The position numbers were made by a program, and so were the translations under genes. The notes under the pieces are model-generated. The model had not been told where the DNA came from. It did not search any database and was given only the letters and a program-made list of their open reading frames with translations. A DNA stretch of 59,566 nucleotides from positions 1-59,566 of the IMG/VR virus record IMGVR_UViG_3300015263_001819, one strand, 5' to 3'. Every line of letters begins with the position of its first letter. The first letter of the stretch is position 1. The stretch comes from a virus (lineage: Duplodnaviria > Caudoviricetes). Below, piece after piece: positions 1-59,566 of this stretch.

Positions 1-260
1 TCGCCATGTCGCATCTCGGCGCTCGCCATCCGACATCCGCCGTCGAGGTCGGCCGCCCATCGCCATGTCGCATCTCGGCGCTCGCCATCCGACATCCGCC
101 GTCGAGGTCGGCCGCCCATCGCCATGTCGCATCTCGGCGCTCGCCATCCGACATCCGCCGTCGAGGTCGGCCGCCATCCGACGTGTCGCATCTCGGCGCT
201 CGCCATCCGACATCCGCCGTCGAGGTCGGCCGCCGTCCGACATCCGCCGTCGAAGTCGGC
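1..260. repeat. 59-bp tandem repeat array (about 4 copies plus a partial), truncated at window edge
   Basis: Unit tcgccatgtcgcatctcggcgctcgccatccgacatccgccgtcgaggtcggccgccca at 1-59 and 60-118, variants to ~237. Sub-motif ccgacatccgccgtcga(g/a)gtcggcc occurs 5 times. Confidence 0.95.
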
Positions 261-634
261 CAACATGGCGCCATGCCGACATCCGTCGGCATCCGTCGAC
301 ATCCTGTGGATCAGACCCACCTTTCCCCACCAGTCGGCCGTGGTACGCCATCGTACCTGCCTTCCTCACCAAGTGTCTAGTTATCCTCCGATGGCATACA
401 TCGGGGCCTGCATCTGACAAGGTAGGCAAGTATCCGACATGTCGCATGCCATCGCCTTAGAACTCACCGTGTGGTGAATTAGGGGGCGATCGGCGGTGAG
501 CGGCGAAGATGTGCGCAAGGTAGGCGGATCGGGGGCGGTCGGCGCTCGAGGCCTACGGGTGAAGCCCATGTGTGCGGAGGTCGGGGGGCTACCCACGGGG
601 GTTCCGGTGTAGGGCGGTGTGGGGTGGGGGTTGG

Positions 635-710
635 CCCAAGACCGGCTACGAAAATTTCGTGGCGAAATCCGCCCCCCAAGACCGGCTACGAAATTTTCGT
701 GGCGAAATCC
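635..710. repeat. 36-bp direct repeat x2 (40-bp period) with near-palindromic core; candidate protein-binding site
   Basis: cccaagaccggctacgaaa(a/t)tttcgtggcgaaatcc at 635-670 and 675-710. Confidence 0.9.
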
Positions 711-1324
711 CGATTCGCGGCTAGCTAGGCGGAATCGTTACCGAAAAACCGAACGGCGGGCGCGACGGTGTCTGGAATCCAGTGACGACGGACTACGGGA
801 AACGGTCGACGCTAACCGCTCGAGAAATTTCACAATTCGGTATTCTAGAATCGCGAACGGGCGCCGGGGGCGGGCCTTCGATCGGCCCTTACGGGCCTTG
901 CGCCGGGCGCGGCGTGTGTTATGTTCGATTTACCTTCTCCTCATAGGAGATGCCCATCGCGAGATGGGGGCGATTCGAGAGAACCGTCGTGGTGGTGGAG
1001 GCCTTCCGGCGACGGACGGCGGTCAAATAGACTGGGTAAGCCGAGATAAACGAAGCGATTCTCGCCCCTTCCACGCTCCGAGCCGTAAGGCGAGGAGAGC
1101 CCCCCTCGAACCCGATCCCCCGGGACGGTTCACTCCGAAGCATGCGCCGGCGATACAAAACCCGCGAACTTGCTGGCGAAGAGAGTCGCTTGGGAGTACT
1201 CGAGGGGTGGCTATCGTCCGGGGGGCGGGGCGGTAGCCCCGACCGGATCCGATGCCGACCGACTATCGTCGGCCGACTTCGAAACCGAATCGCCTACGAT
1301 CCTAAACGGTTAGACGCCTACGGA

Positions 1325-1640
1325 ACGAGATGCGAATCGCTTCCGAGCCCCACTTCGCTCGCTCTAGCCTAAAAGCGAACGATCCTAGCCGCCTAGATGC
1401 ATATCGCGTACGAACCTAAAAGCCGATTTGAGTATCGCGTTCGAGTCGAGATGTAAATCGCCGTCGAACCCCTAACCGATGTGCAAATCGGCTAAGGCTA
1501 ACGATACTAGTAGGTTAGCCGACTAGATGCGTATCGCGCCCAAACCGATGTGCTAATCCGCTCCGCTCGTTCTAGCCTAAGTGCGAATCGGCTAAGAGCG
1601 AACGATCCTAGTAGGTTAGCCGCCTAGATGCGTATCGGAT
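1325..1640. repeat. Degenerate iteron-like repeat region
   Basis: aacgat(a/c)ctagtaggttagccg(a/c)ctagatgcgtatcg at ~1500-1536 and ~1601-1637, shorter copy ~1377-1407. gatg(c/t)nnatcg recurs at ~1329, 1396, 1450, 1526, 1627. Confidence 0.8.
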
Positions 1641-1988
1641 CGACGCCCAAATGGCGGAGGGAGTTGTATCTAGCGCCCTTATACTGACCAACCGTTTAGT
1701 GTATCGGCGTTTAGCTCGTTCGATCTGCCCGACTCGCCCCGTTCGAAGCGCCCGTTTTACGACTCGGATCGGACTCGACTCGCGCGTCGATCGCTCCCGT
1801 TACTCGTCCTATTCGCCCTTCTGCGCTCTCCCTCGGGCGGGGAGGCCCGTAGGGCCTCCCCGCCCTCCACCTCGCCTCTCGCGCCCGGCTAGGGGCCTTT
1901 CTTGGCCCGTCTAATCGCAAAGCCGATCCCGTCGTTTGGGTTTCGGACTTGATAAACTACCGAATGGGATGTGGTAGGTTTAGGTGCG

Positions 1989-2600
1989 ATGCCTACTGCC
2001 ACTTCTCCCGTTTCCGCTCCCTCGATCTTCGATGCCGAGTTCGACGATCCGGACGACGACGAAGCGCCTCCCGATCCGAACGCCGAGCCGATCGCTCCCG
2101 TCGTTCGGTCCGAGCCCGACACGTCTCTCGAGCGCTTGCCTTTGCCTCGCGGCCGGCGATCGTCTCTCGACAAGCGCTCGATCGGCACGATCCGCGCCGC
2201 GCTTCGTTCGGGAATGCCGCTGTCGCAAACCGCGGGGTTGATCGGCATTTCTAGCTCGACGCTCCACTCGTGGTTGCGAAAGGGGTACGAGCCCGAGCCC
2301 GGCGACGATCCGTTGTACGCGGAATTGGCCCACGTCGTCGACTTCGAACGATCGCAACAAACGTTGCAAGGCGTGGAATTGATGAAGATCCACGCGTTGA
2401 AAGACCCTCGCGCCGCGAGATGGTTGCTGCAAGCGCAAGATCCGCACACGTGGGGCGATAAGCTTCAGCAAAAGGTCGAAGTGGAGCACACCCACAAGAA
2501 GGCCGCCGAGGACTTGTCGATGCTGACCGACGAAGAACTCGAGCTTCGCGCCCGGATCGAGGAGAAGATCACCGCCGGGCGGCTCGGAGAAGGCGGATGA
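1989..2600 (+). CDS. terS: Terminase small subunit (HTH)
   Basis: HTH-like segment (PLSQTAGLIGISSSTLHSWL), AARWLL motif and C-terminal DLSMLTDEEL; upstream of terL. ATG at 1989 preferred over GTG at 1971. Confidence 0.75.
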   Translation: MPTATSPVSAPSIFDAEFDDPDDDEAPPDPNAEPIAPVVRSEPDTSLERLPLPRGRRSSLDKRSIGTIRAALRSGMPLSQTAGLIGISSSTLHSWLRKGYEPEPGDDPLYAELAHVVDFERSQQTLQGVELMKIHALKDPRAARWLLQAQDPHTWGDKLQQKVEVEHTHKKAAEDLSMLTDEELELRARIEEKITAGRLGEGG

Positions 2601-3142
2601 TCGACGATCCGGAAAGCGAAGCGCCCGAAGCCGAGAGCGAAAGCGAAGCGCCCGCGGCCGAAGCGCCCGAGAAGCGCGGCCGGGCGCCGTTCACGCCGAT
2701 GCGTCGATGGCGGATCGGCGCGGCGCTCTTCGGCCAACCTAAATCGCCCGAGCATCGGCTCGCCATGTCCGAAGCCCACCGCAAAAGGAAGCGCTCCGAG
2801 GCCCACCGCAAGGCCATCTCCGAAGGCCGGCGTCGGCAAATCGCCGAGGGCAAAGCCGCGACCCACGAGCGCGCCCAAAAAGAGCACCTCGCCCGCAAGC
2901 GTCGGCAATACGAACTCGACCTTCTCCGAGCCTACGAGGCGGGTCGGATGGATTTGTATTGGGACGTGTGGGCGAGCCAAGGATGGCGCGAGGAGCGGTG
3001 GATCTTCGACTCGTCGGTCGTGTCCGACGGGACGGTCGCCCTCTACCGCCGCTCTCGCCGCCGGCGGAAGCTGCCCGACCACATCATCGAGACGTACTTC
3101 GCCCCAATCGTAAAGGAACTCCATGGCCTCCCCCGCGACTGA
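2597..3142 (+). CDS. NUMOD3-motif DNA-binding protein
   Basis: Tandem KSPEHRLAMSEAH / RSEAHRKAISEG motifs; ATGA overlap with terS. Confidence 0.55.
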   Translation: MIDDPESEAPEAESESEAPAAEAPEKRGRAPFTPMRRWRIGAALFGQPKSPEHRLAMSEAHRKRKRSEAHRKAISEGRRRQIAEGKAATHERAQKEHLARKRRQYELDLLRAYEAGRMDLYWDVWASQGWREERWIFDSSVVSDGTVALYRRSRRRRKLPDHIIETYFAPIVKELHGLPRD

Positions 3143-4604
3143 TCGAGAGCTAGTGCGCCGCGGCGGTTTTGCGAAGTTCGTCCAACTCGCATGGCACGTC
3201 ATCGATACGTCGACGCTCGTGTGGGAGCCCCACATGCAACTCCTCGCCGACCACTACGACGCCGTCTCGCGCGGGGAAATCACCCGCCTCGTCGTGAACG
3301 TTCCGCCGGGCACCGGCAAGACGCTGATCACTTGCGTACTATGGCCCGCATGGGACTGGATTACGAACCCCCGGCGCAAGTGGATGTTCATCGGCTACTC
3401 GGACGATAAGGTTCGCGAGTCGGCGGATTTGCACATCCGGCTCGTGCGCTCGGAGTGGTTTCAAGAGCGCTGGGGTGACGTCGTCGGCAACATCGAAGGC
3501 GGCGAGCGCGCCGCGTCGGGGCGGTTCTACAACACCCACGGCGGGATGCGCATGTCGACGACGATGAACTCGAGCGCGACCGGATTCCACGTCGACATCC
3601 AAGTATGCGATGACCCGAACAAGGCGCAGGACCTCGACCTCGGCGGCGACTCGGCGCGGGAGAAGATGTCGCAATCGGTCGCGCGATGGCGCGGCGCGTT
3701 CGCCACCCGCACCGGTAATCGCCTCGAGTTCCGCCGCGTGGTGATCATGCAGCGCCTTCACGAGGCGGACCTCGCGGGCGATTGCATCGCCGCCGGCTAC
3801 CAAGCGCTCATCTTGCCGATGGAGTTCGAGCCCGAGCGCGCGTATCGGTCGAAGTGGGGCTCGGATTGGCGCACCGAAGAAGGGGAGCTACTCGCACCGA
3901 AGCGCTTCCCGCGCGAGGTCATCGACATGCTCAAGACGGGCGCCGATGCGATGACGGCGCTCGATTGGGCAGCGCAAATGCAGCAACGGCCGAGCCCCGC
4001 CGCGGGCGTCGTGTTCTCGACGCAGCACTTCCAGCGGCGATGGGACGCGCGCCCGTCGAACCTAGGGCGGATCATCCTCTCGGTGGACGCGACGTTCAAG
4101 GAGACGAAGAACTCTGACTTTTGCGTCATCCAAGTGTGGGGCCAACGCACCTCGACCGAGTTCTATTTGCTCGATCAATGGCGAAAGCGCACGGGCTTAC
4201 ACGGTGCGATCGAGGCGACGCTCGCGCTCCGGGCGCAATGGGGCGCGACGACGGTCATCGTCGAGGATCGCGCGAACGGGAGCGCGGTCATCGAGACCCT
4301 ACGCGGGCAAATCCCCGGCGTCGTGCCGGTGCAACCCGAAGGCGGTAAAGAAGCGCGGGCGTGGTCGATCCAACCGATGCTCGAACACGGCTCGGTGGTG
4401 TTCCCGTCGGACCGCGTAGCGCCGTGGATGGAAGGCTTCGTCGCCAACGCCGTGGGCTTCCCGACGGCGCGCTACGACGACGAGGTCGACGCGATGAGCC
4501 AAGCCCTCCGCTACCTCGCCGGCCGCGGACGCCGGGCGAAATGGCGCGACGCGATCGGCGGGATGTCGAAACTAGCCGGCGCGCTCGGCCCCGGGCGTTT
4601 TTAG
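3123..4604 (+). CDS. terL: Terminase large subunit
   Basis: Walker A VPPGTGKT, VCDDP Walker B, IMQRLH coupling motif, nuclease motifs SVDATFK, SDF, VEDRANG, DDEVDAMSQAL. Confidence 0.97.
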   Translation: MASPATDRELVRRGGFAKFVQLAWHVIDTSTLVWEPHMQLLADHYDAVSRGEITRLVVNVPPGTGKTLITCVLWPAWDWITNPRRKWMFIGYSDDKVRESADLHIRLVRSEWFQERWGDVVGNIEGGERAASGRFYNTHGGMRMSTTMNSSATGFHVDIQVCDDPNKAQDLDLGGDSAREKMSQSVARWRGAFATRTGNRLEFRRVVIMQRLHEADLAGDCIAAGYQALILPMEFEPERAYRSKWGSDWRTEEGELLAPKRFPREVIDMLKTGADAMTALDWAAQMQQRPSPAAGVVFSTQHFQRRWDARPSNLGRIILSVDATFKETKNSDFCVIQVWGQRTSTEFYLLDQWRKRTGLHGAIEATLALRAQWGATTVIVEDRANGSAVIETLRGQIPGVVPVQPEGGKEARAWSIQPMLEHGSVVFPSDRVAPWMEGFVANAVGFPTARYDDEVDAMSQALRYLAGRGRRAKWRDAIGGMSKLAGALGPGRF

Positions 4605-4797
4605 CTGGACGCGCGCCCCGCGGGGGCATACGTTCTAGACGGGCCTCATGGGGAGGCTTTGTGGTAACATAAAAGCCCAAACCCGATCGGGGTCTAGGAT
4701 CGGGTAGCCTGCCGGCGGGCTAGTGGATCGGGCGCTCGTCAAGGCGTTCGAAGCCGGCTTTTTTCGCGCCCGTTTGAGGGCGCCGAAGGAGGAGCCG

Positions 4798-5103
4798 ATG
4801 TCTAGCGAGAGCGATCCGCTTACGACCAAGGAGCGTAGGGCCGTTGCTTGGGTGAAGCGGAACTCGCCACCACATTCCAGATACTACGTCATAGCGCGAG
4901 CCCTCGAGCGCGTGGCGCCGGAGCCGAAAGAGTGGGTGGACTGCACGTTCGGCGAGGCGATGGTCGCTCTTGAGGAAGGCAAACGCGTTCGCAGGAGAGC
5001 GAACGTCCCAGGCGCCCCGTGGTATGAGAGCCCTGTAGGCGAAGAGTGCACCGTAGCCGCGTTTCGATCGCTCCGGTGGCAACGTGAAAGGACGACGCCG
5101 TGA
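4798..5103 (+). CDS. Small accessory protein with FGEAMxALExG motif (paralog family)
   Basis: Strong SD aaggaggag before ATG 4798; EWVDCTFGEAMVALEEGKRVRR shared with 7366-7758. Confidence 0.7.
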   Translation: MSSESDPLTTKERRAVAWVKRNSPPHSRYYVIARALERVAPEPKEWVDCTFGEAMVALEEGKRVRRRANVPGAPWYESPVGEECTVAAFRSLRWQRERTTP

Positions 5104-5215
5104 AGGACGAAGACACAACCCACTCGACCCGACTGCGCACGAGATCTCGGCGGAGTGCGAGCGCGTGGGATACCAGACACGAGGATTGGGCGCCGAAAAG
5201 CAGAGGAGGTAAGCG

Positions 5216-5710
5216 GTGAAAGTTGTAAAGACGACGAAGGCGACGGACGTCGCCGATGCGCTACGAGCTGGGGCGATCGGCGCCTTCGACGGCGAACGTG
5301 ACGTCTTCTATCTAGGCAAAGGGCCACATCCGCAGGCGTACGCCATTGAGATGTTCGACGAGTCCGAGTGGTATGTCGTCTACGCTGACGACGTCCCCGC
5401 GCCCGAGATCGATCCGCTCTCGCCGGACGATCGGCTTATCGTCGAACGGCACCGAAAGTCGTCCGACCGAGCCGTTCGGCGGATGATCGAATTGCTCGAT
5501 GTCTTCGCGCCCAAGCCCGCCTTGGATTTCGAGGAGTGCACACCCGGCGAGGCTTGCGATGCGGCGCTGTCGGGGGTCATCGTCGAGTACGAAACCGTCC
5601 GCGACGATTGGCGACGTCTAACCGATTCGCCCGGCGACGTGCAGTGGGCGAAGTCCCGATGGAGGAAGGCCAAGGCTAGGCCCCCGGAGACGGGGGGCGG
5701 CGCGGCGTGA
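5216..5710 (+). CDS. Accessory protein, paralog of 4798-5103
   Basis: SD gaggaggt; DPLS...APKP...EECTPGEA aligns with DPLT...APEP..VDCTFGEA. Confidence 0.7.
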   Translation: MKVVKTTKATDVADALRAGAIGAFDGERDVFYLGKGPHPQAYAIEMFDESEWYVVYADDVPAPEIDPLSPDDRLIVERHRKSSDRAVRRMIELLDVFAPKPALDFEECTPGEACDAALSGVIVEYETVRDDWRRLTDSPGDVQWAKSRWRKAKARPPETGGGAA

Positions 5711-5719
5711 TGCTACCCT
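5711..5719 (+). promoter_or_regulatory. Extended -10 promoter motif, leaderless portal transcript (predicted)
   Basis: tgctaccct 5 nt before ATG 5725; no SD. Confidence 0.6.
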
Positions 5720-5724
5720 AAGGC

Positions 5725-7320
5725 ATGGCCGAAACCGTATCCGACGCCGCGCCGCCCGACGCCCCCGCCCCTCCCCGTCTCCGGGGGCTCGGCGATAGCC
5801 TCGGAGATCGTTTAGGGATTCCGGTTTTCGCCGTCGACGCGGTCGTCAACTCGATGACCGGAACGGGCACGACCCGCTCGAAGTCGACGTACAACCGCTA
5901 CGCCGCCGCCGCCCGCCTCTCCGAGGCGGACATCGAGATCCTCTTCCGGGACAACCCCCTCGCCCGCCGCATCGTCGCCAAGATGCCCGAGACCGCGCTC
6001 CGGGCGGGGTTCGGGATTCGCCGAGCGGGCGCCTCGCCGGCGGCCGACGCCGACGCCCGGATGAAGATCACCCGGCGATGGGCGGAGCTCGAGGGACCCA
6101 AGCGCCTCAAGCGCGGCGCGCAATGGGCGCGCGCCTTCGGCGGCGGTGGGCTCATCGTAGCTGCGACGGGCTCAGGCCCGCTCGACGCGCCTCTCGTGCC
6201 GTCGCGGGTGACGGCCGTCGAGCGCTTCATCGAGTGGGATCGCCAGCAACTCACCGAGTTTCAGTGGTATCCGGACGGCGAGCCGAGCCACTACCTCTTC
6301 ACCCCCCGACGCCGCGGCGTAAATCTAGCGCCGATGGTCGTCCACGCGTCTCGGGTGCTCGCGTTCCCCGCGGCCGACGCTACGGTCACCCAACGCGTCG
6401 AGAACGACGGGTGGGACGACTCGGTGCTCCAAGCCGTCTATGAGACGCTCCTCGACTACGACGGCTCGTGGGCGTCGATCACCGACATGTTCGCCGACGC
6501 AAGCCAAGCCGTCTTCAAGCTCTCAGGGCTCATCGAGTCGCTGACCGAGGGCAACGGCAACGACGGCGTGCGCGACGTGCTCACCCGCCTTCGGACGATG
6601 GACCTCACTCGTAGCTCGAGTCGCGCGCTCGTGCTCGACGCCGGCGACGAGAACGGCCGGGGCGGCGAGTCGTTCGAGGTCATCGACCGCTCGGGCTTCG
6701 GGACGCTCGCGCCTATGGTCATCCAAATGTTCGTCCGGTTGTGCGCGGCGGCGGACATGCCGATGACGGTGCTGCTCGGCACGTCCCCGTCGGGCCAAGA
6801 CGCTACCGGCGAGTCGGACATGGCGTTGTGGTTCAACTCCGTCGACGTCTACCGGCAAAGCCTGACGCCCTTCATCGCGGCGATGGTTCGGATGATCGCG
6901 TACGAAGTCGGCGACGAAGACCCGGAGAGCTGGGAAGTCGTGTGGCCGGAGCTTCAACGCCCCAAGCCGCTGGACGTGGCGACCGCGCGCAACATGACCG
7001 TCACGTCGATCATGCAGCTCATCGACAACAACGTCGTCACGCCCGAGGAAGTGGCGCTCTCGATGCCGTCGTGGGTCGAGGAGGGTCTTGCCGGGCTCGA
7101 CATCGACATGCCGGCGCGACTCGAGGCGCTCCCCGAAGCGCTCCGGGAGGTCGCCGAGCGCGACTATGCCGAGGAACCCCCCGAGCCCGCCGACGTGGGG
7201 CCCGGCCAACTCGATCCGGGCGAAGACCCCGAGCCCCCGGAAGACGGCCCGAAGCCTCCTCCAGAGCGGATGACGGAGAGAAAAACGCCGTCGAAGACCG
7301 CCGGGCGACAAATCGGCTAG
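5725..7320 (+). CDS. Portal protein (DUF1073-like)
   Basis: 531 aa after terL; LARRIV, WARAFGG, VHASRV, GWDDSVLQ, AAADMPMTVLLGTSPSGQDATGESD motifs typical of this portal family. Confidence 0.92.
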   Translation: MAETVSDAAPPDAPAPPRLRGLGDSLGDRLGIPVFAVDAVVNSMTGTGTTRSKSTYNRYAAAARLSEADIEILFRDNPLARRIVAKMPETALRAGFGIRRAGASPAADADARMKITRRWAELEGPKRLKRGAQWARAFGGGGLIVAATGSGPLDAPLVPSRVTAVERFIEWDRQQLTEFQWYPDGEPSHYLFTPRRRGVNLAPMVVHASRVLAFPAADATVTQRVENDGWDDSVLQAVYETLLDYDGSWASITDMFADASQAVFKLSGLIESLTEGNGNDGVRDVLTRLRTMDLTRSSSRALVLDAGDENGRGGESFEVIDRSGFGTLAPMVIQMFVRLCAAADMPMTVLLGTSPSGQDATGESDMALWFNSVDVYRQSLTPFIAAMVRMIAYEVGDEDPESWEVVWPELQRPKPLDVATARNMTVTSIMQLIDNNVVTPEEVALSMPSWVEEGLAGLDIDMPARLEALPEALREVAERDYAEEPPEPADVGPGQLDPGEDPEPPEDGPKPPPERMTERKTPSKTAGRQIG

Positions 7321-7365
7321 CGCGCGCGGGCGTTCTCGGGTAGCCTCCGAAGCGGAGGTTACGAT

Positions 7366-7758
7366 ATGGATGTCCCCGAGAAGAAGACGTACGACTTGAC
7401 GAAACCCACCGAGCGCTTCCGGGCGCTGCTGGACGGGCGCACGTTGGTGCTGAACGGACACGAGTGTCTCGTCGTTGGTGACGAGATCCGCTACCGCCAG
7501 GAAGGCGGAACGGGCGAGAGCCTAGCACGATTCTCGATAGCGTATCTCAACAACCGTTATAAAAAAGTGAGCCTCAAGCCTGAGAAGCGGTGGGTCGACT
7601 GCTCGTTTGGTGAGGCGATGTTCGCCCTCGAGAAAGGCGAACCTATCCGTTCACGCAACCCCATCGGTCCCGAGAATGCGTGGGCGCAAGGGGGCTGGAT
7701 CGAAGGCTCTTTGTCGCGGATGGCCGCCCGCGTGTGGCAGCGCGAGATCGAGGAGTGA
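7366..7758 (+). CDS. Accessory protein with FGEAMxALExG motif
   Basis: SD ggaggt; RWVDCSFGEAMFALEKGEPIR...WQRE. Confidence 0.7.
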   Translation: MDVPEKKTYDLTKPTERFRALLDGRTLVLNGHECLVVGDEIRYRQEGGTGESLARFSIAYLNNRYKKVSLKPEKRWVDCSFGEAMFALEKGEPIRSRNPIGPENAWAQGGWIEGSLSRMAARVWQREIEE

Positions 7759-7760
7759 CC

Positions 7761-8351
7761 ATGAACAAGCAAGAACGTTTCGACCGCCTCGATCGTTTCA
7801 TCGAGGAAGACCGCATCGTGCGGCATACGTGGGGCGACGGGCAAGAGCTTGCGTGCCTGCTTTTGGCCATCGCGCCGGAGGTGTCATACGAGGACGACAA
7901 CGGCCAGACGTACTCGTCGCCGATGCGTTGCCCGGCGGACGTACTCCCGAAGTGGATGGCGAAGTTGACGCCGTACATCGACGACTGTGGATCGGATACG
8001 GCGTGGCCGAAGACGATCCGACGCTACGCGCGCACGGTGCGCGCCGCCTCGATGACCTTCTCGGAAGAGCAGTGGGCGAAGGTGGAGCTGGCCGTACAGC
8101 TCGCTTTCCTGCACAAGTACGGGCACCGATTGGAAGGCCTGACATCCACCGTCGAGAATGCGTGCAGGGCGTGGGCGGCCGGCGAAGAAGCCTTCCCCGA
8201 CGCCGTCTATCCGTGCGGCTCCGATGTCACTGAACACGTATACGCGCCCGGCCTCTTACAGGTGCTAGACGGCCCACGCGAGTGGGACGACTTCACCGAC
8301 ATGCTTCTCTCGACGATCGAGCGGGAGTTGGGGGTACGCGCATGTGGATAA
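7761..8351 (+). CDS. Hypothetical protein
   Basis: SD gaggag before ATG 7761; coupled to neighbours. Confidence 0.65.
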   Translation: MNKQERFDRLDRFIEEDRIVRHTWGDGQELACLLLAIAPEVSYEDDNGQTYSSPMRCPADVLPKWMAKLTPYIDDCGSDTAWPKTIRRYARTVRAASMTFSEEQWAKVELAVQLAFLHKYGHRLEGLTSTVENACRAWAAGEEAFPDAVYPCGSDVTEHVYAPGLLQVLDGPREWDDFTDMLLSTIERELGVRACG

Positions 8352-8761
8352 TCGTCGCCGTCGTCGCGGCGGTCGTGTTCGTGAAGTGGGCGTTCCGCGC
8401 CCGGGAGAGAAGGATCATGGAGGAAATGGAAGCGGCCGGCGGCGGCGAGTTGCGGTATTTCATGAAGGCGAAGGTCGGTCGGATCCTTCGCGACAACGAC
8501 GGCGTCCGTCTTGTGGTGATCGCGGTGATGTGCCCCGGCGTCCCGATTCCGGAAAGCCCGAACGAACTTGCGGTGCTGAACCTCGGTCGCGCGATGCGCA
8601 CCCCGACGCCTTTTCGCTTGACCGACGGCGGGCTTCACACTACGCTGCTCTTCTCGGGCGTATCGACCGACGTCTTCATTCCGTGGTCGGCGGTCTATCG
8701 CGCCTTTCCGTTGAACCCGACCGGCGGCGGCCGTCCGCCGCGTATCGCCCTCGCCGTATAG
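8342..8761 (+). CDS. sspB: SspB-like ClpXP adaptor with N-terminal hydrophobic helix
   Basis: PGVPIP..LAVLNLG..TPFRLTDGGLHTTLLFSGVSTDVFIPWSAVY matches the SspB core pattern; N-terminal MWIIVAVVAAVVFV. Confidence 0.7.
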   Translation: MWIIVAVVAAVVFVKWAFRARERRIMEEMEAAGGGELRYFMKAKVGRILRDNDGVRLVVIAVMCPGVPIPESPNELAVLNLGRAMRTPTPFRLTDGGLHTTLLFSGVSTDVFIPWSAVYRAFPLNPTGGGRPPRIALAV

Positions 8762-8785
8762 CGGCCAAATCCGAAGGAGAACGAC

Positions 8786-9277
8786 ATGAAGATCCTAGCC
8801 AACGCCACCCCCGAAGAGATCTACCTTCTCAACAAAACGATGGACGCGCTTATTGAGGCGGCGGGCGACGCCGGCGGCGCGGAAGATTTGTCCGAGAAAT
8901 ATCACGAGGTCTTCAAGAAGATCGACCCGAAGGCCACCGCGTTCGTGGCGGCGGTGTGTGCGTCTATCTGCTCTCGTGTCAACGCGTTGTCGGACGACGC
9001 CTTGAGCGGCATGGGCGCCTCGAGTGAGTACAAGCTTCTGGACTTGCAGGGCTTGGACAGAGGCCCCTTCACGACGAGCATGTCGGAGATCCTACACGAG
9101 CGCCTCGGTGAGATGGGTCTGGACAAGTACGACTACCGCGCTTTGACGGCGAGATTGTTGACCACGATCTCGATTTTGGGCTTGATCGCGAAGGCAGCAG
9201 GCCGGGGCCTGGACACCGCGGCGCTGCTGCTCAAGACGGAATATCCGAAGATGTACGCCGCCGAAGGGGAAAAGTGA
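8786..9277 (+). CDS. Hypothetical protein
   Basis: SD aaggag; 163 aa. Confidence 0.7.
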   Translation: MKILANATPEEIYLLNKTMDALIEAAGDAGGAEDLSEKYHEVFKKIDPKATAFVAAVCASICSRVNALSDDALSGMGASSEYKLLDLQGLDRGPFTTSMSEILHERLGEMGLDKYDYRALTARLLTTISILGLIAKAAGRGLDTAALLLKTEYPKMYAAEGEK

Positions 9278-10011
9278 TCGCCATGGCGACCTACGATCAC
9301 ATCCACCCCAAAGACGTCGACGAAGCCACCGAAGCGCTCGGACGCTTGGCCATCGCCGGCGCCGACGAGGAAGCCGCTTTCGAGGCGCTCGAGGGCGTCT
9401 CCTCGACGTCTCTCCGGTTGTTGGTCTCGCAATTCGCATCCGCCGACGCGCGAATCACCGAGTTGCAGCGCCAAGTCTACCGGATGCTGGCGGACTCGGA
9501 AGACTCCAAGCGGATCCTCGACATCACCGAGACCTCGGTCGGCGTCGGGACGTTGTCCGAGGCGTTGGGTCAAGCCTTGGCGAAGGCGGACCTTGACCGC
9601 GAGGCGTTGGTGAAAGGCGCCGCGAAGGCGATGGCGGCGTTGTCGCTCCTCGCGTTGTTGGTCGACCCGGTCCAGTCGAAGTGGGACGCCGCCGAAGCGC
9701 TTCTTCGCCTCGAGCGCGGCGAGCCTCTTCATCCCCCCGCCCCCGAACCCGCTTCGCCCACCGCCGAGATCTCCGAGGCGACCGTCTACGCCGCCGAGTG
9801 CGGCTCCGTCGACGAGATGCGCGCGTGCCTGGCGGCGGGGTGCACGATCCTCGATTTCTCGTACATGGTGCCTTACCGGCTCTACGCCACCCCTGAGGCG
9901 GCCGTCGCGGCGGGCGAGCATCGGAACTCCGGGCGATGGGTGTCGCTCCAATCTTACGACGCGGGCGCCGTGATCGGTGGCGGCCCTTACCAGGTCATAC
10001 GCCCATGTTGA
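9274..10011 (+). CDS. Hypothetical helical protein
   Basis: GTGA overlap with upstream gene. Confidence 0.65.
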   Translation: MIAMATYDHIHPKDVDEATEALGRLAIAGADEEAAFEALEGVSSTSLRLLVSQFASADARITELQRQVYRMLADSEDSKRILDITETSVGVGTLSEALGQALAKADLDREALVKGAAKAMAALSLLALLVDPVQSKWDAAEALLRLERGEPLHPPAPEPASPTAEISEATVYAAECGSVDEMRACLAAGCTILDFSYMVPYRLYATPEAAVAAGEHRNSGRWVSLQSYDAGAVIGGGPYQVIRPC

Positions 10012-10166
10012 CGACCCATCGCATGGACGACGTTTCGCTCGAACTCACGAACGAGTGGGAGTTCGTGCGCGAGGACGAACTCGAGGCGTTCTTGGTGCGT
10101 CTGATAGAGTATCAGCGTGGCACCCGCGAAGCGTACCCTGAATCAAGTCCTAGCCGACAACACTGA
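10005..10166 (+). CDS. Small hypothetical protein
   Basis: Overlaps upstream stop; acidic peptide. Confidence 0.4.
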   Translation: MLTTHRMDDVSLELTNEWEFVREDELEAFLVRLIEYQRGTREAYPESSPSRQH

Positions 10167-10932
10167 CCCGAGCCGGCGCCGGAGATCTAAGCGTCGCCCC
10201 CCGCGACGCAAAACCGCGCGCCTCGCGCCGGGTCCTTCAAAGAAGGCGATCGAAGCGTACTCGAGGGTGATGGCCTCATACGCCGCGCGCGTCGAGCGGC
10301 TCGTCATGCGTCACGTCATCTCGGCGCTTCCGGTGCTCGGCTCGGGCGACTACCTAGACCGTCGAGCGCTCGACGAAGGCCTCGACGCCTTGCAAGCCGC
10401 GCTCGACGAAGCCGCGGGCAAGACTCGGCGCAACGCGCGCGCCGCCGCGAGGCGGGCGTCTAGCCACGCTCGGCGAGGCGTCGAGAAGCTCTTCAATCTC
10501 GAGCGCCTACCGAACGACGCCCGTACGGCGGCGACGATCGACGTCTTCGTTCAGCGCAACGTCGACCTCATCCGGCGGATGGGCACCGACCAAGTCCGCC
10601 AAATCCGCTCGGCGGTGTTCAACCATCGCGAGGGCGAATCGCTGCGTAAGAAGATCCTCGACTCGTTGTGGGTCGCGCGCAACCGCGGCCAACTCATCGC
10701 CCGCGACCAAGTCCAGAAGCTGCATATCGAGACGGTCCGGGATTGGTCGCTCGCGGTCGGCTCGGATTCGTACGTGTATGTCACCCGCCGGGATGAGCGC
10801 GTACGCGAATCGCACCGCCCGCACGACGGGAAGGTGTTTCGGTGGAGTGACCCGCCATCGACCGGCCATCCGGGAACGCAACCGAATTGCCGATGTTTGG
10901 CTTTGCCATTCGAGGCGCTATCGGGTAACTAA
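10117..10932 (+). CDS. Minor head morphogenesis protein (SPP1 gp7 / Mu F-like)
   Basis: LIARDQ, DERVRESH, DGKVFRW, HPGTQPNCRC motifs. Confidence 0.93.
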   Translation: MAPAKRTLNQVLADNTDPSRRRRSKRRPPRRKTARLAPGPSKKAIEAYSRVMASYAARVERLVMRHVISALPVLGSGDYLDRRALDEGLDALQAALDEAAGKTRRNARAAARRASSHARRGVEKLFNLERLPNDARTAATIDVFVQRNVDLIRRMGTDQVRQIRSAVFNHREGESLRKKILDSLWVARNRGQLIARDQVQKLHIETVRDWSLAVGSDSYVYVTRRDERVRESHRPHDGKVFRWSDPPSTGHPGTQPNCRCLALPFEALSGN

Positions 10933-10951
10933 AGCGTAGGAGGTTCGCGAC

Positions 10952-11131
10952 ATGGAAGTCGGAGAATACTACGCAAAGGCGCTCGAGGAAGCGCATCGAG
11001 GCAACTTCGTTGGGGCGGGGTATTTGCTCGCACGCGGCGACGCGAAGGGCGGCGATCCGCAAGCATCCGCCGACGCGTTCGCTCGAGTCATGCTCGCGCA
11101 ATCCCGCGCGGAGAAGGCGGGGGCGCGATGA
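10952..11131 (+). CDS. Small hypothetical protein (59 aa, not in ORF track)
   Basis: SD aggagg, ATG 10952 (MEVGEYYAKALEE...), ends in ATGA overlap with 11128. Confidence 0.6.
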   Translation: MEVGEYYAKALEEAHRGNFVGAGYLLARGDAKGGDPQASADAFARVMLAQSRAEKAGAR

Positions 11132-11535
11132 AAGCCTTCTGGAGATCGGTGGTTGCCACCATGCCTAAATCGGCGACACGCAAGGCGAAGATCTTACGCG
11201 CGTTGATTCAGCTCGTGGGTGCTCTGCACGCATGGCTCTTGTCCAAGGAGGGACTGCCGACATGGCGATGTGTTGATGGTCGGGTGATGTTCATCCACGA
11301 GATGGGTACGGAGCACCTAGCCAACTCAGCGTTGCTGATGACGCGCCGGGAGGCTTTGTCCGCCAGCGACGTCGCCAAGCTCGAGGTCTTTCGTTCTACG
11401 TTGATGGACAGAATTGACGATGTCGAGGAGGACAAGACGTGCTCATCTAGAGCGCGCCGACGCACGCTAGGAAAGCTAGAACGCGCGCTGACTTGCGTGG
11501 AGTTGAAACTGCTCTCGAGAGGAGGCGCGCGATGA
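11128..11535 (+). CDS. Hypothetical protein
   Basis: ATGA coupling at both ends; W..VDGR..I.EM..EHL.N motif. Confidence 0.65.
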   Translation: MKAFWRSVVATMPKSATRKAKILRALIQLVGALHAWLLSKEGLPTWRCVDGRVMFIHEMGTEHLANSALLMTRREALSASDVAKLEVFRSTLMDRIDDVEEDKTCSSRARRRTLGKLERALTCVELKLLSRGGAR

Positions 11536-11762
11536 ACGGCACGCTGGACGCGGAGACGATCGAGCACATCGCCGCGACGCTTGCATCCGTGATGTTCTTC
11601 GTCCGCGACGGGTGCTATCGATGGGCCCACAATCTACTCGACGAACTCACCGAAGACGTCTACGACACTCCCGTCTGCGACGCGCAAGACCGCGCGTTCG
11701 GTTTGATTCGAGGCGCTCGGGCGTTGATCTACTTTCGCGAGAGGGAGGCTTTCCGTGGTTGA
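11532..11762 (+). CDS. Small hypothetical protein
   Basis: SD aggagg, ATGA overlap; weak similarity to 11755-11985. Confidence 0.65.
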   Translation: MNGTLDAETIEHIAATLASVMFFVRDGCYRWAHNLLDELTEDVYDTPVCDAQDRAFGLIRGARALIYFREREAFRG

Positions 11763-11985
11763 CGTCGAAGCGGCTGCGATCAAACACTTGGCCGAGGGCA
11801 TATCCTTGGCGTCCGGGTTTATACGAGCAAAGAAGTACTTGGCGGCCGGTGCGCAGCTGGCCTTCATCGCTCACCAACTCGGCAAGCTGCCCGCCTGCGA
11901 ATTGAAGGGCAAAGCCCTCGAGCTGATTCATGCCGTGACGAACGCCGGCTTTCTCCTTGAAGACGGAGACCTCCGTGGACGATGA
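11755..11985 (+). CDS. Small hypothetical protein
   Basis: SD ggagg before GTG. Confidence 0.6.
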   Translation: MVDVEAAAIKHLAEGISLASGFIRAKKYLAAGAQLAFIAHQLGKLPACELKGKALELIHAVTNAGFLLEDGDLRGR

Positions 11986-12160
11986 GTACGTCTTCGACGC
12001 CCGGCACGTCATTCCGGTGTGCTCGGGGTGCGGCGGGACGACCGGGTGCGCCCATTGCGGCGGCACCGGCACCGACGGTCACGCCCGAGACGAGGACCCG
12101 GACGTGCTAACCTACCTTCAATGGTTGAGGGATTCTTCGTCGATCGGGCCGGAACGCTAG
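11975..12160 (+). CDS. Small zinc-finger protein (CxxCxG repeats)
   Basis: CSGCGGTTGCAHCGGTG; SD ggag before GTG 11975. Confidence 0.55.
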   Translation: MDDEYVFDARHVIPVCSGCGGTTGCAHCGGTGTDGHARDEDPDVLTYLQWLRDSSSIGPER

Positions 12161-13209
12161 GGCGCCTAGAGCAAACCCCACAAGGCGGGTATCGTGCTCC
12201 GGCCGTCGTCGCCCGAACGGGCATCCTTCGCTACACCGCCGGCGAGCTTCGTCGGATGGGCCTCCCGCTCGCTTCGGAAGTCCGAGACACCGAGATCCTT
12301 CGGGTTTACAACCCGCCCGAAGTGGTCCAATCGGCGCTCGACTCTCTCGCCGACGCCCCCGTGACTCGCGACCACCCCTCCCGGTTCGTGACCCCCGAGA
12401 CGTTCGCTCAAGTCGCCCGCGGGACGGTTTCCGCGGGCTCGCCGGCGTTCAACGGCACCGAACTCTCGGCTACCCTCGTCATCCAAGACGCGGCGCTGCT
12501 CGCCGAGATCGAGAGCGGCGTCCGACGCGAAATCTCTTTGGGTTACCGATGCTTGACGGCCATGGAGGCCGGTCAGACTCCCGACGGGGAGAGTTACGAC
12601 GCCATCCGATCGTCGATGGTCGTAAACCATGTAGCGATAGTCCCGAGGGGCCGAGCCGGGCAAAAAGTATGCCTTGCGCTAGACTCTGAATGGATTCCGC
12701 CGCAAGAGCCAGGAGATGCAACGATGAAGCTGAAGGTAAAGGGGGCCGAAGTGTCGGCCGAAGATGCGCAGGCCGCGGTTGATGCCGCTCTCGTAGAGGC
12801 CAACGACGCGCTCCGCGCCGCCGAAGCCCGCGCCGCGGTCGCCGAAGCGAAGCTCTCCGACGTCAAGGCGCTTTGCGACGCGAAGGACGCCGAGATCGAG
12901 GCTCTGAAGGCAAAGACCACGGAAGAGGCCATCGACGCGATCGTCGAAGCGCGCGCTGCCAAGGCGGCGGCGGCGGCCGAAGCCGAGAAGCGTCGGAGCG
13001 TGGTCAAAGCCCGCGGCATCGACGTCGAGGGCAAGCCCGCGGAGTTCATCGACGCCGCATACGAACTCATCCAGAAGGATGACGGTTCGTCGCTTATCCT
13101 CGGGCGCGCGCCCGCCGCGCCGGTGAACGCCGCCGATTCGGCCAAGCCGAAGGCGCCCAAGACCTCTTCGCGCGACCGCATGAAGGCTCGCCTCCGCGCC
13201 GCGAAGTAA
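12121..13209 (+). CDS. Prohead protease/scaffold (DUF2213-like)
   Basis: ARTGILRY, PVTRDHP, REISLGY, NHVAIVPRGRAG motifs followed by Ala/Glu coiled-coil scaffold. Confidence 0.92.
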   Translation: MVEGFFVDRAGTLGRLEQTPQGGYRAPAVVARTGILRYTAGELRRMGLPLASEVRDTEILRVYNPPEVVQSALDSLADAPVTRDHPSRFVTPETFAQVARGTVSAGSPAFNGTELSATLVIQDAALLAEIESGVRREISLGYRCLTAMEAGQTPDGESYDAIRSSMVVNHVAIVPRGRAGQKVCLALDSEWIPPQEPGDATMKLKVKGAEVSAEDAQAAVDAALVEANDALRAAEARAAVAEAKLSDVKALCDAKDAEIEALKAKTTEEAIDAIVEARAAKAAAAAEAEKRRSVVKARGIDVEGKPAEFIDAAYELIQKDDGSSLILGRAPAAPVNAADSAKPKAPKTSSRDRMKARLRAAK

Positions 13210-13232
13210 GCCCGAGCCGCGGAACTCCCCGA

Positions 13233-13270
13233 GAAGCCCGTCGACCCACCAAGGTCGCACGGGCTTTTTG
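13233..13270 (+). terminator. Intrinsic terminator
   Basis: aagcccgt-cgacc...ggtcg-c-acgggc stem followed by ttttt. Confidence 0.7.
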
Positions 13271-13344
13271 GCACTTGACCGTATGCTAGGATACGGAAAG
13301 TACCGGCCGCGAATGTGTGAACGGCCTTCGACACCGAGGACAGA

Positions 13345-14247
13345 ATGCCCGTAATGCAGAGTACGTATTCCGACGCGCCCGGTCAGGGTTACCTGGGTCA
13401 GCTCATCAATTCGGCGGCCCCCCGCGCCATCCGAGCGCGCATCGCTCGCGGCTACGTGGACGCCGGCTACGCGGTGTTCCGCGCCGCGGCGGCCTTCGCC
13501 GGCTTCGGAACGTCGGGCACGAGCGACCCGGGCGAGATCTTCCAGCGCCCGAGTCCCGCGGCCGCGGCCGACGTCGACGCGTTGATCACGTCCATCACGA
13601 CCTCGACTTCGGTGCAGACCCTCGAGACGACCGACTTCGATGGCGTGGTGGGCCTCGATGAGATGTTCCCGCCCCGGCGCGTTACGCTGACCCTCAGCAA
13701 CCATGCGGACTGGGATGCGACCACGGCGGTCGTGACCGGCATCGATGCCGACACGAACCTCGAGGTCACCGAGAACCTCTCGATCCCCGACACCGGCAAC
13801 ACGACGTTGACCACGACCGGCTACTTCAAGTCGGTCTCGAAGCTGGTAATCCCCGCGCAGTCCGGCACCGGCGGCACGGCGACCTTCGGCATCGCGGCCA
13901 TGGCGACGCTGACGGCGGCGGACTTCGACGGCGTCGCCAAGCGTGACCTCGTCAAGCGCACCTTCTCGGCGGACGACGTCGCAAACGGCGTGGCGACGAC
14001 CACGGCGGACTTCGTCGACAACGAGACCGTCTCGGTGGTCCGCGTCGGGTCGCTGTGGGTGTACGCGGAAGAGGCCGTGAACGAAGGGGATTCGGTCTAC
14101 GTCCGCATCGCCTCCGGCGCCGGCGGAACCCACCTCGGAGCCTTCCGCAACGACTCGGATTCGAGCACGTGCGTCCAGCTCACGAACGCCTACTTCCGGG
14201 CCAAGGCATCGGCCGCGGGCCCCGTGCAGCTGACGATCCTCGCCTAA
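13345..14247 (+). CDS. Head decoration/cement-type structural protein with inserted domain
   Basis: Between scaffold and capsid; QSTYS..PG.GY.GQ N-terminus and VSVVRVGSLWV..EEAV..GD.VYVR C-terminus. Confidence 0.75.
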   Translation: MPVMQSTYSDAPGQGYLGQLINSAAPRAIRARIARGYVDAGYAVFRAAAAFAGFGTSGTSDPGEIFQRPSPAAAADVDALITSITTSTSVQTLETTDFDGVVGLDEMFPPRRVTLTLSNHADWDATTAVVTGIDADTNLEVTENLSIPDTGNTTLTTTGYFKSVSKLVIPAQSGTGGTATFGIAAMATLTAADFDGVAKRDLVKRTFSADDVANGVATTTADFVDNETVSVVRVGSLWVYAEEAVNEGDSVYVRIASGAGGTHLGAFRNDSDSSTCVQLTNAYFRAKASAAGPVQLTILA

Positions 14248-14268
14248 GGACACCCCGTAGTGCCGCCT

Positions 14269-14303
14269 GAGAGCCGCCTCGCTACCCGCTGGGCGGCTCT
14301 TTG
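14269..14303 (+). terminator. Probable intrinsic terminator
   Basis: agagccgcc...ggcggctct stem plus short T run. Confidence 0.55.
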
Positions 14304-14384
14304 CGTAAGGCACTTCACATGACGTGCTAGATTGCATGTAGATTCTAGCCCGCGAGGCCGGGCGCACTAAAGAGGAGATCCCGC

Positions 14385-15416
14385 GTGGCTGAATACGTTC
14401 CGACTCAAGTCTACGATGCTGAGAGCTTCGAGGCCATCGACTCCGTGAAGGATGTCAACGGCGCGATCCTCGATGCGGTCCGCAACTTCAACCAAGCCTT
14501 GCCGGTGGGCGAGGCCGTGGACGACAACGAGAGCGTCATCTTCGCACGCCAGCTCGAGACCGTCAAGAACCGCGTCTACGAGATCCAGTACCCCGCGCTC
14601 CGCGGCCGGTCGTTCGTGCCGATGTCGAATGAGGCGGGGCCGAACACGAAGTATATCACCTACCGCGTGTGGGACAAGGTCACCTCAGCGGCGCTGATCT
14701 CCGACTACTCGACCGACTTCCCGAGTGTCTCGGCGAGCGCGCGCGAGCTGACGATCAAGTTCCACGACTACGGCAACTCGTTCGAGTACTCGATTCCGGA
14801 GCTGCGCGAGGCGCGTGAAGCCGGCGTCCCGCTCGACTCGAAGATGGCGGCGCTTTCTCGCGAAGGCATGGAGCGCGAGATCGACGCGGCCATCGCGTTC
14901 GGCGAGCCGGCCATCCGCACCTACGGATTGCTGAACCACCCGAACGTCGCGCTCGTGACGCTGCCCAACGGCCAGTGGACGACTTCGGCGACCGGCCTGC
15001 AAATGCTCGAGGATTTGAACGCGATGGTGTCCGCCGTCGAGGTCGACTCGAAGGACATCGAGAGCGTCACGAACGTGGTGATGGGTGTGGCGGACTACCG
15101 GCGCATCTCCACGACCTACGTGGACTCGGCGGGCGGGCGCGACACCGTTCTCCAGGCCTTCATGGCGCAGAACCCCGGCGTGACGGTCGACAAGTGGACC
15201 AAGGCGGAGCTGGCGTCGGCCGACGGCACGGGCTCGCGCATCGTGGCCTACTCGAAGCGCCCCGAGGTCCTCGAGTTCGAGATGGGTCTCGAGTACGAGA
15301 TCTACGGTCCGCAGGCCCACGCCTTCGTGCTGAAGTTCTTCGCTCGCGGCCGATGGGCCGGCCTCACGGTGCACCGCCCGAACGCGATCAAGTACGCCGA
15401 CGACCACAACGGCTAA
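14385..15416 (+). CDS. Major capsid protein (DUF2184-like, HK97 fold)
   Basis: FARQLE, YEIQYP, YSIPEL, AFGE...YGLLNHPNV, W...T..QMLEDL motifs; SD agaggag. Confidence 0.93.
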   Translation: MAEYVPTQVYDAESFEAIDSVKDVNGAILDAVRNFNQALPVGEAVDDNESVIFARQLETVKNRVYEIQYPALRGRSFVPMSNEAGPNTKYITYRVWDKVTSAALISDYSTDFPSVSASARELTIKFHDYGNSFEYSIPELREAREAGVPLDSKMAALSREGMEREIDAAIAFGEPAIRTYGLLNHPNVALVTLPNGQWTTSATGLQMLEDLNAMVSAVEVDSKDIESVTNVVMGVADYRRISTTYVDSAGGRDTVLQAFMAQNPGVTVDKWTKAELASADGTGSRIVAYSKRPEVLEFEMGLEYEIYGPQAHAFVLKFFARGRWAGLTVHRPNAIKYADDHNG

Positions 15417-15440
15417 GCGCCCCGGCGCCCGCGCCAGAAG

Positions 15441-15467
15441 GCCGCTCCCCCGGGGGCGGCTTTTTTC
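15441..15467 (+). terminator. Intrinsic terminator after capsid gene
   Basis: gccgctccc-c-cgggggcggc stem followed by tttttt. Confidence 0.85.
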
Positions 15468-15469
15468 GT

Positions 15470-15498
15470 TTGCGTCGCCGGTCGAGTTCGCGTAGGTT
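15470..15498 (+). promoter_or_regulatory. Sigma70-like promoter
   Basis: TTGCGT-17 nt-TAGGTT. Confidence 0.6.
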
Positions 15499-15499
15499 C

Positions 15500-15655
15500 T
15501 AGGCAACCACCCCGACCTCCGCAGCGTGCCGTCAACTGAGGGACTACAGCGAAGGTTAGCGACGTCAGCTTCTCATACGTGTACTAGGCGTAGATCTACA
15601 CCTTTTTGTCGCTTCGGTGTAGCTAGCCGACACTGCTGGTCGGGGTGGTTGCCTA
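15500..15655 (+). ncRNA. Candidate structured RNA or 5' leader (long rod-like hairpin)
   Basis: Perfect 18-bp inverted repeat 15500-15517 / 15638-15655 enclosing nested stems. Confidence 0.6.
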
Positions 15656-15669
15656 CTAGGAGGTCGCCC

Positions 15670-15930
15670 ATGCCGCGCTACGTTTGCCGAGAGAGTCAAT
15701 TCCCGCCCGAGCCCGACGACTCAGTCATCGAGGCGGAGTCGCCCACCGTCGCCGCCGTCGCGTTCGCGCTGCCGATGGTGGAGGAGGGCGCCGTCGCCCC
15801 TGAGGAGGAGATCAAGATCGACGTCACGGATGAAGACGGTCGCTCGGTCGCGATCCGCATGCACTTCGTCGTGGCGGTGGTCGTCAACGGGGAGACGTAC
15901 TTGATCGAGAAGCCGAAGGAGACGCCATGA
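15670..15930 (+). CDS. Small hypothetical protein
   Basis: SD aggaggt, ATG 15670; ATGA coupling downstream. Confidence 0.7.
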   Translation: MPRYVCRESQFPPEPDDSVIEAESPTVAAVAFALPMVEEGAVAPEEEIKIDVTDEDGRSVAIRMHFVVAVVVNGETYLIEKPKETP

Positions 15931-17525
15931 AGACGAGCTTGGGTGTGCGCCACCGCTACACGCAATACGACATCGACCGCGAGTATGCGGTGCTGCTCCA
16001 CGAAATGCAGCGCACGTTTTCGTTCGCGTCGACACAACCGCTCTTCGAGACCACCGCCGACGCCGACGAACTCTTCGAGGCGTACTTGGAGGCGATGCCG
16101 GAGGAGTGGCGACAATACCACCGGTGCTCGGCGTGTCGCGAATTCTTCCGCACCGTGGGTGACCTAGTCACGATCGACCCGAACACCGGGCGCACGGTGT
16201 CGGCGGTGTGGCCGGCGAACGTCACCGGCTTCTATGCGGCGCCCGTCGAGGCGGTTCGCAAGGCCGTCCACCGCGCCCACGCGCGCATGCCGTTCTACTC
16301 TTCGTCGACGGTTCACGGCTCGCCGGAGAAGGGCGGATGGACGCACTTCCACGTTCGGCCGGCGAAGGCGGGGGTGTATTCCTCGCGGTTGCAGACGTCG
16401 TGGCAGCGCGCCGCGGAGAAGCACCAAAACTACATCTCCGTCTACCAAGCGTTGAACGACTTCTCGATCGACACCGTGCGGCAAGCCGTCACGCTGCTCA
16501 AGACCGACTCGCTCTACCGCTCGGAGAAGGTGCTCGGCGCCGCCGAGTGGCTTCTCGACTTGCACGAGAAGCGCGAAGCTGTTGGCGGCGTGCTCAAGCG
16601 CCACGTCGTGATGCGCGCGGTGTCGGCGGCGCCGGACGGGTTTTGCCACCCGCGGTCGAGCATGATTGGCTCGTTGCTCGAGGACTTGCAATCCGGGATG
16701 TCGATCGACCGCGTGAAGCAACGCTTCGCCGCCAAGATGAATCCGATGGCCTACCTTCGCCCGCAAGCCGCGCCGAAGTCGGGCGCGATCGACCAAGCCG
16801 AGAAGTTGTTCGATCAACTCGGCCTCGCTCCGGCGCTCCGCCGCCGGTTCGCGCGCCTCGACGAAATCGAGGCGATGTGGCTGCCTAAGCCGAGCGTACC
16901 GGAGCCGACCGTCGGCGGAACCTTCGCCGTGCTCCGCCAAGCGCCGCCTTCGAAAGCTCTCGACTTGGGCACCGAGACGATGACGTGGGTCAAGTTCGTA
17001 CGTGACGTCTTGCCGGAGGCGTTGAGTATCGAGCTGGACGTGCCGTATCGCGGCAACTTCACTGCCATCACCACCGCGGCCGACATGGGCGCCCCGCCGA
17101 TCTTGCGGTGGGATTCGGACGACCCAACGCGGCGCAACCCATGTTGCGTGTACGTCTACAACGGCGGCTCTGGCGCAAGGCAATGGGGCTTGAACGGCAC
17201 GTCCACCGTCACGGCGATTTGTCGCCGCCCGGAGAAGTGGAACGGTCGCGACTTCAAAGACGAGACCGACGGCGCGGTGCTCGTGCTGGAAGGCGCCGTC
17301 GACTCGCGCGACTCGGGTTTGGCTCTCTTCCCGGAGACGCTTAGCTCGGAGCTGCATGGCGTGCGTTCGGTCATCGAAGCATACTCCGCCCAAGGCCGCA
17401 TCGAGGGCCGTGACGAAGCCTCGGCGTGCGGGATTTTGCTCGGCGCGAAGAGCACCATCGGCTTGACTTTGAAGGCCCACGCCGTAGGATGGACGCGAAC
17501 GATCCGCCTGGATCGGTGGGAGTGA
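15927..17525 (+). CDS. Large hypothetical protein with Cys/His motifs
   Basis: 532 aa; HRCSAC, WTHFH, FCHPR; SD aaggag. Confidence 0.8.
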   Translation: MKTSLGVRHRYTQYDIDREYAVLLHEMQRTFSFASTQPLFETTADADELFEAYLEAMPEEWRQYHRCSACREFFRTVGDLVTIDPNTGRTVSAVWPANVTGFYAAPVEAVRKAVHRAHARMPFYSSSTVHGSPEKGGWTHFHVRPAKAGVYSSRLQTSWQRAAEKHQNYISVYQALNDFSIDTVRQAVTLLKTDSLYRSEKVLGAAEWLLDLHEKREAVGGVLKRHVVMRAVSAAPDGFCHPRSSMIGSLLEDLQSGMSIDRVKQRFAAKMNPMAYLRPQAAPKSGAIDQAEKLFDQLGLAPALRRRFARLDEIEAMWLPKPSVPEPTVGGTFAVLRQAPPSKALDLGTETMTWVKFVRDVLPEALSIELDVPYRGNFTAITTAADMGAPPILRWDSDDPTRRNPCCVYVYNGGSGARQWGLNGTSTVTAICRRPEKWNGRDFKDETDGAVLVLEGAVDSRDSGLALFPETLSSELHGVRSVIEAYSAQGRIEGRDEASACGILLGAKSTIGLTLKAHAVGWTRTIRLDRWE

Positions 17526-17527
17526 AG

Positions 17528-18094
17528 ATGCCCAAGCCCAACGCCTTGCATTCGCTCTACGGCGGAAAGACGGCCCTGTCGGGGAACATCGGCGGTCAGA
17601 AGCGTGAGCAAACCGTCTTCACGCCGGAGTGGTTCATCGACCAAATCTCGCTCGCCGCCGGCTCCGGCCCTTCCCTCGATCCGTGTACGACCTCGGAAAA
17701 CCCCGTCGGTGCGGACTTGTATTACACGGAGGCAGTGAACGGGCTCCTTTTGCCGTGGAAGACGCCGCGGTGGGTGTACTGGAACCCGCCATACAACCGA
17801 CTCGAGCAATGGATGCTCAAGGCGTTCGCTGAGGCGCAAAACGGTGTGCCGTCGTATGGGCTCATACCGCTCCGCCCACAGCGCGGGTGGTACGCGCGAT
17901 ACGCCCGAGGCGCCGAACTCGTCCCGCTCGCTCCGTTCCCGTTCCAAGGCCACAAAAGCTCGTTCCCCGCGCCGTTGGTGTTGTTGGCGTGGCATCTACC
18001 ACCGCCCGAGAGGATCCTGAATCCGAAGAACAAGAACCTCGTCTTGGGGTTCATGGAGATTCACGCCACCCCGCGGGCGAAACGCGCGGCGTAG
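17528..18094 (+). CDS. Phage DNA amino-methyltransferase (N6-adenine type)
   Basis: FTPEWF, LDPC, NGLLLPW and catalytic WNPPY. Confidence 0.85.
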   Translation: MPKPNALHSLYGGKTALSGNIGGQKREQTVFTPEWFIDQISLAAGSGPSLDPCTTSENPVGADLYYTEAVNGLLLPWKTPRWVYWNPPYNRLEQWMLKAFAEAQNGVPSYGLIPLRPQRGWYARYARGAELVPLAPFPFQGHKSSFPAPLVLLAWHLPPPERILNPKNKNLVLGFMEIHATPRAKRAA

Positions 18095-18157
18095 TTTTTT
18101 CGACCACACGTACGTTTTCCACTTGCACGGGTCGGTGACGTGCATCACATTCGTGTG

Positions 18158-18814
18158 ATGTCTCCATCTACCCGTCGTAAAGCCAATTCCGAGTCGTCCG
18201 ACGGCTCGCCCGAGCCCGCGCTCGACGCCGCCGAGGAAACCGTGACCGAACTAGAAGCGCCCGCCCCGGCCACCCCCGAGCCGAACTTGAAGGGTGTAGT
18301 CGTCATCGAGAACAACGGCTACTCGGACGTGTTCCTCCCCAGCACGAAGTCGCACGCCAAAGGCAAGCGGCTCATCCCGGGGCTCAACAACGTCCCGCGG
18401 CTCTACCTCCACGAGCTGATGACCCACCGCGTCAAGAACCGCGACAACGACGGCGAGCCCGGCGGCTACCGCTACCCAGGTCAAGAGGCGTTGAAGCGCT
18501 TGCAGACCCCCGTGCGCATCTCTCAAATGGAGCACGCCGACTACTTAGGCCCACGCATCACCATCTACGAGCCCGACCAACTCCGCGCGCGCGGCATCGA
18601 GGTCGGCGATTACGGCGTCGATGCCGAGGGCCCGCCCCCGCCCGCTTCGCTCGCCGCCGGCGGCTACAACTTCGAGACCGCCGCACGCATCATCCGCATC
18701 ACGAAGGACCCCGAGGCGCTGAAGCGTTGGGCCGCCGAGCGTGGCGTCAAGCAGGACATCAAAGATGAGTGCCTCAAGCGACTCGGCCAAATCGCCCCCG
18801 CGCCGCGCGCGTAA
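18158..18814 (+). CDS. Hypothetical protein (possibly virion-associated)
   Basis: Preceded by TTGCAC-17 nt-CACATT, 6 nt before ATG; L.PGLNNV motif. Confidence 0.7.
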   Translation: MSPSTRRKANSESSDGSPEPALDAAEETVTELEAPAPATPEPNLKGVVVIENNGYSDVFLPSTKSHAKGKRLIPGLNNVPRLYLHELMTHRVKNRDNDGEPGGYRYPGQEALKRLQTPVRISQMEHADYLGPRITIYEPDQLRARGIEVGDYGVDAEGPPPPASLAAGGYNFETAARIIRITKDPEALKRWAAERGVKQDIKDECLKRLGQIAPAPRA

Positions 18815-18983
18815 GGCGAAGCCGCCGCCGGTCCCCTCGGCGCACTTGTGGGTGTGCGAGTCGTGCGGGCATGTGCTGGAAGGCGTCTCGCCCCCCGACA
18901 CGTGCTCGTGGTGCACCCACGAGTACTTCGCAAACATGAAGGATCTCGAGGACGAACGCGCCTCCGACGGAGCGCTCGAGTAG
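18765..18983 (+). CDS. Rubredoxin-like metal-ribbon protein
   Basis: WVCESCGHVLEGVSPPDTCSWC matches the rubrerythrin C-terminal CxxCG...PxxCxxC pattern; start uncertain. Confidence 0.65.
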   Translation: MSASSDSAKSPPRRARKAKPPPVPSAHLWVCESCGHVLEGVSPPDTCSWCTHEYFANMKDLEDERASDGALE

Positions 18984-19010
18984 CCGACCGAGGCGCGCTA
19001 GACTTACGGC

Positions 19011-19298
19011 ATGGCTACCCTCGCCGGCTTCCGCGCCCGTTTCCCCGAGTTCGACAACGCTTCCGACACGTACGTCCAAACCGCGTTGGACGACGCGGCG
19101 TTGTCTACGTACGCTGACATGTACGGATCCTCGGCGCTCGCCGACCAAGCCGTGATGTTGAAGGCGGCGATCCACCTAGTGGAGAGCCCCCGGGCGCGGG
19201 AGATGCGCGTCAACATCCCCGGAGAGCAAGTCTACACCTACATGTCGCGCCTTCAGCGCCTTCAACGATCGGCGGCTATGGGCGTTCGGGTATTCTAG
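19011..19298 (+). CDS. Head-tail connector/adaptor (DUF4054-like)
   Basis: FRARFPEF N-terminal motif, AIHL, position. Confidence 0.8.
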   Translation: MATLAGFRARFPEFDNASDTYVQTALDDAALSTYADMYGSSALADQAVMLKAAIHLVESPRAREMRVNIPGEQVYTYMSRLQRLQRSAAMGVRVF

Positions 19299-19307
19299 GG
19301 GTTCTAA

Positions 19308-19826
19308 GTGCCCGCAAAGATAAAGGATACCGACCACGGCTTCAAGAAGCTCATGGGCGAACTCGGGGAACTCGGCACGATCACGATCGGCGTGCAAGGC
19401 CAAGAGGCGCTCTCGATGCACCCCGAGGCGAACATGACGGTCGGTGAGCTGGCCCAACGCCACGAACTCGGCCTCGGCGTTCCGCAGCGCTCGTTCATCC
19501 GGGCGTGGTTCGACAAGCACGAGGCGCGGCTTCGCAAAGAGACCGCCGCCGAACTCGAAGCGGTGCTGAAGGGCACATCCACCCGCAAGAAGTCGCTCGC
19601 CGCGCTCGGCTACAAATGGACCGAGGAAATCCGCGAGCACATCGACCGGAACGAAGTCGACGGTCCGCCGCTCGCGCCGGCGACGGTGGCGAAGAAGGGC
19701 CACGACACGAAATTGCTCGGCTTTACTTACACGCTACGCAACGCCGTCACGTACAAGCTCTTCCTCCCGCAGAAGAAGTCCATCCGTGATGTCGAGCAAC
19801 GCAAAGCGGCGAGAGGACAATCGTAG
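19308..19826 (+). CDS. Neck/tail completion protein
   Basis: HELG..VPQRSFIR, PPLAPATVAKKGHDTKL motifs. Confidence 0.8.
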   Translation: MPAKIKDTDHGFKKLMGELGELGTITIGVQGQEALSMHPEANMTVGELAQRHELGLGVPQRSFIRAWFDKHEARLRKETAAELEAVLKGTSTRKKSLAALGYKWTEEIREHIDRNEVDGPPLAPATVAKKGHDTKLLGFTYTLRNAVTYKLFLPQKKSIRDVEQRKAARGQS

Positions 19827-20201
19827 ATGCCGAACGGTACGGAAGTCCGGGGGCTGAAGCAACCACCTAAGCGCCGACCGCCGCCGCGCGTGCGCAAGCC
19901 TAGACGCGGGAAGTTCACCCAAGCCGCTCCGGGCGGGGCTAGGAGCCTCCGAACGACGCCGAGCGCCTCGGGCGCGCGCTTTCGGGCGCGCGGGCCGCGG
20001 TCGTTCCGGATGAAGCTCCGACCGTGGCGTCCGGGGCTCGGGTTGCGCTCGGCGTTCGCCCGGCAACTGCTCCGTATGCTTGGCAAATTGAGACAAACCA
20101 CATCCGCCGGGCGCTTCCGTAACCACGGCTTCACTGGCTCGCGCAATGCCGACGCTACGGGTCTCCGAGCCCGGAAGCGGCTCCCGCTCCGGTTCTTCTA
20201 G
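19827..20201 (+). CDS. Extremely basic Arg-rich ORF
   Basis: ATG directly follows upstream TAG and the ORF fills the gap to the next promoter; almost no acidic residues. Confidence 0.4.
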   Translation: MPNGTEVRGLKQPPKRRPPPRVRKPRRGKFTQAAPGGARSLRTTPSASGARFRARGPRSFRMKLRPWRPGLGLRSAFARQLLRMLGKLRQTTSAGRFRNHGFTGSRNADATGLRARKRLPLRFF

Positions 20202-20222
20202 CCGACGCGCTACACTTAGCCC

Positions 20223-20585
20223 ATGGAAATCGTAGCATCCGGGCATAGCGGCGGCGCGCGGGACAAGACCGGAGCGGACTCGTCTACGGTCGTGGCCCTC
20301 GACCTCTCCGAGTTCGAAAACCGGTGGGTCGAGTTGTGGTTCGACCAAGACGCCGAGATCGCGTGGGCGACGACGGCTACGAACCCGACGATTGCCTCGA
20401 CGTCGGCCGCAGTCTCGGCCAACGTCGACTCGGCCACCCCGACGAACGTCGGGCGGAAGGTGCCGGCGGAGACGTACGTGTCGCGCTTCGTGCGTCGACC
20501 GAATTCATTTTTGCTCTATCGTGCCCAATCCACATCGATTACAATCGTCGAAGTCATCCCGACGTCGCCTAAGCAGGTGTTCTAG
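20223..20585 (+). CDS. Hypothetical beta-rich structural protein
   Basis: Leaderless motif upstream; Thr/Ser-rich. Confidence 0.65.
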   Translation: MEIVASGHSGGARDKTGADSSTVVALDLSEFENRWVELWFDQDAEIAWATTATNPTIASTSAAVSANVDSATPTNVGRKVPAETYVSRFVRRPNSFLLYRAQSTSITIVEVIPTSPKQVF

Positions 20586-21358
20586 TGTCTGGCTTCCGTC
20601 GAGATTCGGCGGGGACCGCGCGCCGTGAGCCAGCGGAACCGCGCGCCGGGTGGTTGGAGCCTAGCACCCCGGCTTTGCCAGCGACGTTATACGGCGGCGT
20701 CGGCTTCGGCGGCGGCACGACGTTGATGACCGCATACCCTGCAGTACAGGGAGATGGCACGACTGGATTGTGGATCTGCGCGCTGGCGTGGTGGACATCC
20801 GTACCAACCGGGTATGGCTATTTGAGCGGGTGCTTCGGCGGGGCGACCGGTTGGGGCATAGAGCAAAACGCCGCTAGCTTGACGTTCTTCATCGACGCCA
20901 CCGGGACCTACTCACCGACGTACACAATAACCGGCGGGGTTGTAAATACTCCCATGGTTATCGTAGGGTGGTGGGATGGCAGCGCCGTACGTTTGAGCGT
21001 AAACGGCGCGGAAGTAGGCTCGGGTACTGCAGATGCAACCTATGCGCCCAACAACTCTCCGATGGCGTTCAATTCGAGAAACACCGGAACATCGGGCAGC
21101 GAAGCGTATCTAGCTGGGCTCGTCGGGGCGAATACGTTCATCAATGCCGCCGGCGCCGCCGATTTGTACGCGCAATTCGTAGCAACTCATCGCACTCCGC
21201 TAGGTGCAGCCCAAAGCGCCGAACACCGATGGGACGTCAGCGAGCAAGTCACCGGGGCATCTTTCCCCGCGGGCTTGGTTGACTCAATCGGGTCTGATAA
21301 CATGGCCTTCACCTTAGGGTCAGAGGCCGACATCACGCTGGGATCGCTGGCTTTGTAG
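20585..21358 (+). CDS. LamG/concanavalin-like domain protein
   Basis: VIVGWWDGSAVRLSVNGAEV motif. Confidence 0.7.
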   Translation: MSGFRRDSAGTARREPAEPRAGWLEPSTPALPATLYGGVGFGGGTTLMTAYPAVQGDGTTGLWICALAWWTSVPTGYGYLSGCFGGATGWGIEQNAASLTFFIDATGTYSPTYTITGGVVNTPMVIVGWWDGSAVRLSVNGAEVGSGTADATYAPNNSPMAFNSRNTGTSGSEAYLAGLVGANTFINAAGAADLYAQFVATHRTPLGAAQSAEHRWDVSEQVTGASFPAGLVDSIGSDNMAFTLGSEADITLGSLAL

Positions 21359-21419
21359 TACTCTAAGATGGGTGAGAAGAGAAGGCGCTGGACGCCCCAG
21401 CCCACGTTTCGAGCACGCG

Positions 21420-22709
21420 ATGGGTCTAGAAGGCCTTCCGATAGCGGCTAGGTGGAGAGCCAACTATTTCGACGGCACGTGGCCGTCGATTGGCGGTAGC
21501 GCCGTTTTCGAGGGCACCGCTTCTGCTTTGGTAGGGACCCTACGAGCCGGCCGTTACCCGATGGTCGCAACTACGAGCATGACGTGCGGCGCGGTGGGCG
21601 TCTCTGGTGGCTCATTCTCTGTCGCGTGGTGGGGCTATGCAGAGACGTCGTCGGTGCCTATTCGGCTTGACTTCGAGTCGCTGTACGCCCAGCTATCCTC
21701 CGTGCCCGAGTGGGCCGCCGGCGACTATTGGCGCTCTTCGCCGCCCACGGACACGCCGTGGGAGACGGCCGACGTGCAGTGGCCGCATTGGTGGGTGTGG
21801 GTGGTGGACCACGACAGGTGGACGCTTTATCGCGACGGCGAGTCCATAGGATACCGAGACAACCGCGGTGTCGCCTCCGGCTCGTGCGTCAGCGTGACGT
21901 TGGGCGACTCCGCTTGGAGTGAGATCGTTTTGTTCTCCGCGCCGCTGCGCCCTCCTCAAGTGAGGCAAACGTGGCACTACGCCAAGCGTTACGTAGCCAG
22001 CGCTTCTCGTGACGTGTGGGTTTGCTTGGGCGACTCGGAGATGGAAGGCCGCGCCGATCCGGTCGACGTGCCAGTCGGCTACCCGCCTTTGGATGGTTCT
22101 TTGTGGATGCTGAGGTATTTCGAACCGTCTACTTACTGGAACGCATGGTCGGAGTTGACGGAGCCGTGCAACCGATCGGGAACGTTCGCCGACGGCAAAG
22201 GCGTCGGTCCGGCGGGGTTGTTCGGGTGGCTTAGGTCGTTGCGGACGTCTCGCGAGACGGGCGTGTTGAATTGCGCACACGGCGGGCGTAAATCCTCCGA
22301 GCAGCTCGAGGGCGGCACGTATTGGTCAGTGAACACGCCGCGAATCGACGCGGCGTTGTCGACGCCTGGCGCTCGCTTAGCCGGATATGTGCTCTATGAC
22401 GGCGCCAACGATGCGGTCGATGCAGATCCCGCCTACGCGGCGAATTGGACGGCCACGCTCGGCGCTTACGTTGCACGCTACGGCTCCGCGCCGATGATCG
22501 TAACGCGTTTACCTACCACCGTACCGACTGATGGCGCCTATCCTTCGTGGGAGTCCGTACGCACCCAACAAGCCGAACTTGCGGCTGCGCTAGGCGCCCG
22601 GTTGGTCGACGCCCCTGAAGGGCCGTGGATCGAGGCGTACAAGCTTCACCTAGCGATTCCGGGGAGTTTGGGGGTAGCCACGCGGTGGGATGCTAGTCTT
22701 GGGGAATGA
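21420..22709 (+). CDS. LamG-like domain fused to SGNH (sialate O-acetylesterase-like) hydrolase
   Basis: TLYRDGE in N-terminal half; CLGDSEMEG, VGP, CAHGG, DGANDA, LHL in C-terminal half. Start may be 21372. Confidence 0.7.
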   Translation: MGLEGLPIAARWRANYFDGTWPSIGGSAVFEGTASALVGTLRAGRYPMVATTSMTCGAVGVSGGSFSVAWWGYAETSSVPIRLDFESLYAQLSSVPEWAAGDYWRSSPPTDTPWETADVQWPHWWVWVVDHDRWTLYRDGESIGYRDNRGVASGSCVSVTLGDSAWSEIVLFSAPLRPPQVRQTWHYAKRYVASASRDVWVCLGDSEMEGRADPVDVPVGYPPLDGSLWMLRYFEPSTYWNAWSELTEPCNRSGTFADGKGVGPAGLFGWLRSLRTSRETGVLNCAHGGRKSSEQLEGGTYWSVNTPRIDAALSTPGARLAGYVLYDGANDAVDADPAYAANWTATLGAYVARYGSAPMIVTRLPTTVPTDGAYPSWESVRTQQAELAAALGARLVDAPEGPWIEAYKLHLAIPGSLGVATRWDASLGE

Positions 22710-23986
22710 GCTGGGTCACCGTCCGCGAAGCCGTCCGAGTCGCCGTCGCTAGTTGCCTGGGCGTCGCGACCGACGCCGGCGGGCCGGTGGAGTGGGTCGA
22801 CCGCGCGCTCGCCAACCGATGGACGGGCAACGACGGCGAGCCATGGGCCGACCTTCGCCTCTCCCCCAAAGCACAAGTCGCCCAAGGCGAGACTCGCTAC
22901 GCCTACGACTCGGACAACGACGTCATGGTCGAATACCGGATCGGATGGCGGAACTTCACCGTGACGGTGCTCGTCCAGACCGAGTCGCAAGAGCCCGGCG
23001 AGAACGCCGTCGATTTGGCGTCGAATCTACAAACCCGACTTCGCCACTCGTCGATCCTCGCGGGCCTCCAGGCCGCGAGGATCTCGCTCATCGACATCGG
23101 TCCGGCCATCGACGCAACCTACACGGACTCCGAAGGGCGGGCGGCATCGCAAGCGGCCGTCGAGCTGTTCATGGCCACCGTCGAAGAGTGGACGCCGACT
23201 GTGCCGTCGGGCGACTTCTTCACGACGGTCTCGGGCGCTGGTCTTGAAGGTTCGGACCTAGCAGGCGTCTCCTTCGGACCGGTATCGGATCCGTCTTCGT
23301 TGCAGCCGATCCAAATGTGGCTACGGGCTGACACGAACGTCACGACGGTAGACGGGTATATCTCGGCATGGTCGACCATCGGCGAGACCGACACGTTCGC
23401 GCAGTCCACGCCGTCGCTTCGCCCGCCACTAAGCGCCGACTCCGGCGGTAATTTGAACTCCGAGCCGTCCATGAACGCCAACGACCCAGACGTTTTGGTG
23501 TCGTCAGCCGCGGCTCCTTCCCGGTGGGCGTTCTTGCACGACGGGTCGCCGTGGACGGTTATCGTGCCGCTCCACCACTACTCACCTTCCCATGGCACGG
23601 ACATGTTGCTGACTACTGGCGGCGACGCGAACGATGTCGGCGTCCAGATCTTTTTGGACTCCTCACATCAAGTGAACGCGACGATCGCGAACGGCTCGGG
23701 GACGTACCACATCCAGCTCGTAGGGCCGGAGTTGCTCCACGCAGAAGACGAATGGTTTGCAGTCCGCTACGACGGAAGCGAGGCCCGAGTCGACGCCAGC
23801 GCAGGGTCGGCGACGGTGGCCGCGGTGGGCTCGCCGTCAAGTAGCGACCCGCTGACGACGCTGATGTTGGCCGGAGACGATTGCTACATTCCGGAAATCG
23901 TTGTGTATTCGTCGTACGTGTCCGACGACAATCTCGCCGCACTCGTCACGAACTACCTCGTTCCGAGGTACGGCGTCGCGGCATAA
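22706..23986 (+). CDS. Tail terminator/neck protein fused to C-terminal LamG-like domain
   Basis: Position before sheath; N-terminal ~175 aa neck-like; MWLRAD...W....FAQST...RP and EIVVYS...NYLVPRYG in C-terminus. Confidence 0.7.
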   Translation: MSWVTVREAVRVAVASCLGVATDAGGPVEWVDRALANRWTGNDGEPWADLRLSPKAQVAQGETRYAYDSDNDVMVEYRIGWRNFTVTVLVQTESQEPGENAVDLASNLQTRLRHSSILAGLQAARISLIDIGPAIDATYTDSEGRAASQAAVELFMATVEEWTPTVPSGDFFTTVSGAGLEGSDLAGVSFGPVSDPSSLQPIQMWLRADTNVTTVDGYISAWSTIGETDTFAQSTPSLRPPLSADSGGNLNSEPSMNANDPDVLVSSAAAPSRWAFLHDGSPWTVIVPLHHYSPSHGTDMLLTTGGDANDVGVQIFLDSSHQVNATIANGSGTYHIQLVGPELLHAEDEWFAVRYDGSEARVDASAGSATVAAVGSPSSSDPLTTLMLAGDDCYIPEIVVYSSYVSDDNLAALVTNYLVPRYGVAA

Positions 23987-24060
23987 GGACGCCCGGGGCG
24001 GCCAAAGCGTTCGGTGTGCTAACCTACAAGCAGGTTTAGAAACCCTCGCGAGGTTTGCAC

Positions 24061-25386
24061 GTGGCGGAAATCGACTCAATTGTTGCGGTGAGCATCACGG
24101 CGGATACGACCAATCCGTCGCGCGCGGGTTTCGGCACGCCGTTGGTGCTGACCTACCATACCCGCTTCGCGGATTCGTACCGCACGTATTCTTCGATCTC
24201 GGAGATGGTGTCGGACGGCTTCACGTCCTATGACGACGCCTACCGGATGGTGGCGAAGATCTTCGCGCAGAACCCGTCGCCGCAAGAGGTCGTGGTTGGG
24301 CGCCTTTCGTCTGCGCCGTCCTACACGCGGACGGTGACCATCACCTCCGCCACCGAGGGCGAGTACGTCCGGTGTACGGTGGTCGACCCGACGTCGGGCG
24401 GCGCCACGGACATCGAGTACCTCATCGGCAATTCGGAGACGACCACGACCGTCGCGACGGCGGTGGAGCTGCTCATCGAAGCGGTGACCGGTGTCGACTC
24501 GTCGTCGGCTGGCGCCGTCATCACGGTTACGCCTACGACCGCCGGCCGTCAGGTCTTCATATACGACCTCGAGAATTGCACGGTCCAGGATACGACCGCG
24601 GACCCGGGCGTAGGCGCGGCGCTCGACGCGCTCCAGCTCGAGAACGACGATTGGTATTGGGTGCTGTGCAGCATCGGCTCACAGGCCGTCATCAACGCGT
24701 TGGCGCTGTGGGTGTCGACGCAGAAGAAGCTCTACGGGGCGACGGTTTCAGACACGATCGAGCTGACCGGCGCCGGCACGATCGGCTCGACGCTGGCCAC
24801 GGCCTACTCCACCGATTCGCGCGTCTTCACGATCCTCTCGAAGCGCCCCGACCAATTCGCCGCCGCCGCTTGGGTGGGCGTAATGGCGTCGCGCGACCCG
24901 GGCACGTATGCCGCGGCGCTCAAGTCGCTCTCGGGCGTGACCGCCGATGGGTTGACGACGACCCAAAAGAACTACCTCGAAGCCGACGACATCAACCACT
25001 ACATGTCGGTGAACTCGGTCTCGATCACCCGCAACGGGGTACTCTCGGACGGGACGTATATCGACGACCGGCACGGCATCGATGCCTTGCTCGCGGCCGT
25101 TCAGGAGGCCGTGTACACGGTGTTCGTGAACTCGGACAAGGTCCCTTACACCGAGGCCGGGCTCGACATCGTGAAGTACAACATCCTCGCAGCCATGCAG
25201 CGCTTCGAGGGCACCGCGGACGTGCCCGGGTTGCTCACCCCCGGAACCTCGGCCGTCATCATGCCGACCATCGCCTCCATCTCGAACGCGGACAAGCTAG
25301 CTCGGCGGTTGACGGGCGTGCGGTTCACCGCCGAACTCGCCGGCGCCATCCAGGGCGCGACCCTCGTCGGTAGCCTGAGCGTCTAG
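24061..25386 (+). CDS. Tail sheath protein (DUF3383-like)
   Basis: RAGFGTPL, IFAQNP.P, DDWY, LKSLSGV, YIDDRHGID.L, KVPYTEAG, LAGAI motifs. Confidence 0.92.
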   Translation: MAEIDSIVAVSITADTTNPSRAGFGTPLVLTYHTRFADSYRTYSSISEMVSDGFTSYDDAYRMVAKIFAQNPSPQEVVVGRLSSAPSYTRTVTITSATEGEYVRCTVVDPTSGGATDIEYLIGNSETTTTVATAVELLIEAVTGVDSSSAGAVITVTPTTAGRQVFIYDLENCTVQDTTADPGVGAALDALQLENDDWYWVLCSIGSQAVINALALWVSTQKKLYGATVSDTIELTGAGTIGSTLATAYSTDSRVFTILSKRPDQFAAAAWVGVMASRDPGTYAAALKSLSGVTADGLTTTQKNYLEADDINHYMSVNSVSITRNGVLSDGTYIDDRHGIDALLAAVQEAVYTVFVNSDKVPYTEAGLDIVKYNILAAMQRFEGTADVPGLLTPGTSAVIMPTIASISNADKLARRLTGVRFTAELAGAIQGATLVGSLSV

Positions 25387-25399
25387 TCCTAGGCCACAA

Positions 25400-25642
25400 A
25401 TGTCAAGAGTTCGAGCCACTTACTCGGACGTGGTCTGGCTTTCGCTCGACCGCATCCTGACCGGCGCGGCGTGGGCGCAAACCCCCGACGACGAGCGGGT
25501 CACCGTCCGCCGCCTCGGCGACTCGACGTGGCGCTACAACATCGCCGGCGAGGTCTTCGGCCCGTTCGCGACCTATGACGCGGCGCTGAAGGACCTCGAC
25601 CAACAGCTCCTTGGGCGCGGGTGGCTGCTCCGACTCGGGTAA
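25400..25642 (+). CDS. Small hypothetical protein between sheath and tube
   Basis: ORF fills the gap with plausible composition. Confidence 0.55.
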   Translation: MSRVRATYSDVVWLSLDRILTGAAWAQTPDDERVTVRRLGDSTWRYNIAGEVFGPFATYDAALKDLDQQLLGRGWLLRLG

Positions 25643-25690
25643 CCGCCCGGCGTGCTATCGTAATACAAATTACCGACGTCGAGGAGACGC

Positions 25691-26125
25691 ATGCCGACGC
25701 CCCAGACCACGATTCACGACCTAGACCAATGGACGCTGTTGTACGGTGCGGCGCTCATCGACGGGTTTGGCCCGGACGAGGTCGCCTCGATCACGTTCCC
25801 TCAGGCATTCACCAAGATCACCGGCGCCGACGGCAAGGTCACCCGGTCCAAGACCCTCGACACGACGGCGATGGTCACCTTCAAGCTCATGACGTCGTCC
25901 GCGGCCAACGCCGCGCTGAGCGCGCTGCTCACGGCGGACTTGGCCGCGCCCAACGGCGTCGGCGTCCTGCCGCTCGTGCTCGTCGACCGCCAAGGCACGA
26001 CGGCCTTTCAGTCTCCTTCGGCGTGGATCGAGAAGTGGCCGGATTTCTCGCTCACGCGTGAAGCCACGGTCGTCGAGTGGGTGTTCGCATGCTCGCGCAT
26101 GACGCCGTATCTGGGCGGCAACTAG
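25691..26125 (+). CDS. Tail tube protein (DUF3277-like)
   Basis: IDGF, GADG, LMTSSAAN..L, AWIEKWP, EW motifs; SD gaggag. Confidence 0.88.
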   Translation: MPTPQTTIHDLDQWTLLYGAALIDGFGPDEVASITFPQAFTKITGADGKVTRSKTLDTTAMVTFKLMTSSAANAALSALLTADLAAPNGVGVLPLVLVDRQGTTAFQSPSAWIEKWPDFSLTREATVVEWVFACSRMTPYLGGN

Positions 26126-26817
26126 TAGCGGGTGACGGCGCCCTCCATGCGCTGTTCATCCACGGTGTAGGCGAGCAATCCCCCGCCTTCGCCACGCTAG
26201 CCGCCGCGCGCTTCGGCGACGCGTTGGACGACCGCAGCATCCGGCTCTACCACACCTCAGCACACTGGGCGCCGCTCGCCGACCGCCTCGAGTCGGACTT
26301 CATGTCGCGGGTGGTGGCTAAAGGCTCGGCTGGGCGCCCGCTTCAGCACCTCGTCGCGATGACCCTCGCCGATGCGCTCGTCTACCAATCGAACGGCGCG
26401 CTCCGCGAGCAAATTCAAGCGCTGCTCGACCGCGAGATCGCGCGGCTTCGGGGGCGGCACGTCGTCGTCTTTGCCCATTCGCTCGGGTGCTTGATCTTCA
26501 CCGACTACCTCCGCGCGCGCCCGAACCTCAAGAACGTCTCGCTCGTGACTATGGGGCTCAACCTCGAGTTGTTCTTCCTAGGAGAGCGTGTGCCGAGGGT
26601 GCCGCAACTCGAGAACACCGGGTGGGTAAACCTCTATGATCGCGACGATCTTTTGGGGTGGCCGGCGACCGACCCGAACCTCAAGAAGGTCCTCAACTAC
26701 GAGGTCTCGGTGGGTAGTTGGTGGCAACGGTGGATCGTTCGCGGCGCGGCGCACATCGGGTATTGGGACGACCGGAAGTTGTGGTCGAAGACGATGCCTT
26801 TCGTGCTCGGTTTGTAG
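26089..26817 (+). CDS. Alpha/beta hydrolase
   Basis: FIHGVG, nucleophile elbow AHSLG, LVTMG, NLYDRDDLLG, AHIGYW; start uncertain. Confidence 0.8.
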   Translation: MLAHDAVSGRQLVAGDGALHALFIHGVGEQSPAFATLAAARFGDALDDRSIRLYHTSAHWAPLADRLESDFMSRVVAKGSAGRPLQHLVAMTLADALVYQSNGALREQIQALLDREIARLRGRHVVVFAHSLGCLIFTDYLRARPNLKNVSLVTMGLNLELFFLGERVPRVPQLENTGWVNLYDRDDLLGWPATDPNLKKVLNYEVSVGSWWQRWIVRGAAHIGYWDDRKLWSKTMPFVLGL

Positions 26818-26850
26818 CACGAGCCACATCCCGGTGCTACACTACACGTC

Positions 26851-27297
26851 ATGCTCAAATCCGAGGAAATCGATCTCATCGGTCGTAAATTCACGATCCG
26901 AACGCTGAAGTACGGCAAGGCCCGCGAGGTCTACTCCAAGCTTCAGAACATCCTGCTCGCCTACGTCGATGACGAGGCCGCCTCTTTCGGCGCGGTGATG
27001 GGGGCCATGATGGGCGGAGCCATCTCGGACGCCGACTTCGACTTCATCGTCGAGCGCTTCGGCGAGGAGACGACCGTAGTGTCGTACGTCGACGGCAAGG
27101 AGCACGTCATCCCGAGGCTCAACAAGGAGGCCCGAGAGGACGTATTCGCCGGCGAGTTCCAAGCCGTGTTCGATTGGCTCGAGGCGTGCATCCAGCTCAA
27201 CTTCGCGGGTGTCGTAAAAAAACTCGAAGCCGTCAAGCCCGCAGTCGCCGAAGCCAAGGAGAAGCTCCGGGCGGCGACGGGGCTGTCGGCGGCGTAA
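26851..27297 (+). CDS. Tail assembly chaperone (G-type)
   Basis: Upstream of tape measure; contains slippery A7 run. Confidence 0.8.
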   Translation: MLKSEEIDLIGRKFTIRTLKYGKAREVYSKLQNILLAYVDDEAASFGAVMGAMMGGAISDADFDFIVERFGEETTVVSYVDGKEHVIPRLNKEAREDVFAGEFQAVFDWLEACIQLNFAGVVKKLEAVKPAVAEAKEKLRAATGLSAA

Positions 27298-27479
27298 AGG
27301 ACCTCGAAGGCATCGACTTGGAGGTGTGGTCGATCATGACCTCCGAGCACTTCAGCGTGCCGTCCCCACGCACGATCCTAGAAGAGTGGTCCGCCGAGGA
27401 CGTCCTGGACGCGTTCATCTTGCTGGAATGGTTTGCGAAACGCCGAGAGGATGCCGCGAAGAAAGCCGCGGCATGCTAA
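27216..27479 (+). CDS. -1 frameshift extension of tail assembly chaperone (GT-type)
   Basis: In-frame A AAA AAA at 27216-27222; -1 frame is open to 27479 (WSAEDVLDA). Confidence 0.8.
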   Translation, partial: KKTRSRQARSRRSQGEAPGGDGAVGGVKDLEGIDLEVWSIMTSEHFSVPSPRTILEEWSAEDVLDAFILLEWFAKRREDAAKKAAAC

Positions 27480-27487
27480 CCTAGGGC

Positions 27488-29230
27488 ATGGGCGTCCTCC
27501 GCGAAATCGTTGCGTCATTCGCTGTCAAGGTCGACGACCAACCGTTGTCGAAGCTCGACAAGCGCATTGAGGCGACCAAGCAGCGATGGCGCAACATGGC
27601 GACCGTCGCCGTAACGGCGCTCGGCGCCGCCACCTTCGCGGCGTACAACTTCGTCGCCGCTGCGTCTCGCGTCGAGGAGAACCTCAACATCCTACGAACG
27701 ACGTTCAAGGGTAACTCCGACGCGATCATCGCGTGGTCGAGGACCTTCGGCAAGGTCGTAGGCCGCTCCGAGTTCGGCTTGCAGGAGTCGGTCTCGAAGT
27801 TGGGGGCGTTGTTGACGACGATGCTGCAAGGCACCGGAGCGCCCATCGACGAGATGTCGAAGAAGTTGTCGGAACTCGTCGTCGACTTGGCTTCGTTCTG
27901 GAACACGACCGAAGGCGAAGCGCTCTTGCGCCTTCAATCAGGTCTCGTCGGCGAGACGGAGGCCGTGCGCCGATACGGTGTAGATATCTCCGACGCGGCG
28001 CTGCGCCAGGAGGCGGAGAAGCTAGGCCTCGGCGGCCAGTACAAGAACATGGACAACTCGCGCAAGGTATTGTTGCGCTATCAAAAGATCCTGAAGGACA
28101 CGGCGCTCGCGCAAGGCGACGCGGCCAAGACGGCCGACTCGTGGGCGAACATGACGCGCCGTGTGTCTGACCAAACCAAAGACCTTGCCGTGCGCATGGG
28201 TCAAAAGCTCATGCCCGCCGCGAAGAGCGTGCTTTACGTCGTCTCGAACCTCATTACGGCGTTTCAAGAGCTACGCCTTTCGATCTCAAACATCTTCGAG
28301 GCCGCGATGATTACTGGCTTGTCGCTTACCGCGGCTAAGTTGGTGTACATGCGCAAGGAGATCTTCCAGGCGGCTAAGAACCTGAAGTTGTTGGTCGACA
28401 TCATGTGGATTTGGGCGGGCGCTCAAAAACTCGCGCTCCTGCGCTTCGGGTTGCTGAGCGCCGCCGCCGCGGCGTTGTACCTTATCGTCGAGGACACGCT
28501 GGGCTTCTTCAAAGGCTACGACTCGGCGCTGGGGATGGCCATCACGACGTTGACCGGCATCGAAGACCCGCTGGCGATGGTGCAGCTCGCATGGGAGAAG
28601 ATCAAGTTCGAGGCCGAAGGCGTCGTCGAGTTGATGCAGCTCATGGTGAAAATCGCACCCGACCTAGCCTTGGCTTTGGTGCCGGGGGCGGGAGCACTCA
28701 CCGATGTCAACAAGCGCATCTTCGACGCAGTACAAGGATACCGAGACCGACGCCAAGTCGCTCAAGAGCAATTCGACATCCAGCACGGCCCGGAGAACGT
28801 CCGTAAGCGCTCGATCGGGCGCATCCGGGAGTTGGCGTTGTCCGACCGTCCCGCAGGCGTACACGACCAAACGACACGCGGTCTAGCCAAGGGTTTCTCT
28901 GACTCTCAGCGTGAACAGCTCTACATCCAGCAGCGCGCGCAAGCCATCCTCACCGGCGAGGCGAACATTTCGCCCAACGACGTCGCGCTCGGTATCGTCC
29001 CGCAGAACATGCTCAACTCGCCGATCGTGACGGGGGCCGCGGCGCTCAACGAGAAAGGCGTGGGCGCGGCCGCTGCGGCGGCCGGCGCGGTCACGAACAA
29101 CGTCACGTTTCAGATGAACTTCAACGGGCCGACGGATCCCGCTGCTGTAAGCACGGCGGTGAAGGACGCGTCAGGCGAAGCAGCGGACGCCTTGGCCCGG
29201 CGGCAAGCCGCGGCAGGGTTGAGGAACTAA
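27488..29230 (+). CDS. Tape measure protein
   Basis: 580 aa helical; DLASFWN, SGLVGETEAVRRYG, AQGDAAKTADSWAN motifs; hydrophobic segments. Confidence 0.93.
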   Translation: MGVLREIVASFAVKVDDQPLSKLDKRIEATKQRWRNMATVAVTALGAATFAAYNFVAAASRVEENLNILRTTFKGNSDAIIAWSRTFGKVVGRSEFGLQESVSKLGALLTTMLQGTGAPIDEMSKKLSELVVDLASFWNTTEGEALLRLQSGLVGETEAVRRYGVDISDAALRQEAEKLGLGGQYKNMDNSRKVLLRYQKILKDTALAQGDAAKTADSWANMTRRVSDQTKDLAVRMGQKLMPAAKSVLYVVSNLITAFQELRLSISNIFEAAMITGLSLTAAKLVYMRKEIFQAAKNLKLLVDIMWIWAGAQKLALLRFGLLSAAAAALYLIVEDTLGFFKGYDSALGMAITTLTGIEDPLAMVQLAWEKIKFEAEGVVELMQLMVKIAPDLALALVPGAGALTDVNKRIFDAVQGYRDRRQVAQEQFDIQHGPENVRKRSIGRIRELALSDRPAGVHDQTTRGLAKGFSDSQREQLYIQQRAQAILTGEANISPNDVALGIVPQNMLNSPIVTGAAALNEKGVGAAAAAAGAVTNNVTFQMNFNGPTDPAAVSTAVKDASGEAADALARRQAAAGLRN

Positions 29231-29232
29231 CC

Positions 29233-30048
29233 ATGGCGATTTTGTTGTGGACCGACCCGGACACGTTCATCCAGCACGGCATCGAGTTCGACGCGACCGT
29301 CACCGAAGAGCTTACGTTTTCGTCGAACGTCACGCGCTCGCCGATCGAGAAGGGCGTCGCCACGACCGACCACGTCGAGCCCGAACCTGACGGGGTGCGG
29401 CTCGAGGGCATGGTGACCAACACGCCGTTGGTAGACCGCACCCCGGGCGCGGGCTTCACGGATGGGGATTTGTACGGACCGATCGTCTCGGCTTTCTTGC
29501 CGGAGACTGTTCAATACTCGACCAAGTACCTGCAAACCGGCGCTCGGGTGCGTCCCAACAACCGAACCGCGGCGCACTTGCCTGGGGTACCGCCTAGGCT
29601 GTTGAGCGGAGGAACGGCGACCGTCACGCCTGCTGTGTGGTCTCGCCGCGAAAACGTACAAACGTTCCAAGTCCTCAAAGCCGTGACGCCGGTTGACCGC
29701 GTGCAGAAGGTGCTTGAGTTCCTGCGCAGCTTGGCTTTCCGCGGCGTGGAGTTCTCGCTCGATACCCGCTACGTCTTCTTCCCGTCGATGTTGATCTCCT
29801 CGGTCGTATGCCCGACAACGAACCAAGACTCGATGACGTTCGCGCTGGACATCATCTCGGCGCAATTCTCCGAGGTCACGACGACTACGATCGCACCGAA
29901 GCGCACGGCCGTCGCTCAAACCCGGCAGCAGCAAAAGGTCTCCGCTGGCGTCGTGCCGGTCGACCCGTTCCACCCGGGCGGTAAGGAAGACAAAGCTCAA
30001 ACCATACTCGACAATAACCTAGGGTGGGCCGCCGAGTTCTTCAGGTAG
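29233..30048 (+). CDS. Baseplate/tube initiator (Dit-like) protein
   Basis: FDATVTE, VTRSPIEKG..TTDH, LEGMVTNTP motifs. Confidence 0.8.
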   Translation: MAILLWTDPDTFIQHGIEFDATVTEELTFSSNVTRSPIEKGVATTDHVEPEPDGVRLEGMVTNTPLVDRTPGAGFTDGDLYGPIVSAFLPETVQYSTKYLQTGARVRPNNRTAAHLPGVPPRLLSGGTATVTPAVWSRRENVQTFQVLKAVTPVDRVQKVLEFLRSLAFRGVEFSLDTRYVFFPSMLISSVVCPTTNQDSMTFALDIISAQFSEVTTTTIAPKRTAVAQTRQQQKVSAGVVPVDPFHPGGKEDKAQTILDNNLGWAAEFFR

Positions 30049-30051
30049 ATC

Positions 30052-30411
30052 ATGCAGCTCATCAAAACACTGAAACGTAAAGCCTTCTTCGACGCCCGCG
30101 CTACGTTGGACGATCGCGAGTATACGCTCCAATTCCAGTGGAATCAGCGAGATGGGTGGTATCTCGGCATGCTCGACGCGAACGGCAACACGTTGTTCTC
30201 GCCGCGTAAGTTGGTGCTGGATTGGGATATCCTTCGCTCGTTGAGGTGGAACGATGCGGTGCCGCAAGGTTCGCTCATCGCGGTCGACTTGGAGAGTTCC
30301 GGAGTCAAGCCTGGGTATCTGGAGCTAGCCACGTCGTTGAGCAGTGACGATGGGCGCGTGCTCGTCGTGTACTTCACCGAGGCCGAGCGCCTTGCTAGTT
30401 TGGGGGCGTAG
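30052..30411 (+). CDS. Small baseplate protein
   Basis: TLD.REY.L.F.WN.RD.WY motif; synteny. Confidence 0.75.
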   Translation: MQLIKTLKRKAFFDARATLDDREYTLQFQWNQRDGWYLGMLDANGNTLFSPRKLVLDWDILRSLRWNDAVPQGSLIAVDLESSGVKPGYLELATSLSSDDGRVLVVYFTEAERLASLGA

Positions 30412-31296
30412 GTGGCTAGGTTCTTCGGGCGGAAGTGGGCGCTCACCCTCGGCACGTCGTCGACCACGGCGCTCCGCACGGAGGGGCTCTACCTCGACTT
30501 CCAGATCGAGAAGTCGCTCGCTCAAGAGCCGAACAAAGCCGCCATCACCGTCTACAACCTCTCCGCCGAGCATCGCAAGGCCGTCGAAGACCTCAGCACC
30601 TACGACCCGCTAGTCAAGGCCAAGACACGCCCGAATGCCAACGCGCACAAAGTGCCGAAGACCGGCAAGATCCGCGTCGAGCTGGAAGCCGGCTACGAGG
30701 ACTTTTCGGGCGTCATCTTCCGCGGAGATTTGCGATGGGCGCGCTCCACGTTCTCGGGCGGGACGTGGGCTACCGAAATCGAAGGCGAAGACGGCGGGCG
30801 AACGTACCTTGCCTCGCGCATCTCTCAAGCCTTCCCCGCCGGCACGACCGCGTACAACGTCGTCACGGCGTGTGCCGATGCGATGGGCCTCGGGCGCGGC
30901 AACCTAGCCAACGTTGCCGACAAGCTCGCGTGGGCGTACTCGCACGGCACGGTGGCTTCGGGGTGGGCCGCCGAGGAGCTAGCGGGCGTGATCCGCCGTT
31001 CGGGGCTCCGCTACTCAATCCAAAACGGCGCGCTGTTCTTCGAGAACATAGCCTTGCGCACGGAGCTACCGGCACTCGTCATCGCGCCCGATTCGGGGCT
31101 CGTCGGCTATCCGGCTAAAGACGCAAATGGGCTCGTGACGTTCACGTCGCTGCTACATCCCGACTTAGCTCCAGGCGCGTACGTGGCGCTCCAAAGCTCG
31201 CACATCTCGGGCAACCTCAAGATCTACCGAGTGACCTACTCCGGGTCGGTCGACAAGTCCGAGTGGTACGCTAAGTGCGAATGCTTGCCGGGGTAA
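30412..31296 (+). CDS. Baseplate hub protein
   Basis: FQIEKS..EPN.A.I.VYNL, LEAGY, IFRG, SIQNG, SGLVGYP. Confidence 0.85.
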   Translation: MARFFGRKWALTLGTSSTTALRTEGLYLDFQIEKSLAQEPNKAAITVYNLSAEHRKAVEDLSTYDPLVKAKTRPNANAHKVPKTGKIRVELEAGYEDFSGVIFRGDLRWARSTFSGGTWATEIEGEDGGRTYLASRISQAFPAGTTAYNVVTACADAMGLGRGNLANVADKLAWAYSHGTVASGWAAEELAGVIRRSGLRYSIQNGALFFENIALRTELPALVIAPDSGLVGYPAKDANGLVTFTSLLHPDLAPGAYVALQSSHISGNLKIYRVTYSGSVDKSEWYAKCECLPG

Positions 31297-31297
31297 G

Positions 31298-31942
31298 ATG
31301 CTGAACGTCGGGACACCTACTTGGGAAGAACTCTTCCGCTCCGCCATCGCCGAGGCGCGGTCGGGCGTGGGCGTGGCATTGCCGGGTAACGTCGTGGCGT
31401 ACGCGGATGGCTTCGCGGACATCCGCCCCGGCGTGCGCCGGCTGGCGCCGTCGGAGACGGCTTTCGAGCCCGACTACCCGGAAGAGATCCCCGTCATCCC
31501 ATCGGTGCCTGTGATTTGGCCGCGGGGGCGAAACTTCCGCATCGTCGGCGAACTCGGCGTAGGCGATCCGGTGCTACTCGTGTGCGCCGACTACGACATC
31601 TCGGGGTGGCTTCGCTCGGGGAAGCTATCCGACCCCGAGGACGCTCGAGAGCACTCGTGGGGGCACGGAGCGGTATGCATCCCCGGGCTCATCCCCGACG
31701 TCGGGTGGTCGGCCTCGGCGCCCGCCGACGCGGCGGCGCTCGCCTCGGTGGTGGACGCGTTCGGTAACCAAATCGCCGGACTCACCCCGCCAACCAACCC
31801 GGCAGAGACACAAGCCGCGGTGGCGTTCATCATCGCAGCGTTCAACCTTGCCATGAACGGCGTATCGTTCCCCTCAGGCTTGCCGTCGCCTTCGCCGACT
31901 GCCGGCACTTGCGCTTCCGACACCCTACTCACGGACTCGTAG
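31298..31942 (+). CDS. Baseplate spike protein (gp138-like N-terminus)
   Basis: ALPG.VV.Y, VPV.WP, GD.VLLV, R.H.....CIPG. Confidence 0.8.
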   Translation: MLNVGTPTWEELFRSAIAEARSGVGVALPGNVVAYADGFADIRPGVRRLAPSETAFEPDYPEEIPVIPSVPVIWPRGRNFRIVGELGVGDPVLLVCADYDISGWLRSGKLSDPEDAREHSWGHGAVCIPGLIPDVGWSASAPADAAALASVVDAFGNQIAGLTPPTNPAETQAAVAFIIAAFNLAMNGVSFPSGLPSPSPTAGTCASDTLLTDS

Positions 31943-31950
31943 GACGACCT

Positions 31951-32352
31951 ATGGAACTCGCAATCACCACCGTCACCGACTACCTAAACCCGACGCTCGG
32001 AGACTTGCGTCTCGGCGAGGACCACCAAGAAGTCGTCTTGACCGAGCTAGCGGACGAGGCCCAGCAACGCCTCACGATCTCGCTACGCCTCTTCAAAGGC
32101 GAGTGGGGGCTCAACCTCGATGCGGGCATGCCGTGGTTCCAATCCATCCTCGTACGGAGCCCGAGTCTCGCGCTCATCCGCGCGATCTTGACTTCGGCGA
32201 TCGTGAAGGTGGAAGGGATCGCGTCGGTCGAGTACATGGACCTCGACTTCAACAAAGCGACCCGCACGCTAGCCGTCGACTTCCGTGCGCGGCTCGAAGA
32301 CGGCTCGACCTACTCGACGAGCGAGTACGGGCCGTTCGTCTTGCCGTTCTAG
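31951..32352 (+). CDS. Baseplate wedge/sheath initiator
   Basis: QRL...L..FKGEW.LN..AGMPW motif. Confidence 0.8.
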   Translation: MELAITTVTDYLNPTLGDLRLGEDHQEVVLTELADEAQQRLTISLRLFKGEWGLNLDAGMPWFQSILVRSPSLALIRAILTSAIVKVEGIASVEYMDLDFNKATRTLAVDFRARLEDGSTYSTSEYGPFVLPF

Positions 32353-32609
32353 GCCCACGAGATAAACCACTGGACGCCCAAATCGTCGTTTCCGGCAACG
32401 TAATAACCCTCGCTGCGCAAGCGATCCGCGGCCAACGACGTCAAGACGGTGACGACTAGGTCCGTCCTTTCGTATCGGGCGGCCATGCGGATCTTGCGGT
32501 AGATGTCGTCCAGCTCATCCTCCAGCCCGGCTTGCTCTCTTGCAAGGCGTTGAACGCCGGCAGCAGCGGCGATTTCACGAGCTTCGCTCGGTGCGATGCG
32601 GTTCGTCAT
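32349..32609 (-). CDS. Small hypothetical protein
   Basis: SD gaggaa; paralog of 32620-32913. Confidence 0.65.
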   Translation of the reverse strand: MTNRIAPSEAREIAAAAGVQRLAREQAGLEDELDDIYRKIRMAARYERTDLVVTVLTSLAADRLRSEGYYVAGNDDLGVQWFISWA

Positions 32610-32619
32610 CGTCGGTTCC

Positions 32620-32913
32620 TCACCAACAGAAAAGGTAATAACCGTCGTTCGATTCGTACCAATTCACACTGAAGCCGTTCTCGCACAAGATCCGGTAGGC
32701 TTCATCCGAGCACGTCAAGCCGATTTGGCTGCCGTTGGCGCTCGCCACGGCGCGGACGGCCGAGTAGATGCGAGCCAGCTCTTTCTCCAACCCCGGCTCT
32801 TCTTCGTCGGCCAAACGCGTTAGGCGCTGGGCTTCTTTACTTGTCATGGTGTTTCTTGCTGCTCGGTTCATGCTCTCTGCCTTGTACAGCAGTTTGTCGT
32901 TTCGGGTCGTCAT
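32620..32913 (-). CDS. Small hypothetical protein
   Basis: Shared GLE.EL..IY..(I/V)R motif. Confidence 0.65.
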   Translation of the reverse strand: MTTRNDKLLYKAESMNRAARNTMTSKEAQRLTRLADEEEPGLEKELARIYSAVRAVASANGSQIGLTCSDEAYRILCENGFSVNWYESNDGYYLFCW

Positions 32914-33140
32914 CGTCGGTTCCTTTCAGAAAGTTGTCCGAGGAGTTCGCAATACCGGTCCTCGAGCCGGTCGATTTCGCGGAGGATGGCCTCGAGTTCC
33001 GCCTTCTCGGGGGCGGGCGGAGGAGGAGAGAACACCCACCCTGCGCCATTACAGCGCCAGCAAACCTCGAAAAGGTACACGGTGGTGAAATCGATCGCCG
33101 GTATGCATGCAGAGCCTCCACAAATCGGGCACGGCTTCAT
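32910..33140 (-). CDS. Small zinc-finger protein
   Basis: CPICGG and CWRCNGAG; ATGA coupling. Confidence 0.6.
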   Translation of the reverse strand: MKPCPICGGSACIPAIDFTTVYLFEVCWRCNGAGWVFSPPPPAPEKAELEAILREIDRLEDRYCELLGQLSERNRR

Positions 33141-33652
33141 CGGAATGCCTCCGCGACGGCGTCGTCGACGAGCATCGCCACTCGAATTTGGGAGTCGTAC
33201 GGACGGATGCGGATGTCATCCCCGAAGAGTGCGGCGGACTCGAGGACCTCGAGCGGGGAGTCGCACGCGGCCGTTTTCAAGAAGGCGGTGACCCATCGCG
33301 CGCCGGCGGGAGCCGGAGGGTCGATCATCGCGCCGCGAAACATCACCAACGTCTCGGTCGTGTTGTGCTCGATCCACACCTTCGCTGCGAGGTCGGCGCC
33401 GCCGCGGGCGTAGACGTGCTCTTCGGTGTACGGCGTAAAGCCGGCGTACACGTCGTGGTCCTCCGCGACCACGATCGCCTCCCCGTCCAACTTCACGGGG
33501 TAGCGATACGCGTCGTCCCGCGAGTCGTCGAACGTCGTGCACACCTCGACGCCGGCTTCGAGCAACTTCCGGATACCGTCGACGTACGACGGGATGCGCG
33601 TCCATCCGTGCAGTGGCCCGACCCACGGCGCCGTCTTCGTTTCCTCGGTCAT
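33137..33652 (-). CDS. Hypothetical protein
   Basis: SD aggagg. Confidence 0.7.
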   Translation of the reverse strand: MTEETKTAPWVGPLHGWTRIPSYVDGIRKLLEAGVEVCTTFDDSRDDAYRYPVKLDGEAIVVAEDHDVYAGFTPYTEEHVYARGGADLAAKVWIEHNTTETLVMFRGAMIDPPAPAGARWVTAFLKTAACDSPLEVLESAALFGDDIRIRPYDSQIRVAMLVDDAVAEAFR

Positions 33653-33673
33653 GTCTTCCTCCTAGTCGCTACC

Positions 33674-34093
33674 CTAGCCGACCTCGACGTTCGCGTCCAT
33701 CTTTTTCGGCCCGAGCCGCTCGCCGAGCCATCGATTCGCTTCGTCGGCGGCGATGAGCCCCCCGCGGCGCCCCCGCGGCGCGACCGCGTAACGGAGAGCC
33801 CCGCGCGAGAGGGCCTTCCAAATCGCTGCCCTGGACGCCCCCGAGGCGTCGGCGAGCTGGGCGACGGTGAGGAGATCGCCCTCGCGTACGGCGGCCCGCA
33901 CCGCGGCGCGTAGGCGGTTCGCCGCCGCTACGCTCGGGCGCGTGCCTCGGCCTCCGAAACGCCCGAGCGCGAGGTTCGCCCGCGAGGCGGGGTTCTCTCC
34001 GGGGGCGTGCGGCGTGCCGTATGCGACGAGGGGTGCGACCGCCCGCTCGGCGAAGATTTCCAGAACACCTTCGTGCAGATCCGTAAAAGCCAC
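33674..34093 (-). CDS. Helix-turn-helix DNA-binding protein (excisionase-like HTH)
   Basis: LLTVAQLADASGASRAAIWKALSRGAL. Confidence 0.65.
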   Translation of the reverse strand: MAFTDLHEGVLEIFAERAVAPLVAYGTPHAPGENPASRANLALGRFGGRGTRPSVAAANRLRAAVRAAVREGDLLTVAQLADASGASRAAIWKALSRGALRYAVAPRGRRGGLIAADEANRWLGERLGPKKMDANVEVG

Positions 34094-34157
34094 GGGCCTA
34101 CCCTAGCGCGCGGGGCGCGGGGCGTCCACCCCGGAAATCGGGTGCTAGAATGACCCC

Positions 34158-35327
34158 ATGGCCGGGCTAAGCGCTACTGGATTCGACGCCAAAGCACTCG
34201 ACGATATCCAGAGCGAAATCGTTGACTTTCTTCACTCGGAGATCGATCCGACGCTGAACCTCACCGAGACGTCGATCCTCGGCCAGGCCATCGGCGCCTT
34301 CGCCACACAGCTCCGAGCCGGGTGGGAGGCCATCGCCGCGACGTACGTTTCGCGAGACCCGTCCCAAGCCGAGGACGACGCGCTCGAGGCGATCTCCGAG
34401 ATCACCGGCACGATTCGCGCGGCGGCGACCTACTCGACGATGACCGTGACGTGCACGCTCGCGGCGGGGTCGTACGCGGCGGGGGATTTGATCGTCTACC
34501 TACCCGGCTCGCCGGACGAGACCTTCACCAACGACGCGGCCATCACCACCGCCGGGCCTACCGAGGACCTCGCCTTCACCGCGACCGTGACCGGCCCCAT
34601 CCAAGTCCCGGCCGCCACCACGCTCGCGCTTTCGAGCCCACCCTCGGGTTTCACCGCCGCGGTCTCGGTCGGCGCCGCCGCGCCGGGCTCTGACGTCGAG
34701 ACCATCCCCGAGCTGCGCATCCGCCGCGAACGCGAGCTTCGGCGCCAAGGCTCGACCTCGACCGATGCCGTCCGCGTAGACGTCGACGACGTCGCGGCGA
34801 CGACCTACGTCACGGTCTACGAGAACGACACCGACGCGACGAACGGCGACGGGATGCCGCCGCACTCCATCGAGGTCGTTGTAGTGGGCGGCGACGACGA
34901 CGAGATCGCCACGGCCATCCTCGCTTCGAAAGCCGCTGGCATCCAAGCCCACGGCTCGACGACCGTCACGGCCTACGACGATGTCGGCAACGCGCACACG
35001 ATCAAATTCTCGCGCCCGACTTCGAAAACGATCTACATCCACCTCGACATCACCGCGAAGACCGGGACGTATCTCGGGGACTCGGCCGTACAGGACGCTA
35101 TCACGGAGTGGACCGACGTCAACCTATCCGTAGGCATCGACGTCTTGAAGGCGCGCATCGAAAGCTTGGCCATGTCGGTAGACGGCGTCATCAATGTGCT
35201 CGCGGCCATCGACGACTCTTACCCCGCCGCGGTGAACGACGACTTCGTCATCGGCGGGCGCGAGCGGGCGATCGTCACCACGGCCAACATCGAGATCTCC
35301 ACGACCTACGTGAACGGAGCGCCGTAA
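34158..35327 (+). CDS. Baseplate J/gp47-like protein
   Basis: GL..TGF, G.DVET..ELRIRR, VYENDT...GMPPHSIEVVV.GG, KAAGI, FSRP. Confidence 0.92.
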   Translation: MAGLSATGFDAKALDDIQSEIVDFLHSEIDPTLNLTETSILGQAIGAFATQLRAGWEAIAATYVSRDPSQAEDDALEAISEITGTIRAAATYSTMTVTCTLAAGSYAAGDLIVYLPGSPDETFTNDAAITTAGPTEDLAFTATVTGPIQVPAATTLALSSPPSGFTAAVSVGAAAPGSDVETIPELRIRRERELRRQGSTSTDAVRVDVDDVAATTYVTVYENDTDATNGDGMPPHSIEVVVVGGDDDEIATAILASKAAGIQAHGSTTVTAYDDVGNAHTIKFSRPTSKTIYIHLDITAKTGTYLGDSAVQDAITEWTDVNLSVGIDVLKARIESLAMSVDGVINVLAAIDDSYPAAVNDDFVIGGRERAIVTTANIEISTTYVNGAP

Positions 35328-36580
35328 TGCCTATGCCGACCATCACCGCGGTCTCGCCGGCGGATACCGGAACGTTGGCGAAGCAGGACTTCATCATCGT
35401 CGACATCACCGACGCGGACATGGTCTATCACGTGGTCGCGGTGCGCTTCCCCGAGTACGGCGTGACCGAGGTCGCCTACCACGCCGGGTCGGTCGCTCTC
35501 TCGACGCCGTACGAAGTCTACCGGCACGCGATCGCCAACGGCTACCGCTACCGCATCCGGCGCCGCGGCGGATGGCTCGCGGGTATGGGCCCGCCGGAAG
35601 TCTACGCGACGTCGGCGGACAACCTCTCAGTGACTCTCACGGCGCCGAACGGCGGCGGCTCGTACATCGCTGGCGACTCGATCTCCGTGACGTGGACGTC
35701 GGTCGGGACGTTCTCCTCGTTCGACTTGGAGTACTCGACCAACAACGGATCGTCATGGACGTCGATCGCTACGGGCGTTACCTCGCCGTACGCGTGGACC
35801 GCGCCCTCGACGGTCTCGTCGCAATACCTCGTGCGCGTGACCGGAAACGGCGCGACGACGGTCACCGACACGTCGGATGCGACCTTCTCAGTGGCTCTCC
35901 AATCCGCATGGACCGGCTCGTCGTTCATGGAGGCGAACGCGGCCTGCATCTCGGCGCTGTACTCCGACGACGCCGTCGATTCGGGTTCTAGTCCGTACAC
36001 GTTGACGTCGCTTCCTGACACGGACACGACGTACGGTGTCTCGGCGTGGTCTAGCCCATCGGGGTTGAAGCGAGCGAATTGGCCGAACCCACAACTCACA
36101 TACAACACCGGCTATGCCACGCGCTCGGTCAACGATGTACTCGGTCTCCATACGCTGCTCAACGGTGGCGCCGGAACGAACCCCGAAGGCGGCGGTTCGA
36201 CGTATGTGCTCACGTACTTCTTCTACGCCAAGACGATCACGTACGGCTTCAACGGGCCTTCGTCTCGCCGCCACTACGTCAGCATCGACGCCACGAACGT
36301 TACGTGGTACTACGGCACGGCCAGCTCGATCACGCTCGCCCACGGTCTCGATACATCGAGCTTCCGGCATTGGACGGTGTATTGCGACGGCTCCTCATCG
36401 GGATCGTCGCACATCATGACCGTCTACGCCGACAACGTTTTGGTAGGCTCGGACTCGGGCTCGAACTTCTCCTCATCCGGCGGGCCGTGGACGATGTTCG
36501 CTGCGTCGGGGAACTGGCTAGCCGCGGGGTGCTTCGCCAACTCGCTCTCGTCCACCAACCGCGCTAATTTCCAGTCGTAA
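35327..36580 (+). CDS. Baseplate/fibre-associated protein with Ig-like domain
   Basis: TAPNGG..Y..G..I.VTW, LEYSTNNGSSW, DTSDATF; beta-rich C-terminus. Confidence 0.75.
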   Translation: MPMPTITAVSPADTGTLAKQDFIIVDITDADMVYHVVAVRFPEYGVTEVAYHAGSVALSTPYEVYRHAIANGYRYRIRRRGGWLAGMGPPEVYATSADNLSVTLTAPNGGGSYIAGDSISVTWTSVGTFSSFDLEYSTNNGSSWTSIATGVTSPYAWTAPSTVSSQYLVRVTGNGATTVTDTSDATFSVALQSAWTGSSFMEANAACISALYSDDAVDSGSSPYTLTSLPDTDTTYGVSAWSSPSGLKRANWPNPQLTYNTGYATRSVNDVLGLHTLLNGGAGTNPEGGGSTYVLTYFFYAKTITYGFNGPSSRRHYVSIDATNVTWYYGTASSITLAHGLDTSSFRHWTVYCDGSSSGSSHIMTVYADNVLVGSDSGSNFSSSGGPWTMFAASGNWLAAGCFANSLSSTNRANFQS

Positions 36581-36586
36581 CCGACC

Positions 36587-36913
36587 ATGGCCACCTTCAC
36601 GCTCATCTCCCCCTCCGAATCAAAAGGCGTCGCCCGCGCCGGGGCGATCACGTTCGAGTTCACCGATGCGGACTTGGCGTACTACGCGGTCTTCGCCGCC
36701 TACGACGACGGCTATGCGGAACTCGTCTACGACTCGGAGTCGGGGGCCTTCTATCCGTTCTCGGCGACGTCGACGCCCATTACCGACGGCTACCGCTTGG
36801 CGGTGACGCGGCGGGGCGGGTGGCGGACGTCGCCGACGGTACGTGTCGTGACGGCCGACTCGACCGGCGTGTCGAGCGAAGGATCGTGGCGTTTGGAGTT
36901 GCTCAATGCCTAG
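36587..36913 (+). CDS. Structural protein paralogous to N-terminus of 35327-36580
   Basis: TDAD..Y, E.(V/A)Y, GYR....RRGGW shared. Confidence 0.75.
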   Translation: MATFTLISPSESKGVARAGAITFEFTDADLAYYAVFAAYDDGYAELVYDSESGAFYPFSATSTPITDGYRLAVTRRGGWRTSPTVRVVTADSTGVSSEGSWRLELLNA

Positions 36914-37544
36914 CTACGTCATCGAATCGCCGACCGCGGCGGAGGCCACTACACCCGAAGACTTCGGCGGGACGTACGAACTAGAGACCGACCACGCAGG
37001 CAAGCTCATCGAGCAACTCACGTCGTTCTTTCGGGACGGCCCGCGCAACCAAGCGCTCATGCGCGCGCTCGGCGCCCAAGTCCAGGAACTTGAACAAGCG
37101 ACGTGGGACGTCTTCAACGCGTTCGACCTCGACACAGCCACCGGTCACCGGCTCGACTTGCTCGGCAAGATCGTCGGCGAGGGGCGCTCGGATCGCTCCG
37201 ACACCGACTACCGCGCCGCCATCCGCGTCCGAGCGCTCATCAACCGGTCGAACGGCAAGCTGCCGGAGTTGCTCACCATCGCGGGGCTTTTGGCCTCCGC
37301 CGCGACGATTCACGCCCGGGAGACCTATCCGGCGACGATTTCGATTGACTTCGACGATCACGGCGCAGTGAAATGGGCGCTAATCGTTCGGCTATTGACC
37401 CAAGCGAAGGGCGGCGGCATCCGTCTCCTAGCGACGACAGGCTACGGCGAGTTCGCGGTGGGCTCGGAGGACGGCACGCCGGCGGGCGGCGTCATCGGCT
37501 CGGAGGACGGCACGCCGGCGGGGTTTTTGGTCGGGGCGGCCTAG
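36906..37544 (+). CDS. Baseplate wedge protein (DUF2612/gpI-like)
   Basis: DLDTATG..LDLLGKIVG..R...D..YR motif; GSEDGTPAG duplicated near the end. Confidence 0.82.
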   Translation: MPSYVIESPTAAEATTPEDFGGTYELETDHAGKLIEQLTSFFRDGPRNQALMRALGAQVQELEQATWDVFNAFDLDTATGHRLDLLGKIVGEGRSDRSDTDYRAAIRVRALINRSNGKLPELLTIAGLLASAATIHARETYPATISIDFDDHGAVKWALIVRLLTQAKGGGIRLLATTGYGEFAVGSEDGTPAGGVIGSEDGTPAGFLVGAA

Positions 37545-37570
37545 CAGCGGCGAGATGCTAGAATGTGGCC

Positions 37571-38566
37571 ATGGCCACTAAGCCCACAATTGCCGACGCC
37601 GAATGGGCTACCGACGCGTTGATGACCTCGGCGCCCGACGTAGACGAGCAGGCCAAGTCGCCGACGCTCGATCCGGGGACGTCCTACCGCAAGCAAGGGT
37701 GGATTCCGAATACGAACTTCATCGGCCGCTATATGAATTGGATCCTCAACCAATTCTACTTGTGGGCCGTCTACCTCAACGACCTCCACAACTCGACCGC
37801 GTTCCTTTCGCAGGCGTACACGTGGACCGGCGCCCACACGTTCAACACCGCCGAAGCGACGTTCGCCCAAGAGATCCAAGCCAACGGCGGCATCGACACC
37901 AACGGCGGCGGCATCCTCACCGGTGCCGGGGCGTTGTCCACCGAAGGTGGCAGCATCTCATCCGCCGGTGGGAACATCTCCAGCGTCACAGGCGACTACT
38001 CGTCAAGCGGAGGGGACTACACAGCGGCGGGCGGGTCGTTCACGACTACCGGAGCGGGGGCTTTTCAGTGCCTGAACGCGAGCGGTAGCGATACGTTCGC
38101 GTTCACCGGCACGAAGCCTTCGCGCACGATTATGGTCAACATGTCTGGCGCTCACGTCAACGGCTCCGGCTGGATCGTCACTTCTGGTAAGTTGCAATCC
38201 ACTACGCCTAACGCCAACGTCGCGTATGTGCCGCTGAAGCTACCACACGGAGCTACCGTTACAGGCTTGACTGTAGCTGGTTATCAAAATGTAGACACCG
38301 CTGCAGATACGCTGGTTCAGTTGATGAGCAACTCTATCTCCGGCTACACTATGGCCGGAGAGAATCAAGAAGGAGTTCGCTCACTTACTACGGGATTCGG
38401 TGGCTCTGATGTAGATTTCCCGTTCGGTTCAGCGCCCTCGTTCACAGTAGACAACACCGATACGATCTACTACCTGAAAATCACCGAGTGCGACTCCTCT
38501 GGAGTAGCGTGCGGTGTCAACTACGTCAAGTTGACTATTGGTGATCCAGGACCACGTAACTTCTAA
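37571..38566 (+). CDS. Tail fibre protein
   Basis: KP...WA, GW.P, MNW.LNQ...W..YL anchor, Gly-rich repeats, VPLKLPHGATVT head. Confidence 0.75.
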   Translation: MATKPTIADAEWATDALMTSAPDVDEQAKSPTLDPGTSYRKQGWIPNTNFIGRYMNWILNQFYLWAVYLNDLHNSTAFLSQAYTWTGAHTFNTAEATFAQEIQANGGIDTNGGGILTGAGALSTEGGSISSAGGNISSVTGDYSSSGGDYTAAGGSFTTTGAGAFQCLNASGSDTFAFTGTKPSRTIMVNMSGAHVNGSGWIVTSGKLQSTTPNANVAYVPLKLPHGATVTGLTVAGYQNVDTAADTLVQLMSNSISGYTMAGENQEGVRSLTTGFGGSDVDFPFGSAPSFTVDNTDTIYYLKITECDSSGVACGVNYVKLTIGDPGPRNF

Positions 38567-38589
38567 ACCGCTCGACCGCGAGGGGCAGT

Positions 38590-39291
38590 ATGGATCGCGA
38601 TCAACAAGAATGGAACGAGCGGCACTCGGTGACGCTGGCTAGGGTAGAAGAGAAGCTCGACTCACTCGCGGGGCACGAAGCCCGCATCACCGCTCTCGAG
38701 CACGAACGTACGCGCGCGCGGACGGCGCTCACGCTCATCACCGGCGCGCTCGGGTGGGTCGTCTCGCGGTTCTTCGCGGGGGCGATGCTGTTCTTGCTCA
38801 TCGGCGCCGGCGGGTGTGCCGCGCCTCAAATCGATCACGCCCCGCCGGGCTGTGCGAAGTGGCTCTCGAAGGATCGCCCGGTCGAGGTCGTCGTTCACCC
38901 CGACGTAGACGCCGATTGCGCCGTGGCGATGGTCGACGCGATTGCGTTTTGGTCGACGTACGTTTCGTATCTCGAGTACCCCGACGTGGCATGGAAGGTA
39001 GGCCCCATCACGCTCGAGGCCGGCGACCCGAACGAGTACTACCCGCCCGGAGCGCTTCCCGAAGGCTTCGTTGCCGCCGGCGCTACTACCGTACGCGTCC
39101 ACCCCCATGGGCGGATGGAGAAGGCCGTCATCCGCATCGACCCCGACCATTGCGGCGACGCGCACGTCATGGCGCACGAACTCGGCCATGCGCTCGGGCT
39201 CCCGCACGACGAGAACATCGAGAATTTGATGTACCCCACCGTCGAGGGCGGGTGGGGCGTGTCGGCGAAGGATGCGGCATGGCTACGCTAG
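38590..39291 (+). CDS. Coiled-coil/membrane N-terminus fused to matrixin-like metzincin protease
   Basis: LARVEEKLD...HEARITALE, hydrophobic stretch ending GAGGC, HELGHALGLPH and Met-turn LMYP. Confidence 0.8.
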   Translation: MDRDQQEWNERHSVTLARVEEKLDSLAGHEARITALEHERTRARTALTLITGALGWVVSRFFAGAMLFLLIGAGGCAAPQIDHAPPGCAKWLSKDRPVEVVVHPDVDADCAVAMVDAIAFWSTYVSYLEYPDVAWKVGPITLEAGDPNEYYPPGALPEGFVAAGATTVRVHPHGRMEKAVIRIDPDHCGDAHVMAHELGHALGLPHDENIENLMYPTVEGGWGVSAKDAAWLR

Positions 39292-39800
39292 CGTTCGGGG
39301 AGTGCCGATACGAAGCCACCGATGAGGATCGGTTGTGGCTTCTGCGCGCGGTCGCGCGCGAGGGGCGTGTCCATAGGCAGGTCGCCCAAACGCTCGTGAA
39401 CGGTTTTGCGTGGGGGCATGCCCGTAAGCCGAAGTCGATCCCGACGTTGACGTGGTGGGTGCAAGCCTACGCCCAGCCGGTCAACCCGAGGTGGTTTCCG
39501 GACGGAAAGATCTTCCAGCGGTGGCACGCGAAGGACCCGAAGAAGTACCCGCTCGGAGCGGCGATGCGCCGGCGGGACATCTACTCGGTCGAGACCCGCT
39601 TCGAGAAGCCGATCGTCGAGGCCGTCGAGCGCGCGCTCACCGAAGGCCCGGTCGACATCCCGGCAAACGCGACCGACTACGCCGCGGCGTGGATCGACGC
39701 GACGCGCAAAGGCCAAACCCCGCTCACGGCCCCGAAGAAGGGGTACAACCGGTTGTGGACGCGCGCGCCGGAGTGGGACGGCTACGCGGTCGTCAGCTAG
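39279..39800 (+). CDS. Putative cell-wall hydrolase (SleB/Hydrolase_2-like)
   Basis: DEDRLWLLRAVAREG...VAQTLVN and ATDY pattern; last gene of the late arm. Confidence 0.45.
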   Translation: MATLAFGECRYEATDEDRLWLLRAVAREGRVHRQVAQTLVNGFAWGHARKPKSIPTLTWWVQAYAQPVNPRWFPDGKIFQRWHAKDPKKYPLGAAMRRRDIYSVETRFEKPIVEAVERALTEGPVDIPANATDYAAAWIDATRKGQTPLTAPKKGYNRLWTRAPEWDGYAVVS

Positions 39801-40180
39801 GCTGCGCTCAAATCTAAGAGCCACCCCGGCTTCTCTTCGATGCCGAGCAGGTCACATGCCTTCTGAAAGAGCGCAGTCGTGGCCTCGTCGATGGACGTGT
39901 CGACATCGCACGTGCCTGTGTTGTAAGGGCCGTTGATGGTGCGCGCAACGAAGGCGTACTTGCAGTACTCGCCGCAACACCCGCCGACTCGCTCGAACGA
40001 AAACTCTTCGGCGTCTTCACCGAGTTCGTCGACCAACGCCTGAAGTATCGCGCACTCCGCGTCTTCTTCGTCACACCCGTCGTGCCACCCATGCTTCGCG
40101 GCAAACTCGTAGAGTTCCGACGACAAGTCCTCGCCTAGGACGACTCCGTAGTGGAGGTATGTATAGAAATCGACTCCCAT
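39797..40180 (-). CDS. Acidic hypothetical protein
   Basis: Paralog of 40191-40577 (L.YGV.LG, ER.GG, GW.L). Confidence 0.7.
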   Translation of the reverse strand: MGVDFYTYLHYGVVLGEDLSSELYEFAAKHGWHDGCDEEDAECAILQALVDELGEDAEEFSFERVGGCCGEYCKYAFVARTINGPYNTGTCDVDTSIDEATTALFQKACDLLGIEEKPGWLLDLSAA

Positions 40181-40190
40181 GTCTTTACCC

Positions 40191-40577
40191 TCATCCGTAC
40201 TTGGACGTCAAAATCCACCCGCCTGGCATCGGCGGAAGGCCCACCGCCGCTAGCGCGGCTTGCAGCGTCTCTTCGAGTGTCGATGCGCGGGCGAGCAAGT
40301 CCGCCGACACGTGCACGGCTCCGTACTCGACGGAGGGGTGGGCGTGCAGAACGAAGAAACCGAACTCGAAGTCTCCGTAGTCGTCGTAAGACCCACCGGC
40401 GCGCTCGACCTCGACGCCGAACGATCGGAGTGCCTTCGATAAGTAGTACGCGATCTCGTTCTCGCTTTCATCGGTGTCGACGCCCGCCTTCTCAGCGTAG
40501 ACGAGCAGATCGCCGGGTAGCGTGTCGCCCAGCAAAACGCCGTAGCGCAAAGCGGCCTCGGGGTGGCATCCCATCAC
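40191..40577 (-). CDS. Acidic hypothetical protein
   Basis: SD ggaggt; paralog of neighbour. Confidence 0.7.
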   Translation of the reverse strand: MMGCHPEAALRYGVLLGDTLPGDLLVYAEKAGVDTDESENEIAYYLSKALRSFGVEVERAGGSYDDYGDFEFGFFVLHAHPSVEYGAVHVSADLLARASTLEETLQAALAAVGLPPMPGGWILTSKYG

Positions 40578-40972
40578 GCACCTCCGTTGTTTGCGCCGAG
40601 AACCGAAGCGTCGAGGCCGTACTCGTCGGCGAGTCCGCGCATGCTCGCGACGAAGTCCGCCACGAAGTTCTTGCTCTCCGCCGCTTCGTCGTGCGCGTAT
40701 TGCATGTCGCGCAAGAAGCCGACGTCCTCAAGCGGCGCGCCGACGGCCTGGACGACGGCTGGGTTTTTGGCGGAGAAGTCGCCGTCGTCCAGGCGCGTCT
40801 CGTAACGCTCGTCGGGGATGAGCCATCCAACCACGCACCGGCACCCGTCCGGACCGCGGTACACGCAGTCTCCGTTGTCGCCCACCGAGGGCCGGCCTTG
40901 GGCGATCACACCCCTCGCTCCGCGGTCGAAGTAGTCTTGTCGTCGCTTGCGGGTTTCTTCGTTCGTGTCCAT
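40574..40972 (-). CDS. Hypothetical phage protein
   Basis: QG..S...CVYR..G.RC.VG.LI.D..Y, Q.AHD motif; SD gaggt. Confidence 0.75.
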   Translation of the reverse strand: MDTNEETRKRRQDYFDRGARGVIAQGRPSVGDNGDCVYRGPDGCRCVVGWLIPDERYETRLDDGDFSAKNPAVVQAVGAPLEDVGFLRDMQYAHDEAAESKNFVADFVASMRGLADEYGLDASVLGANNGGA

Positions 40973-40974
40973 CG

Positions 40975-41541
40975 TTACACCTCTTTCGTCCAATACGCCG
41001 CCATCGCGGCGGCTTCGGGGTCGTTCGGGAGCTTCGCCGCCAAGGCGAGCACGTCCGCTTTCGCGTCACGGACGAGCCACGCCCGCCCGGGCTTCTTGCA
41101 CAAACGAAGCACGTCGAAGACGTTCGACCACGGCCGCCATCCGTGCTCGTCTTTGCGCTGAATGGCGCCGTCCATCAACCGCCCGACGATCTTCTCGTCA
41201 TCCCAATCGGCGATCTCGATGTACCATCCGTCGGCGAGCGCGCGGAGGACGTCCTCGGTCGTGTGCAAGACGCGCTCGGCGGGCGCCGGGGGCTCGGCGG
41301 CGGGCGGTTCGCGGAGGACGACGAACTCCGCGTCGGGCTTGTGCCTAGACAACCACACCTCTCGGGTAGGGTACCAACAATGCCCTGGCAGACCTTGCCG
41401 CATGTCGCGGGCGGTCAAACTCGATGCGACGCCGCCCTCGTATCGAGTGTACGGGTTCACGCTAGTCTCCACGTCGACGACCTCGCCGCCCGCTCGGGTG
41501 ACGTTCCACGCCTCGGCGGCGCTCACAGTATAGTAGGTCAT
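40975..41541 (-). CDS. Hypothetical protein
   Basis: AEAW...RAGGEV domain shared with 41538-42017. Confidence 0.7.
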   Translation of the reverse strand: MTYYTVSAAEAWNVTRAGGEVVDVETSVNPYTRYEGGVASSLTARDMRQGLPGHCWYPTREVWLSRHKPDAEFVVLREPPAAEPPAPAERVLHTTEDVLRALADGWYIEIADWDDEKIVGRLMDGAIQRKDEHGWRPWSNVFDVLRLCKKPGRAWLVRDAKADVLALAAKLPNDPEAAAMAAYWTKEV

Positions 41542-42017
41542 CGTGCGCCTCCGTTTCCGGACGCCGGCGCGACGGGCGGTTCATGCAGGACGTAGTACTT
41601 GACGTCCTCGCCGTCGTACTCGATCCACCTATCACGCGAGTAGACATAAATGCCTTCGTCGTCCCCCTCTTCCTCGTGCTCTTTGCAGTCGAGCGTAGAT
41701 ACGCCGCCGCGAAACGCCACCCACGGGTTGTCGTCGCGGGGGCTGTCTCCGACCTCGCCTCCCGCTCGGGCGATGTCCCACGCCTCCGCCGAGCCGACGA
41801 CGCGCGGGGGCTTCGTTTCCGAGGCCGGCGCGGCGAGTTCGACGTGCGATGAAACGGTCACGACGGCGTGCAGCTCGGTGACGATCCGTCGTACTTCGAC
41901 AGAGCGGCTCTCGGAGAGCGAGAGCGCCTCGGCTTGCTTCAGCGCGTCGTCGAGGTCGTAGCGGCCGCCCTCCAAGCCGTCGACTTCGTAGTACATCTCT
42001 TTGTACGTCACGCTCAT
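41538..42017 (-). CDS. Hypothetical protein
   Basis: SD ggagg; shared domain with neighbour. Confidence 0.7.
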   Translation of the reverse strand: MSVTYKEMYYEVDGLEGGRYDLDDALKQAEALSLSESRSVEVRRIVTELHAVVTVSSHVELAAPASETKPPRVVGSAEAWDIARAGGEVGDSPRDDNPWVAFRGGVSTLDCKEHEEEGDDEGIYVYSRDRWIEYDGEDVKYYVLHEPPVAPASGNGGAR

Positions 42018-42757
42018 AGCACCCTCCAAAAAGTGGCGAAGCCGTCCGGCAACCGCCGATACTCAACCATCCGACCGACGACCTTCGCGCGGTTGGTGGC
42101 GAACGCGATGCGTTGCGCCTCGGAGAAACCTTGATCCAAAACGTCGCCACCTTCAAGTGAAATCGATACGCAACGATCCGATTCGACCTCGACCGAGGCG
42201 ACCCGTCCGGCTACGCATCGCGCGCGGGCGAGATACGACATCGCCGAGGCCGTCGCGCGGCCGTACACGTACGGCGCCGACTCCGAGCGGAGGACCACCC
42301 CGCCGAAGCCTTCGCCGACGGCCGAGCGCTCTAGGGTCTCGACTTGGGCCTTCGTCGCGCATCGGATTTGGGGGACGATCTCGACTTGCAGGTGATGGCG
42401 GAGCGAGCGCAATCGGTCCGCGAAAGGCTCGCGGCGGAGGTCCCAGTCCCCTCGGTCGAAGGCGTAGAACGTGAACGCCTCGGGCGGGGCGTCGCCGATG
42501 TTGGGGTCATCGAACGCCACGGATGCCTCGTAGCCTTTCGGCGCTCCGAAGGCGAGCACGCCGTCGTACCCCTCGAGGTCCGGCCCGGAGAACGTCGCGA
42601 GCGCGGCCAGCGAGGGCCCGACGAGCGGGCGGCCGTCGGCGCCAAGGACGACGCCCTTGCGGACGAAGGTGCGGCGCCCTATCAGCATCGGCGATACGAG
42701 AATCGGAAAATCGATACGGCGAGCGGCCGGCCAACAAACGGGCAGCATCGGTTTCAT
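42014..42757 (-). CDS. ATP-dependent DNA ligase homolog with degenerate catalytic motifs
   Basis: MKPML..FP..VSP, YDG.L, FYAFD, GF.GVVLR, Y.YGRAT, GFS..QR layout retained; KxDG replaced by MLIG. Confidence 0.75.
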   Translation of the reverse strand: MKPMLPVCWPAARRIDFPILVSPMLIGRRTFVRKGVVLGADGRPLVGPSLAALATFSGPDLEGYDGVLAFGAPKGYEASVAFDDPNIGDAPPEAFTFYAFDRGDWDLRREPFADRLRSLRHHLQVEIVPQIRCATKAQVETLERSAVGEGFGGVVLRSESAPYVYGRATASAMSYLARARCVAGRVASVEVESDRCVSISLEGGDVLDQGFSEAQRIAFATNRAKVVGRMVEYRRLPDGFATFWRVL

Positions 42758-43554
42758 GCGGACTCCTCGATACGGTCGAACGTCGCGGCGACGTCGGCGA
42801 TGGCTTCTTCGTGCGTATTGTATACACGTGCGACTATTTGCATACCCGTGGGGTCTTTGATTTGCACTGTCGCTGACGCGTGATCTGCGATCACGCGATA
42901 CTTCCCGCACTGTGTGCGGACGCACAGCATCGTCAATCCTCCTCTAGCACGCGAGGCCCAATCAGTCCATAACGCTCGGACGCAGCGCCATTCGTCGGAG
43001 TGCGAGAACTTCGGACGCGGAGAGACGATCCGGCCGTTGTCTACGTAGTAGATGCCGTACAACGCCATCTCCGTCTCCTTGTTTTGGTATATTCTCACCC
43101 CAGCATATATGTAGGCGTCCAGATAAGACAAGAACTCCTCGGCTGTACGGTAGCTAGACGCAGGGCGGCCGGGCACTGAAGCGAACACCGTGCCGCTCGG
43201 CATCTTGCAAGCCTCTACCTCTACCTCTCCCCAAGGCATGTCGAGCTTGCGCTTGAACGACTCGCCGACCTTCAAGTAGTAGAGCCCATAACGGGTGGCC
43301 ATATAGTCTTCGAGGGCGTTCGTGAGGTCCGCGGTGACCGGCTCGGGGTCGCACATCGGGCACTCTTCGTCGGCTCGGTGATGGCCGTGATACTTCGAGA
43401 CGGCGCACGGAATCATACGATCCGGCGCCCCGCCGCCGTACTCGGCGCGGAGTTCGTCGAGCGTTCGGTACGTTCCGTTTCTGTAGTACTTGCCAGTCCA
43501 GTACCCGGTGGCTTTCACCCACCCGTCTTTCGCGATGCGCGTGTCGAGATCCAT
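42754..43554 (-). CDS. Hypothetical protein with Cys/His motif
   Basis: SD ggagg; CAVSKYHGHHRADEECPMC. Confidence 0.7.
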   Translation of the reverse strand: MDLDTRIAKDGWVKATGYWTGKYYRNGTYRTLDELRAEYGGGAPDRMIPCAVSKYHGHHRADEECPMCDPEPVTADLTNALEDYMATRYGLYYLKVGESFKRKLDMPWGEVEVEACKMPSGTVFASVPGRPASSYRTAEEFLSYLDAYIYAGVRIYQNKETEMALYGIYYVDNGRIVSPRPKFSHSDEWRCVRALWTDWASRARGGLTMLCVRTQCGKYRVIADHASATVQIKDPTGMQIVARVYNTHEEAIADVAATFDRIEESA

Positions 43555-43564
43555 CTCGGCCTCC

Positions 43565-43819
43565 CTAGTTCAACGCCCGAACGGCGTCGCGCCGGGCCAT
43601 TACCGCCTCTTTGAGTTCGCCGCGGAGTTCGTCATCCTCGAGCACCGCGTCGCGGATGCTAGAATCGACGGTGGGCGGGATGGCGATCATGTCTAGGCGC
43701 AACGAATAGGACACCCGCGCCTCGGCGTTACACGCCCGCTCTTCGTCCCACAACGTCAAATCGAAGACGCCGACGGCGCCGTCGTTCATCACTACCCGAG
43801 GTTCGTCGACGACTTGCAT
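43565..43819 (-). CDS. Small hypothetical protein
   Basis: SD ggag before ATG 43819. Confidence 0.6.
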   Translation of the reverse strand: MQVVDEPRVVMNDGAVGVFDLTLWDEERACNAEARVSYSLRLDMIAIPPTVDSSIRDAVLEDDELRGELKEAVMARRDAVRALN

Positions 43820-43821
43820 AC

Positions 43822-44604
43822 TTACTCCGTTTCGAGTCTGCGTACGAGCTTCACCCGCGCGGCACGGAACTTCCCGTCGGAGTTGTACGGAACAACGATG
43901 TCGGCCATGTCGGCGACTTCGATCAAGCACTCCCATACCGGTTGGTTTGGGTATTGCGCCCGGCACCATCCCGGCGTCGTAGCGACGTTCACACCACACC
44001 CACACGCGTCGGTGCGGTTGGGGTTCGGCGTCTCGGTAAGGTAGGCGCCTTCTTCGGCCTTCCATTCGCTTTTGAACGGATAGTTGGTTTGACCGACGGC
44101 TTTGTAGCACCGCACGCCATCGGCTCCTAAATTAGCCGCAAGAAAGTCGCGGGCGGTCAGCAAACCGGTCGCCCCCGAGAGGTCCGCCCCCGAGAGGTTC
44201 GCCCCCGAGAGGTTCGCCCCCGAGAGGTTCGCCCCCTCGAGGTTCGCCCCCGAGAGGTTCGCCCCGTAGAGGTTCGCCCCCGAGAGGTTCGCCCCCTCGA
44301 GGTTCGCGTACGATAGTTTCGCGTACGATAGTTTCGCGTCCGAGAGGTTCGCCCCCGAGAGTTTCGCGTCCGAGAGGGTCGCGTCCGAGAGGTTAGCCCC
44401 CGAGAGGCGAGCCCCCGAGAGGCGAGCCCCCGATAGGTTCGCCCCCGATAGGTTCGCCCTCGATAGGATCACCCCCGATAGGATCACCCCCGATAGGTTC
44501 GCCCTCAAGAGGTTCGCGTCCGAGAGGTTAGCCCTCTCCCCGCCTTCGCCTCTCAGCCACTTTCCGTGTTCCTCTACGATCTTCGCTAGCTCTTCTTTCG
44601 TCAT
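43822..44604 (-). CDS. Pentapeptide repeat protein
   Basis: Long A(N/D/K)LSG run encoded by 15-bp tandem repeats ~44170-44535; C-terminal CGCG and VPYNSDGKFR. Confidence 0.95.
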   Translation of the reverse strand: MTKEELAKIVEEHGKWLRGEGGERANLSDANLLRANLSGVILSGVILSRANLSGANLSGARLSGARLSGANLSDATLSDAKLSGANLSDAKLSYAKLSYANLEGANLSGANLYGANLSGANLEGANLSGANLSGANLSGADLSGATGLLTARDFLAANLGADGVRCYKAVGQTNYPFKSEWKAEEGAYLTETPNPNRTDACGCGVNVATTPGWCRAQYPNQPVWECLIEVADMADIVVPYNSDGKFRAARVKLVRRLETE

Positions 44605-45233
44605 GACTTGCCTCTCCCGGTGACGCGCGTCGACGCCGTGCGCGTGAACCGCACGCCTTCAATCGCCGGCTCGACGTTCGAGCCCTTCACCGTCTTAAGA
44701 TACGCTTTCACGGCGTCGGTGTCCAGCGTTTTCTTCACGAACGCGGCCGGGACGCGGTCGATGTCCTCGGCCTCGAACTTCCACGAGTACGTCGTGGCGG
44801 TGCCGGCGGTGGCTACGCGCTCGGGTACCGCGGCGACGATCGCGACGGCGGCCTCGGCGTCCCCTGTCTCGGCGGCGGCGCGCGCTTCGGCGAGGGCCTT
44901 GCGCTCCGCCTCGGCGATGGCGAGGTCGTACTCGCTCATCTTCCGCGAGGCGAGGGCTTTGAAAGCCTTTACGTGCTCGGCGGTCTTGGCGAACTCCTCG
45001 TCGACTCGGCGCTTGGACTCGAGCAACGGGCGCGTAAGGTTTACTCGATCCTCTTCGAGTCCCTTCAGAACGGACTGGGCGTGAGCGGCTTGGGTCGCCC
45101 ACCAATCTTTTTGCGCCGGGGTGCTGCACGGCCGCGCTTCGAAGCGGGCCGCGAGCGGTTTCCACGTGGCGACGACGAGGGCGAGGTGGTGTCGGTCGAT
45201 GGGGTCGACGTAATCGGGTTCGGACTCGGACAT
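44601..45233 (-). CDS. Coiled-coil phage protein (Gp157/Gam-like)
   Basis: LEE.R...T.P, WKFE..D...VP, IEGV.F motifs. Confidence 0.6.
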   Translation of the reverse strand: MSESEPDYVDPIDRHHLALVVATWKPLAARFEARPCSTPAQKDWWATQAAHAQSVLKGLEEDRVNLTRPLLESKRRVDEEFAKTAEHVKAFKALASRKMSEYDLAIAEAERKALAEARAAAETGDAEAAVAIVAAVPERVATAGTATTYSWKFEAEDIDRVPAAFVKKTLDTDAVKAYLKTVKGSNVEPAIEGVRFTRTASTRVTGRGKS

Positions 45234-45691
45234 AGCGGATCCATTCTGCCTAGGGCGTAGAGGCCGATGCCGACGGCATCGATGGCGTTATGTCGCAGCT
45301 TAGCGGGTTTTACGCGCTCGACCATCGCTTTTTCTTCGTCGTCGAGCGCAGCGAGGATGCGTGGTTGATGAATCTCTTTTGGGACGGCGCCCTTCCAATC
45401 CGACGGGGCGTAGTACGTATGCGCGCGCATGGCGCCCGCTACGACAGACACGTCCATTAGATCTTGGTGGGCGAAGCGCATCTTGCGCCCGCGGGTGGTC
45501 ATCCTCTCGCACACTCGCCGAGCGCCCGGCGGATCGGGGACTCGCGCGACGTGGGCGAGCGCGCACTCGCCGAGCGTTCCCTTCGCCCGGGAGAGCCCGA
45601 CGTCGACGAGGCGCCCGCCGCGAAACTCGGCGTAGCCGAGGGTTTTGATACCGGGGTCGACAGCGACGAGGACTTCGAACGATTCGGTCAT
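45065..45691 (-). CDS. ruvC: RuvC-like Holliday junction resolvase
   Basis: VAVDPG, CE, P..WKG, HNAIDAVGIG; C-terminal tail overlaps next gene. Confidence 0.8.
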   Translation of the reverse strand: MTESFEVLVAVDPGIKTLGYAEFRGGRLVDVGLSRAKGTLGECALAHVARVPDPPGARRVCERMTTRGRKMRFAHQDLMDVSVVAGAMRAHTYYAPSDWKGAVPKEIHQPRILAALDDEEKAMVERVKPAKLRHNAIDAVGIGLYALGRMDPLCPSPNPITSTPSTDTTSPSSSPRGNRSRPASKRGRAAPRRKKIGGRPKPLTPSPF

Positions 45692-45734
45692 CCGAAGTAC
45701 ATAGCGCGACTATCGACCGAAGGCCCGGGCTTTT

Positions 45735-46598
45735 TCAGCCGTCGGCGTCGCGCGCGTCGAGGTACTTCCGGTAGTGCGCCGGGAGCCCCGCCGAGCATCC
45801 CTTGACGATGTCCTTCCAGATCTTCGGCCACAACGCGTCGCGGATCTCGGCCTCGGACTCTTCGGTCAAGTCGCGGGCGTGCTCGCGCATGAGCGCCCCG
45901 ACGTCGCGCATCGAGAACTCCAAGTCGCCCGCTTCGCGGAGGTGCTGGATGCACTTGTCCCAATGCGCCTCGGTGCCGTACTGCGTGATGTAGTCATGCA
46001 CGGACGACGTCTTCGGCGGCTTTTGCCCGGTCTTCTCGAGGAAGGCCTTACCGACCCACTTCGCTTTCGCCCGGTCGGCCCCGCCGCCGACGCGTTTGAT
46101 GACGATGCCCTCGCGCGGGCCGCCGAGCATGGACGGCCCCTCGACTAGCTTCTCGAGGTCCGAGGACGTGTAGAGCCCGGTGGGGGCGATGAGCGGGACG
46201 ACCTCGAGGCCTAGCTCGTCGGCGAGGGCTTCCACAGACACTCGATCGAAGTAGCCACCGTCGAGCTGCGCGTCGAAGACGACAAGCCCAGCGGCTGGCG
46301 CTCGCTCGTAGGTGAGCTTGTTGTGGCGTGGTGCGCACACTGCCTCGGCGCGTACGGTCAAACCCGGCTCGAACTTCGGGGCGAGCGCCCGGGCCGTCTC
46401 GACCGCCTTACGGAAGAGCTTGTCGGTCGTGTTCCAATCCAGCAAACCGCCGCGCGAGGCGCACCACACGACCCCGTCCGGCGACTTGCCGAAGGAGAAT
46501 TGCGAGCCGTCGATCTTCTCCTCGACGTAGACCGGCTCCCGAAGGATGTCCGAGACCTCGCGCTTGCCGATGTGAATGACTTTGCCGTAGCTCTCCAT
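45735..46598 (-). CDS. RNA ligase (Rnl2-like nucleotidyltransferase)
   Basis: EEKIDGSQ, AEA, VVFD, VVP, REGIVIK, KAKWV...F.E. Confidence 0.85.
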   Translation of the reverse strand: MESYGKVIHIGKREVSDILREPVYVEEKIDGSQFSFGKSPDGVVWCASRGGLLDWNTTDKLFRKAVETARALAPKFEPGLTVRAEAVCAPRHNKLTYERAPAAGLVVFDAQLDGGYFDRVSVEALADELGLEVVPLIAPTGLYTSSDLEKLVEGPSMLGGPREGIVIKRVGGGADRAKAKWVGKAFLEKTGQKPPKTSSVHDYITQYGTEAHWDKCIQHLREAGDLEFSMRDVGALMREHARDLTEESEAEIRDALWPKIWKDIVKGCSAGLPAHYRKYLDARDADG

Positions 46599-46601
46599 GC
46601 G

Positions 46602-47723
46602 TCAACCCTCGTCGTCGTTAGAGACGACCAAAAACGAATCGTGGTCGGCGAAGATCGCCGAGAAGACCGCCATCGACGCTTTGACCGGATCGGCGGGGTT
46701 CATGCCCATCGCCTCGCGTACGCGCCGCTCGACGTACGCGTCGATCGGTGGTGGCGAGTACAAATCCAAGCCCTCCCCGGGGAACTTCGCCGCGAAGGCG
46801 GCGCGGAAGGCGTCTCGATGGGCGTAGTCGTCTAGGTCGACGTCCCATTCTCCGGGGTCGGCGTAGTAGCGGTAGTCGACGACGTGCTCGTGCGTGGACA
46901 GCCACGCTTCGACGTCGACGTACGTCGAGGGAACGATCGGTTTCCCGAAGAAATCCACGGGGGTACGCTCAGCGTCTCGCACCGCCTTGGCCGTAAGCTC
47001 CAAATCGTCGAGGATGTTGGCTGACGGTGACGACCACCCGGACTGGGTACTAGGCTCCGGAGCGTACGCCAGCGGCGCCGTGTATTCCAGCGACGCCGAA
47101 CGGTACGAGTTCTTCGAGGTGTAGTAGCCTTTCTCGTCGAACGTGACGTCTTCTTCGACGCGATCACCGTTCACGTCGGTTCCGACGATCCGGACGGCGG
47201 ACGAGCCAACGGGTACGTCGCTCGCCGGGACTCTAAAGCGCGGCTTCGCGAAGTACTCCTCGAGGGCGTCTTGGATGCGCGCCCGGAGCGCGGCGTCGTA
47301 TTCGCCGACGTAGTAACGCGCCGGAGTTTCGATTACGTACTCGTCATGCAGGAAGTGGCCCACTTCCTTTTCGGCTTCGGTGTAAGTCAACACGCCGGCG
47401 TCGATGAGCGCCTGGAACTCGGCGAGCTTCTCGGCGGCCGGGCGGGGGGAGTGCGTCTTGCACGGGACGTCGACGCGTGACGGCCAATCCGCGATCGCGT
47501 TCCCGTAGCCCGCGGCGGCGGGCGGGCTCCCTATCAACGCCGGCGGCTCGTACATGCCGTGCTGGATTGGCGACGTCTCGAAGTCGAAGGCCTTGGTGCC
47601 TACGCGGATCGATTTGATCACCGCGTTGACGACCGGTGTCTTCGGCGGCTCACAATACGGGCACGGCGAGTCGGCGTCGTGGTGTCCGTGCCACTCGGAC
47701 TTCGCGCATTGGATGAGAGTCAT
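46602..47723 (-). CDS. Mosaic hypothetical protein
   Basis: SD aaagga; contains short segments resembling other phage proteins. Confidence 0.75.
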   Translation of the reverse strand: MTLIQCAKSEWHGHHDADSPCPYCEPPKTPVVNAVIKSIRVGTKAFDFETSPIQHGMYEPPALIGSPPAAAGYGNAIADWPSRVDVPCKTHSPRPAAEKLAEFQALIDAGVLTYTEAEKEVGHFLHDEYVIETPARYYVGEYDAALRARIQDALEEYFAKPRFRVPASDVPVGSSAVRIVGTDVNGDRVEEDVTFDEKGYYTSKNSYRSASLEYTAPLAYAPEPSTQSGWSSPSANILDDLELTAKAVRDAERTPVDFFGKPIVPSTYVDVEAWLSTHEHVVDYRYYADPGEWDVDLDDYAHRDAFRAAFAAKFPGEGLDLYSPPPIDAYVERRVREAMGMNPADPVKASMAVFSAIFADHDSFLVVSNDDEG

Positions 47724-48280
47724 TTCGCTTTCCTTTCGATCGCTTGGAGCGGTTGGAACGCTCGGTCGATGGCGTCGGCCGCGCGACCGATGGCACGGGA
47801 CCCGCTTCTTCCGTCGTAGCCGCACATTCGGAGATGATGCCGGATGTCGCGGAGTTCGTCAAGCCCTTTGCGGTACGCGAAGCCGGCCTCGGCGATGATC
47901 TTCGCGACCTCGGCATGCCTCTCGGCTTGGGCGCGGATGCGGTCGTTCGCCGTCGCTAAGGCGGTTTCGTACTCGCGCTCGCGCCCGGCGGCTCGGGCAG
48001 CGAGCTTTTGGGTCGCGTCGACGGTGCGCTTGAGGGCGTTCTTCGCCTTGGAGAGCGCCTCGACATCCTCGACGTGTTGAAGCTCGAGGGCGGCGATGCG
48101 CTCCTCGAGCCGGCCGATCCGCCACTCCGCGGTCTTCGCCGCGACGCGCGCCGCGAGCGCGAAGACGACCGTCTCGTACTCCTCGACGCTACGAGCGCGG
48201 CCGAGGGACGAGATTTCGTCGCGTAGCGTTCGCCGGCGCGTTTCGAGGCGGTCTAGGGTTTCTTCTTCGTGGGTCTTCAT
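47720..48280 (-). CDS. Coiled-coil protein
   Basis: Heptad-rich; starts MKTHEE. Confidence 0.7.
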   Translation of the reverse strand: MKTHEEETLDRLETRRRTLRDEISSLGRARSVEEYETVVFALAARVAAKTAEWRIGRLEERIAALELQHVEDVEALSKAKNALKRTVDATQKLAARAAGREREYETALATANDRIRAQAERHAEVAKIIAEAGFAYRKGLDELRDIRHHLRMCGYDGRSGSRAIGRAADAIDRAFQPLQAIERKAK

Positions 48281-48456
48281 GGTTCACCCTCTAGAACTAC
48301 GCACCAAAAGTACGAGTCGCCGTCTTCGAGTCGGCTTTCGGCATCGGCTATTGCTGAACGGTAGTGGTCGATTTGTTCGAGCATCTCCGTCAGTGAGGTT
48401 CTAAGCGCCGAGACCTCGGACTCTAGTTCGCGTATGCGCTCTTCGTGGGTCTTCAT
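48277..48456 (-). CDS. Small coiled-coil protein
   Basis: Also starts MKTHEE; ATGA coupling. Confidence 0.65.
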   Translation of the reverse strand: MKTHEERIRELESEVSALRTSLTEMLEQIDHYRSAIADAESRLEDGDSYFWCVVLEGEP

Positions 48457-48770
48457 CGTCCTTTGCCTTTCGCCTGCGGGGAGGCCCACCACGCCTCGGC
48501 CAACGCCACCTTCGCGCGGTCGAGGAAGTCTTCGCGCTCGTCGTCATCGAAGCACCCGTCGCCGTGTGGGTGGTCGAGCAGCACCACCGGAGCGTCGAGC
48601 AGATCGTCGGTTTCGTAGGTGTACTTTACACGAAACACCCCGTAACGAAGACGCAAGTAACCTATCGCGCGAGCGCCGTAGTAGGCGTCGTATTGCTCGG
48701 GGCACGCTTCGCACGTCCGCTCGAGACGGATGGCGTCCGCCGTCTTGCGGATCTTCTTCGGGCTCGTCAT
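48453..48770 (-). CDS. Hypothetical phage protein
   Basis: TC.ACPEQYD...GYLRLRYG motif; SD ggaggt. Confidence 0.7.
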   Translation of the reverse strand: MTSPKKIRKTADAIRLERTCEACPEQYDAYYGARAIGYLRLRYGVFRVKYTYETDDLLDAPVVLLDHPHGDGCFDDDEREDFLDRAKVALAEAWWASPQAKGKGR

Positions 48771-48958
48771 ACCGTACCTCCTCGGATGTACGCGTAGACG
48801 ATCGGCGCAATCCGGTCTCGCCACGCCTTCGAGTAGAAGACCAAGCGCTCGCCTTTCCCACTGCAAAGCAGACAAGGCTCTTCACCGTCCTCTCGAATGC
48901 CTACCCCGTGGCAGTCTACGCACTCCTCTAGACGCATCTCAGGCTTCGGGTTTGTCAT
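48767..48958 (-). CDS. Small zinc-finger protein
   Basis: CVDCHGVG and CLLCSGKG. Confidence 0.6.
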   Translation of the reverse strand: MTNPKPEMRLEECVDCHGVGIREDGEEPCLLCSGKGERLVFYSKAWRDRIAPIVYAYIRGGTV

Positions 48959-49122
48959 ACGTGCTCCGGTGTGAGTATCAAGCTCGCTTGGCACAACCCC
49001 GCGATCGCCGTCGCGGCTAGCGGCGGGCATCCGACGTACGTGTAGCCGAAGAAGATCGCGGCGTTGATAGCCACGGTGCCGAGCAAGAAGATGACGTACG
49101 GGATGACGGCTACTGGTTTCAT
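48955..49122 (-). CDS. Small membrane protein
   Basis: Two hydrophobic segments; ATGA coupling. Confidence 0.5.
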   Translation of the reverse strand: MKPVAVIPYVIFLLGTVAINAAIFFGYTYVGCPPLAATAIAGLCQASLILTPEHV

Positions 49123-49358
49123 GGCCGGCTCACGCACACGACCTCGCCGTTCACGATGGCGGGCGTTCCGTGAGCGCACTTCGTGCGCGCGAGGGTGCAC
49201 TCCTCGGGTGGCATGGCGGCGAAGGCCTCCTTCGCTGCTTGGCGCTCTTTAGTGCTGCCGATGACCACCCCTAGGCTCAGGCACGCTATCGCCGTGATGA
49301 ACACGGAAAAAACCAACATGCCTATGTGGGTACGCATGTCAACATCACATTCGCTCAC
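49119..49358 (-). CDS. Small membrane protein
   Basis: One hydrophobic helix; SD aggaggt. Confidence 0.6.
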   Translation of the reverse strand: MSECDVDMRTHIGMLVFSVFITAIACLSLGVVIGSTKERQAAKEAFAAMPPEECTLARTKCAHGTPAIVNGEVVCVSRP

Positions 49359-49418
49359 TAGAACCTCCTAGCCGTCACCCTAGCCCACTAGGCGTCGTAT
49401 GTCGAGTGCTAAACGCCG

Positions 49419-51536
49419 CTACGCAGCTTCTTCGTACGGGATGAGTTCGCCGTTTCGGTAGACCGGATCGCCGGCGGCCTTCGACCACCGATACGACGCC
49501 GCGGGCAGCGCCGAGAAATACAAATCCGGGCAGTACTCCTTAGCGGTGCTGATCATGATGCGAGCCATCTCGTTACCGGCTTCGTGGATGAGCTCGCGGG
49601 GTACTTCGTAGAGCCATTCGTCATGGATGAACGCCAATGGTCGGCACCCGTACAACGGCGACCGTCGGTTCTCGTACGCCGCCTCGACTAGGCGCCATCC
49701 GGCTGCCGTGGCGATGTCCGCGGCGAGGCCTTGGAACATCCCGTTTGCCGCGTCGCAAAAGCCCACGTCGCCGCGCAGGCGCTTGGAAACGAATTGCTCG
49801 ATGGTCGCCCGCGCGCCGTACCGACCGCCGAGGAGGTCTTGTGAGACCCAATCGAGGTACGGTTGCGACTCGGCGTAGATCTCCCGCCACACCCGGCACG
49901 CGAGTTCGGCTTCCTCAATCGAGATAGTGACGCCGTAGGACTTGAAGCAATAATCCACGAGTCGCGCCGCACCCATCCCGCCGGGCAAGCCGAAGTTCGG
50001 CCCCTTCGCGAGCCCGCGAAGCTTCTTTAGCCACGTCTTTTCGTCCTTCGTCCCCTTCTTCCACCGGTAGGCTTCCTCGACCGAGACGTGCTCGCCATGC
50101 TCGTTCTTCCACAACCGCGCGCCCATCTCGATGTGAGGGCACCGCGCCGGGTCGTTGAGGATCTCGCGCAAGTCCGAATAGCCGAGCACCCAAAAGCACA
50201 CTTGCGCCCACGTCCGAAGCTCGAACGAGTCGTAGTCCACCGAGACGATGCACCACTTCGGCCGGACGATCGTATTCAACGCGTCGGAGAACGTCAAACC
50301 CCGGGCGCGTTGCTCGTGGATGAACCGCGCCACGTCTCGGGCGATGAAGCACTCGCGCGTTCCGGGCTTGTGCGTCTCCTTGCCCGTCGTCGGGTCGATG
50401 AGCTTGATATCCCGTAGTTGGTTTTGCATTTGCATGCCGTAGGACGACCACGGCTCTCCGGGCGCCGGATCGTCGCCTTGGCGGGACGACGTTCGGCCGG
50501 TGTTCACGACGGGGTTGTACGAGCACTGGATGGGCTTGCCGGCCTCGGCCGCGCGCACGAGCCTAAGCACCTTCGACATCGTCGTAGAGGCTTGGGTGAA
50601 CTCCCGGTAGTCCTCGAGCAGCGGGTCTTTCAGCTCCCGAAGCGTGTCCGCGTCTAGTTTGATGTTGCCCTCGGTGAGCCCCTTCTCGAGCATCTTCTCG
50701 GTCGGAGCGCCGCGCGGGACATCGCGCCCCGTCCGGCGGCACACCTCGACGACGAGCGCCTCGGCCGCCTTCTTGTCCTTCTGAACGAACATCTCACCTT
50801 TGCGCTTTACCCACCGTGCTAGCCCGTGCTTCAAGATCGAGGCTTGCGCTTGGTCGATGCGTGCGGCAGTATCGGCGGCGAGTTCCCGGGCTTGGTGTAT
50901 GTCGACCGCGAAGCCCCAACACGACGTGAGGTGAAGCGAGACCGACGTCTTGAGTTTGTTGTGTTGGTCGATGAGGTACTGCGGATCGACTTGCTCTTGG
51001 CGGAAGTAGACGTCTCGCGTCGCGACGTCGCCGAGGGCGTACTCGACCGCCTCCGCCGGCCACTCCGTGATCGGCTTGCCGTAGAGCGTCCCATAGCGCG
51101 TACGCCACGGCGACTTCTTGTCGAGCATGATCGGGAGCCGCCAATACTCGCACACGTCATCGAGCGCGTACGTAAGGTTCTTGAGCCGCGCGTCATCGCC
51201 GCGCCCGATGCGGATGAGCTTGTCGCGGATGTACGTGCACCGGATGCGACCCTCCCGCAGGGCTTGGAAGATGAGCGGCGTCCACTCCGGGCGCCACGCC
51301 ATCATTACGCCGACCTCGAACGCGGCGTTGTGCGCCACCATCACGACGTTCGGGTCGCGTAGGCACTTCTCGAGCAACGACGGCAAGAACGGCGTCCACG
51401 CCGGCACGAGCTTCGGCGCATCGCGGTCGAAGGCGTACGCGCAACACACCGGCGGCGGGGCGAGCGCGCCGGGCTGGATCGGGAAGGTCTCAAAGTCGAA
51501 GAAGAAGTACCTAGTTCGGGGAGCGCGAGCGGACAC
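49419..51536 (-). CDS. polA: Family A DNA polymerase with 3'-5' exonuclease
   Basis: Exo DFET, AHNAAFE, YALGD; TGRTSS, QN; motif A DYDSFELR, motif B R..AK..NF, motif C IHDE. Confidence 0.96.
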   Translation of the reverse strand: MSARAPRTRYFFFDFETFPIQPGALAPPPVCCAYAFDRDAPKLVPAWTPFLPSLLEKCLRDPNVVMVAHNAAFEVGVMMAWRPEWTPLIFQALREGRIRCTYIRDKLIRIGRGDDARLKNLTYALDDVCEYWRLPIMLDKKSPWRTRYGTLYGKPITEWPAEAVEYALGDVATRDVYFRQEQVDPQYLIDQHNKLKTSVSLHLTSCWGFAVDIHQARELAADTAARIDQAQASILKHGLARWVKRKGEMFVQKDKKAAEALVVEVCRRTGRDVPRGAPTEKMLEKGLTEGNIKLDADTLRELKDPLLEDYREFTQASTTMSKVLRLVRAAEAGKPIQCSYNPVVNTGRTSSRQGDDPAPGEPWSSYGMQMQNQLRDIKLIDPTTGKETHKPGTRECFIARDVARFIHEQRARGLTFSDALNTIVRPKWCIVSVDYDSFELRTWAQVCFWVLGYSDLREILNDPARCPHIEMGARLWKNEHGEHVSVEEAYRWKKGTKDEKTWLKKLRGLAKGPNFGLPGGMGAARLVDYCFKSYGVTISIEEAELACRVWREIYAESQPYLDWVSQDLLGGRYGARATIEQFVSKRLRGDVGFCDAANGMFQGLAADIATAAGWRLVEAAYENRRSPLYGCRPLAFIHDEWLYEVPRELIHEAGNEMARIMISTAKEYCPDLYFSALPAASYRWSKAAGDPVYRNGELIPYEEAA

Positions 51537-51894
51537 GGTTCACCTGACGGGCGAGGAGTTCTTCTTCGTTTCGAGCGCACCACTCCAGTACCGCGGCGTA
51601 ATGCGGGTACTGGCGGTCCATGATGTTGAACGCGGCGTCATGTTCGTGGAAGCCGAGGGCGTGGACCATCTCGTGGTGGATGGTCGACATGACCACGATG
51701 TCGGGCACCCACGGGTCGCGAAGTACCGGGTTTAGGGCGATGTGCTTCGCATCGATGTAGCACCTAGCGAAGACGATGTGACGCTTGGAGCGTGTGCGTA
51801 GCGTCCACCCGATGGACCACTCCGAAAGCGAGTCGGAGAAAAAGACGCGGTCGAGCGCGGCCTTCGACTCCTCCAGCCACGCTCGGTCTCTCAT
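51511..51894 (-). CDS. SprT/WLM-like zinc metallopeptidase
   Basis: I.LNP.L, HHEMVH, HD..F. Confidence 0.75.
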   Translation of the reverse strand: MRDRAWLEESKAALDRVFFSDSLSEWSIGWTLRTRSKRHIVFARCYIDAKHIALNPVLRDPWVPDIVVMSTIHHEMVHALGFHEHDAAFNIMDRQYPHYAAVLEWCARNEEELLARQVNRVRSRSPN

Positions 51895-52607
51895 TCGACG
51901 ACCACCAACGGCAGTCCACGATGCGGATGCACGTAGGATGTTTCGTGCACGTAGAAGCCCTCCGCGTCTTTGAGTTTCACGCCGAGAGAGAGGGCTTTGG
52001 ATACTTCATCCGGGTCACCGCACTCGATGGCTTCGCGGTCCAAGTAGTGGTCTGGCCATTCGATGACGTCCGTGGTGGACAGCAAGTTCCCCACTGACAG
52101 ACGGGAGCCGTACGCAGTACGGACTACACAACCTGCAAACAGCAGATCGTCTACGGCAAACCCTGGCGTATGGCGCCACTTCCACGCGTAGCGCTTCGCC
52201 GGCGGCGGGTTCTCGGGGGTGTGGACTTCGGCCGCGGCCCGGAGCGCCGCTAGATGCGCGACCGTCTCCCGGAGGCGCTCGGATTCTTCCGAGGCCTTCC
52301 CTGGGCGCATGCGGTTGTCCTCCATCGTGCCATTGATTTGCGCATCGAGCACGATCATCAAACTCGCCGCGGCATGGGCGAGGTTGTGCACGTGCGAGTC
52401 CGAGGCGCACTCCTCGCCGTCGAGCCAATTGGCGATGTGGCGCATCGCCGCGGCGCAGTACGAACGGGCCTCGACGGGGATCTCCCGCCAGTTCCCCGGG
52501 CCGTATTTGAGCCCCGACATCATCGCCACCGCAATGTGCATGAGCGCGGTGGGCGGCACGAGTGAGAGGTCCGGCTTGGCAGCGCCGGCGATGTCCTTCG
52601 GGTTCAT
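51891..52607 (-). CDS. dATP/dGTP diphosphohydrolase-domain protein (DUF5664-like) with C-terminal extension
   Basis: NPKD..G..K..LSLVP, KYG..NWR, AAMRH, DS..HNLAHA.A motifs. Confidence 0.85.
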   Translation of the reverse strand: MNPKDIAGAAKPDLSLVPPTALMHIAVAMMSGLKYGPGNWREIPVEARSYCAAAMRHIANWLDGEECASDSHVHNLAHAAASLMIVLDAQINGTMEDNRMRPGKASEESERLRETVAHLAALRAAAEVHTPENPPPAKRYAWKWRHTPGFAVDDLLFAGCVVRTAYGSRLSVGNLLSTTDVIEWPDHYLDREAIECGDPDEVSKALSLGVKLKDAEGFYVHETSYVHPHRGLPLVVVE

Positions 52608-53167
52608 CGTACGGCCCCCACGACCGAAGACGCCGCCGCGCGACGGAACCACCGCCACACCGCTTGCGCCTCGGCGAGTTCGTTCTCGCAGTCCGGCATC
52701 GACCGATGTGGCACTCCGGCGTGCGGGTAGGCGATGTCGATGACCGCGCCGGCGGCCTTCGCCTTTCGGAGCTGCGCGCCGGTATCGTCGACTCGGTGCG
52801 ACATCAACGTCGCCGCCCGGGGTAGGTCCTTCCGGCAGAACTCGAGATCGAAGTGTTTGGACCGACCGACGAGCACGACCGACTTTTCGCCGACGTTCGG
52901 GCCGAGCGACTTCAACCAATCGAAGAGTTCGTTATCAACGTCGATCGGCGTGCGGCCTTCGCCGCGGTCGAGCGCCGCGAGGAGACCGTTCTTCTCGTGC
53001 ATGTCGAGCGCGATCGGGTCGCGGAATTCTTCTCGGTTCGCGTCGACGATCGCGTGGAAGCGCGCGACTTCTTCGTAGTCGTCGTTGACGGCGATGGCGC
53101 CGACTTCGACGACGTAGTCGTACTCGTAGTCGAGCCCTGTGGTTTCTAGGTCTAGAACAACTTTCAT
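52604..53167 (-). CDS. DEDDh 3'-5' exonuclease (oligoribonuclease-like)
   Basis: LDLETTGLD, MHEKNGL, HFD..F, HR.D, HRSMPD. Confidence 0.88.
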   Translation of the reverse strand: MKVVLDLETTGLDYEYDYVVEVGAIAVNDDYEEVARFHAIVDANREEFRDPIALDMHEKNGLLAALDRGEGRTPIDVDNELFDWLKSLGPNVGEKSVVLVGRSKHFDLEFCRKDLPRAATLMSHRVDDTGAQLRKAKAAGAVIDIAYPHAGVPHRSMPDCENELAEAQAVWRWFRRAAASSVVGAVR

Positions 53168-53463
53168 CGCACCGTCTCCTTCAACAACTCCATCGGGAAC
53201 AAATCCCGCAGCTTTTGCTCGGCCATTCGCGACAACACCGTCACGAAGACCTCGTCCATGTCCACGTTCAATCCTCCTGGATTGGGCGGATCGAAGTCCA
53301 CTACGCACACGTTTCCGTAGTCGTACACGCCCTCGACGACTCGAATCGACGCGTCGTTGCGAACAAGCGCTATGATCGTGAAGTGGTGCCACCACCCGTG
53401 CTCGCCTTTGTCGGACCCGACCCACGTCATGTCCATCAACCGAACCGCTTTATGTCGCTTCAT
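53164..53463 (-). CDS. Hypothetical protein
   Basis: SD aaggaggt. Confidence 0.65.
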   Translation of the reverse strand: MKRHKAVRLMDMTWVGSDKGEHGWWHHFTIIALVRNDASIRVVEGVYDYGNVCVVDFDPPNPGGLNVDMDEVFVTVLSRMAEQKLRDLFPMELLKETVR

Positions 53464-53475
53464 CGCATACCTCCT

Positions 53476-53778
53476 TTACGCTTTGAACCAAACCGGCGGA
53501 TCTCCGTATCCGACCGCTCCCGGCGTATGCCTTACGCTGTCTCCGCATACTTGACTCGCATCTACCGTTATGCTCTCCGAGTCTCGGCAATTCTGCACGC
53601 GGACAATCAGCGAACGTCCATCGCCTCCAACCAACGTAGCCAGCACAGCTCCGTCTCTAATGTGGCCGATCCACTCCACCACTGAAACCGAACTTCCATA
53701 CGCCGTCGCGATCGTCACGACTCTCTCGGAAGAGAACAACGCATCGGTGACTTCAGCTTTCACCCAAATCTTGGTCAT
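53476..53778 (-). CDS. Hypothetical protein
   Basis: SD aaggaggt; ATGA coupling. Confidence 0.65.
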   Translation of the reverse strand: MTKIWVKAEVTDALFSSERVVTIATAYGSSVSVVEWIGHIRDGAVLATLVGGDGRSLIVRVQNCRDSESITVDASQVCGDSVRHTPGAVGYGDPPVWFKA

Positions 53779-55121
53779 CGCATACCTCCTTTGTAACGCT
53801 TGCCGACGAAGATGACGATTTGACGCTTGCCGTCTTCGTACAGCGGACAACATGCTTGAACCCACGAAGAAGGCAAGCCGTTATAGCGGTGGTCGAGCGC
53901 CGAGCCGACGCCGACGCGGAAGAAACCGTCGCGAATCCACGGCGTGTGTGAGTGCGCGCCCGTGACCTTCACGCCCATTCGTACGTACGTGAGCACCGAT
54001 GCTCGCGCACCGTTCGCCCCTCGGTCGGCGTGGAAGCCGTGCTCGACGCCCCGCACGCGGAACGAGTCCCCACGCCGAAGGAAGTCGACGTTCTTCGGCA
54101 CCCCCAACCGGCGGCACTCAAGCGCGAGCATGTCCGGCCACGACCCATGAGCCTCACGGTAGTCGTACGCGCGCGCCCACGCCCGGCAAAAGTACGGGTC
54201 GTTGCGCGGGTCGCGGTCGCGGCGGTGTTCGTCTAGCCACCGTTCGAAGTGCTCGTCGTGGTTCGAGCGGACGACCTTCACCCGCGGCACTTTAGTCGAG
54301 ACGTCGGTCAAGTACGCCGCGACGCGCTCGACTTCGTTCTCGACCGAGAGCGGGTGGCGATCGTACCACTCCCGGTGCGTGCGGATATGGTGGTTGCGCG
54401 CGAACATGTCGAGCACGTCGTGCAGCACCAACGACGTCGGCGAGAGTTCGGCGATCAGGCGTTCGGTGGCCGCCGTAAGGTCGGCGTCTTCCCATCCGAC
54501 GTGCACATCGCCGAGCGTGAGCGTGAGCGTCTTAGCTGGGCCTAGGTCGCCCTCGGGGCCGTAGCGTCGGCCGAGGTCGATGAAGCGCCCTTGCGAGTCG
54601 GTCGAGATGTGCCGGACGAAGTACGAACCATCGCGGTCGACCTCGACGATCACCCCGCCGTAGACGTGGTGCTCGCGGGCCTTGCGCCCCGCCTTCGAGT
54701 CGGTGTAGTTCGCGCGGGTGACCGCGCCGGTGGTCCACAGGATCTTCGGCGAACGCGTCGAGGTCGGGACGACCTCGAGTGCTCGGCGAGGGTGGCCGAA
54801 GATGCCCGAAGACTTGCCGGCGAAGACCTCGAAGCCGGAGAGCGGACGCGTCGCCGTCGGCTGGATCGACATGTCGCCGAAGACGCGCAAGTTACGCGAG
54901 AGCGAGCGACATCCGTGGTCAACGTACGGCGCGATATCGGCGTGCCACCAATCATCGTCCGCGTCGCCGGCGGCCCACACCGACGTCGGGTTTTTGTAGC
55001 GCCCGGGGACGACGATGAGCTGCCCTCGGTGGTCGGAGCACCACCGTTTGAACGCCGCCAACGTCGGGGCGTGGGGCGGGGTCGCGTTTTGCGCCCACGT
55101 AACGATGTAGCGCTCGGTCAT
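53775..55121 (-). CDS. Calcineurin-like metallophosphoesterase
   Basis: GDVH, HDVLD, SNHD, FH.D.G.NG, AHSHTP; N-terminal YIVTWAQNAT domain. Confidence 0.85.
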   Translation of the reverse strand: MTERYIVTWAQNATPPHAPTLAAFKRWCSDHRGQLIVVPGRYKNPTSVWAAGDADDDWWHADIAPYVDHGCRSLSRNLRVFGDMSIQPTATRPLSGFEVFAGKSSGIFGHPRRALEVVPTSTRSPKILWTTGAVTRANYTDSKAGRKAREHHVYGGVIVEVDRDGSYFVRHISTDSQGRFIDLGRRYGPEGDLGPAKTLTLTLGDVHVGWEDADLTAATERLIAELSPTSLVLHDVLDMFARNHHIRTHREWYDRHPLSVENEVERVAAYLTDVSTKVPRVKVVRSNHDEHFERWLDEHRRDRDPRNDPYFCRAWARAYDYREAHGSWPDMLALECRRLGVPKNVDFLRRGDSFRVRGVEHGFHADRGANGARASVLTYVRMGVKVTGAHSHTPWIRDGFFRVGVGSALDHRYNGLPSSWVQACCPLYEDGKRQIVIFVGKRYKGGMR

Positions 55122-55396
55122 ACCAACCTCGCCGAGCGTTGCCACTCGTACAGGCCTTTTCTTTCGGCGATCCAATGCGTCACGGCTATCGTACCGAAAC
55201 CTTCCCGCCTTACGGCGTCCACGTCCATGAACGACGTCACTATGTGGCTCTTAGGTACCCACACTTGGCCGAGACTCGACGACAGCAACCAAGCCTTCGG
55301 CGTCTCGTGCACTAGACGCGCATCGAAAACGACAGGCTCCTCTTCGGCCGCGCCTGGATCAAAGTCTAGAAAATCGTGGTAGTCTAGTGCGCCCAT
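55118..55396 (-). CDS. Small phage protein
   Basis: HETPKAWL...WVPKS...W.A..KGL motif. Confidence 0.7.
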   Translation of the reverse strand: MGALDYHDFLDFDPGAAEEEPVVFDARLVHETPKAWLLSSSLGQVWVPKSHIVTSFMDVDAVRREGFGTIAVTHWIAERKGLYEWQRSARLV

Positions 55397-55641
55397 ACCC
55401 ACTCCCGCGGCTCAGGCTCGAACTTGGAGCACGTCGTCCGGCGAAACGGGAACGACTTGAGGTTGTCGACGCCGCCTCGACCTAAGCATACGTAGTACTC
55501 AGGATGTGGAATCTCCCAAGATTCACGGTCTTTCAGCAAGTGCTTACATCGAAGGCACGAGCGGGGCAGCGGATGCACGTCCGGGGCACGCCGAGGCTTC
55601 GGCTTCTCGGGCTCGCCGAATATGTCCTCGAACGTCATCAT
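55384..55641 (-). CDS. Small Cys-rich protein
   Basis: SCLRCKH, YVC, TCSKF. Confidence 0.55.
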   Translation of the reverse strand: MMTFEDIFGEPEKPKPRRAPDVHPLPRSCLRCKHLLKDRESWEIPHPEYYVCLGRGGVDNLKSFPFRRTTCSKFEPEPREWVWAH

Positions 55642-56198
55642 CGCCCGAACGCCGATTGCAGCCACACCGACGCCATGAGCAAGTCGTCCTCGGCGGCGCC
55701 GGACCATCCGCGGTTGTACGGTGCTCGGATGGCGACGCCGAAGCCGCCGCTCGCCTCGGACCACCCCTCGAGGTTGTGAGGCGCGTCGTCGATGAGTGCG
55801 TGGCCGTCGACGAGCGACTTGTCCGAGGCGATGACGATGTCGCGCTTGGCAAACCCGCGGTTTAGGAGCCACTGACAGCGCTCGGCGATCCAGCTCCCGC
55901 CGAGCATCGGCGACGTCAAGCACACGACTCGGTCGGCCCATCCGCGTAGGTGTGCCAAGCCTTCCATGGCGTACGGCAGCTCGCGGAGCCCGAGCACGAA
56001 CCCGGGCGTCGAGACGAGGTCCTTCCACACCGCCTCGTTTTGCGCCTTCGTGCACACGCACTCGGAGAACTCGAAGGACGTGACCTCGTCGTACGTGACG
56101 TCGAGGCCGAACTTCTCGTTGAGACGCTCGAGGTAGGGCGTGACCAAGTCCGCCATCACCCCGTCGCAATCCACCAACACCGTGATCGGGTCATTCAT
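55638..56198 (-). CDS. 5'(3')-deoxyribonucleotidase (HAD family)
   Basis: DCDGVMAD, LTSP, DK..V, LIDD...N, APYN. Confidence 0.9.
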   Translation of the reverse strand: MNDPITVLVDCDGVMADLVTPYLERLNEKFGLDVTYDEVTSFEFSECVCTKAQNEAVWKDLVSTPGFVLGLRELPYAMEGLAHLRGWADRVVCLTSPMLGGSWIAERCQWLLNRGFAKRDIVIASDKSLVDGHALIDDAPHNLEGWSEASGGFGVAIRAPYNRGWSGAAEDDLLMASVWLQSAFGR

Positions 56199-56662
56199 CG
56201 GATCCCTCCCCCCTCGACGAAACCGTTCGGGTAGCGCTTAGCGAGCTTTGCCATGTTGGCCTCGAGCACGTCGTCGAGCGTCGCCCCGACGTGGGCGGCG
56301 ATGTCGGAAACCTTCGCGAAAAGCGTTGCTGTGCTCGGACCGTAGTAGCGAATGCACACATAGTCCGACAAGTCGACAACATCCGCCCACAGCTTCGTTT
56401 TGTACGGGCTGCGGTGAGGCTTACTTACGCTCTCTTTGTGGTCCAGCGCCAGCGCCACGGCGTACCAACACACGTCGCCGAGTTCGAGGATGAGTTCCTC
56501 GCGGTCGAGCGTTTTGCCGTGCCATTCGACCTTCTTGACGAGGTCGCACACCTCGCCGAGTTCGCCGATGAGCCCCAAACGAAGGAGCGGCTCGGGCATC
56601 GGCTCGCCGTCTTTGTAGCGGCGACGTTCGATGTCTTGGATGAAGCGTTCGAGGACTGTCAT
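56195..56662 (-). CDS. mazG: MazG-like NTP pyrophosphohydrolase
   Basis: LGLIGELGEVCDLVKK, ELGDVCWY, N.AKL.KRYP.GF. Confidence 0.88.
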   Translation of the reverse strand: MTVLERFIQDIERRRYKDGEPMPEPLLRLGLIGELGEVCDLVKKVEWHGKTLDREELILELGDVCWYAVALALDHKESVSKPHRSPYKTKLWADVVDLSDYVCIRYYGPSTATLFAKVSDIAAHVGATLDDVLEANMAKLAKRYPNGFVEGGGIR

Positions 56663-57213
56663 TGGGCTTCCTTTGCGGTGCGGGTCCACGCCCCGCGGTC
56701 GACGTGGTGGACGATGTGCTCGTTGCGGAGCGTTTGGAGAAGGTTTGACGTCTGCATGTGCGTCATGCCGAAGCGCTTACGAAGATCGGCATTCTCGATA
56801 CGAGTGCCGCGGGGTAGTTGCTCGACGTAGAGCCGAGCGTTAGTGCGCGGGTTCTCGACGGGGGCGGCTTCGGACGCCGGGGCCGTTTCGACGAGGTCGT
56901 CCTTCTCGACGAGGTCGTCCTTCTCGACGAGCGCGGCCAACCACGATTGCGCTCGACGTTTGGCGATACGCTCTTTGGCTAGCTCGGCCTCCAGCTCGCC
57001 GATTTTGACCCACGCCTCGGCTTTTTCGTCGAGGGCTTCGTCCCACATCTTCTGAAGATGGTCTACACGAGCCAAACGGAGTTCGTGCTCCTCGACGTGT
57101 GTTGCGGTGATGGCTTTCCATTTGCGCACCTCCGCCTCGGCGCGGGCTTCGAAGAAGATCGCGATGCCGAGGGCGACGGCCTCTACGAGGCATATCCAAT
57201 GCACGGGGGTCAT
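56659..57213 (-). CDS. Membrane anchor-coiled coil-winged HTH protein
   Basis: Hydrophobic N-terminus, heptads, LRKRFGM...NLL..L...G.W. Confidence 0.7.
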   Translation of the reverse strand: MTPVHWICLVEAVALGIAIFFEARAEAEVRKWKAITATHVEEHELRLARVDHLQKMWDEALDEKAEAWVKIGELEAELAKERIAKRRAQSWLAALVEKDDLVEKDDLVETAPASEAAPVENPRTNARLYVEQLPRGTRIENADLRKRFGMTHMQTSNLLQTLRNEHIVHHVDRGAWTRTAKEAQ

Positions 57214-57644
57214 TTCACACCTTTCGCAGTACGGGTCCAGATACCGTATCGTGTATGCGTCACAAACCCACTGGCCGCCAACGTAGTCATCAAATTAGTA
57301 GCTTGAGCAGACGACAAGCCGAAACGCTCTCGTAGCATAGCTACGGGTATGTCGTGCCCTCTGGGCAAAGAGAGGGCGTACGAGCGCGCTTGGCGCGCGT
57401 TAGGCGCGTGGATGGACGTCTTTGTCTGAGATCTGGCAGGTGTCGATTTGCGTGCCTGGGCTGCGACTTCTTCCATCTTCACCTGAGCCTCTGTTAGTTG
57501 ATTTCTGACAACTGAGAGAGTTGCCTCCAGGCCGGCAGCCGTTTCTCGACACCTCCGTAGGTTGGCCTCGGCTCGGCGCTCTAGAACAAGCGCAGCGATC
57601 AAGGCAACCAGCTCGATCGCGCACACCCAATGCACGGGTGTCAT
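57210..57644 (-). CDS. Paralog of 56659-57213
   Basis: Same MTPVHW start and WTRTAK end. Confidence 0.7.
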   Translation of the reverse strand: MTPVHWVCAIELVALIAALVLERRAEANLRRCRETAAGLEATLSVVRNQLTEAQVKMEEVAAQARKSTPARSQTKTSIHAPNARQARSYALSLPRGHDIPVAMLRERFGLSSAQATNLMTTLAASGFVTHTRYGIWTRTAKGVK

Positions 57645-57907
57645 TCGTCGCCCTCCTTCTTCGTGGGCTTCGAGATGGTCGTGCCGCGAAGCGCGATTTG
57701 ATAGTGGTAGTCATCGAGCGTGCGCTCGGGAAGGATGCCGTTCTCGGCGAGGGCGTCTTGGATGGCCTTCTCCTTCTTCCATTGCGCGATGCGCGCGGCT
57801 TTCGCGAGCTTCTTCGGTCGCGGGCGGCGGGCGCGGTCCTCGATGCGCATGAGGAGCGACGCGCCCGCGTTCAACTCCCTTTCGGCTCGTTTCTTGGCCT
57901 TCGACAT
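57641..57907 (-). CDS. Small basic protein
   Basis: SD gagggg; ATGA coupling. Confidence 0.6.
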   Translation of the reverse strand: MSKAKKRAERELNAGASLLMRIEDRARRPRPKKLAKAARIAQWKKEKAIQDALAENGILPERTLDDYHYQIALRGTTISKPTKKEGDE

Positions 57908-57944
57908 CCCCTCGTTCTAGCGGGTTTTTCGAGAGGCGCAAAGC

Positions 57945-57979
57945 AAAAACGCCGTCCCCGTTTTAGGAGGGCGGCGTTC
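57945..57979 (-). terminator. Intrinsic terminator
   Basis: Minus strand aacgccgccc...ggacggcgtt followed by T run. Confidence 0.75.
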
Positions 57980-58013
57980 TTACCGGTATCGCAAACCGTA
58001 ACGACTTCGGTGC

Positions 58014-58820
58014 TTACGCCCCGAGCTTCGCCTTCAAGGCGTTCTCGCGGAGTTGCTCCTTCGTCGCTGCGTTGTAGTACCACCCCGGGTGCTTCGGAGC
58101 GCGGGAGACCCACCCCGCCTCGAGCGCGAGGTCCTCGAAAGACTTCTCGGGCTCGGGCGGGGGAGCGTCTTCCTCGTCCGGAGGCGGGGCCTCGTCATCC
58201 GACGGCGCGGGTTCGGAACTAACGGCTTGTCCGTGGGCGCCGGCGGCGACGGGGCCGCGCGGAAGGGGCTCTTGTTCGTCGGACGGGCCGAAGGACAAGA
58301 TGACGGTGTGTTCGCCTTTGGCGTTCACGTGGGGCGCCGCCGTGACCTCGAAGAGGCGGCCGGCCAACGCGCAAACTTCGCTCGTCGGGCGGTCCTTCTC
58401 GAAGTACACGACGCACGAATCGAGGACGTCGTCGTCGAAGAAGTCGAGTTCGTTGCCGCCGTAGCCCATGGCTCCGGCCAGCGCCTTCACGATCTTCCCT
58501 CGCTCGCGGTTCTCCAGGTCTTGCCGGGAGAATCCGCCCTTGGGCGTCACGTTCTCCGGGTAGCACGCCCAATGAAAGGACGAGCCGACTCGTGACGTGG
58601 GCCACTCTTCTCCGCTTTCGCGATTGAAAGTCTCCAGCACTTTTTGTACGGTGTAGTCGATGTGTAGACCGTTGCCATTGCGATCGGGACCGACGCGCAC
58701 GTTGTCGACGCGCGCGAGGTACACCCCGGGCTTCATCTTTTCGCGGTTGAAGTTGGTTTGCGTCGCTCCTGCGATCGACATGCGCCGTGCGCGTACGGGT
58801 GCTTTGGGTGCCATTCTCAT
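58014..58820 (-). CDS. Putative ssDNA-binding/annealing protein
   Basis: PGVYLARV beta-rich core, acidic Pro-rich tail, location beside helicase. Confidence 0.5.
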   Translation of the reverse strand: MRMAPKAPVRARRMSIAGATQTNFNREKMKPGVYLARVDNVRVGPDRNGNGLHIDYTVQKVLETFNRESGEEWPTSRVGSSFHWACYPENVTPKGGFSRQDLENRERGKIVKALAGAMGYGGNELDFFDDDVLDSCVVYFEKDRPTSEVCALAGRLFEVTAAPHVNAKGEHTVILSFGPSDEQEPLPRGPVAAGAHGQAVSSEPAPSDDEAPPPDEEDAPPPEPEKSFEDLALEAGWVSRAPKHPGWYYNAATKEQLRENALKAKLGA

Positions 58821-59566
58821 TCGCCTTTCTTCTTCGCTGTTTTCGTTACGCTATCCCACCGAGAGCCGCCTCGAGCAGCCAAGTCACGGGCTTTCGGTAA
58901 GTGAATTTGGGCCACGAAGAGCTTTTGACCTACACGCTGCATCTCCCCCGCGAAACGTGAGCGGGTGTCCTTCTGGGCGTAGAAGGCTTTCAGATGATCA
59001 GCACAACCTAGGTACATCCAATTCTCAACTTTGTCAGCAGTCTGACCCGGGCGGTGGGTTCGTGCAAGCTCTTGTTCGCCCGGCGCGGTCAACCACAAGT
59101 TTTTCGACCACTGGAATTGGAGGTTCTTGCCCGTGCCGTTCGCCGAGAAGGACGCGACGGCGGGCGTGCGCGCAGCGTGGTCTAGGATGGACCGCCCGCG
59201 CGAGTCGAGGCCCTTTCCGCGATAGTAAGGGATGCCGAGGTCGCGCTCGAGGCGTTCGCCGAGTCCGATGGAGGCCGTCCAAATGAGCTGGCCGTGCTCC
59301 TCGACCCACCTAGCGACGGCTTGGATGGCTTCGTCCGAGACCCACACCGCGACGCTGGGGGGCTCTCGGTGCCCCGTACGGGCGCGCTCGAGGTCGCGTT
59401 GCTCTATCCATGCCTCGTACAACCCGCCATCGTCCTCGAGCCCCGCAACGACCGCCGCGGCCATCCGGCCTTCGGTGTCGATGCCGCGACGGTTACGCCG
59501 GATGGCCTCCCGGCACCACTTCGCCCACGCCGAGCGCGCCGAGCGCCACTCCCGCGGGGGCGCCGG
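58817..59566 (-). CDS. SF2 helicase C-terminal part (truncated by window)
   Basis: Frame open to window edge; GTGKNLQ and EQELARTHRPGQ resemble motifs V and VI. Confidence 0.8.
   Translation of the reverse strand, partial: PAPPREWRSARSAWAKWCREAIRRNRRGIDTEGRMAAAVVAGLEDDGGLYEAWIEQRDLERARTGHREPPSVAVWVSDEAIQAVARWVEEHGQLIWTASIGLGERLERDLGIPYYRGKGLDSRGRSILDHAARTPAVASFSANGTGKNLQFQWSKNLWLTAPGEQELARTHRPGQTADKVENWMYLGCADHLKAFYAQKDTRSRFAGEMQRVGQKLFVAQIHLPKARDLAARGGSRWDSVTKTAKKKGE

Follow-up and report, generated by a model that had tools for sequence, protein, structure and literature searches.

P0001, the protein studied here, is an ordinary phage protein of very narrow distribution, assembled by domain shuffling, which has a putative zinc knuckle and probably contains one small polA-derived scrap. 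The explanation that best accounts for our findings, to which we assign a probability of roughly 0.55, is that of a modular orphan combining a duplicated Cys/His domain, a polA-derived patch and a ligase-accessory role. The original prediction had described a chain stitched together from fragments of the phage's polymerase, portal, head and capsid proteins. Under shuffle controls, the criterion that the original prediction had itself set for its refutation, this mosaic dissolved for three of its four pieces and held, modestly, for the PolA-like stretch; the modularity of P0001 is of the kind usual in phages, and virion proteins have not supplied its pieces.

The window analysed, 59,566 bases long (G+C 61-67%), spans a complete IMG/VR virus record and comes from a myovirus-like phage. 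Structural genes occupy the + strand, where terminase is followed by portal, protease, major head and sheath genes, and those for DNA metabolism are found on the - strand, beginning at about 39.8 kb (Table 1). P0001 is a real, single intact gene, translationally coupled to both neighbours: its ATG at 47723 overlaps the stop codon of the upstream gene (ATGA), which encodes a coiled-coil-like protein of 186 aa, the sequence GGAAAG lies a few bases upstream, and 3 nt separate its own stop codon from the ATG of an RNA ligase gene. GC3 is between 0.75 and 0.95 in every 40-codon window from the ATG, compared with 0.60 in the in-frame upstream extension, and because the profile drops upstream of the ATG, we read P0001 as one evenly coding gene starting at 47723. 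The product is acidic (pI 4.65; 61 D+E versus 33 K+R; net charge about -28), and its arm of the genome also includes one T5 A1-like gene and one with pentapeptide repeats. Among sequencing runs, one DNA run contains the stretch and may be where it came from, and no RNA run is listed.

Table 1. Coordinates of P0001, its segments and related genes within the window.
Feature	Position	Strand	Basis or remark
Terminase	3123-4604	+	
DNA-ligase homologue, motif I lysine replaced	42014..42757	-	PDB 7obn 'DNA ligase', E 5.6e-12; Chlorella virus ligase, 2.4e-7
Paralogue P0008, 266 aa, Cys/His motif at residues 51-69	42754..43554	-	BLASTP and motif
RNA ligase	45735..46598	-	PF09414, 9.5e-14; phrog_548, 2.3e-19; EEKIDG present
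Target gene P0001	46602..47723	-	373 aa plus stop; by translation
C-terminal domain, residues 230-373 (about)	46605..47036	-	Common to metagenomic P0003; holds 'capsid-like' stretch
Middle region, residues 125-225	47049..47351	-	No homologue; holds 'gene 13345-like' stretch
N-terminal domain, residues 3-124	47352..47717	-	Paralogous to gene 42754-43554
PolA-like stretch, residues 43-71 (FDFET..IQ.G...PP...GS)	47511..47597	-	11/16 identical to PolA residues 13-28
Cys/His motif, residues 3-26 (C6, H12, H15, C21, C24), putative zinc knuckle	47646..47717	-	Invariant in 3 lineages
PolA residues 13-33, ExoI signature resembled by the P0001 stretch	51438..51500	-	Signature also in 34 IMG/VR PolA loci

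The N-terminal domain is the part of P0001 with the clearest relatives. Its Cys/His motif, spaced C-x5-H-x2-H-x5-C-x2-C, contains residues that are invariant among P0001, its paralogue P0008 and a third protein, P0004 (C6, S9, H12, G13, H15, A17, C21, P22, C24, E25 and P26). At the level of sequence, the four conserved metal ligands in two knuckles that characterize zinc ribbons and knuckles are present, and we regard the motif as a putative zinc knuckle that would bind metal. Across all six frames of the window, a regular expression for the motif has exactly two matches, one in P0001 and one in P0008. Homology between these two extends beyond the motif, as residues 3-124 of P0001 align with residues 47-166 of P0008 (BLASTP, 30% over 126 aa, E 1e-9), their Smith-Waterman score of 105 was equalled by none of 300 shuffles (maximum 57), and a search of the phage's own genome recovers P0008 as a second locus (E 3.7e-7). 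P0004 (311 aa) shares only the Cys/His motif with P0001 (BLASTP, 15/23 identical, E 1e-9), and shares more with P0008 than with P0001.

The C-terminal domain has a separate relative in P0003 (275 aa), which BLASTP matches to P0001 at residues 271-371 (E 4e-12) and 236-274 (E 2e-4). Once trimmed, the alignment shows 37% identity, with the common elements ILxDLxLxAKAVR (W..IL[DE]DL.L.AKAVR) and LDLYSPPP. In the window, tblastn of P0003 matches the C-terminal place of P0001 only, and the N-terminus of P0003 bears a CxxC...CxC motif of its own. Of the N-terminal domain, then, one metagenomic protein cluster has just the Cys/His motif, and the C-terminal domain occurs in a different metagenomic protein. 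The middle region had no match in any search.

The family is very narrow, and P0001 is an orphan whose Cys/His motif is distinctive. When 1.84 billion representatives were searched exhaustively with phmmer, four proteins were obtained at E<=0.001, which were the query, P0002, P0003 and P0004. We treat P0002, a repeat protein aligned over seven stretches (E 4e-22), as a spurious repeat artefact, given that BLASTP reaches only 6e-4 per repeat. A word-indexed homologue search recovered the query only among 4399 candidates, and an alignment-based search (A3) of proteins of 81-394 aa recovered only P0003 and P0001 among 6005; no relative was found among proteins of 395-2000 aa, nor did any of 50,697 phage records match P0001 by tblastn, and scans of viral, genome and metagenome contigs with P0001, P0003, P0004 and the alignments A3 and A5 yielded no confirmed relative. 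A weak match of P0004 to ORF 5216-5710 (E 0.12) was set aside, as that ORF lacks the Cys/His motif.

Searches for a known fold gave a similar picture. P0001 matched nothing in Pfam, PHROGs, NCBIfam, PADLOC or PDB sequences; P0003-P0007 matched nothing in Pfam; and no PADLOC family was reported at E<=1 for P0001, P0008, P0003 or P0004. No Walker A, HAD DxDxT, KxDG or ExoII motif occurs in P0001, which therefore lacks the P-loop and HAD marks of a polynucleotide kinase/phosphatase. AF2 modelled full-length P0001 with a pLDDT of 40.5, and the N-terminal domain, from three sequences, with 42.2 overall and about 72 at residues 1-20, where two short strands are predicted. A beta-hairpin was modelled at residues 38-47, and the middle region was modelled as helices with a beta-meander at 177-214 (pLDDT 56-69), such that some confidence attaches only to residues 1-20 and to the meander. 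The ESM Atlas models are likewise of low confidence (0.45 for P0001, 0.59 for P0008), and their structural neighbours reach TM <= 0.32.

The peptides on which the proposed mosaic was built all exist where it had placed them. FDFETSPIQHG..PP lies in P0001 and FDFETFPIQPG..PP begins at PolA residue 13, LIDNNVVT is located in ORF 5725-7320, VTGIDADTN..TTTGYFKS in ORF 13345-14247, and WTTSATGLQMLEDL in ORF 14385-15416. The identities assumed for these genes are also correct by profile matches, being portal (phrog_146, 9.3e-71), a virion structural protein for gene 13345 (phrog_563, 2.1e-17), the major head protein for capsid (phrog_264, 3.4e-64), and PolA (PF00476, 3.7e-12; phrog_17, 3.5e-42). The resemblances themselves were assessed by comparing the best Smith-Waterman score of P0001 against each protein with those of 300 shuffles of P0001. 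Scores for portal (42), gene 13345 (36) and capsid (45) were equalled by 93, 124 and 29 shuffles, respectively, and that for PolA (57) by two. Taken alone, the quoted segments score 23 for portal, 22 for gene 13345 and 26 for capsid, all below the mean best score of shuffles (35-40), versus 57 for PolA, and for portal and gene 13345 the best alignment with P0001 is one other than the quoted segment. Ranked by score among 78 phage proteins, portal is placed 12th, gene 13345 34th, capsid fourth and PolA second. With profiles of equal depth built from phage records (six sequences each), P0001 was absent from the output of the capsid profile, scored -3.6 bits with that of portal (equalled by 574/2000 shuffles), and scored 6.6 bits with that of PolA (E 0.0098; 1/2000). 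The portal and capsid likenesses are thus at chance level by both approaches, and that of gene 13345 by pairwise comparison. Further, the 'portal-like' LIDAGVLT helix aligns with P0008 as part of the common N-terminal domain, and the 'capsid-like' W..ILDDLELTAKAVR stretch, because it is kept in P0003, is a conserved feature of the small P0001/P0003 family.

The fourth resemblance is borderline in pairwise comparison, and gains its strength from profiles. Across the whole proteome, the maximum score reaches PolA's 57 in 24/150 shuffles, and BLASTP against all 630 six-frame ORFs of the window assigns the PolA segment an E of 0.21; in pairwise comparison, the paralogue P0008 is the only significant match. 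A scan of IMG/VR with two PolAs yielded 34 loci, all of which carry the ExoI signature, although its conservation among them is in part built in, as they were retrieved by this motif. With the window's own PolA left out, an HMM of these loci matches residues 43-67 of P0001 at 7.5 bits (E 0.0054, Z=79; 1/2000 shuffles), and with it added, at 8.2 bits (0/2000). P0001 is the top non-PolA match of this HMM, both among 79 proteins (8.2 bits; next 1.5) and among the 630 six-frame ORFs (7.2 versus 1.5). The likeness reaches 35-45 residues by tblastn in several clade members (best E 0.016), and the nearest annotated PolA (MW202816, 27% identical) retains FD.ET..IQPG.LAPP.VC at its N-terminus. In P0001, FDFET (residues 46-50) places the D-x-E of DEDD (DnaQ-like) exonucleases on a hydrophobic strand, and aligns to the ExoI columns of the HMM. 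Of the DNA similarity that had been claimed, the two 27-nt strings do exist and are identical at 22/27 positions (and 36/48 nt), but there is no excess over codon bias: codons coincide for 8 of the 11 identical residues, compared with 6.2 +/- 1.6 expected from codon usage. As the DNA likeness is no higher than this bias predicts, the stretch is not a recent DNA copy.

The match covers only positions 9-35 of the PolA model, and wider relationship to PolA was rejected. A collinear chain of further matches, including FLHDE against motif C, scored 76 (38 +/- 6 in shuffles; 0/200); however, with the first segment masked the chain falls to 53, where 51 is attained against PolA by unrelated phage proteins, and chain scores of 71-73 occur for other protein pairs. 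P0001 lacks the motifs of a family-A polymerase palm/fingers domain (A, B and C); FLHDE alone resembles one of them, motif C, and its score in the six-sequence PolA profile is -3.3 bits (pairwise E 0.13). The ExoII pattern (N-x2-3-[FY]-D) is absent from P0001, the sole Y-x3-D, the ExoIII pattern, lies at residue 300 and so lacks the proper spacing, and no domain-length DEDD exonuclease match was found, nor any Pfam match at E<=0.1. Hence the only part of P0001 with a probable, though uncertain, relationship to the N-terminus of PolA is one stretch of about 25 residues.

The surroundings of this stretch are informative. When the Cys/His motif is excluded, homology between P0001 and P0008 begins only at residue 73 (1/1000 shuffles), that between P0008 and P0004 covers the segment directly after the motif (1/1000), and P0001 and P0004 show none (394/1000). 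Since homology to P0008 starts at residue 73 and there is none to P0004, residues 30-72 stand out as the odd piece of the N-terminal domain, which fits an old replacement by polA-derived sequence. We favour, with some reserve, the view that residues 43-71 are an old and diverged patch from the 5' end of a polA of the PolA clade. Such a patch would carry the ExoI strand and the loop that follows it, would have replaced part of the N-terminal domain, and would have no exonuclease function of its own. Of the two origins that had been offered for the supposed mosaic, only the by-product of illegitimate recombination survives, for the PolA-like stretch alone and at modest strength (7.5 bits, 1/2000 shuffles).

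The genomic company of the Cys/His domain suggests what P0001 may do. Both carriers of the motif lie directly upstream of a ligase-family gene, with stop and start codons that overlap or nearly so; in the case of P0008, its stop overlaps the ATG of the DNA-ligase homologue (ATGA). The RNA ligase beside P0001 has an intact KxDG, and the homologue beside P0008, which is kin to ATP-dependent DNA ligases, reads MLIGRR where three phage relatives have KLDGIR. Between the two ligases there is hardly any similarity (E 0.13). We propose a zinc-dependent ligase-accessory role because both paralogues are translationally coupled to the ligase-family gene directly downstream, a role that gene order in this one genome suggests. 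In all three phage relatives examined, no Cys/His gene lies within 2.5 kb of the DNA-ligase relatives. Tentatively, the Cys/His motif may bind zinc and P0001 may assist, in a non-catalytic way, the genes with which the phage joins and repairs nucleic acids. A more elaborate version, which we consider rather improbable, would make P0001 and P0008 founders of a new zinc-knuckle accessory family in duplicated two-gene cassettes, one with an active RNA ligase and one with a lysine-less pseudo-ligase, that act in repair or counter-defence, the polA-derived stretch having been kept in the RNA-ligase-linked copy to engage a factor that recognises the polymerase N-terminus.

Other readings of P0001 need to be weighed against this one. 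It is possible, if somewhat doubtful, that the same modular protein resembles PolA by coincidence, a beta-strand in which hydrophobic and acidic residues alternate, with a proline-rich loop after it, mimicking ExoI. The proteome-wide pairwise tests, which fall short of significance, are consistent with such a coincidence, as are the choice of the PolA match by looking freely through the entire genome, the lack of codon-level excess with polA, and the failure of any second PolA segment to hold (the HDE-like segment scores below zero, and the masked chain is on a par with pairs of unrelated natural proteins). The beta-hairpin modelled at residues 38-47, and VDIAT in P0004 at the position aligned with FDFET, point the same way. 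Against chance stand the profile built without the window's own PolA, the 5.7 bits that separate P0001 from the next of 630 six-frame ORFs, the extension of the likeness in other PolAs, and the fact that the matched residues are those conserved across the PolA clade. If FDFET is instead taken at face value, as its fit to the ExoI pattern invites, P0001 might be a degenerate stand-alone 3'-5' exonuclease, or an end-healing partner of the RNA ligase. In MW202692, an RNA-ligase homologue sits between a putative nucleotidyltransferase and a polynucleotide kinase, and a repair partner beside the ligase of P0001 would therefore be expected. We consider an enzyme of either kind very improbable, as P0001 lacks the ExoII, Walker A, HAD DxDxT and KxDG motifs, is unlike the upstream protein of MW202692 (best E 1.7) and matches nothing in Pfam, NCBIfam or PDB; moreover, the PolA HMM match is confined to its short segment, and neither P0008 nor P0004 has the DxE.

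A third possibility places P0001 outside ligase biology, as an acidic, zinc-anchored binder for host takeover or anti-defence whose C-terminal domain sets the host target. Its marked negative charge, the very narrow family, and the T5 A1-like and pentapeptide-repeat genes of the same arm agree with this, as do the module pairings in its relatives, where P0008 and P0004 combine the Cys/His motif with unrelated C-terminal parts and P0003 has a different Cys motif attached to the C-terminal domain. Such module swapping is common in fast-evolving phage accessory genes. We nevertheless consider a host binder unlikely, because no PADLOC or PHROG family is matched, and because it leaves the ligase coupling at both copies unexplained. 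Least probable of all is the decoy or epitope array of the original prediction, in which fragments of portal, head, capsid and polymerase would saturate or blind Avs or CapRel sensors. The gene does lie in the non-structural arm, and one polymerase-like stretch is above chance; however, three of the four fragments are at chance by shuffle and profile controls, the 'portal-like' and 'capsid-like' pieces are conserved features of non-virion homologues, and no PADLOC model matches. FDFET, for its part, is the ExoI motif of the PolA exonuclease domain, and in DEDD exonucleases the ExoI strand is buried, rather than exposed as a surface epitope. The premise that portal, capsid and polymerase trigger Avs is true according to the abstract of PMC13581612, which counts portal, capsid and DNA polymerase among the proteins sensed by Avs families, and describes this sensing as pattern recognition based on the structure of whole phage proteins. 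We would not expect linear stretches of 8-14 residues to imitate triggers of that kind, and P0001 has no folded virion-protein domain by Pfam or PHROG match, so that the array reading is left unsupported.

More broadly, a self-mimicking decoy array would, if real, have amounted to a new counter-defence principle, and the controls show none in P0001. The probable small polA-derived patch, if confirmed as such, would be an example of phage genes gaining in-frame scraps. The repeated order of a Cys/His protein followed by a ligase-fold protein is a lead towards a phage ligase accessory factor, and the pairings behind this lead include a ligase homologue without the catalytic lysine.

Compared with the triggers of Avs and CapRel, of which portal, capsid and DNA polymerase are known examples (abstract of PMC13581612), P0001 carries no folded part of any, and its likenesses to portal and capsid do not rise above chance. 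As in the phage RNA-repair cassette of MW202692 (RNA ligase with polynucleotide kinase), the RNA ligase here is tightly packed in a DNA/RNA-metabolism arm, whereas P0001 lacks a kinase or phosphatase motif and differs from the upstream protein of that cassette. With the N-terminal ExoI signature of the PolA clade (FD[TF]ET..IQPGLLAPP.VC), residues 43-71 of P0001 share F, D, E, T, I, Q, G and PP in the same order, and some clade members also share GS.AAA; unlike these polymerases, P0001 matches over about 25 residues only, lacks ExoII, ExoIII and polymerase motifs as well as any Pfam DNA_pol_A or exonuclease match, and has a paralogue, P0008, without the stretch. Small zinc-ribbon and zinc-knuckle modules are a generic class in phage proteins, and P0001 resembles them in its invariant Cys/His set, its CPxC second knuckle, its position at the extreme N-terminus and its two modelled short strands, although its spacing matches no Pfam, NCBIfam or PHROG model. 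Lastly, eukaryotic DNA ligase III carries a nick-sensing zinc finger, which we take, with no claim of sequence relation, as a model of how a zinc module may help a ligase to find its substrate; that finger is fused to its ligase, whereas P0001 is encoded separately.

A ligase-fold gene lies directly downstream of each of the two Cys/His paralogues, P0001 (the gene under study, which carries a putative zinc-knuckle motif near its N-terminus) and P0008, the junction being an ATGA overlap in one pair and a 3-nt spacer in the other. In all three of the other phages examined, a Cys/His neighbour is absent beside the DNA-ligase relative. In the ligase homologue downstream of P0008, motif I reads MLIGRR vs KLDGIR in three phage relatives by sequence comparison, so it has lost both the lysine that takes part in adenylylation and the aspartate; arginines also stand opposite the motif V lysines in the alignment. 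The product of this homologue is possibly a pseudo-ligase.

Features of the record discussed here
Feature	Coordinates	Strand	Match or membership
P0001, Cys/His paralogue	46602-47723	-	
P0008, Cys/His paralogue	42754-43554	-	
ATP-dependent DNA ligase homologue	42014-42757	-	PDB 7obn, E 5.6e-12; phrog_114, 1.3e-7
Pentapeptide-repeat protein, DNA-metabolism arm	43822-44604	-	PF00805, 6.9e-57
ORF with a weak RuvC-like match, and the overlapping next ORF	45065-45691 and 44601-45233	-	phrog_159, E 0.046
PolA, family-A DNA polymerase	49419-51536	-	clade present at 34 IMG/VR loci (L005-L038)
dATP/dGTP diphosphohydrolase N-terminal domain	51891-52919	-	PF18909, 4.1e-24
T5 A1-like 'DNA transfer protein'	53775-55175	-	phrog_1745, 2.7e-124

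Contigs bearing the PolA-clade loci are mostly 22-47 kb. Overall identity within this clade is only 26-30%, and the N-terminal FD.ET..IQPGLLAPP.VC is near-invariant, a conservation to be read in light of the retrieval of all 34 loci through that motif itself. Elsewhere in the DNA-metabolism arm, the ORF with the RuvC-like match shares approximately 170 nt with the next ORF, and because of this overlap the boundaries of genes around 44601-45691 are uncertain. The diphosphohydrolase domain is tied to aminoadenine (Z) genomes; a search of the whole record for an adenylosuccinate-synthetase-like (PurZ) gene with PF00709 gave 0 matches.

The P0001 gene is listed on a 73,652-base contig in the protein collection, and the virus record, rated 100% complete by CheckV, spans 59,566 bases. 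The longer contig may include a terminal repeat or concatemer; alternatively, the full genome may extend beyond what the record contains. With regard to host, the best phage relatives of the A1-like protein share 33-38% identity with it and infect Stenotrophomonas, Xanthomonas, Dinoroseobacter and Rhodobacter, which hints, through the hosts of these relatives, at a proteobacterial host for this phage.
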